Part shown: positions 1 through 58,012 of the stretch, one piece after another
Position numbering within the stretch: position 1 is the stretch's first letter
Layout of the letters: each line of letters opens with the position of its first letter
Source of the DNA: Macrostomum lignano
Taxonomy: Eukaryota
DNA length: 58,012 bases
NCBI GenBank assembly: GCA_002269645.1
Contig: NIVC01000207.1
Span: 1-58,012 of the forward strand
Reading direction: 5' to 3'
Program-made: the position numbers and the translations under genes
The notes under the pieces: generated by a model
The model's input: the letters and a program-made list of their open reading frames with translations, nothing else
Told to the model about the DNA's origin: nothing
Database searches by the model: none

Positions 1-160
1 GCGGCGGCGGCTTCTGGTTCCAGCCAGTGCCTCAGACTGCAACCCGAACGGCCCGTATTCGGCCACCAACAGGACCGGCGAGGAGGAGTTCATGGCCTGC
101 CTGCACGTGAAGAACTGGATGTCGCTGCTAGAGATTCGAATGATGCTGAGCACCGATTGA
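1..160 (+). CDS. 3' end (last exon, partial) of a fibrinogen-related domain (FReD; ficolin/angiopoietin-like) gene
   Basis: Joining three frames across two extra C bases (about nt 21 and 31) gives GGGFWF-SQC-SDCNPNGPYSATNRTGEEEFMACLHVKNWMSLLEIRMMLSTD* (TGA 158-160). This matches the fibrinogen C-terminal consensus GGWWY..C...NLNG.Y....W.SL...RMM. The 5' part lies outside the window. Confidence 0.6.
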   Translation, partial: RRRLLVPASASDCNPNGPYSATNRTGEEEFMACLHVKNWMSLLEIRMMLSTD

Positions 161-559
161 GCAAGGAGGACAACTCAATTAGAGTACTCAAGTAACATAA
201 AGGATACTACGAGATAGCAATAATTTTATCTATCCATAGTGCTGCTAGTCTAGTGGGAGCGCAGTCTTGCAAGTTAAGCAGGGTTGGCTGCGGTTAGTAC
301 GCAATCGCAGCGGGTTAGGCGTACTTTTTATATTTTATATTTTTAACGAATCACAAAAGCGTAAGCCAGTCAAGCGTTCCGTACATTTATGTCAAGAATA
401 TGCCAGCTCTTTAAAAAGTACAATTAATTAAAACTAGTTTTTACGTCAATATTTAACTTATTCAACTTAACTAAATATCGCCAAGTGTCCACGAGTCCAC
501 GCTTACGTGTAATTGCTTAAAAATACTTGTCAAATAATGAAATTAAAATCAAATAATGC

Positions 560-1520
560 GAAAGCGCGTTCTGGAAATGAAGATTACCGATGGCCTTCTT
601 GTGTCAGGACACAAGCCAGGTGCCCCTTGATGTGTCCGTTGTCAACGTGACCTCCTCTTGTGAGTAAGGTTGCACTACAGGTCTCATGGAGATTTACTTT
701 TTAAAGATTGAGTACAGTCCTCCGACCAGATTAAGGGGGTGGCTTGCCTAGACGGTTTAATATGGCGCACCTTTGGATGAAAATTCAGGAACGAAGCGTC
801 CAAAAATTGAACAGCCCCAAAAACTTCTCGACCTCGCTTTTCGAACTCGGAAGGGGGTGGATATATGACGGATCTTTTCCATCAGCTTGTCATCGGGCGA
901 TCCCAGCCGCCGAAAATTTTGAAGCCAAGGAAAGCACTCGTAATCTCGTCGAATGCACTGTTTTAACTGCCGCTGACCTTTCTTCTCTGCATTCAGTCTC
1001 GTCTCAACACCGAGGTCAGTCGCTTACAAAGAGCGAGTCGGCATTCTCAGCAAAAAGAAGAACATCATCCTGATAAATAAATTTTCCTTTTAGATTGGCC
1101 AGGATGCTCTCCATCGCCCTTGAATATAAATAAACCATTTTCATGCCCATCTATCTGCAGTTGCTAAACTCGGTTGAATCCGCGTGGGTGTTGCTGTTTG
1201 AAATCTCCTGTGCGTCCTCCTCAAAAGCAATTTTCAAGTAAGCCAATCTTTAGGTCTACCTTTTTTTCAAACTTCTTAGCGTTCTTATAAGCTTGGCAAA
1301 CAGATGCTCAGTAGATGGAATGGGGTACGACTCCAACTTTATCTTTGCATTTACATGGTTGACCATGCAATAGTCCGCGCATATCCTGAGCGAACTATCG
1401 GATTTCTTAAGCCCATAGGCGTAGGAACGGGAGGGAGGACAGTGGGGCCATGGGCCCCACATTTCTAATCGTTCCTACGCTTATGCTTAAGCCCTACACC
1501 ACGGGAGAATGAAGCGTTAG
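560..1520 (-). mobile_element. Degenerate Ty3/Gypsy pol fragment (reverse transcriptase to RNase H)
   Basis: Minus-strand pieces in RT-RNaseH order, with stops and frameshifts: LKKSDSSLRICADY..VNAKIKLESYPIPSTEHLFAKL; FQRAMESILANLKGKFIYQDDVLLF (YxDD at about 1064-1075); FLGFKISAAG; EVEKFLGL; VTLTTDTS..LACVLTQEGH. Confidence 0.85.
1414..1485. mobile_element. 72-bp hAT-like MITE inserted in the Gypsy RT remnant
   Basis: 16-bp TIRs cataggcgtaggaacg / cgttcctacgcttatg (1 mismatch); identical 8-bp flanking duplication cttaagcc (1406-1413 and 1486-1493); internal hairpin tggggcc-atg-ggcccca. Confidence 0.8.
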
Positions 1521-2168
1521 TTACCGGTCCTTCCATGGCTCAATGAGTTTAATGAGTCTTAATCTAAAAGTTACGTCAATATACTCCAGTCGTCCGTGAC
1601 TAGACATCTCGATTCTAATTATCAAAATAACCAAAAACAGACACAGTGCCAAAATATGTTTGATGCAATTCAAAAAAACTGTAAATACGAGTATATCAAG
1701 CAAGAGATTCAAAGCCAGTTTTATTTCCTCTGGATAAAAAAGAATAGAATAAAAATCTATCACTATTGCGCAACTAAGCTACAAAACACCAAATCCAAGG
1801 CCACAGTGTAAGCTGGTACAGTAAGCTATATATAGAGTGAAAAAAATGCAGCAGCCAAAACGGGTGCCGTAAGATCAACAGCTTCACCAAAACTAACTCA
1901 ATGCAGGAGGAAAACTAACAAAATAGAATAAGCAGATTTGACAAGTCAACAAAATTCAATGCTGTAGAATTAACATTTACCCTAATAGGACGCACTAAAA
2001 TTAACAGTGGTCTTTATAAAAAAAACATTTATTGGAAATGTTCTGTGTTTGTCCAAGGTGCGTCATATTAAGGTAATGAACTTATAAAAAATTGGTCCAT
2101 CCTATAGGAAATTATACATGTACTATTACACTGGCCAGCTGCACGGATGAATTGAGTGACTGTCAAGC

Positions 2169-4412
2169 CTAAAGCTCGTTTCTCCTCCTCCTTTTATCCT
2201 TGTCCGACATCTCGTCGATACTCATCTGAAGTTGAACTTTATCAGCTACTCGCTTGCAGCCGGTGCTGGAGAAGAACTTCTCCCGCTCAGGCACGAATAC
2301 CAGTTTGTTCAGCACCGCTCGATGAAGTCCGATCCGTACAGCCAGTCAGGATAGTGGAGTTTCAGGTAGTCCTTGATGCACTCGGTCACGTGGAGTCGCT
2401 CCAGCGGTAGGAATGGGATGAAACGGGACACCAGGTGATGTTTAAGTAGGGCGCTTTTGCGGAGAGGGCCTGCAGCAATCATAGTGCATCAATGAGCTAA
2501 AGTTATATTTGAATCACTTCGTGTCCCTGTTGCTGAGGTTATGGGGCTTCGAAAATGGGGCTCATGTGGCCCGATATGCATGATGTTCACGGTAATGATT
2601 GATTATTAGTAGATGAAAAACAGAACGCACCATTGCTTTCGTCATAAAGATACAATGGCAGTTTGTCGTCAAGTTTGCTGTAAACTTCCGAGCGATCTTT
2701 GCCCAGCTTTTTCTGGGCAAGCATGTACCGAGAAATCATATCACTTCCACTGTTGCTGAAATTATTCATAGGCTAAATTTATTAGGAATTAAATTGCACG
2801 AGAAATTAAAGCAAATTTATATTTGAAACTGAAGTCCCACCTTAGAAAGATGAATATCGCTCTGCGATAATCCACTCGGTCAATATGCTGGTAAGAGTCA
2901 ACAAATGGCTTAAGCGCGTCGAGCAGTGTGGCGGGCATTTTGTCAACTTCATCGAACACGAACACAGATTTTGGGCAGATCGATACGTTGCCACGAACCC
3001 AGGCTTGGATCTGGTCCTATTTTGCATTATTAATTTGCCGATAATAAAGCCTTGGTGAAAGCAAAAACTTTGTTTATGAAATAAAAAAATATGATTAGTA
3101 ATTTACTGACTAACCAACCTTATAAGTTTGCACTTGGTTTTTATGCGGAAAGTGCACAGTGCCCGAGAACAGATGATAAAACTTGCTTTTTGAATCTTTT
3201 ATAAATAGATGCCTAATAAGAATGCCAGACACATAGTTTTTCCCTGTGCCAGGTGGGCCATGCATGGATAGCAGCAAAGCTTTGGCAGGTTGATTGTTGC
3301 TCCAATGCTGTTGAACTGCATTTGACAGACCAATCAGTGGCTGGCCATAGACTCGTTCCTTTAGGGCATTGTTGAAGCCTGATTGATAATTGAAAATATT
3401 GGTTACTTGTTTTAAATAAGATATCTTAGTTTCTAAAAATGATATTTATTATGTATAAAAATCTTATCTATTTCTATAATTTCATTGATTCCCATTTTCT
3501 TTTCTAGTTTAAAATAGTTTACAGCCTAATTTTTTTAAATCAAGACCTATATTTGGGGAAGATATTATTACAAGCTAAATTAAAATAGCTTAGGCCAATA
3601 ATTTACACTTATGAACATATACATATTATATATGCACAATCTAAATTTACCTAGCTAATGCAATACAGTAAGTTTTTTCCTCAAAAATGTGATATGCCTA
3701 TATCTATAAGGCTTTTTTGACTGTTTGGTTTTTTATATAAGACAGTTTCATTTTAATAAAATTTATAATACATAATACCTTATTAGTATATCAGTTGTGG
3801 CTGAGCTATCAGTTGCACATCTAGCTATTAGGGCAGGCATAATTGATTATTATTATTATATTTCTATATTATGATTATTATTAGTTCTATTTTATTGACT
3901 TTGGCTTTCTCTATATAAATGGGTATTACAAACTAGGCTTATGACTCTGACTCATTTAATTTATTACATAATTGTTCATTGATAAACTATAAATTCAATC
4001 AGTTTATTGAATATTTGTTAACTCCATTTTGAAGTGGATATTATTAGACTAGCTTGTGCAAATCTTCAAATGTTCAAATGACCTTAAGAAGAGGTCCTAG
4101 AAATTAATTTTTAAAGTACATGGCTTTTTTAAAAAGAGAGCAGATGTGGAGAGCTTTAACATTTACATACTTACCTTCTGCACTGAAATCTATCCAAGAT
4201 CCTGAGCATCTCTCAGGGAAAATTATATCAAAAAGCCAATTAAAAAATCCATTATTAAATGGCGCCTCGCCCACGGCCACAAAAAGAGTAGGGAAGGTAG
4301 CACTTGCAAAGAGATACTTGTTTACGCCCGCTATTGATTCAACATTTGAATAACAAAACAAATTCAGCAGTGCTAAAATAGAAGCCAATGGCAGCCTTAG
4401 ATAAATCCGCAT
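2169..4412 (-). CDS. TOR1A-like: Torsin family AAA+ ATPase, paralog A (about 366 aa after correcting a 1-nt frameshift in exon 5)
   Basis: Exons (minus): 4412-4175, 3378-3119, 3016-2841, 2755-2631, 2469-2169. All introns GT-AG, phases 1,0,2,1. Signal peptide, Walker [14 protein letters not shown] sequon, Walker [10 protein letters not shown], sensor-1 [14 protein letters not shown], sensor-2 STGCKRV, ends DKRRRRNEL*. Exon sum is 1100 nt, one short of a multiple of 3; the missing G is at about 2315. Confidence 0.92.
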
Positions 4413-5267
4413 TATCTCAACTCTAGGGAAACTTATTTTATAAACAGGAAAATCAGAAATTATACGATTGTAAATTAGGATTCACTTTACAATATTTTAA
4501 AACATTTCGCGTTGTAATTTGTTCGACGACAAACCACAGGACAGGCGTGGATGGAAGCCTTGAGTCTAAATAAGTCTATATTAAAAAATTCAATTTAGCG
4601 AATTTTCGGTTTTCGATTCTATCGAATATAATTTTCCTCAGTACTTATTCTTGAATGTCTCTTTTGTTTGAATTTTTTTATTTTAGTGTAAATGCTTGTG
4701 TTGCATCTTACGTGTATTCTTTGTTTCTTTGTTGAAACGTTACCACTGATACGTACAAAAACATCGGAATTTTTGTCTTTTATCAAAAGTTGATCCTTTT
4801 TGTACAAAAGAGTCGATAAAAACTTTGCTTCCTTAGACAATCTTTATATCACAGACAGGCAGACACAAAGACAGACAGAAAGAAACTAAAACAGACTGAC
4901 TGATAGACAGACAGTTTGCATGGGTTATTGGTGGCGGATTAACCCAATCTCTGCATGGGCGGATGACCATCTTACAGGAGTGGGAGGCCATCCATGCAGC
5001 GCATAAAGTGATTTATATCTATACACCAGTCAAGCGAGGGGCGAGGGACTGACCAATCGATAGCAACGTAAATGATTGGGGGACGGCCGGTGGGTTAGGG
5101 CGGCAGGTACGGTGAGCACACAACAAAATACATTTGCAAGTCTATCACTGAAATCTCGATCTCTATTAGCAAAGAAAGAAAAATCAAGAGGGGAATTAAA
5201 ATCATTTGCTCGAATGAATTATCGCTTTCGAAACATTGTACATTAGGCATTTGCGAAAACTCAAAAG

Positions 5268-5320
5268 CAGGGACAACTAAAACACTTTAGTTATGTTTTA
5301 AAGTGTTTTAGTTGTCCCTG
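5268..5320. mobile_element. 53-bp hAT-like MITE
   Basis: Perfect 22-bp TIRs cagggacaactaaaacacttta / taaagtgttttagttgtccctg around a 9-bp core; identical 8-bp flanking duplication ctcaaaag (5260-5267 and 5321-5328); CAGGG terminus typical of hAT. Confidence 0.85.
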
Positions 5321-5559
5321 CTCAAAAGTATTTCTTTAAAAAATACAAAAAATATTTTTCAATATTTTTGAGACAATTATATAAAAAATGAACAACGAAA
5401 TTCGATTTAAACACGAAATAAATAAATTTTTTTATATTTTTCTAAGCAACAAAGTCAGCCGATTAACCCTATATAAGCTTTGCATTGAAAATTCATGTAC
5501 ATGTAAAAGCTTAGTCCTTGAAAACAAACAAAAGTCACCGTTCGTATCATTCACACGTC

Positions 5560-6100
5560 ATACATGTATCTGCTTGCCCTTGATGGCCCTAGCAGAGCGG
5601 CGCAGTGGCTCTTCAGGCTCCACAAGATCTGATTGCCGCCAACTCATCGCTGGCTGGAGCCGCCTGGCCGCCGCCAGTTGGACGTCTTCGGCTTCATTAG
5701 TGGACTCAGCAGTGGTCGACGTGCTGATGAAATTTGAAGGTTTGGCAAGGCTGCACTGAGGCGCAGTGCTGATTGGCGCACAGGGGTGCATTGAATACAC
5801 TGGCGCTTATGGGAAAAATCCGACCTTCTGGCAGAATCTTTGAATATCTCGATGGTCCGGAGGGCTGGCGACTTGATTCTTGTTTGAGAAGGTGCGCAAC
5901 AAAAAGTTAACTCGTGTTCTTGAATTTCGTGTGCCTGCGCCTGCAATACTGTATAAATGTGTAGAGCGAAAAACAAACTGACTGTCCGGGCAATGACAGA
6001 CTGAGACGATTGTCTCGTGCTCCGTTTTGCAATTTACAATTGTCCGAAAAGTGATCGAGAACTGTCATTTCAGAGCGAAAAAACTGCATGAAACCTTTTC
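5560..6100 (-). mobile_element. Probable decayed retroelement remnant (Gypsy pol C-terminal-like), partly repeated at 12360-12440
   Basis: Broken minus-strand pieces such as PSGPSRYSKILPEGRIF and EPEEPLRRSARAIKG resemble Gypsy integrase C-terminal tails. About 80 bp (5700-5790) recurs with high identity at about 12360-12440. Confidence 0.35.
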
Positions 6101-6137
6101 TAATGTTGCTCTAGTGCTTACCTCAAATTAGCGCCAG

Positions 6138-6622
6138 CAGGCACTCATTTTGTGGCCACACCCAGGCACTCATTTTGTGACCACACCCAGGCACTCATTT
6201 TGTGGCCACACCCAGGCACTCATTTTGTGGCCACACCCAGGCACTCATTTTGTGGCCACACCCAGGCACTCATTTTGTGGCCACACCCAGGCACTCATTT
6301 GTGGCCACACCCAGGCACTCATTTTGTGGCCACACCCAGGCACTCATTTGTGGCCACACCCAGGCACTCATTTTGTGGCCACACCCAGGCACTCATTTTG
6401 TGGTTACACCCAGGCACTCATTTTGTGGCCACACCCAGGCACTCATTTTGTGGCCACACCCAGGCACTCATTTTGTGGCCACACCCAGGCACTCATTTTG
6501 TGGCCACACCCAGGCACTCATTTTGTGGCCACATCCAGGCACTTATTTTGTGGCCATCCAGGCACTCATTTGTGGCCATCCAGGCACTCATTTTGTGACC
6601 ACATCCAGGCACTCATTTTGGC
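6138..6622. repeat. 25-bp minisatellite (caggcactcattttgtggccacacc), about 19 copies
   Basis: Direct periodicity of 25; explains ORFs 6150-6828. Confidence 0.97.
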
Positions 6623-6659
6623 ACCGCAGGCGCTATGCATGTATATTGGTGCCTGTAGT

Positions 6660-7320
6660 AAGTAAACTCAGACGGTTAGCGCGAGGTGGAAAAATAGTAC
6701 GGCCCTCACAAGAGCCCGCAACCAGTGAATATGCTTTTATATTCGGGATGCAGCACCCCTCCGATTCATTCATTGGCGGACACTTTAAACCAGAGAATTA
6801 TCGAGACACTTTAAATCGAGATGGCTGACACGCTGAAGCAGACCGCGTACTGGCCGGGACTACCAAACCTTCCAACCGAAGAAAATTTAGCATTCAGAAG
6901 ATTCAGATTCAGCTCGAAGAGACGGTATATTGATTGACGTGCAGAAGGTACCGCCATCAGACCGAGGAAACAGCTGCTTGCTGGCGGTGCAGAACCAGTT
7001 CTCCAAGTTCCTGACAGCTGTTCAATCCCAGACCAGACCGCTAAGACAGCTGCAGTAGCGGCCTTGAAGGCATTCTCCCTGTTAGGAGTTCCGTTGGTCA
7101 TCCACTTGGATCAGGGCTCTTCCAAGAGACGCCGCGAGCGCAGGGGCACCAGGAAGACCCGCATCACGCCCTACCATCCCCAAGAAAACGGCCTGGGATA
7201 GTGCGGCAACAAGTCGCTGCTGCAGCTGCTGAGGCTGTTCACCGAGACTGAGTCCAGCTTGAAGGAGCAGCTGTCGTTGGTGGTCCTGTCCTATAACTCC
7301 AGGGTCCACACAGCTCAACT
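6660..7320 (+). mobile_element. Degenerate Ty3/Gypsy integrase core fragment
   Basis: Plus-strand pieces LLGVPLVIHLDQG and GTRKTRITPYHPQENG..NKSLLQLLRL..LSLVVLSYNSRVH match the rve integrase consensus (GVP..IHSDQG; RTTPYHPQ.NG..ER.NRTL; AYN...H); interrupted by stops. Confidence 0.8.
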
Positions 7321-7803
7321 TAGGTTGCGCTCCCTTTGCTCATTTTCACTAATGAATAGATTGATTACTGCCCTGCAAGAACGTCGTACTTTGATCTCAC
7401 GCTGCCATTTGTAAGAAATATTATATTTTCAGCCAGAATCTGTTGTTTGTTAAAATTGATTGCACTTATTTAAGAGGAAATCCATGATTCGAGCTCGTAC
7501 CACCATGTATTTTTCAATTATCGACCATTGGCAACATTGACAACCGACTACCAAGATCATAACTTAAAGGAGTCGGCAAGTTAAAGGTATATGTAATCAA
7601 TAATTGTGCAGGTAGAAACCAACGACTACTCATGTTGTTATTGCTATTTCGATATTTTTCGATATTTTTCGATTTTTCGATATTTCGATTGCTTTCGATA
7701 GGAGGCAGTGTTGATCCTAAGATGTACATGTCCTGTGCCTAAAAACCATAGAAATGGCACGGCACGGCTCGGATCATTTGTTTTATGAATATTTTTATTA
7801 TTA

Positions 7804-8385
7804 TCCCATGCTTCAGATTGGGGAATCCCATGCTTCAGATTGGGGAATCCCATGTTTCAGATAGGTGAATCCCATGTTTCAGATAGGGGAATCCCATGTT
7901 TCAGATAGGGAATCCCATGCTTTAGATAGGGGAATCCCATGCTTAAGATAGGGGAATCCCATGCTTGAGATAAGGGAATCCCATGCTTAAGATAGGGAAT
8001 CCCATGCTCAAGATAGGGGGGATTCTTAAGATAGGGGAATCCCATGCTTCAGATAGGGGAATCCCATGCTTGAGATGAGGGAATCCCATGCTTGAGATAG
8101 GGGAGTACCATGCTTAAGATAGGGGAATCCCATGCTTGAGATAGGGGAATATCATGCTTGAGATAGGGGAATACCATGCTTTAGATAGGGGGATCCCATG
8201 CTTAAGATAGGGAATCCCATGCTTTAGATAGGGGAATCCCATGCTTTAGATAGGGGGATCCCATGCTTGAGATAGGGGAATCCCATGCTTGAAATAGGGG
8301 AATCCCATGCTTAAGATAGGGAATCCCATGCTTGAGATAGGGAAATCCCATGCTTTAGATAGGGGGATCCCATGCTTAAGATAAA
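7804..8385. repeat. About 21-bp minisatellite (cccatgcttgagataggggaat-like), about 28 copies
   Basis: Visible 20-21-bp periodicity, just downstream of the torsin B stop codon. Confidence 0.95.
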
Positions 8386-8454
8386 CTTGAGTTTCCACCT
8401 TATAGTTCCAAGTTTAGCGCTCAAAGTTTTTAACTCAATAAAAATACTGCGTAG

Positions 8455-8834
8455 CTAAATAGCTTTCCTCTTTGATTTTGTTCTCGACATGTCCGCATCT
8501 CCGCTCTTCTCTCTGTCTGCTTCATTGTCCAACATGCTCTGCACGAACTGTGCCTTGCTGATGACCATCTTGCAGCCTGACTCGGAGAAGAATCGCTCAT
8601 TCTCCGGCTTGAATCGAAGCTGCTTCAGCACCCGATCGATAAACAGCTGCCGACGCTGCGCGGCCAGGTAGTTGGGCTGGCTGGCTCGCAGGTAGTCCTC
8701 TATGCAGCCGGTCACGTGCTCCCGCTCCAGCGGCAGGAACGGGACATAGTGCGACACCAGGTTCTGCTGGAAGACGGCGCTGTCACGCACGGAGCCTGTG
8801 GTGGTATAGTGATGTGTGTGTGTGTGTGTGTGTG

Positions 8835-8865
<31 letters not shown>

Positions 8866-11048
8866 GTGTCTTAGTGTCTATGTGTCTTAGTGTCTGTCCG
8901 TCTTAGTGTCTGTCTGTCATAGTGTCTGTCTGTCATAGTGTCTGTCTGTCTGTCTTAGTGTCTGTCTATCAATCTACCAATAACAAGCAGAGCTGAGCTC
9001 ACTCTGTGTATGCAGGTACTTGATCAGCTGATTTTTCAAACTGAAGTTGCTGTAAGCATCGCCTCGGTTTCGATTCAGCCTCTTCTGCTCCAGCATGTGC
9101 TGCTCGATGGCGCTGCTGCCTTCGTTGCTGCAATTCGGGTTATAAAATCTGGGTCAAAGTTGATTCTCAGCCTACTACTTAAAGTAGTTAACAGCAGAGT
9201 CACAGCAGTTTCTCACAAGAGAAATATGAAAATTGCGCTGCGAAAATCCAATGCGTGGAACACCTGGTCGGTCTCGTGGTAGTCGAGTAGCGGTTGCAGC
9301 GAGTCAAGAAGCCTGAAGGGCATTTTGTCAACCTCGTCGAACACGAACACCGACCTGGGGCAGCGGGTCACATTGCCCCGGATCCAGGAATGAAGTCGGT
9401 TCTGACAAGTTCCATAGGGTGTGAGATTGTTTATAAGTTTGCATATATACTTGTATACAAGCTTTAATATGTGTAATAGAGTACGTTATAATTACTATGA
9501 TTATTTGGCTTACGTAGTTGATACTTTAAATAAGTCACGTCACGTAAAGCGGATGTCTTAGGGGAGCGTAGCCCAGTGGTCCAGCTCTTATTGGTCCAGC
9601 TCTTATTGGTCCAGCTCTTATTGGTCCAGCTCTTATTGGTCCAGCTCTTTTTGGTCCAGCTCTTTTTGGTCCAGCTCTTATTGGTCCAGCTCTTATTGGT
9701 CCAGCTCTTATTGGTCCAGCTCTTATTGGTCCAGCTCTTATTGGTCCAGCTCTTATTGGTCCAGCTCTTATTGGTCACTTTCTTAGTCAACATTAATTTG
9801 GGGCTAAATTGGAATCTCGGCTTGGGTCTGCTTATGCAATTAACGCCCTTAAGGGCACCCACCTCCAAGGTACAGGGTGTACATGCCTGATGATTAGAAA
9901 GTCAGGGCCTGTGCCTGAATGCATAAGTATCTACGTGCTTGTGTGATTGCTCAGGGGAGTCAGTGGAGCCTGCTCAGGGGCACTAATGCCTATCGCCGGT
10001 TGTGTGACAATGTCGCTTAAACCTGCCCACATGCTCCCTGCATCTAAAAATATAAGATATCCTCATAGGTTATATTTATTCTGAAAATTGTTTCTGGATA
10101 ATGTCTGGTCTGCTGTAGCCCCACATTTGCCTCATAGGCCACTTAACAAGTAAATATTCTAGATACAATACAACAAGTTCTAAGAAATTGAAAAATAACT
10201 TGTGCTAGCTGCTATCTGCATCATGTTAGCCTATCACTCTAGTTGATTTTTTCATAAAAAAATAAGTTTACCAACCATATAATTGAGCAGCTGACTGCTC
10301 TGGTGGAAGTGCAAAGTTGCTGGGTACAAGTGGTAGAACTGGCTTCTTGTTCCTTCTTTGTATAAATGATTTGCCATGATCTGGCATACATAGTTTTTGC
10401 CAGTGCCTGTGGGGCCATGCATTGATATCACAAGAGCTTTGGCTGCCTGACTATCATTCCAATGTTGCTGGATGGCCTCTGCTAGCCCAGTTAATGGTTG
10501 TCCATACACTCTGTTGACCAAGGCTTCTTTAAAACCTAGGAAAGAAAAAAAACTCCTTTAAATAAAAAAATTCATACTAATTATAAACAATTTTTGTTAT
10601 GCATGTTTAATTCTTTTTTATTTTAATCGAACAAAACTAAAAGTTGTGTTTAACACTTTATCAGCAAATGAACAAATAATAGAAATTAATGTATTGATTT
10701 TTAGCTATCTTAATTAGCCATACCTCCTGCAGTTTTTAAAGCTATATTATATTTAGGAATATTTTGTATTATATATTTGATAAATTAACAAAAAATAACT
10801 ACAAAGTAAATATTAGGCCTACCTGTGAAATTAAAATCAACCCATGGACTTGTGCAGGTTTCATAATCCTCACTTGAACTGTAAGAAAATTGAGCACTTC
10901 CAAAAGCAAAACAAATAGACAAAAACAATGAGGTCTTAACAATAGTAGAATATTGGGTGCTTTTGCAAGAAATTTTTCTCGATTTTCCGAAATTAAGAAC
11001 TGCATTAAATATACTAAAACTAATGAAACTCGTGAACGAAGTTTGCAT
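8455..11048 (-). CDS. TOR1A-like: Torsin family AAA+ ATPase, paralog B (378 aa)
   Basis: Exons (minus): 11048-10823, 10535-10276, 9401-9217, 9127-9003, 8795-8455; sum 1137 nt, open frame, GT-AG. Walker A HGPTGTGKN, GNVT, Walker [10 protein letters not shown], sensor-1 region FIFLFN, YVPFLPLE, ESGCKMV, basic tail RTKSKRKAI*. Confidence 0.93.
8812..8970. repeat. (GT)n/(GTCT)n compound microsatellite in torsin B intron 4
   Basis: Seen directly. Confidence 0.9.
9577..9776. repeat. 15-bp minisatellite (ggtccagctcttatt), about 13 copies, in torsin B intron 2
   Basis: Direct periodicity of 15; explains ORFs 9464-9890. Confidence 0.97.
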
Positions 11049-13345
11049 TTCGTTGCCTGATGCTATTTATTTGAAAACGACTTTGAGTTCGAACGAGAAA
11101 GAAATCTCTTAATTTGATATGATCATATTGTCTGCTATTCACAAAAGCTTTAACCTTTGCTTGAGAAACTACCAAAACAGAGTTACAGAAATTAAACCTA
11201 ACCTAATTACACCAAATTTAATTATTAATTTAATTTAGAGAAAATGAAAACGAGGTACCAAGTTAAAATTTGACGCCGCGGTGATTACTAACAAAACAGA
11301 AAATGTAACAAAGATAAATTAAAAGATTTCATAACGTTAATACAATCAAATTTAAGAACTTTCAAAAACTTTTTAAGTTTTTTATGAACAATTATTATGT
11401 GGACCTGAAAAATTTAGGACGGAATAATGGGTGCAAAGCGCCTTCAAAAGGGCCGTTCGGAATGGGATGAAATTAACTCGGGCTCGGGAAAATTAAAAAA
11501 ATTAAAATAATGAAAAAAAACTCTCTATTTGTCAAGATTCTATGTCAAAATAAAAAATTCACTTTTTACGTTGCATGATGTACTATACTACCCCGATAAA
11601 CTGAGTACTGCGTGTGACATGTGTATGCATGTTTATCAGGTATGCACATAAATATAAAACATGCATTTTCAATAAGTCAATAATGCTTGCTTCTGATTAT
11701 TTCCGTTCCAGCACTCTAACTCGATGTCACATATCAATTACGCGTTTGCTTATTGATTGACTATAGTGGCCGGTTTAAAAATTCAGAATGTATAAAACGT
11801 ACACTATACTCCTCGAGCAAATGTTTGTAGAAAATTTTTTCCAAAATTAGGAGAGGAACAATAATAATTGTGCACACCCATGCGGAATCGAAAACGTTTT
11901 GCAAAGTGATACATTTAATATTATATGAATTAATTGAGAACATGCGTACATGATAGAAATGGTCGTGCAGGATGCTGATCTGACACAAATAAAACAGATC
12001 AGGATCGAAAGTGGCTAGAGAATGCACAACAGGTCGATGTTCATGTCATATGGTCGTCGTCACCCTGATGCCATTTATTGAAGGTACCGAAGGCGTCGGC
12101 TGGTGATCATGATGGAATGCTTGAAACTACGAGACATATGTACGTACATGTATAGGTTGAGGATGTTCAGCAGCTGAAAAATACTCATTAATAATACTAT
12201 AGGCTTGATCAGCGTAACTAGAGAAATTCGCGATTCGCAGGTGCCTATATATTTTACAGTACTCACCTGGTGCCACCTGTTGAAGGTCCACCAGAAACTG
12301 GCCGCCTGGGGGGGGAGGCAGCAGGCATGGTCGCCGAAGTCAGAGCTCTGATCATGCAGACACATGTGGTCGACGTGCTGATGAAAATTGGAGGCTTGGC
12401 AAGGTCGCACTGAGGCGCAGTGCTGATTGGCGCACTGGGGTGAATTCCCGTACAACAAAATTGTATATCCAATTACATGAAAGTATATCCCTGCAATGGA
12501 AAGTTAGGTATCCAATACGGATCCCTTTAGGTTGTATGAACGTCCCTGAGGCGTGTCGAATTCATTTATGATCTTTCAAGTGGCTCTACAAAAATGATGA
12601 ATAAATAGTGAATTATAATAGAAGCATTATTTATTCAGAACCATTTTTAGAACCACTTGTAGATATTAGCCAAACGTACGTGTGACGCGACCCTTCTTGT
12701 TCGGTGCTGACGGCTATGCACTTATCAATAAATGAGTCTACGTAGCAAGAAAGTTTAGAATTTTAACTTCGACTGATTGTATTTAACCGTATTATATTAT
12801 TTATTTGAAGACAGGAGTTAACTGTTGCTGTTAAATTATTGGTAGTAAGTACTAAGTATGGCGAATAGGCACAACGCGGCGGACAAACCAACAGCACACA
12901 CGAGCCCAGCGAGACAAGAACACTAGAGAACAAAAATGCGATATAACCCACTTTTAAATAATGCAATACCCGTATTTCTATGAATGATACAGTAAGACAA
13001 ATTTTATGTATAAATATAGAATAAATTTAAGATTCGTTTAATAAATAGTAGTTAGATTAATAATATAATACTAAAAGGGCATTAATAACACTAGAATATT
13101 TTCAGAAATAAATAGCTCGTATCAACATCGTTACATACGCTCATATTAAAAATACGTTTAAGTCATAAGGAACGAGCTAAATTCCAGTAACTCTGTTTGC
13201 ACACGAAATTTTAACACATGAAAAAAATGACACAAAAATTATTTATCCACTAGCATTTGTATTTCTTTGGATAGATAGATTAGTTTGCTCCGAATATTAT
13301 TAAAAGAAAAGTCAGCACCCTCACCGTGAGTGATTAACAGTAATA

Positions 13346-14294
13346 TAGCATTTTGCAGTCAAGCCCGAACTGCGGGCATTCAAATTAGACGCTTGACCAG
13401 ATCTCACTGCTGGCACAAATGCTATCTATGGCCTAGACAAAATCACACTGGTGGGCACTCAATTCAGACAAGGGGCATTCAAATTAGACAAGTTCTCAGG
13501 CGCATTGGCTGGGCAATTCAAGATCGTGTTGCGTCTGTTGTCAGACAACCATTCTGTGAACCCTGAACTATGAAGATAAGAACAAGTTATAACAAAGTAA
13601 GCATGTGTGACCAGGCAAGTCGTGACCGACAAATCCACGAGCCAGTTGGCGAATTCAACGCGTCTTTGCTTGACCTCATGCGAATTTCTCGCTTCAGGTA
13701 CATCGCCATCTCTTGACAGGATTTTCATCGAAAAAAGTTGTCCATCCAGTGCTCGAGAGACTGTTGAAATGTCAATCGTTGGTATTGCGGGAAACTCAGA
13801 CAGAAGCGATTCCCGCATTTGCCCGAGTGTCATCAGAGGGTTGGCATTCAACAAGGCGGCCAGATGGTCCTTCATTGCAGGATTCATTCGACGGTGCCTG
13901 GCTCCTCCCCTTGGTAGCGCGTATCGCTGGCCATCCTGAACAAACTTGTTCCAGATGTTGTACACTGATGATCTCTTGACATCCAACATGTTGGCAATTT
14001 CAGCCACAGAGTCACCACGTTGGCATGCCCCAATAATGAGGTCACGCTTCTCTCTGGAAATTCTTGCATAGCGACGAATCGGATTGTCCATGGTCTTTCT
14101 CTCTGGCACACATAGACTTTCCGCTGCTTGTCTAATTTGAATGCCCGTTGTCTAAATTGAGTGCCCGTCAGTGTGTTTCAGTTTGTGCCACAGACATAAA
14201 GTTCTGCTTGACTTGGGGACGGATTCTGAAATTTGGCTCTTCCCTTCTTGTCTAATTTGAATGCCCGCAGCTCAAACTTGACTGCAAAATGCTA
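13346..14294 (-). mobile_element. Internally deleted Tc1/mariner-IS630 superfamily transposon (949 bp) with a DNA-binding-domain-only ORF
   Basis: TIRs tagcattttgcagtcaag...ctgcgggcattcaaattagac at both ends; TA flanks (13344-45, 14295-96); repeated ggcattcaaattagac motifs inside both ends. ORF 14109-13459 encodes paired-like HTHs (SVAEIANMLDVKRSSVYNIW; TLGQMRESL..IDISTVSRAL) and RNSHEVKQRRVEFANWL, then runs into the left terminal repeats with no DDE/D triad. Confidence 0.9.
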
Positions 14295-14632
14295 TAATAA
14301 AAAGTAGAATGCAAAAAACAAGATAAAAACGTCTTTGTTCGACTCGAATATTTTTATTGAATTGACTTGATACGTATTGCCACACAATTGGACATCTTCA
14401 GGCGATACACTGATCACATTTAATTTATCACGAAAAATTGCATTATCTTGAAGCATTTCAGCGTCCTATGACTTAATTGTACACATCAATTGTCTAGTTA
14501 CTTTTGGAGATAATCTAAAGAATAATCAAAAGCTAAACAAGCATTAGCCAGCTAGAATCGACAATAATTTCTCAATTTACAATCGTAGTGTTAATTAAGT
14601 AACAATACACTTCAAAGCTACTGATTAAACGA

Positions 14633-17600
14633 TCACAGATATAATTTCTCTTTCTTTCGCGCCTCTCGCTTTCGCTTGAGGTCGATTCGCTCCCGCTCCA
14701 GAATGAACTGCGTCTTTTCGATGACCCGCTTGCAGCCGGAGGAGGCGAAGTAGCGCTCGACTTTGGGCTGAAAATCAATGTCGGCCAGCACGCGGTCGAT
14801 GAAGCAGGTCGGGATCAGATAGTCTGGCTGATTATCCAGCAGGTAGTCATCTATACAGCCGGCCACGTGATCTTTCTCGAGAGGCAGGAGCGGAATGAAT
14901 TGCGACACCAGGCTGTGGTAGAGTAAAGCGCCTGGTTGCTGGCTGCCTGCGGTTCGCAGAGCGGACTCGAGTTACTGAGTTTTCTTGTTTATTTTGCCCT
15001 CAAAGGGACGTTACCTTAAACCCGTGCAGCAATCCGACGTCAGCGTCAATGGATGTCTCTGGCAAATGGGTGGTTTTAACAATTCAACAACGTTTCAGCC
15101 GACGTATGACGTCGTTATCCGTCGGTAGATTGCAAACTTACCCAATTTACAGCGACATCCATCGTCGATTAGGTGGAGAGAGGCTGACATCCTCTTTATA
15201 GCTTTACAGTTATCTATTCTATTTCTGCTAAGAAATTTCCACGGTTTTGTTTTCGATTCATGCAGGAATTTACATTGTGAACTTCTATGGGGATTCTCCA
15301 TTTGTAAATTTTGATAGTTTTCATAGAGATACTTCAATCGTGAGGTATTTTTCGGTTTTGTAGAAGTTTAACTTAAAACACAGTGGAGAAAAGAATTCGT
15401 ACGTTTGGCCTCGGATTCAAGGTGCTTGGATAGCAGGTTGTCAAAATCTGTGTAGATATCGTAGCGTTTGCGTCCCAGTCGCTTCTGCTCGACCATGTGG
15501 CTCATTATCAGGTCGCTACCGTCGTTTCTGAAAAATACAAAAAAGTATAACAAACTCAGAATATCTATCTGGATTTTATTTGTTTCAAATGCAGCTACCA
15601 CGACCATCAGATTCTGTTGCAAATTAGGACTTTCTAGAAATTTTTCATATCTACAGGACGGCCTTATAAAATTTTTCGCTCGAATTTACCGAAGAAAGAT
15701 GAAGATGGCCCGGCGATAGTCGACTCCGCCGATGTGGTCGTTGTGGTCTAAGAAAGGTTTGAGGGCGTCGAGCAGCGCCAGGCCGTGCGGGATCTTGTCG
15801 AATTCGTCAAAGACGAACATGGACTTCGAGCAACGGGACACGTTGCCCCGCACCCACTCTTGGAGCTCGCTCTGGGAAATACGAGAGTGGGAGATGTCTG
15901 GCCAGATTGCTCAATTTAAGCCACTTAAAATAGCTTATAAACTACGAGTAGACCATGAAGTCGGTCTAGAAGTAAAACTCTAGGGGCGATTTACGGATCT
16001 GGGAGAGCGTCGGCAACCCAGGAACTGAGAATTTGGGAGGACGATTGTTGCTCAGCAAGTGAAAATTTGGGAGGTCGGCAGCGGCCCGGCAACTGAAGAA
16101 CTGAAGGGCGATGGTTGCTCAGAAACTAAGGATCTGGAAGGGCGGCAGTGGCCCAGCAACTGAAGATCTTGGAGGGTGGCGGTAGCCAACCCAGCAACTG
16201 ATAGGATCTCAGAGAGCGTCTGCAACCCAGCAACTGATAGGATCTGAGAGAGCGTCTGCAACTCAGCAACTGATAGGATCTCAGAGAGCGTCTGCAACCC
16301 AGCAACTGATAGGATCTCAGAGAGCGTCTGCAACCCAGCAACTGATAGGATCTGAGAGAGCGTCTGCAACCCAGCAACTGAAGATCTGAGAGAGCGTCTG
16401 CAACCCAGCAACTGAAGATCTCAGAGAGCGTCTGCAACCCAGCAACTGAGGATCTGAGAGAGCGTTGGTATCCCAGCAATTGAGGATCTGAAAGGTCGGC
16501 AGTGGCCAGGCAACTGAAGATTTGGGAGGTCCAGCAACTGAGAATCCTGGAGAGCAATGGTTTGAATTGAGAATCCAAGCCGATGCTGAGTGCAGCAGAG
16601 ATTCTGACAGATTAGAAGAAAATCAAAAGGCTTGCTAAGAAAACCAACCATGTATGTTTCCAACCGACTCTTATGAGGGAAATGCACAGCGGCATGAAAT
16701 AGTCGGTAGAAGTTGCTTTTGGTGCCCCTTGTGTACAGATGATTCGCCAGAATTTTGGCCACATAGTTCTTGCCAGTGCCTGTAGGGCCATGCAGAGACA
16801 GCACGAGAGCTTTGGCTGACTGCTTGTCATTCCAGTGGTGCCAGACAGCATTTGCGAGACCAACCAATGGCTGTCCATAAACTTTGGTGTCAAGAGCCAC
16901 TTTGAATCCTGTAGTAAAACAAAATATTGCAGTGATACTAAATTAAGAATACTATCATATTATAAACTGGCAAAAGTTACTTTTAAAATTCAAATTATTA
17001 TTTCTAATGAGTATTTATTAAAATCAATCACTAGCAAGGTTTTCATTTCTAAAGTTGCAATAATTCTCTAACATTAATTCAATATAGAAACTCTGGCAAT
17101 TGTTTTTTTCAATAAGACTTCAAAGTATATGCAATTTTTATGCATATAAGACAAAATTGACTAAAACAGAAAAAACTATATTTTTGTTATTATGCTTCTA
17201 TTAAAAATTTATTGGATCTTCTGTTGAGAATGTTACATTCAAAATAATGTTGAGAATTTAGCCCTCTTTGTCTATAGATTTTTACTTATAAAAATGAATA
17301 TAAAACCAATAAAGTATCTGCTATTGAAATTCTAAAGATAAAGTAATATATATATATTTAAAAATGGTGCATTTTTTCATACAACTTAGCTCTTCTGAAT
17401 TCAAGATATTCACAGACAGGCCTGTATGTAATATAAATTTTCTTAGCATAAAAAACACAAAGTATGGTGTTAACTTTTAACAAATTTTTAGTGCCCAAAG
17501 TAAATTTAAAGTATTTAAATAGTCACCTGTGTGATTGAAACTTATCCACATGGAGTCACAAATTTCTTCATCGTCGAGTGAACTGTATAATTGCCCAAGA

Positions 17601-17674
17601 GTGAGAAATATTAAAAATGATGCTATAATTGAATTTGAAAAGCATAAAAACGTTAAGGAGTAAATAACCTTCAT
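14633..17674 (-). CDS. TOR1A-like: Torsin family AAA+ ATPase, paralog C (about 342 aa)
   Basis: Exons (minus): 17674-17527, 16908-16649, 15871-15690, 15527-15403, 14946-14633; sum 1029 nt, open frame. An alternative in-frame exon-5 acceptor at 14931 is possible. Walker A HGPTGTGKN, GNVS, Walker B FVFDEFDKI, FIFLRN, FIPLLPLE, SSGCKRV, tail KRKREARKKEKLYL*. Confidence 0.93.
16000..16555. repeat. 36-bp minisatellite (cccagcaactgataggatctcagagagcgtctgcaa) with degenerate flanks, in torsin C intron 2
   Basis: Direct periodicity of 36; the core is shared with the 28-bp repeat at 39060-39555. Confidence 0.93.
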
Positions 17675-18655
17675 CTTCGATTAAAAATGAGAGCAAGGAT
17701 CACTTCTACGGTTGGACAGTTTAAGCTTATGTAAGTAAATACAACTAAGAAACTCCAAAAATATTGTATCTAATTACTAATACTAATACATTAAATTAGT
17801 TTCAAGGTTCTAAGTTAAAGTCGTACGCATTATATCGATATATGTTGAGAATAACAAAACTTAGTATCCATTATGCATGCGTTGCGTCAAATGCGATTTT
17901 GGGCTCTTAAATCTCGTGTAATGCATTTCAAATAAATTGAAATTTGTTAATAATGATATTATTAATTGCTATTAGTTATTGACGAATTAATTTTACTTCT
18001 TCATGTACATATATTAACCAGCATCCTGTCATACCGTATTTGGCGAAAATTTTGGTTCGTTAGATATGCGTGCCTGCCGGATAGGTAATATTAAGGCACG
18101 GCTCTGTGAAACCCCATAACCGTGTTATAAAAGACATAAGCACCTGCGAGTGAAAGCATCCACAGTACTAAGTTCAGAAGCACTTGAACATATTTCTGTA
18201 CAACCTGTGCTATGTTAAATTTTGATATAACTCTTTTACACATGTAAGCCCATTAATTTTCTGGCCAATGAACGTTTGGTTAAAACAAAGTTTCAACCAA
18301 AATTGCAACCCAACCCAAACCCAGCTCATAAAACAAATGAAAAAAGAATAAAAGCTTTTAAAATGAACAGAGAACCCAAATAAGTTTCTTACTTTTCTTT
18401 ATAAACGTTATTGATTTAGGTATAATCTATTTTGGGACTGCATACAGAAACGCTAGTCGCTGTTTCTATAAAGCAGTGTATTTAATTTGCGGCTTTGTAC
18501 AACACAACAACGCTGGGTCGCATTTGGGTTAACAAAATAATAAGATTTACACGCAAATTAGTTTTTGAAAACCGGGAAAAATAACTGAATAACCACACCG
18601 TATTATAAAGCACAAGTAATTATCAAAGCTGAAACAATATCAATAGCAAAGAGCC

Positions 18656-19292
18656 TCAGGAATCGTTTAAAACCATGAGAGTCTTATCGACAATACGCTT
18701 GCAACCGGCGCTTGAAAAGAATCGTTCATCATTTGGCACAAAGGGCAGCTCGTTCAGCACCCGGTCGACCAGGTCTTTCTCGCCCGTATGAGCAGGTTGA
18801 CTGGCTTTCAGGTAGTCCTTGATGCAGCCGATCACGTGATCTCGCTCCAGCGGCAGGAACGGGATGAAGCGTGACACCAGGTGATGCTGGAGTAGGGCGC
18901 TGGAACGCAGCGCACCTGCGGACACAATTAAAGTAAACAAAGTCCAGGTCAAACACAATCATTTTTCAAGCGTAAATTCGAAGGCCTTTTCAGATCAGAA
19001 GGCTTCTACTAGCTCAACGATTCGGAGCTGGATATAATCGCGATTCTACGTAACGAAAAATGAATCAAAAAAACTTACTACTATTATCAGAGTAGACATG
19101 CTCGGACAGCAGGTGGTCGAACTTGGCCATATTAGACGTGTCAGAACGGTCGTGACCGGATCGCTTCAGTTCAACCATGCGGCGCATGATGAGCTCGCTA
19201 CCGCTGTTGCTGCGGCCGGGAGCAGTAAATTTGGTTGTTTGATTGATAGATGGATAGATGGACAGATAGATGGATAGATAGATAGATGATAG

Positions 19293-19329
<37 letters not shown>

Positions 19330-19334
19330 GATAG

Positions 19335-19371
<37 letters not shown>

Positions 19372-19401
19372 GATAGAAGATAGATAGATAGATAGATAGA
19401 T

Positions 19402-19440
<39 letters not shown>

Positions 19441-19445
19441 GATAG

Positions 19446-19538
<93 letters not shown>

Positions 19539-19539
19539 T

Positions 19540-19622
<83 letters not shown>

Positions 19623-22600
19623 GGATAGATGGATGTATAGATATTACAGATAGATAGAGTTACATAGCTAGAAGTATTACCTGAGAAAGATAAAGATGGC
19701 CCGCCGATAGTCAATGCCATTGATGTGCTCATGATAATCAACAAAAGGTTTGAGCACGTCAAGCAGCGAGTGCGGCATCTTGTCAATCTCGTCGAATACA
19801 AACACGGACTTGCCGCAGAGAGACACGTTGCCCCGGACCCATTCGTGTATCTGGTCCTGGCGGCGTATTTAGGATAAACAATTGAAGGTCAAAAATACCG
19901 ACTTATTTAATTGTAAAACTGTAATCTAGCTGTAGTTCTGTAGTTCTGTTCTACATGCAACACTTAATTTTGACGAATTTTATTCTTATATACCGCTGTT
20001 TTAATTCGATCATAAACTAGAACCAGCACTGTTATTCTATAAACTACCACTCTATCATAGGTCATATGCTATCATTCTACTATAGATGATGGGCTACCAT
20101 TCTACCATAAGTCAAAGACTACCATTCTATCATAGGTCATAGACTGCCATTCTATCATAGGTCATAGACTGCCATTCTATCATAGGTCATAGACTGCCAT
20201 TCTATCATAGGTCATAGACTGCCATTCTATCATAGGTCATAGACTGCCATTCTATCATAGGTCATAGACTTCCATTCTATCATAGGTCATAGACTGCCAT
20301 TCTATCATACGTCATAGACTGCCATTCTATCATAGGTCATAGACTGCCATTCTATCATAGGTCATAGACTGCCATTCTATCATACGTCATAGACTGCCAT
20401 TCTATCATACGTCATAGACTGCCATTCTATCATAGGTCATAGACTGCCATTCTATCATAGGTCATAGACTGCCATTCTATCATAGGTCATAGACTGCCAT
20501 TCTATCATAGGTCATAGACTGCCATTCTATCATAGGTCATAGACTGCCATTCTATCATAGGTCATAGACTGCCATTTCATCATAGGTCATAGACTGCCAT
20601 TCCATCATAGGTCATAGACTGCCATTCTATCATAGGTCATAGACTCCCAGTCTATCATAGGTCATAGACTCTTATTCTCTCATCGTTTAGAATCTAATGC
20701 TAATAAGTTCTGCATCAATTCTAGCACTGACATGAACTCTACTAAAAGAGTTGAAACCGAATCAAACCAACCGCGTAAGTGTCCAGCAGCCTCGAGTGAG
20801 GAAAATGCACTGTAGCCGAGAACAAATGAAAATATCGACTCCGACCGCCGCGCTTGAACAGGTGATCGGCCAGGATGCGCACTGCGTAATTCTTTCCCGT
20901 GCCAGTGGGCCCGTGCAGTGACAGCACCAGAGCCTTGGCCGGGTGCCTGTTGTTCCAATGCTCCTGGACGGCCTCGGACAGGCGGCCAATCAGTGGCTGG
21001 CCATAGACTTTGGCGGCCAGAGCCTCTTTGAATCCTTCATGGTTGAGGGGACATGGGGGGAGTAGGTTTGGGTGGCAGCTTGACTGTAGGTCAATCAGCA
21101 AAATAGACTATCTTATCAAGTTATTCACAAAGTCACAAAAAATCTGTAAAAATGCCTGTTTTGTCACGCATAAGGGCAATATAAAACTAGCTAGAATATG
21201 GTCAATTATCCATAAAAAAATTGCTACAATTAAATACTGCTATTATACTATTTTATATACACTGGGAAGTTCAAAGTGGGAAGCTCTTTTCAGCTGGGGA
21301 AAATTTATATTTATGATACTTATTTTGCAATATTGGTTTGCAACTGTACTGGGGAAAGGGGTGTAGCTTGGGGGGGGGGGGGTCAGTGCTGCACCATACC
21401 TGCGCATTGAAGGGTTTCTAGCGCTTGGTCTTTCAGGGGGAGGGGGCTCCTTGTGCTAGGTTGGCATGAGCTCACTCTTCTGGTTCTCATTCATGTATGA
21501 TTTTTTGTGTTTCTGTGGGGTCTTCAGTTGGGTTTTTTTCTGCTCTTTTGTTAGCAATGTCTCAATAGTTAGAGTGTGGCTGGAAGGTGAATGCCTGTGG
21601 GGGCAAACATGGATAGACTTCCTGAGAGCAACAAAGCAAACTAAAGATAGTTGAGTCAAGAGCCTTTTGAGAACAACTTCATTATGACAATTGATCTTTT
21701 TTTAAAATGAAAAGTTCTAATATATCTTCAATTGCTTAAATTTTTATAAAATGACTGCTGGTGCTGACATTGCATTTTTTTCTCTTTTTGACTAATTATA
21801 CTACTTATATCTTTGGACAGAATATTTATTTTTTGCTTTTATGCAATGAAACTTTGCATGTAATGGCACATACAAAAAAATTTGGTAAATAGCTATGGTT
21901 AAAATGGATTTGGAAATAAAAACATAGGTTTAGATTTGGCTAGACCATGGAAATTTGTAATTGGTAGCCTAATGTCTTAATTTAAATTGTTTTTTGATTA
22001 CTTTAGTAACAACATTTATAAAAAATAATTGTAATCTAATATTTTTTAACTTTGCAGCAAAATAAAAGACAAAAAAGTAACCCGATTGGTATAAAAAATG
22101 AATTTAATTTGTTTAAACAATCTTCGCTACTTTTATTTAACAAGGTGCTAAAAAATACAAGCATATTTTTGCTTTCAATTGTTTTTATTGTCTTGTATAT
22201 AGCGCACAATGCAGATGAAACTCTTGGCATGTAGGTGCACATGAGATTTTTTAATAATCTTTGCATGCAGTAGTCAGGTTCTAATATTTTTGTGGCATGC
22301 ATAGAACATCTTTGGGACTATGGTTAACATTAGTCTTTATAATAAGTTATAATAAATAAACCTTAAATTCTGAAAATATGTTATAGAATTTTACTTGCAT
22401 ATTATTATTTTTGCTTGTATTTTCTCTATATAGTTATTCCAATAACAAAATGGGTTTACTATTAAGTTAGGCCAATTGTGAAAATTATTTTTCATTTTAA
22501 ACTAAGATAGGCCTATTATAATGATATTAGGCTACAAAATTTAAACACATAGTTCAAAATTTTAATGCCTTAATTGTATCAAATTGTGTCATTAAAATAT

Positions 22601-22910
22601 TAGAATAGACAAATCTTAAAACAGGCCTATGCATAGACCAAGAGTGAGAATAAGTCAAATGAGGCCTAACATTAACAAGAGCAAGGTCTAGTTACCAACC
22701 TGTATGGTTGAAATCAACCCATTGTTTTCCACAACACTCTGCAAAATAGCAGCTTAATTGATCTTTATACACAAAGCTAACTGACAAGGCAATAGCAGAA
22801 AAAGCTGCGCTCGCTAAAGAAAGGGGATTCGCTTCCGCAGAGAAGATTTGATGCAATACAAGTAAAAACAGAGGCAACAAAACTTTGCCTCTGGCTGTGA
22901 AAAGCTTCAT
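18656..22910 (-). CDS. TOR1A-like: Torsin family AAA+ ATPase, paralog D (346 aa; most canonical, TorsinA/B-like)
   Basis: Exons (minus): 22910-22700, 21034-20772, 19856-19681, 19209-19079, 18915-18656; sum 1041 nt, open frame, GT-AG. Signal peptide plus hydrophobic NTD plus CYFAECC, Walker [44 protein letters not shown]. Orthology to vertebrate TOR1A is not established. Confidence 0.95.
19245..19640. repeat. (GATA)n microsatellite in torsin D intron 3
   Basis: Seen directly; explains the SIYL repeat ORF. Confidence 0.97.
20100..20670. repeat. 25-bp minisatellite (gccattctatcataggtcatagact), about 23 copies, in torsin D intron 2
   Basis: Direct periodicity of 25. Confidence 0.97.
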
Positions 22911-25683
22911 TTTATTTATAGATAAATCTAAATAGTAAATAGTTCAAATATATATACTAAAGAAGGCCAATTTAATGTTGTGGACCTTGGCCGCCCCTCA
23001 CTGGATTGCAATCATTAACGCGCGCATTAGCGCAGTTTGCGCAGATGCATTTTCAGATTTTAAACTTGTACAAAAGTCACGTGCGTTCAAGTGCGTTTGT
23101 CGTATTTTGAAAATTTTGGTAGGCTAAATGTAACGCTGGCCAACCAGGAATATATTGAGCGTATAGGCCTTGATCCAAATTCGGATTCGATTATTCAAAT
23201 TTGAATGATTGTTTGAAATAAATCCTATGAATTTAAAAAGATCCTGGCTTTACATTGCTATTGTACATGTTGTCAAAAATCGTTGAGTGAAATTTTCCTT
23301 TTGTACCATAGTTTGTCGGACATTGGATATTATATTTATCATGATTATTAAATAATATTTCGTAATTTGGCATAAAAGTTTGAGTCATTTTTTAGGGTTG
23401 AATGGTCATTTTGGGGCCAAGGACAACTTAAGTAGAAGGACGCAACACTCGAAATCTATGGTAAATGTTTTTAAGGCAACTTTTCCCAGAAAAATACACT
23501 ACAGAGATAGGAGGTTTCACAAAAATATTTGTTATTGCTTTTGATAGGAGGCAGATCCAGTGTTCATCTTTTGATATATCGTGCCTTTCTTATTGCTCTA
23601 TCGATATTCATAAAGCTTTTCGTTCAGAAATAGTTTTAAAGGCATGCAGGTTTCACCGGAAAAATACACTATGGATTTTTTCTCACCGGTGAATTTCACT
23701 AAATTCACTAAAAATACACTAATTTTACGATTTTCAACACTAAAACAGTGATTGGGTCTCTTTAAAGTGTCAGAGAAAGTTCTAATCACACTATTATGTG
23801 CCTCATGCTGCTCAAACGACGCATTAATCGATTTTTCATGTTAAATTGTTGGTCTTGTCATTATTTTAAACGTTTTTTCAAGTGACACCAATTTAACATA
23901 AAAAATCGTAAATGAAACATCGTAAATCGCATGTAAATGAATTTTAGAAACATGATAGAAAATATATGCGCGAATAAGTTTACTGGTCTGCCCAGAAACT
24001 ACATGTATGCATTTATAAGCAGAATATACGTGTTATATATGTAGCTATACGTATGTATAGCTATAAGTATGCATATGTGGTATGAAAAAGTACGAATAAT
24101 TTATAGTGTGCGGGAACTGCAACTAAAGGAGTGTACTAGTAGTGTCTACTACAGTCTACTAGTAGTGTCTAATTAATAAAAATGGTAAGAAAGATGCCGG
24201 TGATGGGGCGGCTGCAATTATGTATGTGCAGACTCCAAGCGCATTTCTACTGTGAATTTGACCGAAGCTGTTAAGTGACGCGGCTTGAGCGGCGCGGGCC
24301 GATGATATCGATTGAACTTTTTCTCTGCACACGAGAAACTGCTGCTAAAAAGTATTCTGTTGAGGGGAATCAAGCTGGCCGCCAGTTAGAGCTTTGTACA
24401 TGAAAAGAGGAAGGGCAAAGCGAAGATGAAGAACGTTCTTACCCTCCAGACTCCCCTGAACTTATAGTCGCTCTGCTAGAGATCATTAATTGGAATGCCG
24501 GGGTTGAGAATTGATTCTTTAAAACGCTTCAGCTTACTACAATTCATGCATTCCAGCTGCTCAGAAGCCAAGAATTTCTTCATCGTAGGATGGGATAATG
24601 CGTGAAGGAAGGGCAAAGCTGTATGGGACAAGAGTGAGGGGAATTGGAGAGCAATAATAGTAGAAATGGCCTCAAAGGTCGGCAAAATAATGGAGACTTG
24701 AGATCTGCGCCTCCGGAAAGTATTCAAAGCTTGCAGTCGAGTAGCAGGCTACTGATTTTCTTCCAGGTTGTCAGTTTGGCCATTCTGCCCTCATGCTTTG
24801 AGTCGCTTTCTACTATCTGCATTGAACTGGTTGCTGTGCATTTACCAACCAGCTGTCCCATATTAGGTAAAGAGCCTCTCTGAAAATCAGCCAGTATAAG
24901 TTTAGCAAACACAAAATGCCTTCGTGAGAGTTATGTAATTGCCGACTCCCACCTAGCTCGTACGTTTCATATCGGATTTTCCAAATACACAGCAAGTTGC
25001 CGAGAGTTGACAACGCCGACCAAAAATTGTCACGATTTTTTCGAGTTTTCGATTTTGTCGCTTTCATTGACTGCAAAACTGAGAGACAGGCGCCAATAGC
25101 TGCTGCTTTCAAATGTAGAACTGCATAGGCTGCTGCGTGACTGAAAGATGCGCGCGACACACGCTTTCGCACCTGCTAATTAAATTAAGAAAAACAACGC
25201 GTGGAGGCAACAGAAAAGTAAGACAGATGACGCTGTGGCTCAATTTTGTCGGTCGCCGCTTCTTCAGCCATCAAGATTCTCCCCATTCCTCTCTCAGCTC
25301 TGCTTGCCTTTCCCTGCCAATCGATTCTAGTGCTACAGGGCCGGCCCTCAACACAGGTTCGAGCTGTTTGCCCGCTGCGGGAGTGTTAGAAAGTGACTGA
25401 GTGGGGAGCGCTGATGGAAATCACTCCAGCATTGGCAGTCATGGGGCCGCTTGAGTCCACAGCATGGGCAGCTTTTAGACTGATGGACGGCAAGAGCTTT
25501 GTCGCTCACTCATCCAGCCAGGTCGGGCGGGGCGGGCAGGTATGCGCCGGACATGCAAGCCCCACAGGATTCTTAAAATAAATCCGGTGTTTGCATCGCC
25601 GAGAGCGAGTCTGTACCGTAGACTTTGCTTTGCGGGAAATCGCCAAGGCGGCTCAAGCCTTTTCTTTAGTCTCTGGAGCATAA

Positions 25684-26155
25684 TCCAGAGAGACTCCGTA
25701 GATTGCCGATTCGGAGACCCAGAGAGACCCCGTAGATTGTCGATTCGGAGACCCAGAGAGACCCTGTAGATTGTCGATTCGGAGACCCAGAGAGACCCCG
25801 TAGATTGCCGATTCGGAGACCCAGAGAGACCCTGTAGATTGTCGATTCGGAGACCCAGAGAGACCCCGTAGTTTGCTGATTCGGAGACCCAGAGAGGCTC
25901 CATAGATTGTCGATTCGGAGACCCAGAGAGGCTCCATAGATTGTCGATTCGGAGACCCAGAGAGACTCGGTAGATTGCCGATTCGGAGACCCAGAGAGAC
26001 CCTGTAGATTGCCGATTCGGAGACCCAGAGAGACTCGGTAGATTGCCGATTCGGAGACCCAGAGAGACCCTGTAGATTGCCGATTCGGAGACCCAGAGAG
26101 ACCCTGTAGATTGCCGATTCGGAGACCCAGAGAGACCCTGTAGATTGCTAATTCG
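25684..26155. repeat. 34-bp minisatellite (gtagattgccgattcggagacccagagagacccc), about 14 copies
   Basis: Direct periodicity; the 34-aa period in the ORF track equals 3 units. Confidence 0.96.
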
Positions 26156-27739
26156 GCGACACACGTCGAATTGAATTCACAGAAATCGCGGTCGGGTTCG
26201 AGAAGTCTAAATTGACCTCCAGGAAGTGGCGACGCGAAGCTCCTCGGGTGACCCTCGATTGCCGGCTGCTTGCCGAAGAGGTGCCGAGCGGGCCAGGCTG
26301 CAAACTCAATTACCGATTGCGGGGAGCTTCTCATCGACTGAAGTTTCTGATGCCGCGGCTTCCATACAGGCTTGATTAGAGAGGCCAAACAATTTGCGTC
26401 TCTTCTGTCGGCACTTCAGACGGTGCTGTACAGGGACAGAGTTGCTTCAACCGTTTCCCAACGGGATAATGAATAGCGGCATAACTATAGGGAGCTGCTC
26501 ACTGCCGCTGGTCTGTTTTGCTTATCGTGCTGATAAAAAAAGTTTCATTTTTACTGACTAGCGAGATAGAAAAAATATGTGCATTTTCAGCAGTCGGTCG
26601 GGGACTCAGCTGCCTAATCGATAAAGGGTCAAGTTTTTGAGGCAACTATGTTTACTGTCACTTGAGCAGCAGCAGCAGCCAGGCAGATTGACAGAGTCGC
26701 ATCAGACTTTCATGCGATGGAGGCAGAGGCAGGAGCTGCAGCAGATGCACTGAGCTACAATTCTTTTCCGGCCAAAGCCGCAGCTGCCGCACTTGCTACC
26801 CACCGCCCTGCCTCAGAAGCACCAGGCCGCTGATGCGGGGTGCCGCTCCTGGGTAGGTGGAGCTGAGGGCACAGGGGAACAAAGGGGAATTAGGGTCGGT
26901 GGGGACAATGCCTCAGCGGGCGGCAGTTCAGTCTGTGAGGTGTGGACTTCAGCATTCAACCATTGGAGCTGCCTGCCCCACCCCTCAGGTCAGTGAGCTG
27001 ACAGACGGTCGCACCAGTCGGCAGTGGAACGGGGCTTCCGGTAATGGAGGGGGCGGCCCTACAGCTGCTAACATGAGCCACCCGCCTCAGCGCCCCAGAT
27101 TAATCAGATTCCTTCCACCTGGACGCCTTGCTAAAAACCCTTCTCTCGGTCCTGTCCCTCTCCAGTTGGGCTGAAATGACGTAACTGGCGCTCGCCAGAC
27201 TGTCCGTAAGGCCATGTCTTACCTGCGTGCAGTCATTCACAGAGCAGCGGACTCATTCCACCCGACCCTCTCGCCTCTCTCTGGCCCATCGATTGGAGAT
27301 TGACCGGCTCTATGGGCTCCCGTGATTCGCGCGATTACTCAGCCAGAGCAGCGGCAGGAAACTCCCCGGGCCTGCAGGCAGGGAGGAAGCCGCCGTTCTG
27401 CAGTTTGGAGGCTTTTTCTAACTGCGCGCTTTTAATCAGCAGCTTCGAGCTCACTTGCTAATCTCCTGAGTCACACGAATCCAATCGGGTCGCAGTTCCT
27501 TTCTATCTATCTGGTTAGAGGCTCGTTGCGTCACGACAAGTTTTTCTTACCGAACTAATTTGGCGCGGTGTTAATTAGCAGCCGGAAGTTCCGGCGTGGC
27601 AATAATTTATTCAACTTACTGAGCAGCGGGGGTCCAAGTTGCCAACCCCAAGGACACACGCTGGGGGACCCTTCTCAGACTCAAATCTGCCTGTCTCTGA
27701 TTCTTCTTCTATCTTCTAGCCAATGCTTCTCTCCTAGTC

Positions 27740-27960
27740 CCACTCTCCCTCTCCCCTATCTCCCCCTCTCCCCTATCCCCCTCTCCCCTATCTCTCCCCT
27801 CTCCCCTATCCCCCCTCTCCCCTATCTCCCCTCTCCCCTATCTCTCCCCTCTCCCCTATCTTCCACTCTCCCTATCCCCCCTCTCCCCTATCTCCCCCTC
27901 CCCCTATCCCCCCTCTCCCCTATCTGCCCCTCTCCCCTATCTCCCCCTCCCCGCTTATCT
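27740..27960. repeat. Polypyrimidine repeat (ctcccctat-like)
   Basis: Seen directly; GGGG runs on the minus strand. Confidence 0.9.
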
Positions 27961-28687
27961 CCCCTTTTTCACTCTCGCGTTTACCTGTCCATAATGGGTT
28001 CCCGTGTTCTTAATTATATCACTTTACTAATGATCTTTAACAATGTCAAAGCATTTTTTCTATAATTTCACTGAATCCACATCATCTCCCTCTCCCTGTC
28101 TGCAGTCTCCCTCTGTCTATGTCTCTCAGCTCTGAGCTATGCAAAATCAGTGCTTTTAGCACCCATGTTAGTTTTTTACCCGTAAGTAGAGTCTGCCCAG
28201 CGCTAACAAGCCCTGTCCATTAGCTCCTCTTCGGAAGGCGACCTAGCAACACGGCTGACCCTGGTTCCGAGCTAAAAGCAGTCCAGCTGACAGCAATTCT
28301 CATTTTGCTTTCGAATCAAACGCAGCTTCTGGCCATTGAGAAACCGCGGCTACTGAGACAGAAATGTTTTCAAGTTCGCCATACGCAGCTGCTGGGATCG
28401 TGTAGTGGCAGACAGCGCTGCTGACAGGACTAGGGTCCTGACAGGATTAAGGTCCTGTCCCTTAGACTTTCAAGATTTACCCCAGCTTGTAAATCTTTTC
28501 ACCATCTGCTTCGGCTCCGAGCTTAAATCAGGCTGGACCGCAGATTCTCTGAAAATCAGATAGCGCGGTTGTTGAACATCTGCGCGTGGGTTTAGAGATG
28601 TGCGACTGTTTATTGCTGTGCGCATGCCTGTGCAGGCAGTCCTAATTACATCAGTACATCATGTGTGCGCATAGGTATATGCCTGTA

Positions 28688-28690
28688 TCC

Positions 28691-28761
<71 letters not shown>

Positions 28762-28770
28762 CATCTATCC

Positions 28771-28865
<95 letters not shown>

Positions 28866-28890
28866 CATCTATCTATCTATCTATCTATCC

Positions 28891-28969
<79 letters not shown>

Positions 28970-28970
28970 C

Positions 28971-29026
<56 letters not shown>
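28688..29026. repeat. (TATC)n microsatellite
   Basis: Seen directly. Confidence 0.98.
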
Positions 29027-29624
29027 GTGTGAATAAAAATCATGGTGAATCCGAACTTTCCTGAGCAGGTCGAGTAGGCAGCTTGGATCCCGAGCGGGCT
29101 GCAGGAAGAGGGATTATCTGAATCCCTGATCGGAAGCCCGAAGCTCAGCGCAGGAATCTTTGCCTCAGTCACATATCCGGAATCTGTTTCTGCCTAGCAA
29201 CGTGAATAATTAATTAGGGGGCCAGAGATGAGGCAGCTCAGGATCAGGCAGCTCTGAGGCAGCTCTTTGGAGCCGGGACTCAAACTCCTCTGCTTGCAAT
29301 TTCGGTGGCCAATAAAATTTGACAACTTTATGGCGCTTTTATCGTTGCACAGAACGGACGCGATTTTAATGCTGTTTTCAAGCGTTTGGGCGCAGTGTGT
29401 ACACGAATTGACTAAGCTTTGACTGAGATCGTTTTGAAGTGAACGCTGATGCTGCAGAGCTGATTTTCTGATGAAATATTGCCATGCATTTAATCAAGCC
29501 ATCGGGCGATAGTAAGGGCTTTCAGTTCCCTGAGATAATGACTTTTTATTGATAGCACCGAGGGAGACAATTGAAAATATTTTGCAGAAAGAATTTGGTA
29601 CAGTGGGTTGAAAAGATTGGAAGT

Positions 29625-30132
29625 AGAGCAGAGAGGGTACAACAGAGAGGGTAGGACAGAGAGGGGGTAGAACAGAGAGGGTAGGACGGAGAGGGTACAA
29701 TAGAGAGGGTAGGACGGAGAGGGTAGGACAGAGAGGGTAAAACAGAGAGGGGGTAGAACAGAGAGGGTAGGACAGAGAGGGTAAAACAGAGAGGGTAGGA
29801 CAGAGAGGGTACAACAGAGAGGGTGGAACGGAGAGGGTAGGACAGAGAGGGTAGAACAGAGAGGGTAGAACAGAGAGAGGGTAGAGTAGAGAGGGTAGAA
29901 CGGAGAGGGTAGAACGGAGACTGGAAATCAAGAGAGGGGAAACTAATAGAGGGTAGAACAGAGTGGGTAGAACAGAGAGGGTAGAACGGAGAGGGTAGGA
30001 CAGAGAGGGTAGGACAGAGAGGGTAGGACAGAGAGGGTAGAACGGAGAGGGTAGAACGGAGAGGGTAGGACAGAGAGGGTAGGACAGAGAGGGTAGAACA
30101 GAGTGGGTAGAACAGAGTGGGTAGAACAGAGA
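29625..30132. repeat. 14-bp purine-rich minisatellite (gagagggtagaaca)
   Basis: Direct periodicity of 14. Confidence 0.95.
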
Positions 30133-31104
30133 GGCCGTGGGTTAAAAGTTCTTCGAGCAAATGCCGCAGAAGACTACAGGCGGGGGCCATCAGGTGCAGG
30201 CACAGGTGGCGGGATACCCAGACAGAGGCCAAACGGTCATAATAAATAGCAGAGAAAAAATGGAAAGTCAGCCATCGGGTCAAGAGAGAGCAGTGAAGCT
30301 GAGCGTGGGGCCGAGTCTTATCTGCAGCCTCCTTGTGTGTTGGGGAGGCGGTCAAGGAGATAAGTGAGGTTAATGAGGATAGCGGCCGGGCCAGCGTTCC
30401 GCCCAGCAAACTCGATTGCCACCTCCTCCTCCCCTCCCTATCCCGCTTTCGCTGCTCCGTCATCCGTCCATTTTTCCGGTCGATCTGCCGGAGGGAGGAC
30501 CTCGGCGGGCCCCCAAGGGGTGTCGGCCGCTGGGGGGGGAGGACGTCAGGAGGACTCAAGTCGCATCGAGAATCAATTTACGATATGCGAGTGCTCAGCT
30601 GGCCGGAAAATGCAATCGAACCCCGTACCCCCAGTCCCTGTGCTTCCCTACTGAGCCAAGCGGCTCCGTTAGGGCAGTCGCAGGCCAGAGTGAGCCAGTT
30701 CCCGACTAAACTGCCGAAGCAAGAGTCAAAGAACCCAGCAGGTGAACATTGTTGAGCAAGCCTTAATCCCTGGCCTGTGCTCGTGTCAAACTGTTTTAAT
30801 GGGTTTTCATCAGCGCAGAGGAATCCAACGGGGTCGTGCAGTGCTGCCTGCCAGCTGCGCTCCCATTGGCTGGCTGTGGCTGGCTAATGGAGGACCGCTC
30901 AGAGCTCGGGCTTCACCAGTTCATATGAAGCTCTGCCAGCTCAGCCCCCGCCTCCCCACCGCTATGCGACTCAGCCCCGGCAGCAGCAACAGCAGAAGCA
31001 GTAAAAGCAGCAGAGAAAACTCGCCAGCAGCAATACTCGAGCAGCAGCAACAGCAGCAGAGGCGGAGGCCGCCAGCTGTTCAGCCTCAGCTCAGCGGCCA
31101 TGCG

Positions 31105-31437
31105 ATGCCGCAGCGGCTGCCATCGTGTCCTTCAAGCCTGAGCCTCCAGCTGCTGCCACTTCTGCTGCTATCGATGCTGCTGTCGCCGACCGTCTCCGGC
31201 ACTGCCGCTCTGTCGTCACCTTTGAAGTCGCTGAGCCCGGAGGAGCGGCGGTTCCTGGCGCAGGGCATCCACGTGACGGCCTATCAGCTGACGGACGCGG
31301 AGAGCCGGCACTCGGTGACGGTGAGCCAGCGGGCCCTGCTGGAGAACCGGCGCAGCCTGCAGTCGCTGCGGCAGCTGTTCGGCAACAGCAGGCCGCGGCT
31401 CAGGCGGTTCCTGCGCAGCCTGCAGCGGCTCCGGTGA
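31105..31437 (+). CDS. Putative small secreted protein or peptide precursor (110 aa; an in-frame upstream ATG at 30925 is possible)
   Basis: MPQRLPSCPSSLSLQLLPLLLLSMLLSPTVSG signal-peptide-like start; GC3-rich codons (CTG, GAG, CGG) like the other genes here; three RR dibasic sites; Arg-rich C-terminus. No family recognised. CG|GTGACC at the 3' end could instead be a splice donor. Confidence 0.55.
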   Translation: MPQRLPSCPSSLSLQLLPLLLLSMLLSPTVSGTAALSSPLKSLSPEERRFLAQGIHVTAYQLTDAESRHSVTVSQRALLENRRSLQSLRQLFGNSRPRLRRFLRSLQRLR

Positions 31438-32977
31438 CCGGCCGGCGCCTGCCCGTGTAAATAGACACAGAGCATAGCCTGCGAACTTCCCCATAGAGTC
31501 AGACAATGCAAATGCCAGGCACTGGAGCAGGCAGACTGGCGGTCTGTTTGCTTGCTGCATCAAATACCATTGTTATTATTACATTAAATTTTTGCGCGAC
31601 GCTCGCGGATGTTTCTGGACTCCCGAATACAAAAAAATTCAAGCAAAATTTGCAAGCAATCTGCGCACGTATCATTCTGCTTTCATTAATTTTTTGTCTT
31701 CTTCCCCCCCCCCCTGGCAACAATCCAGCTGAGTCAGAACCCCAGCCTTCCCGGGCGCATTCCTGCAGGCAATCAATGAAAAAGCTTTCGCAATGCCAGA
31801 AAAATTGCAATAGCAGCAGCAATGGCACGGTGCTCTTATTGATTTCCCAGCTCCGTCATTGTGACTCGTGGCGGCTGGATCAGAAAGGCTGGACTCGTAA
31901 AGTGCATGGCTGCATGGAATTGTCTGCATCAGCTGCCGCTGCTAAGTGGCCCCACTAGGAAAGCGAATCTCTGTTTGCTTTGCCACCTGACAATGGGCTG
32001 CTGCGCTTTTGACATTTGCTGTGCAGAACCGGAGATGGAATGTCTCTTGAGCAGGCGAAAGTGAAATGCGGAGTATTGAGGATGGGAGGGAGAGGAAGAG
32101 TGGGGATGGGATGCGACAGCCGACCCCCAGCTAGCATAGTTCATCCGCTCACACGGGGTGTACAGCGGCACCGACTTTCTAATCTAGGGAATCTCATGGC
32201 CAACTTTCATGGTCAGAGCCTCAAATCATTGCGATTCGAACCCGGGGACATTTTGGTGCCAGAGTCAAACGTGGACCCAAACTCAGATGCGATGAAGTTC
32301 GCGTCATTTGCATCATCAGCTCAATAGGGATGGGATCGGGATTATTCAGTCCAGAACAGACTGAAAGCACGCGGGTCCCACAAGCACTTCCTATTGCTGC
32401 ATGTTAATTCCCGGATCCCGGATGTTCGTCTTCAAATCTACATCCCCACCCGCCCCCCCCCCGACCCCAAAAGCCGGCTCAATTCTAGTGAGGCTATACA
32501 GAGAGGCTTCACGGGCCAGTTAGTGCTTGCCAGGTTTCTGCAACTCAAGCAATCAAGCGTGAAAATCTTCCAGGAGATGGGCGGGCGGCTTCTAAGCTTG
32601 AGCTTCTATGATGCAGCAGCAGCCGCCGCAGCCTCCCTGACAGATCGCCGCGTAAGCCAGGAAGCCGCATCATTGTCTGTATGAGAATAGGAAGCAGAAG
32701 ACAGGCCTAAGGCAGAAGCGCTGAAAAACAGAAAAGAAGCCAGGCAAACTGGGCCAAGGTGTGGCAGTCACACAATCTGTCTAGCGATTGCATTGGAGCC
32801 TGCGATGACCGCCCCTCCCACCGGGTGTGGCAGCCAGCGATTCTCTACGGCAAACCCAGCAGCACTGGCTGGCAGCCAAGTGCCACGCCCTACCAGCCTG
32901 GTCACAATGGGATATAAGGAGCTGCTTAAAATATTTTGGTGACGGGATCTGAGAGGTCGAAGCACATGACTAAGGAA

Positions 32978-33275
32978 GCTGTGATTGGCTGTCAGGAATC
33001 TGGGTGCTAGTCTGGATGGGGAGGTCGGCGTTCCTTACCCAGCCCAGCTGTGATTGTCTCTCAGGAACGTGGCTGCTAGTCTGGATGGGGGTCGGCGTTC
33101 CTTGCCCAGCCCAGCAGTGATTGGCTGTCAGTAACCTGGCTGCTAGTCTGGATGGGGGGTCGGCGTTCCTTGCCCAGCCCAGCTGTGATTGGCTGTCAGG
33201 AACGTGGCTGCTAGTCTGGATGGGGGTCGGCGTTACTTGCCCATCTGTGATTGGCTGTGAGAAACCTGGCTGCTA
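32978..33275. repeat. About 66-68-bp tandem repeat (gctgtgattggctgtcagga...ctagtctggatgggggtcggcgttcc), about 4.5 copies
   Basis: Seen directly. Confidence 0.85.
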
Positions 33276-33857
33276 GGGGCAGATATTTATAGTCCAGTTA
33301 TAATTGCCTAGCACTTGAATTAAAAACTCACGTGATGCAGGTAACGGGACAGGGCCCAGGCTCACACTAGTGTCAGTTTGCGCGACATAAAATATGTCAA
33401 TTTGTAAATACGTACACAGAGCAATCTATAAAGTACTAAATTAGTTTGAGCCAAACGCAGCTGCAACAGCAGGGATGATTTTGCTTATTATTATGATAAA
33501 GAAAGCATGCGATCCAGTCAGCTGTACAATTGAATAGCTTGACTGACACAGGCTTTCATGGCCCTCGGCCTCGCAAATGGCGGCTATCCACTGAATGACC
33601 TGCCGCACTCACTGGGCAAACAAAGCGGGCGGGGCGCATCATGCGGCTGCTTGTCAGAGCACGAGTGGCCCGGCCGGCTGAACTGCCTCATTGTCTCTGT
33701 GCGCTGTGCAGAGCCGAGAGCCTGGGCGGGACATTGCGGCCCGGCTGCTGAGTGCGTCTCAGAAAGCTGCTTGAGGCCCGGGTGGAGCCTCATCGAGCAC
33801 ACGGATATGCAGCCTGAATAGCCTGCTATTGCTGTCCGCTCTTTTTCCATTCATCCA

Positions 33858-34501
<644 letters not shown>

Positions 34502-35259
34502 GCTTGTATAGATCAAACGGGTAAGTTAAAAGTCACGGAGGTCACTGGAGGTCAGAGGCTGTGATTTCAATCTGTCAGACCCGCACTGGTTGCCGGCATG
34601 AGCAGCTTTGAGCCCAAGCAAACTGCAGTTTTGTTTGGAGTTTTCGTGAGCAAAAGAAACAATCCGAAAGCAAAGAAAAGAAGGCGGCGAGACAGAGAAA
34701 CGGAAGCAAAAGCGCTAATGAGGTGACGCAAAAACTCACAGGTGAGGGCCAGCTTAGCTGACGTGTTGCTAACGAGAGCCTCAGTGCCGCATTGCGTGGT
34801 ACCCGCAGACTCGAGCCGCCCACTCGCATGCCAGCGATACATCAGCGGCTCGCGGTGGCTCCCTGCCAGCTCCGGTATTCAGATTCGATGCGTTTTCACC
34901 CTGTTTCACTGTTTTCGCCATCAAATTTGTAAGCTCGCAGTTGATTATTTTAACTTCGAGAAGCTGTCAAGAAGTCAGAAATTAGTTCTCAATATCCGCT
35001 TAGAGAAGGACTTGATTTATGATTATTATGTTTGAGTAGCATAGTAGGGGTGAGTCTGAAGTGATAAAACTCGAGGATTTATGGAGGCATCAGCTGGTTG
35101 CCAGGCAACTGTCCGACCCGATCGAACCGACTTAGCACTGAATCTTACTCTTTATTTTCAGCTGAGCTCGTAAAAAACACTGGCTGCTTTCGCGTTGAGT
35201 CTGGCTGCACTAAACACCCCTTGCTTTTTGCAACAGTCTCTGCCTGAGTGTCTGCCAAA

Positions 35260-35460
35260 CAGACAGGTGGACAGACAATAAGGGACAGAGGGACAGACAC
35301 TAAAAGACAGGCAGACACTAAGAGTCAGGCAAGGCAGATAGACACTAAGAGACAGGCCGACAGACACTAAGAGACAGGCAAAACCGACACTAAGAGACAG
35401 GCAAGTCAGACACTAAGAGACAGGCATACAGACACTAAAAGACAGACAGACAGACAGATA
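35260..35460. repeat. Degenerate repeat of about 20 bp (gacactaagagacaggca-like)
   Basis: Seen directly. Confidence 0.75.
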
Positions 35461-36037
35461 TGCCTCAGCATGTTTGCCTGTATTCCCAGGTCTGACTCTT
35501 AGAGTGAATTCATAAATCAGAATTTTTCAAAAAGAAAATTAAATTTTTCGCAAAGGCTCTCAGCTGTTTGGGTCATCTATGAAATGAAATTGGATTAAAA
35601 ATTAGAGTGGTTGCATCTGACGTTATCCAAAGCAGATGTGACTCCGGCTCAGCTGCATCAATTGCTTCTCCAAAGCTGCTCACCTACCGGAGAGGCAGCT
35701 CACAAGCGGAGGTCCCTGCTGCTCATAAATCAGTGAGCCTTGAAGCAGAAAAACTGCAGAAAGACTGTGCTCGAGCTTTCATTTAAAACGTATTGATTTC
35801 AGTCAGTTTTAAAAGCAAGTTTAATAATACTTAAGAAAAATATCATTTTTTAGCAGGAAATTAACAGTTCTATCAGAATCTAAATGTTTGTTTTTAACAA
35901 AGTCTTCAGTCTGTTAATAAAAAAATATGAGAAAAAATCGTTCACTAAAAGCAGAAATAAGGCAAATTTACAGCTCTAAACAGATTTGTCAGCGCTGCGG
36001 CAAGTATAGCAATAACTGGGATTCTGTTATTGTCTAT

Positions 36038-36598
36038 GGTCAGGACCGGAAGCTGGCTCTAGGTCAGGACCGGAAGCTGGTTCTAGGTCAGGACCGGAAG
36101 CTGGCTCTAGGTCAGGACCGGAAGCTGGTTCTAGGTCAGCACCGGAAGCTAGCTCTAGATCAGAACTGGAAGCTGTGCCTGTCTAGGTCAGAACCGGAAG
36201 CTGGCTCTAGGTCAGGACCGGAAGCTGGCTCTAGATCAGCACCGGAAGCTAGCTCTAGATCAGAACTGGAAGCTGTGCCTGTCTAGGTCAGAACCGGAAG
36301 CTGGCTCTAGGTCAGGACCGGAAGCTGGCTCTAGGTCAGGACCGAAAGCTGGCTCTAGGTCAGGACCGGAAGCTGGCTCTAGGTCAGGACCGGAAGCTGG
36401 CTCTAGGACAGCACCGGAAGCTGGCTCTAGGTCAGGACCGGAAGCTGGCTCTAGGTCAGGACCGGAAGCTGGCTCTAGGTCCGGACCAGAAGCTGGCTCT
36501 AGGTCAGGATCGGAAGCTGGCTCTAGGTCAGGACCGGAAGCTGGCTCTAGGTCAGGACCGGAAGCTGGCTCTAGGTCAGGACCGGAAGCTGGCTCTAT
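36038..36598. repeat. 24-bp minisatellite (ggtcaggaccggaagctggctcta), about 23 copies, abutting the kinase stop codon
   Basis: Direct periodicity of 24; the unit resembles the last codons of the kinase CDS. Confidence 0.96.
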
Positions 36599-43775
<7,177 letters not shown>

Positions 43776-44942
43776 TTGGGTTAATTTATTGAAAAAATGA
43801 AATTAATTGACAAATAGAAATCTGGCTTTTTGAAAGGCCAACTGAAGTCCCATTTTATATGAAGCGGCAGTTTGACATCAACAAGTTCACTCTAATTTTC
43901 ATTGGTTCGGAATGGGGTGGTCAAAATATTTCACGTTCATAGTACGTGTCAAATCCACTATGCTTTTAGACTCGAAGGGGTGGACTGCTTCATTTCAGTA
44001 GTGACTCATTTTGACACCAAATTACTTTGATTCAAAATGAAACATGCGCATTAACCAGCATGAAACATACATTAGGTACAATATGCCCCACTCACATTCA
44101 CAGCCTCATTCACAGCCTCATTCACTGCCTCATTCACAGCCTCACAGCCAGACTCACTGATCGACCCTAATCCAGTTTGGGTTTCGAATACTCAGTTATT
44201 TCTGCATTTTCAATTCATTGAGTAGCTCTGTGAGATCCGCTGCTGTCAATATACAGTGGGCAGTGGATAACAAATAAATGACACACAATGAATTGGATAG
44301 GAATTAAATGAATGATGCAAAATAGAAATTCGAGAAATAGATTAAATATGCAAGAAAAAGACGTATATGCTCAAAAATTAGGATGAAGTCAGTCATCAAC
44401 AAATCAAAGAGTAGATAAAATTCATAGGTTGCAATCTTAACTCCACTTTGGTGTCTAATTAAAGTTTACAATTTTACATATTTGGAACTGCTTGACACTA
44501 TTCTTTACGATAATGGCGCAATCATAAGTTTGGTGCAACAAATTTGCTTAGATAGGTGTCTTCCACCATGAACCACCCATCACTGTCACCGAGCATTGCG
44601 CAATCTTGAGCATACCCAGAGCACGTATTTGCTTTTAAGCAATCGTGAGAACTGCGATTCTTATCTTTACTCAAAATCCAGCTACAGTGGAAAGATCGAG
44701 AAAAGCGCGAAACACACCTCCAAACAAACCGCTGTGCATAATACAAAACAATATATAGATAAAAAGTGGAACGCTCACAGCAGGTGACCAAACCAAAAGT
44801 AAAAGCAAAGCCCAATTGTATTTTGATAAAAAGCCATTACTAAAGAAGCTGGCGAAATATTTCTGAGCTAACCTGTCAATATCAAGTATAAGTTAAAATG
44901 TACGAGCGCAGTAAATTCAAACATGGATTTAAACTATAGCGG

Positions 44943-47900
44943 CGCTGTCAATATATAGAATTAAATGGAGAGCTTAGAAATGACACTCAATGGGGCTGAT
45001 ATACACAGGTGCAAAGATGACGCAGAGCCCGCTACTCTCAGCATCTCTAACTAGCCCTGTCGCTGTCAATATATAGAATTAAATGGAGAGCTTAGAAATG
45101 ACACTCAATGGGGCTGATATACACAGGTGCAAAGATGACGCAGAGCCCGCTACTCTCAGCATCTCTAACTAGCCCTGTCGCTGTCAATATATAGAATTAA
45201 ATGGAGAGCTTAGAAATGACACTCAATGGGGCTGATATACACAGGTGCAAAGATGACGCAGAGCCCGCTACTCTCAGCATCTCTAACTAGCCCTGTCGCT
45301 GTCAATATATAGAATTAAATGGAGAGCTTAGAAATGACACTCAATGGGGCTGATATACACAGGTGCAAAGATGACGCAGAGCCCGCTACTCTCAGCATCT
45401 CTAACTAGCCCTGTCGCTGTCAATATATAGAATTAAATGGAGAGCTTAGAAATGACACTCAATGGGGCTGATATACACAGGTGCAAAGATGACGCAGAGC
45501 CCGCTACTCTCAGCATCTCTAACTAGCCCTGTCGCTGTCAATATATAGAATTAAATGGAGAGCTTAGAAATGACACTCAATGGGGCTGATATACACAGGT
45601 GCAAAGATGACGCAGAGCCCGCTACTCTCAGCATCTCTAACTAGCCCTGTCGCTGTCAATATATAGAATTAAATGGAGAGCTTAGAAATGACACTCAATG
45701 GGGCTGATATACACAGGTGCAAAGATGACGCAGAGCCCGCTACTCTCAGCATCTCTAACTAGCCCTGTCGCTGTCAATATATAGAATTAAATGGAGAGCT
45801 TAGAAATGACACTCAATGGGGCTGATATACACAGGTGCAAAGATGACGCAGAGCCCGCTACTCTCAGCATCTCTAACTAGCCCTGTCGCTGTCAATATAT
45901 AGAATTAAATGGAGAGCTTAGAAATGACACTCAATGGGGCTGATATACACAGGTGCAAAGATGACGCAGAGCCCGCTACTCTCAGCATCTCTAACTAGCC
46001 CTGTCGCTGTCAATATATAGAATTAAATGGAGAGCTTAGAAATGACACTCAATGGGGCTGATATACACAGGTGCAAAGATGACGCAGAGCCCGCTACTCT
46101 CAGCATCTCTAACTAGCCCTGTCGCTGTCAATATATAGAATTAAATGGAGAGCTTAGAAATGACACTCAATGGGGCTGATATACACAGGTGCAAAGATGA
46201 CGCAGAGCCCGCTACTCTCAGCATCTCTAACTAGCCCTGTCGCTGTCAATATATAGAATTAAATGGAGAGCTTAGAAATGACACTCAATGGGGCTGATAT
46301 ACACAGGTGCAAAGATGACGCAGAGCCCGCTACTCTCAGCATCTCTAACTAGCCCTGTCGCTGTCAATATATAGAATTAAATGGAGAGCTTAGAAATGAC
46401 ACTCAATGGGGCTGATATACACAGGTGCAAAGATGACGCAGAGCCCGCTACTCTCAGCATCTCTAACTAGCCCTGTCGCTGTCAATATATAGAATTAAAT
46501 GGAGAGCTTAGAAATGACACTCAATGGGGCTGATATACACAGGTGCAAAGATGACGCAGAGCCCGCTACTCTCAGCATCTCTAACTAGCCCTGTCGCTGT
46601 CAATATATAGAATTAAATGGAGAGCTTAGAAATGACACTCAATGGGGCTGATATACACAGGTGCAAAGATGACGCAGAGCCCGCTACTCTCAGCATCTCT
46701 AACTAGCCCTGTCGCTGTCAATATATAGAATTAAATGGAGAGCTTAGAAATGACACTCAATGGGGCTGATATACACAGGTGCAAAGATGACGCAGAGCCC
46801 GCTACTCTCAGCATCTCTAACTAGCCCTGTCGCTGTCAATATATAGAATTAAATGGAGAGCTTAGAAATGACACTCAATGGGGCTGATATACACAGGTGC
46901 AAAGATGACGCAGAGCCCGCTACTCTCAGCATCTCTAACTAGCCCTGTCGCTGTCAATATATAGAATTAAATGGAGAGCTTAGAAATGACACTCAATGGG
47001 GCTGATATACACAGGTGCAAAGATGACGCAGAGCCCGCTACTCTCAGCATCTCTAACTAGCCCTGTCGCTGTCAATATATAGAATTAAATGGAGAGCTTA
47101 GAAATGACACTCAATGGGGCTGATATACACAGGTGCAAAGATGACGCAGAGCCCGCTACTCTCAGCATCTCTAACTAGCCCTGTCGCTGTCAATATATAG
47201 AATTAAATGGAGAGCTTAGAAATGACACTCAATGGGGCTGATATACACAGGTGCAAAGATGACGCAGAGCCCGCTACTCTCAGCATCTCTAACTAGCCCT
47301 GTCGCTGTCAATATATAGAATTAAATGGAGAGCTTAGAAATGACACTCAATGGGGCTGATATACACAGGTGCAAAGATGACGCAGAGCCCGCTACTCTCA
47401 GCATCTCTAACTAGCCCTGTCGCTGTCAATATATAGAATTAAATGGAGAGCTTAGAAATGACACTCAATGGGGCTGATATACACAGGTGCAAAGATGACG
47501 CAGAGCCCGCTACACTCAGCATCTCTAACTAGCCCTGTCGCTGTCAATATATAGAATTAAATGGAGAGCTTAGAAATGACACTCAATGGGGCTGATATAC
47601 ACAGGTGCAAAGATGACGCAGAGCCCGCTACTCTCAGCATCTCTAACTAGCCCTGTCGCTGTCAATATATAGAATTAAATGGAGAGCTTAGAAATGACAC
47701 TCAATGGGGCTGATATACACAGGTGCAAAGATGACGCAGAGCCCGCTACTCTCAGCATCTCTAACTAGCCCTGTCGCTGTCAATATATAGAATTAAATGG
47801 AGAGCTTAGAAATGACACTCAATGGGGCTGATATACACAGGTGCAAAGATGACGCAGAGCCCGCTACTCTCAGCATCTCTAACTAGCCCTGTCGCTGTCA

Positions 47901-50900
47901 ATATATAGAATTAAATGGAGAGCTTAGAAATGACACTCAATGGGGCTGATATACACAGGTGCAAAGATGACGCAGAGCCCGCTACTCTCAGCATCTCTAA
48001 CTAGCCCTGTCGCTGTCAATATATAGAATTAAATGGAGAGCTTAGAAATGACACTCAATGGGGCTGATATACACAGGTGCAAAGATGACGCAGAGCCCGC
48101 TACTCTCAGCATCTCTAACTAGCCCTGTCGCTGTCAATATATAGAATTAAATGGAGAGCTTAGAAATGACACTCAATGGGGCTGATATACACAGGTGCAA
48201 AGATGACGCAGAGCCCGCTACTCTCAGCATCTCTAACTAGCCCTGTCGCTGTCAATATATAGAATTAAATGGAGAGCTTAGAAATGACACTCAATGGGGC
48301 TGATATACACAGGTGCAAAGATGACGCAGAGCCCGCTACTCTCAGCATCTCTAACTAGCCCTGTCGCTGTCAATATATAGAATTAAATGGAGAGCTTAGA
48401 AATGACACTCAATGGGGCTGATATACACAGGTGCAAAGATGACGCAGAGCCCGCTACTCTCAGCATCTCTAACTAGCCCTGTCGCTGTCAATATATAGAA
48501 TTAAATGGAGAGCTTAGAAATGACACTCAATGGGGCTGATATACACAGGTGCAAAGATGACGCAGAGCCCGCTACTCTCAGCATCTCTAACTAGCCCTGT
48601 CGCTGTCAATATATAGAATTAAATGGAGAGCTTAGAAATGACACTCAATGGGGCTGATATACACAGGTGCAAAGATGACGCAGAGCCCGCTACTCTCAGC
48701 ATCTCTAACTAGCCCTGTCGCTGTCAATATATAGAATTAAATGGAGAGCTTAGAAATGACACTCAATGGGGCTGATATACACAGGTGCAAAGATGACGCA
48801 GAGCCCGCTACTCTCAGCATCTCTAACTAGCCCTGTCGCTGTCAATATATAGAATTAAATGGAGAGCTTAGAAATGACACTCAATGGGGCTGATATACAC
48901 AGGTGCAAAGATGACGCAGAGCCCGCTACTCTCAGCATCTCTAACTAGCCCTGTCGCTGTCAATATATAGAATTAAATGGAGAGCTTAGAAATGACACTC
49001 AATGGGGCTGATATACACAGGTGCAAAGATGACGCAGAGCCCGCTACTCTCAGCATCTCTAACTAGCCCTGTCGCTGTCAATATATAGAATTAAATGGAG
49101 AGCTTAGAAATGACACTCAATGGGGCTGATATACACAGGTGCAAAGATGACGCAGAGCCCGCTACTCTCAGCATCTCTAACTAGCCCTGTCGCTGTCAAT
49201 ATATAGAATTAAATGGAGAGCTTAGAAATGACACTCAATGGGGCTGATATACACAGGTGCAAAGATGACGCAGAGCCCGCTACTCTCAGCATCTCTAACT
49301 AGCCCTGTCGCTGTCAATATATAGAATTAAATGGAGAGCTTAGAAATGACACTCAATGGGGCTGATATACACAGGTGCAAAGATGACGCAGAGCCCGCTA
49401 CTCTCAGCATCTCTAACTAGCCCTGTCGCTGTCAATATATAGAATTAAATGGAGAGCTTAGAAATGACACTCAATGGGGCTGATATACACAGGTGCAAAG
49501 ATGACGCAGAGCCCGCTACTCTCAGCATCTCTAACTAGCCCTGTCGCTGTCAATATATAGAATTAAATGGAGAGCTTAGAAATGACACTCAATGGGGCTG
49601 ATATACACAGGTGCAAAGATGACGCAGAGCCCGCTACTCTCAGCATCTCTAACTAGCCCTGTCGCTGTCAATATATAGAATTAAATGGAGAGCTTAGAAA
49701 TGACACTCAATGGGGCTGATATACACAGGTGCAAAGATGACGCAGAGCCCGCTACTCTCAGCATCTCTAACTAGCCCTGTCGCTGTCAATATATAGAATT
49801 AAATGGAGAGCTTAGAAATGACACTCAATGGGGCTGATATACACAGGTGCAAAGATGACGCAGAGCCCGCTACTCTCAGCATCTCTAACTAGCCCTGTCG
49901 CTGTCAATATATAGAATTAAATGGAGAGCTTAGAAATGACACTCAATGGGGCTGATATACACAGGTGCAAAGATGACGCAGAGCCCGCTACTCTCAGCAT
50001 CTCTAACTAGCCCTGTCGCTGTCAATATATAGAATTAAATGGAGAGCTTAGAAATGACACTCAATGGGGCTGATATACACAGGTGCAAAGATGACGCAGA
50101 GCCCGCTACTCTCAGCATCTCTAACTAGCCCTGTCGCTGTCAATATATAGAATTAAATGGAGAGCTTAGAAATGACACTCAATGGGGCTGATATACACAG
50201 GTGCAAAGATGACGCAGAGCCCGCTACTCTCAGCATCTCTAACTAGCCCTGTCGCTGTCAATATATAGAATTAAATGGAGAGCTTAGAAATGACACTCAA
50301 TGGGGCTGATATACACAGGTGCAAAGATGACGCAGAGCCCGCTACTCTCAGCATCTCTAACTAGCCCTGTCGCTGTCAATATATAGAATTAAATGGAGAG
50401 CTTAGAAATGACACTCAATGGGGCTGATATACACAGGTGCAAAGATGACGCAGAGCCCGCTACTCTCAGCATCTCTAACTAGCCCTGTCGCTGTCAATAT
50501 ATAGAATTAAATGGAGAGCTTAGAAATGACACTCAATGGGGCTGATATACACAGGTGCAAAGATGACGCAGAGCCCGCTACTCTCAGCATCTCTAACTAG
50601 CCCTGTCGCTGTCAATATATAGAATTAAATGGAGAGCTTAGAAATGACACTCAATGGGGCTGATATACACAGGTGCAAAGATGACGCAGAGCCCGCTACT
50701 CTCAGCATCTCTAACTAGCCCTGTCGCTGTCAATATATAGAATTAAATGGAGAGCTTAGAAATGACACTCAATGGGGCTGATATACACAGGTGCAAAGAT
50801 GACGCAGAGCCCGCTACTCTCAGCATCTCTAACTAGCCCTGTCGCTGTCAATATATAGAATTAAATGGAGAGCTTAGAAATGACACTCAATGGGGCTGAT

Positions 50901-53900
50901 ATACACAGGTGCAAAGATGACGCAGAGCCCGCTACTCTCAGCATCTCTAACTAGCCCTGTCGCTGTCAATATATAGAATTAAATGGAGAGCTTAGAAATG
51001 ACACTCAATGGGGCTGATATACACAGGTGCAAAGATGACGCAGAGCCCGCTACTCTCAGCATCTCTAACTAGCCCTGTCGCTGTCAATATATAGAATTAA
51101 ATGGAGAGCTTAGAAATGACACTCAATGGGGCTGATATACACAGGTGCAAAGATGACGCAGAGCCCGCTACTCTCAGCATCTCTAACTAGCCCTGTCGCT
51201 GTCAATATATAGAATTAAATGGAGAGCTTAGAAATGACACTCAATGGGGCTGATATACACAGGTGCAAAGATGACGCAGAGCCCGCTACTCTCAGCATCT
51301 CTAACTAGCCCTGTCGCTGTCAATATATAGAATTAAATGGAGAGCTTAGAAATGACACTCAATGGGGCTGATATACACAGGTGCAAAGATGACGCAGAGC
51401 CCGCTACTCTCAGCATCTCTAACTAGCCCTGTCGCTGTCAATATATAGAATTAAATGGAGAGCTTAGAAATGACACTCAATGGGGCTGATATACACAGGT
51501 GCAAAGATGACGCAGAGCCCGCTACTCTCAGCATCTCTAACTAGCCCTGTCGCTGTCAATATATAGAATTAAATGGAGAGCTTAGAAATGACACTCAATG
51601 GGGCTGATATACACAGGTGCAAAGATGACGCAGAGCCCGCTACTCTCAGCATCTCTAACTAGCCCTGTCGCTGTCAATATATAGAATTAAATGGAGAGCT
51701 TAGAAATGACACTCAATGGGGCTGATATACACAGGTGCAAAGATGACGCAGAGCCCGCTACTCTCAGCATCTCTAACTAGCCCTGTCGCTGTCAATATAT
51801 AGAATTAAATGGAGAGCTTAGAAATGACACTCAATGGGGCTGATATACACAGGTGCAAAGATGACGCAGAGCCCGCTACTCTCAGCATCTCTAACTAGCC
51901 CTGTCGCTGTCAATATATAGAATTAAATGGAGAGCTTAGAAATGACACTCAATGGGGCTGATATACACAGGTGCAAAGATGACGCAGAGCCCGCTACTCT
52001 CAGCATCTCTAACTAGCCCTGTCGCTGTCAATATATAGAATTAAATGGAGAGCTTAGAAATGACACTCAATGGGGCTGATATACACAGGTGCAAAGATGA
52101 CGCAGAGCCCGCTACTCTCAGCATCTCTAACTAGCCCTGTCGCTGTCAATATATAGAATTAAATGGAGAGCTTAGAAATGACACTCAATGGGCTGATATA
52201 CACAGGTGCAAAGATGACGCAGAGCCCGCTACTCTCAGCATCTCTAACTAGCCCTGTCGCTGTCAATATATAGAATTAAATGGAGAGCTTAGAAATGACA
52301 CTCAATGGGGCTGATATACGCAGGTGCAAAGATGACGCAGAGCCCGCTACTCTCAGCATCTCTAACTAGCCCTGTCGCTGTCAATATATAGAATTAAATG
52401 GAGAGCTTAGAAATGACACTCAATGGGGCTGATATACACAGGTGCAAAGATGACGCAGAGCCCGCTACTCTCAGCATCTCTAACTAGCCCTGTCGCTGTC
52501 AATATATAGAATTAAATGGAGAGCTTAGAAATGACACTCAATGGGGCTGATATACACAGGTGCAAAGATGACGCAGAGCCCGCTACTCTCAGCATCTCTA
52601 ACTAGCCCTGTCGCTGTCAATATATAGAATTAAATGGAGAGCTTAGAAATGACACTCAATGGGGCTGATATACACAGGTGCAAAGATGACGCAGAGCCCG
52701 CTACTCTCAGCATCTCTAACTAGCCCTGTCGCTGTCAATATATAGAATTAAATGGAGAGCTTAGAAATGACACTCAATGGGGCTGATATACACAGGTGCA
52801 AAGATGACGCAGAGCCCGCTACTCTCAGCATCTCTAACTAGCCCTGTCGCTGTCAATATATAGAATTAAATGGAGAGCTTAGAAATGACACTCAATGGGG
52901 CTGATATACACAGGTGCAAAGATGACGCAGAGCCCGCTACTCTCAGCATCTCTAACTAGCCCTGTCGCTGTCAATATATAGAATTAAATGGAGAGCTTAG
53001 AAATGACACTCAATGGGGCTGATATACACAGGTGCAAAGATGACGCAGAGCCCGCTACTCTCAGCATCTCTAACTAGCCCTGTCGCTGTCAATATATAGA
53101 ATTAAATGGAGAGCTTAGAAATGACACTCAATGGGGCTGATATACACAGGTGCAAAGATGACGCAGAGCCCGCTACTCTCAGCATCTCTAACTAGCCCTG
53201 TCGCTGTCAATATATAGAATTAAATGGAGAGCTTAGAAATGACACTCAATGGGGCTGATATACACAGGTGCAAAGATGACGCAGAGCCCGCTACTCTCAG
53301 CATCTCTAACTAGCCCTGTCGCTGTCAATATATAGAATTAAATGGAGAGCTTAGAAATGACACTCAATGGGGCTGATATACACAGGTGCAAAGATGACGC
53401 AGAGCCCGCTACTCTCAGCATCTCTAACTAGCCCTGTCGCTGTCAATATATAGAATTAAATGGAGAGCTTAGAAATGACACTCAATGGGGCTGATATACA
53501 CAGGTGCAAAGATGACGCAGAGCCCGCTACTCTCAGCATCTCTAACTAGCCCTGTCGCTGTCAATATATAGAATTAAATGGAGAGCTTAGAAATGACACT
53601 CAATGGGGCTGATATACACAGGTGCAAAGATGACGCAGAGCCCGCTACTCTCAGCATCTCTAACTAGCCCTGTCGCTGTCAATATATAGAATTAAATGGA
53701 GAGCTTAGAAATGACACTCAATGGGGCTGATATACACAGGTGCAAAGATGACGCAGAGCCCGCTACTCTCAGCATCTCTAACTAGCCCTGTCGCTGTCAA
53801 TATATAGAATTAAATGGAGAGCTTAGAAATGACACTCAATGGGGCTGATATACACAGGTGCAAAGATGACGCAGAGCCCGCTACTCTCAGCATCTCTAAC

Positions 53901-56900
53901 TAGCCCTGTCGCTGTCAATATATAGAATTAAATGGAGAGCTTAGAAATGACACTCAATGGGGCTGATATACACAGGTGCAAAGATGACGCAGAGCCGCTA
54001 CTCTCAGCATCTCTAACTAGCCCTGTCGCTGTCAATATATAGAATTAAATGGAGAGCTTAGAAATGACACTCAATGGGGCTGATATACACAGGTGCAAAG
54101 ATGACGCAGAGCCCGCTACTCTCAGCATCTCTAACTAGCCCTGTCGCTGTCAATATATAGAATTAAATGGAGAGCTTAGAAATGACACTCAATGGGGCTG
54201 ATATACACAGGTGCAAAGATGACGCAGAGCCCGCTACTCTCAGCATCTCTAACTAGCCCTGTCGCTGTCAATATATAGAATTAAATGGAGAGCTTAGAAA
54301 TGACACTCAATGGGGCTGATATACACAGGTGCAAAGATGACGCAGAGCCCGCTACTCTCAGCATCTCTAACTAGCCCTGTCGCTGTCAATATATAGAATT
54401 AAATGGAGAGCTTAGAAATGACACTCAATGGGGCTGATATACACAGGTGCAAAGATGACGCAGAGCCCGCTACTCTCAGCATCTCTAACTAGCCCTGTCG
54501 CTGTCAATATATAGAATTAAATGGAGAGCTTAGAAATGACACTCAATGGGGCTGATATACACAGGTGCAAAGATGACGCAGAGCCCGCTACTCTCAGCAT
54601 CTCTAACTAGCCCTGTCGCTGTCAATATATAGAATTAAATGGAGAGCTTAGAAATGACACTCAATGGGGCTGATATACACAGGTGCAAAGATGACGCAGA
54701 GCCCGCTACTCTCAGCATCTCTAACTAGCCCTGTCGCTGTCAATATATAGAATTAAATGGAGAGCTTAGAAATGACACTCAATGGGGCTGATATACACAG
54801 GTGCAAAGATGACGCAGAGCCCGCTACTCTCAGCATCTCTAACTAGCCCTGTCGCTGTCAATATATAGAATTAAATGGAGAGCTTAGAAATGACACTCAA
54901 TGGGGCTGATATACACAGGTGCAAAGATGACGCAGAGCCCGCTACTCTCAGCATCTCTAACTAGCCCTGTCGCTGTCAATATATAGAATTAAATGGAGAG
55001 CTTAGAAATGACACTCAATGGGGCTGATATACACAGGTGCAAAGATGACGCAGAGCCCGCTACTCTCAGCATCTCTAACTAGCCCTGTCGCTGTCAATAT
55101 ATAGAATTAAATGGAGAGCTTAGAAATGACACTCAATGGGGCTGATATACACAGGTGCAAAGATGACGCAGAGCCCGCTACTCTCAGCATCTCTAACTAG
55201 CCCTGTCGCTGTCAATATATAGAATTAAATGGAGAGCTTAGAAATGACACTCAATGGGGCTGATATACACAGGTGCAAAGATGACGCAGAGCCCGCTACT
55301 CTCAGCATCTCTAACTAGCCCTGTCGCTGTCAATATATAGAATTAAATGGAGAGCTTAGAAATGACACTCAATGGGGCTGATATACACAGGTGCAAAGAT
55401 GACGCAGAGCCCGCTACTCTCAGCATCTCTAACTAGCCCTGTCGCTGTCAATATATAGAATTAAATGGAGAGCTTAGAAATGACACTCAATGGGGCTGAT
55501 ATACACAGGTGCAAAGATGACGCAGAGCCCGCTACTCTCAGCATCTCTAACTAGCCCTGTCGCTGTCAATATATAGAATTAAATGGAGAGCTTAGAAATG
55601 ACACTCAATGGGGCTGATATACACAGGTGCAAAGATGACGCAGAGCCCGCTACTCTCAGCATCTCTAACTAGCCCTGTCGCTGTCAATATATAGAATTAA
55701 ATGGAGAGCTTAGAAATGACACTCAATGGGGCTGATATACACAGGTGCAAAGATGACGCAGAGCCCGCTACTCTCAGCATCTCTAACTAGCCCTGTCGCT
55801 GTCAATATATAGAATTAAATGGAGAGCTTAGAAATGACACTCAATGGGGCTGATATACACAGGTGCAAAGATGACGCAGAGCCCGCTACTCTCAGCATCT
55901 CTAACTAGCCCTGTCGCTGTCAATATATAGAATTAAATGGAGAGCTTAGAAATGACACTCAATGGGGCTGATATACACAGGTGCAAAGATGACGCAGAGC
56001 CCGCTACTCTCAGCATCTCTAACTAGCCCTGTCGCTGTCAATATATAGAATTAAATGGAGAGCTTAGAAATGACACTCAATGGGGCTGATATACACAGGT
56101 GCAAAGATGACGCAGAGCCCGCTACTCTCAGCATCTCTAACTAGCCCTGTCGCTGTCAATATATAGAATTAAATGGAGAGCTTAGAAATGACACTCAATG
56201 GGGCTGATATACACAGGTGCAAAGATGACGCAGAGCCCGCTACTCTCAGCATCTCTAACTAGCCCTGTCGCTGTCAATATATAGAATTAAATGGAGAGCT
56301 TAGAAATGACACTCAATGGGGCTGATATACACAGGTGCAAAGATGACGCAGAGCCCGCTACTCTCAGCATCTCTAACTAGCCCTGTCGCTGTCAATATAT
56401 AGAATTAAATGGAGAGCTTAGAAATGACACTCAATGGGGCTGATATACACAGGTGCAAAGATGACGCAGAGCCCGCTACTCTCAGCATCTCTAACTAGCC
56501 CTGTCGCTGTCAATATATAGAATTAAATGGAGAGCTTAGAAATGACACTCAATGGGGCTGATATACACAGGTGCAAAGATGACGCAGAGCCCGCTACTCT
56601 CAGCATCTCTAACTAGCCCTGTCGCTGTCAATATATAGAATTAAATGGAGAGCTTAGAAATGACACTCAATGGGCTGATATACACAGGTGCAAAGATGAC
56701 GCAGAGCCCGCTACTCTCAGCATCTCTAACTAGCCCTGTCGCTGTCAATATATAGAATTAAATGGAGAGCTTAGAAATGACACTCAATGGGGCTGATATA
56801 CACAGGTGCAAAGATGACGCAGAGCCCGCTACTCTCAGCATCTCTAACTAGCCCTGTCGCTGTCAATATATAGAATTAAATGGAGAGCTTAGAAATGACA

Positions 56901-58012
56901 CTCAATGGGGCTGATATACACAGGTGCAAAGATGACGCAGAGCCCGCTACTCTCAGCATCTCTAACTAGCCCTGTCGCTGTCAATATATAGAATTAAATG
57001 GAGAGCTTAGAAATGACACTCAATGGGGCTGATATACACAGGTGCAAAGATGACGCAGAGCCCGCTACTCTCAGCATCTCTAACTAGCCCTGTCGCTGTC
57101 AATATATAGAATTAAATGGAGAGCTTAGAAATGACACTCAATGGGGCTGATATACACAGGTGCAAAGATGACGCAGAGCCCGCTACTCTCAGCATCTCTA
57201 ACTAGCCTGTCGCTGTCAATATATAGAATTAAATGGAGAGCTTAGAAATGACACTCAATGGGGCTGATATACACAGGTGCAAAGATGACGCAGAGCCCGC
57301 TACTCTCAGCATCTCTAACTAGCCCTGTCGCTGTCAATATATAGAATTAAATGGAGAGCTTAGAAATGACACTCAATGGGGCTGATATACACAGGTGCAA
57401 AGATGACGCAGAGCCCGCTACTCTCAGCATCTCTAACTAGCCCTGTCGCTGTCAATATATAGAATTAAATGGAGAGCTTAGAAATGACACTCAATGGGGC
57501 TGATATACACAGGTGCAAAGATGACGCAGAGCCCGCTACTCTCAGCATCTCTAACTAGCCTGTCGCTGTCAATATATAGAATTAAATGGAGAGCTTAGAA
57601 ATGACACTCAATGGGGCTGATATACACAGGCAAAGATGACGCAGAGCCCGCTACTCTCAGCATCTCTAACTAGCCCTGTCGCTGTCAATATATAGAATTA
57701 AATGGAGAGCTTAGAAATGACACTCAATGGGGCTGATATACACAGGTGCAAAGATGACGCAGAGCCCGCTACTCTCAGCATCTCTAACTAGCCCTGTCGC
57801 TGTCAATATAGAATTAAATGGAGAGCTTAGAAATGACACTCAATGGGGCTGATATACACAGGTGCAAAGATGACGCAGAGCCCGCTACACTCAGCATCTC
57901 TAACTAGCCTGTCGCTGTCAATATATAGATTAAATGGAGAGCTTAGAAATGACACTCAATGGGGCTGATATACACAGGTGCAAAGATGACGCAGAGCCCG
58001 CTACTCAGCATC
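44943..58012. repeat. 118-bp satellite DNA array, about 111 near-identical copies, running off the window end
   Basis: Unit cgctgtcaatatatagaattaaatggagagcttagaaatgacactcaatggggctgatatacacaggtgcaaagatgacgcagagcccgctactctcagcatctctaactagccctgt; copies start at 44943, 45061, 45179 and so on; no ORF of 60 aa or more in the supplied track. Confidence 0.99.

Follow-up and report, generated by a model that had tools for sequence, protein, structure and literature searches.

Torsins are AAA+ ATPases of the endoplasmic reticulum (ER) lumen and the perinuclear space that have been studied chiefly for DYT1 dystonia, and their substrates remain unclear. The family is characterized by a non-canonical Walker A motif ending in GKN and by a sensor-2 GCK motif, whose cysteine pairs with the cysteine equivalent to C280 of TorsinA. 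Torsins are without an arginine finger of their own, and their ATPase activity is activated by a cofactor of the LAP1/LULL1 type. In human, TOR1A and TOR1B are adjacent duplicates on chromosome 9q34. Drosophila Torsin and other single-copy invertebrate torsins belong to the same family and carry the same catalytic motifs as the genes described below, but they are single genes without paralog diversification. Caenorhabditis elegans has a lineage-specific multi-copy set consisting of OOC-5, TOR-1 and TOR-2, in which TOR-1 is listed as possibly being a pseudogene (PMC3580786, Table 1). In the sponge Oscarella lobularis two intronless torsin genes (L008 and L009; 972 bp for 323 aa) were found head-to-tail on the same strand, 87 bp apart, and tandem torsin duplication therefore recurs in animals. 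Literature searches found nothing for Macrostomum together with torsin and no relevant paper on torsin duplication in invertebrates, and no usable subfamily statement was found in a 2025 preprint on torsin distribution.

The stretch of DNA analyzed here, referred to as the window, comprises 58,012 nucleotides of contig NIVC01000207.1 of the flatworm Macrostomum lignano and contains a torsin cluster at 2169-22910. Where vertebrates have TOR1A and TOR1B and Oscarella has its pair, Macrostomum has four head-to-tail paralogs, and these are more diverged than the vertebrate duplicates (distances of 0.54-0.79 among the four, against 0.34 between TOR1A and TOR1B). The nematode sequences fall outside the clade of the four in our tree, consistent with independent duplications, and in contrast to the C. 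elegans set the Macrostomum genes form one contiguous array. We interpret the four genes as the product of an old, lineage-specific tandem duplication, with a probability of about 0.8.

Gene models and family membership

Four torsin-like genes, named T1 to T4 here (A to D in the first-pass annotation), lie on the minus strand, all in the same orientation. Each gene has five exons separated by canonical GT-AG introns with phases 1, 0, 2, 1, and the gene models thereby bear out the original description of a head-to-tail array. T4 (18656..22910, 346 aa; exons 22910-22700, 21034-20772, 19856-19681, 19209-19079 and 18915-18656) has a transcript-based GenBank model with the same coordinates and the same 346-aa product. 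The GenBank model of T3 (BOX15_Mlig030646g1; 14633..17674, 342 aa; exons 17674-17527, 16908-16649, 15871-15690, 15527-15403 and 14946-14633) is likewise identical in its coordinates to ours. For T2 (8455..11048, 378 aa; exons 11048-10823, 10535-10276, 9401-9217, 9127-9003 and 8795-8455) GenBank holds a 292-aa 5'-partial model in agreement with the junctions of exons 2-5. The putative exon 1 of T2, which is without transcript support in the GenBank annotation, was placed from the conserved motif C..PWVDFNFTG and the sole ATG past an upstream stop. The reading frames of T2, T3 and T4 are intact. T1 (2169..4412; exons 4412-4175, 3378-3119, 3016-2841, 2755-2631 and 2469-2169) conceptually encodes 366 aa, and one of its annotated transcript models runs on into intron 4. 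All four genes are already in GenBank, annotated from transcripts, and their expression is inferred via this annotation.

As assembled, the T1 coding sequence is 1100 nt long and not divisible by three. At the site of the frameshift in exon 5 (2309..2316, minus strand) GG is found at 2316-2315 where GGG is expected, and this deletion of one nucleotide produces an in-frame TGA at 2311-2309, before the GCK codons (2261-2253), which are out of frame in the window. Both other assembled versions of exon 5 have GGG at this site. Comparison of window positions 1-10906 with the end of contig NIVC01000008.1 gave no substitutions and 24 indels, and in NIVC01000008.1 the reading frame of T1 is intact. 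Since the overlapping contig differs by indels alone and reads GGG, the frameshift is most likely an indel error of the assembly. Of the intact GCK sensor-2 motif originally claimed for all four genes, T2, T3 and T4 retain theirs, but that of T1 is out of frame as assembled.

All four proteins matched the Pfam family Torsin (PF06309) with 112.7-130.5 bits against a cut-off of 27 (E values of 5e-38 for T4, 3e-37 for T3, 1.7e-32 for T2 and 2.6e-33 for T1, the last with the frame-corrected translation), and human Torsin-1A from the PDB matched T4 with E = 7.5e-69 over 264 residues. The Walker A motif is GPTGTGKN in T2-T4 and GPPGTGKN in T1, and Walker B is FDE[IVF]DK in all four; the columns of both motifs are invariant in alignment A2, and the expected integrity of Walker A and B (GP[TP]GTGKN, DE) was confirmed for every copy. 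The sensor-1 asparagine and both C-terminal cysteines are present in T1-T4, and the residues N218, C291 and G331-C332-K333 (T4 numbering) were invariant in 12 of 12 aligned sequences. The profile TOR1A_C (PF21376, cut-off 27 bits) was matched by T4 with 34.7 bits, and T2 (26.6), T1 (23.3) and T3 (21.3) stayed below the cut-off with alignments that span 54-57 of the 58 profile positions.

Five exons and phases 1, 0, 2, 1 were found unchanged in a torsin gene of the snail Lymnaea stagnalis and in TOR1A of Python bivittatus, both with internal exons of 266, 176 and 128 nt, compared with 260-263, 176-185 and 125-131 nt in T1-T4. Judged from this comparison of gene structures, the layout is ancestral. 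Being ancestral and present in Lymnaea and Python, it is uninformative on the Macrostomum lineage, and the idea that the shared exon structure is a special mark of the four genes was not borne out.

Phylogeny and age of the array

A distance-based neighbor-joining (NJ) tree was calculated for T1-T4 and 145 other torsins taken from the best 150 representatives at 50% identity, a limit under which additional torsin genes of M. lignano at other loci could be missed. The set includes named TOR1A/B, TOR2A, TOR3A, dipteran, nematode, trematode, monogenean, sponge and rotifer torsins (by database name, TOR2A is P0177, prosalusin; TOR3A is P0237 and P0227; Lucilia is P0182), and TOR4A was not identified in it. 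All of the 200 NJ bootstraps recovered T1-T4 as a clade under either distance correction (Kimura or gamma), as did a single NJ tree on uncorrected p-distances. The comparison with metazoan torsins that had been proposed as a check thus gave one clade, without scatter into pan-metazoan subfamilies. The smallest distance from T1-T4 to any outgroup was 0.94, and the nearest outgroup representatives were P0121, P0124 and P0009 (Logan, ENA or JGI contigs). A profile search gave 468-604 bits for the four M. lignano clusters and 329 bits for the next protein. Two signatures are also common to T1-T4: the sequence VYGQP in place of the L[YF]GQH of other torsins, and a deletion directly after it. The expansion is probably lineage-specific, since T1-T4 form one clade apart from the 145 other torsins.

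The core proteins of the paralogs are 52-62% identical, and introns of different paralogs showed no similarity by blastn (word 11, E<=1e-3), as expected from the earlier description of diverged proteins and unalignable introns. Synonymous sites between paralogs are saturated (pS 0.63-0.73), and the duplication is therefore likely to be old; the long-term dN/dS between paralogs is 0.11-0.28. An old tandem expansion had been suggested at first sight, and the clade support and the saturated pS uphold it. The database contains no other macrostomid by which the expansion could be dated more closely.

Four neighboring torsin genes could also be produced by the assembly itself, if haplotigs were redundant or copies of one gene were joined wrongly. 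The assembly, Mlig_3_7, is known as redundant (PMC5730564), and the left end of the window duplicates the end of contig NIVC01000008.1. However, the limited identity of the paralog proteins and the unalignable introns do not fit copies of one gene, and an independent contig of 1.29 Mb carries these four genes again, with their order unchanged. This leaves practically no probability for an artefact, which is refuted as the origin of the four paralogs; redundancy accounts for the extra contig copies alone. Another possibility is that the genes are adjacent orthologs of the ancient TOR1, TOR2, TOR3 and TOR4 subfamilies. The N-termini and C-terminal tails do differ among T1-T4, and vertebrate torsin subfamilies differ likewise in both. 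The best named matches of the four are torsin-1A/1B-like, and the distance of T4 is 1.06 to TOR1A, 1.22 to TOR2A and 1.47 to TOR3A, in a tree with TOR4A not in the set and deep NJ nodes without resolution. Yet for every member of the array the other three are nearer than any of the 145 torsins, TOR2A and TOR3A included, and distances within the clade are below those of TOR1A to TOR2A (1.02) and to TOR3A (1.05). Together with the bootstrap support, these distances disfavor ancient subfamilies lying side by side, and we consider such an origin very unlikely compared with a tandem duplication within the lineage.

Comparison of the two genomic copies

A second full array with the same gene order was found in contig NIVC01000094.1 (1.29 Mb), with exons 98.4-100% identical to those of the window. 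Because all four genes are present in both genomic copies, with their order conserved, the duplications predate the recent genome duplication of the species. Between the copies, T1 shows 5 nonsynonymous versus 1 synonymous change, including W73* (TGG>TGA), a nonsense codon in the NIVC01000094.1 copy. T2 shows 8 versus 1, mainly in exon 4 and the tail, T3 shows 3 versus 5 and T4 shows 2 versus 4. In T3 and T4 together, 5 of 14 changes are nonsynonymous (p = 0.001 against neutral), and in T1 and T2 together, 13 of 15 (p = 0.75 against neutral). The two pairs differ from each other (13 versus 2 against 5 versus 9, Fisher p = 0.008) in a comparison of just 29 substitutions in all. Probably, T3 and T4 are constrained by purifying selection, and T1 and T2 look relaxed, changing as if neutral. 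A dN/dS below 1, as anticipated for the array, is found between the paralogs, whereas the changes in T1 and T2 compared copy by copy fit neutrality.

The relaxed pattern could be explained by partial decay of the array, with T4 and T3 functional and with T1 and perhaps T2 redundant and drifting towards pseudogenes. The changes in T1, with its nonsense codon, and in T2 fit neutrality, and the frameshift of T1 in the window, its transcript model entering intron 4 and the TOR1A_C matches of T1, T2 and T3 under the Pfam cut-off point in the same direction. On the other hand, the T2 reading frame is intact in both copies, as is T1 in the NIVC01000008.1 version, and the frameshift in the window resembles an error of the assembly. 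The catalytic motifs and cysteines have all been retained at saturated synonymous sites and a low long-term dN/dS, the changes in T2 are concentrated in exon 4, which is variable, and in the C-terminal tail, and the relaxation may merely follow the recent doubling of the locus. Partial decay is therefore conceivable for T1 and T2 but, in our view, doubtful.

Differences among the paralogs and proposed history

All four proteins have an N-terminal hydrophobic segment and a NV[ST] sequon equivalent to N158 of TorsinA, by a hydropathy heuristic only. In T4, aa 8-25 form a signal-like segment and aa 30-48 a second hydrophobic segment, and the motif CYFAECCG is present. T4 retains the TorsinA-like C..CC cysteine trio, of which T1-T3 keep one cysteine each, and it shares the N-terminal design and the CxFxECC motif with vertebrate TorsinA/B. 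By these features T4 is the canonical TorsinA/B-like paralog. In the other three, unlike in TOR1A/TOR1B, two of the N-terminal cysteines have been lost and a charged tail has been added at the C-terminus. T3 has one N-terminal hydrophobic segment; its sequence around sensor-1 is FLRNDG, and its basic tail ends in RKKEKLYL. T2, the most divergent paralog, has FLFNEG around sensor-1 and a charged tail of 30 aa. The tail of T1 ends in RRRRNEL, where RNEL matches the KDEL-like pattern [KRHQSA][DENQ]EL. At the positions of TorsinA E302/E303 the residues are NE in T4, AD in T3, KQ in T2 and NK in T1, so that the acidic residues are lost in T1 and T2 and an aspartate remains in T3. The first-pass annotation held that D alone kept the ancestral design. 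This agrees with the TorsinA-like N-terminus of T4, but the design is not exclusive to T4, because T1 too keeps two N-terminal hydrophobic segments by hydropathy. The proposed specialization of A-C stands as far as the cysteines, the E302/E303 positions and the tails differ, but T1 and T2 recently evolve as if neutral.

The loss (T1, T2) or change (T3) of E302/E303, the basic or KDEL-like tails and the loss of the N-terminal cysteine trio could be taken to mean that T1-T3 are flatworm-specific torsin subunits with altered cofactor-binding surfaces, which co-assemble with T4 or use other activators. Such subunits, which we consider improbable, would amount to a torsin machinery, hetero-oligomeric or cofactor-swapped, that is not known from other animals.

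In the history that we propose, a single ancestral TOR1-type gene with the ancestral bilaterian five-exon structure would have been duplicated three times at the DNA level, in the lineage leading to Macrostomum and long before the recent genome duplication of the species. T4 would be the canonical enzyme; it would begin with a signal peptide and a hydrophobic segment that associates with membranes, and it has all of the conserved cysteines and is acidic at the position of TorsinA E303. Having lost two N-terminal cysteines and the second hydrophobic segment, T3 is probably a luminal torsin that is either soluble or anchored in another way. T1 and T2, with all catalytic motifs kept, would have been constrained for most of their history and appear neutral in the latest interval, one of the two genomic copies of T1 apparently being disabled by the nonsense codon. 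From the properties of the torsin family, each active paralog is predicted to bind ATP, to need a LAP1/LULL1-type arginine-finger cofactor for hydrolysis, and to act at ER and nuclear-envelope membranes or in nuclear pore biogenesis. The view of the four genes as a remodelling system found no support, and they are better described as a paralog array.

M. lignano is a tractable flatworm in which transgenesis is possible, and it offers natural torsin variants, one canonical and three divergent paralogs. They differ in the segment for membrane association, in the redox cysteines and in the cofactor interface, and could serve to dissect these features. Otherwise the array is an ordinary case of a gene family expanded in one lineage, here in a genome whose high degree of duplication was known before, and knowledge of torsins is unchanged by it.

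Separate from the torsin genes, the intergenic spacer between T3 and T2 contains an insertion (13346..14293, minus strand; about 950 bp). It carries an ORF (13459-14109) of the transposase helix-turn-helix type with Pfam matches to HTH_32, HTH_29 and the Sleeping Beauty HTH. The second copy of the cluster lacks the insertion: the alignment breaks there, and L001 20612-20614 joins window position 14294 to 13345.

Gene models and family assignment

The four torsin genes T1 to T4 encode a well-known enzyme and form a tandem family that is old, specific to its lineage and already annotated; the first-pass idea of a remodelling "system" was not supported, and what remains is a tandem gene family. 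Four torsin-like exon sets were found on the minus strand by translation of positions 2000-23200, and each gene model was derived directly from the window sequence. The exons lie at 4412-4175, 3378-3119, 3016-2841, 2755-2631 and 2469-2169 (T1), 11048-10823, 10535-10276, 9401-9217, 9127-9003 and 8795-8455 (T2), 17674-17527, 16908-16649, 15871-15690, 15527-15403 and 14946-14633 (T3), and 22910-22700, 21034-20772, 19856-19681, 19209-19079 and 18915-18656 (T4). The genes are arranged head-to-tail on the minus strand with spacers of 981, 3584 and 4042 bp, GT-AG borders were present in 16 of 16 introns, and the intron phases were 1,0,2,1 in each gene. T2, T3 and T4 have intact reading frames of 378, 342 and 346 aa. 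All four proteins matched Pfam Torsin (E = 1e-33 to 1e-38), and residues 75-338 of T4 aligned to solved human Torsin-1A (6OIF, 5J1S; E = 7.5e-69). When motif conservation was scored in a 12-sequence alignment, the torsin-type Walker A (GKN), the Walker B Asp-Glu, the sensor-1 Asn, the Cys at the TorsinA C162 position, and the Cys pair at the C280/C319 positions with the GCK motif were invariant. By gene models and Pfam, the four tandem torsin genes are real, apart from T1 being frameshifted as assembled.

The window spans the entire contig NIVC01000207.1 of the Macrostomum lignano assembly Mlig_3_7 (GCA_002269645.1), which was built from PacBio reads by Canu, polished with Pilon and is known to be redundant (PMC5730564). 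The 1.29-Mb contig NIVC01000094.1 carries the whole array a second time, with unchanged gene order and exons 98.4-100% identical to those of the window. The GenBank models of T3 and T4 were exactly equal to ours in coordinates and lengths, and that of T2 is 5'-partial with agreeing exon 2-5 junctions, so the torsin genes were already annotated, under the labels "hypothetical protein" or "AAA+ ATPase domain-containing protein". The sole source of this annotation was RNA-seq transcript assemblies (PMC5730564), which implies transcript support for these genes.

Lineage specificity and gene structure

HMMER, run exhaustively against 1.84 billion representatives, gave 266 torsin clusters at E<=1e-30. 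T1-T4 were aligned with 145 torsins (cluster representatives and named hits), and neighbour-joining was applied to 271 core columns. The tree set comprised, by database name, TOR1A/B, TOR2A (P0177, prosalusin) and TOR3A (P0237, P0227), as well as dipteran Torsin, nematodes, a trematode (Calicophoron), a monogenean (Cichlidogyrus), molluscs, an echinoderm, a rotifer and a sponge. The proposed lineage-specific expansion was supported by these distance trees, from a set without an identified TOR4A: T1-T4 were monophyletic in 200/200 bootstraps with both Kimura and gamma distances, and also with uncorrected distances. Distances within the clade were 0.54-0.79 and the nearest outgroup lay at 0.94; TOR1A-TOR2A was 1.02 and TOR1A-TOR1B 0.34. 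With no second macrostomid in the database, the trees set no bounds on the age of the expansion. When the four proteins were used as a profile, the only matches at 468-604 bits were the four clusters from M. lignano, the next match being at 329 bits. In the alignment T1-T4 share VYGQP, in contrast to L[YF]GQH in other torsins, and a deletion right after it. Branching inside the clade was weak, with 57% support for T1+T4 and 65% for T2+T3.

The argument from identical intron phases was not supported, as 1,0,2,1 is ancestral. Torsin genes mapped exactly to genomic loci had the same phases in Lymnaea stagnalis (coding exons of 163, 266, 176, 128 and 296 nt) and in Python bivittatus TOR1A (214, 266, 176, 128 and 251 nt), so T1-T4 inherited theirs. 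From the phases it follows that the genes arose by duplication at the DNA level and not as retrocopies, and nothing beyond that. In the sponge Oscarella lobularis, two torsin genes without introns (325 and 323 aa) stand head-to-tail with 87 bp between them, and C. elegans has three torsins, one a possible pseudogene (PMC3580786); torsin duplication, tandem included, thus recurs in animals. The Oscarella pair was present on two near-identical contigs (L008 and L009, 1-1472 in each).

Differences among the paralogs and selection

T4 resembles TorsinA/B in its N-terminus, having the same signal-like segment, second hydrophobic segment and three cysteines (CYFAECC); it carries NE at the TorsinA E302/E303 positions and has no C-terminal tail. 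Only one of the three cysteines is present in each of the other paralogs. T1 has two hydrophobic segments, as in T4, NK at E302/E303 and a tail ending in RNEL, compatible with a KDEL-like pattern. T3, with AD at these positions and a basic tail, has just one hydrophobic segment at its N-terminus. T2 begins with a weakly hydrophobic stretch ahead of a second hydrophobic segment, and has KQ and a charged 30-residue tail. The NV[ST] sequon, glycosylated in TorsinA, is kept in all four, as would suit proteins of the lumen. At the level of sequence observations, the differences agree with the earlier proposal that the paralogs diverged in targeting, redox state and cofactor interface.

Between paralogs, dN was 0.30-0.38 and dN/dS a nominal 0.11-0.28, with synonymous sites saturated (pS 0.63-0.73); T1-T4 were therefore all constrained through most of their history. 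Recent selection was read from the changes that separate the window genes from their NIVC01000094.1 counterparts, which were 1 synonymous and 5 nonsynonymous (one a nonsense codon) in T1, 1 and 8 in T2, 5 and 3 in T3, and 4 and 2 in T4. On these small counts, T3+T4 deviated from the neutral expectation (p = 0.001), T1+T2 did not (p = 0.75), and the contrast between the two pairs gave a Fisher p = 0.008. That constraint on T1 and T2 has recently relaxed is suggested rather than proven, because the counts are small and most of the T2 changes fall in exon 4, which is variable, and in the tail. T3 and T4 are clearly constrained; on T1 and T2, constraint may be easing since the locus was recently doubled.

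The T1 frameshift

As assembled, the T1 coding sequence is 1100 nt long. One G is absent from the G run at 2316-2315, and the shifted frame reaches a TGA at 2311-2309, leaving the codons of the GCK sensor-2 motif (2261-2253) out of frame; this was the sole mismatch in a first-pass gene description that otherwise matched the sequence. Both other assembled versions, on NIVC01000008.1 and NIVC01000094.1, read GGG at this site. The end of NIVC01000008.1 differs from window positions 1-10906 by 0 substitutions and 24 indels over 10.9 kb, so the two are one haplotype assembled twice and the 24 indels are assembly errors. Since the overlap differs by indels alone and the other versions read GGG, the T1 frameshift is most likely an artefact, and single-base frameshifts in Mlig_3_7 ORFs are insufficient ground for pseudogene calls. 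Residual indels in the overlap amount to about one per 450 bp. In T1 of NIVC01000094.1, the codon of the conserved Trp73 is changed from TGG to TGA by substitution (16651-16653 of the extracted locus L003), and this looks like a real disabling mutation. Besides the TGA, this copy differs from window T1 by four nonsynonymous changes and one synonymous change, and its GenBank model begins downstream of the Trp73 codon, in exon 2. The deposited 280-aa T1 model on NIVC01000008.1 (P0029, BOX15_Mlig023009g1; 6490-8315 of the extracted locus L002) contains exons 1-4 and then reads 44 nt of intron 4 without splicing to exon 5, which may mean that the intron is retained or that the transcript model is incomplete.

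Other features of the window

The spacer between T3 and T2 holds an insertion of about 950 bp (13346-14293) that the NIVC01000094.1 copy lacks. The insertion contains a 216-aa ORF (13459-14109, minus strand) whose HTH domains are of the transposase type, a Sleeping Beauty HTH among them. Minisatellites or microsatellites at 6138-6620 (unit 25 bp), 7803-8383 (22 bp), 9577-9776 (15 bp), 16152-16491 (36 bp), 19241-19658 (4 bp) and 20039-20670 (25 bp) occupy the T2-T1 spacer and introns of T2, T3 and T4; several give rise to long spurious ORFs, and repeats of this kind are just as abundant elsewhere in the window. A 303-aa ORF at 36599-37510 (minus strand) matches a protein kinase domain over the domain's C-terminal two-thirds (Pfam Pkinase, E = 1e-16), and its catalytic loop is HCDLHPEN. 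The ORF probably belongs, as one exon, to a neighbouring kinase gene in the window's GC-rich part. The last 13 kb, to the contig end, is filled by a 118-bp satellite (44943-58006; about 111 copies, 99% match), which probably explains why the contig ends there.
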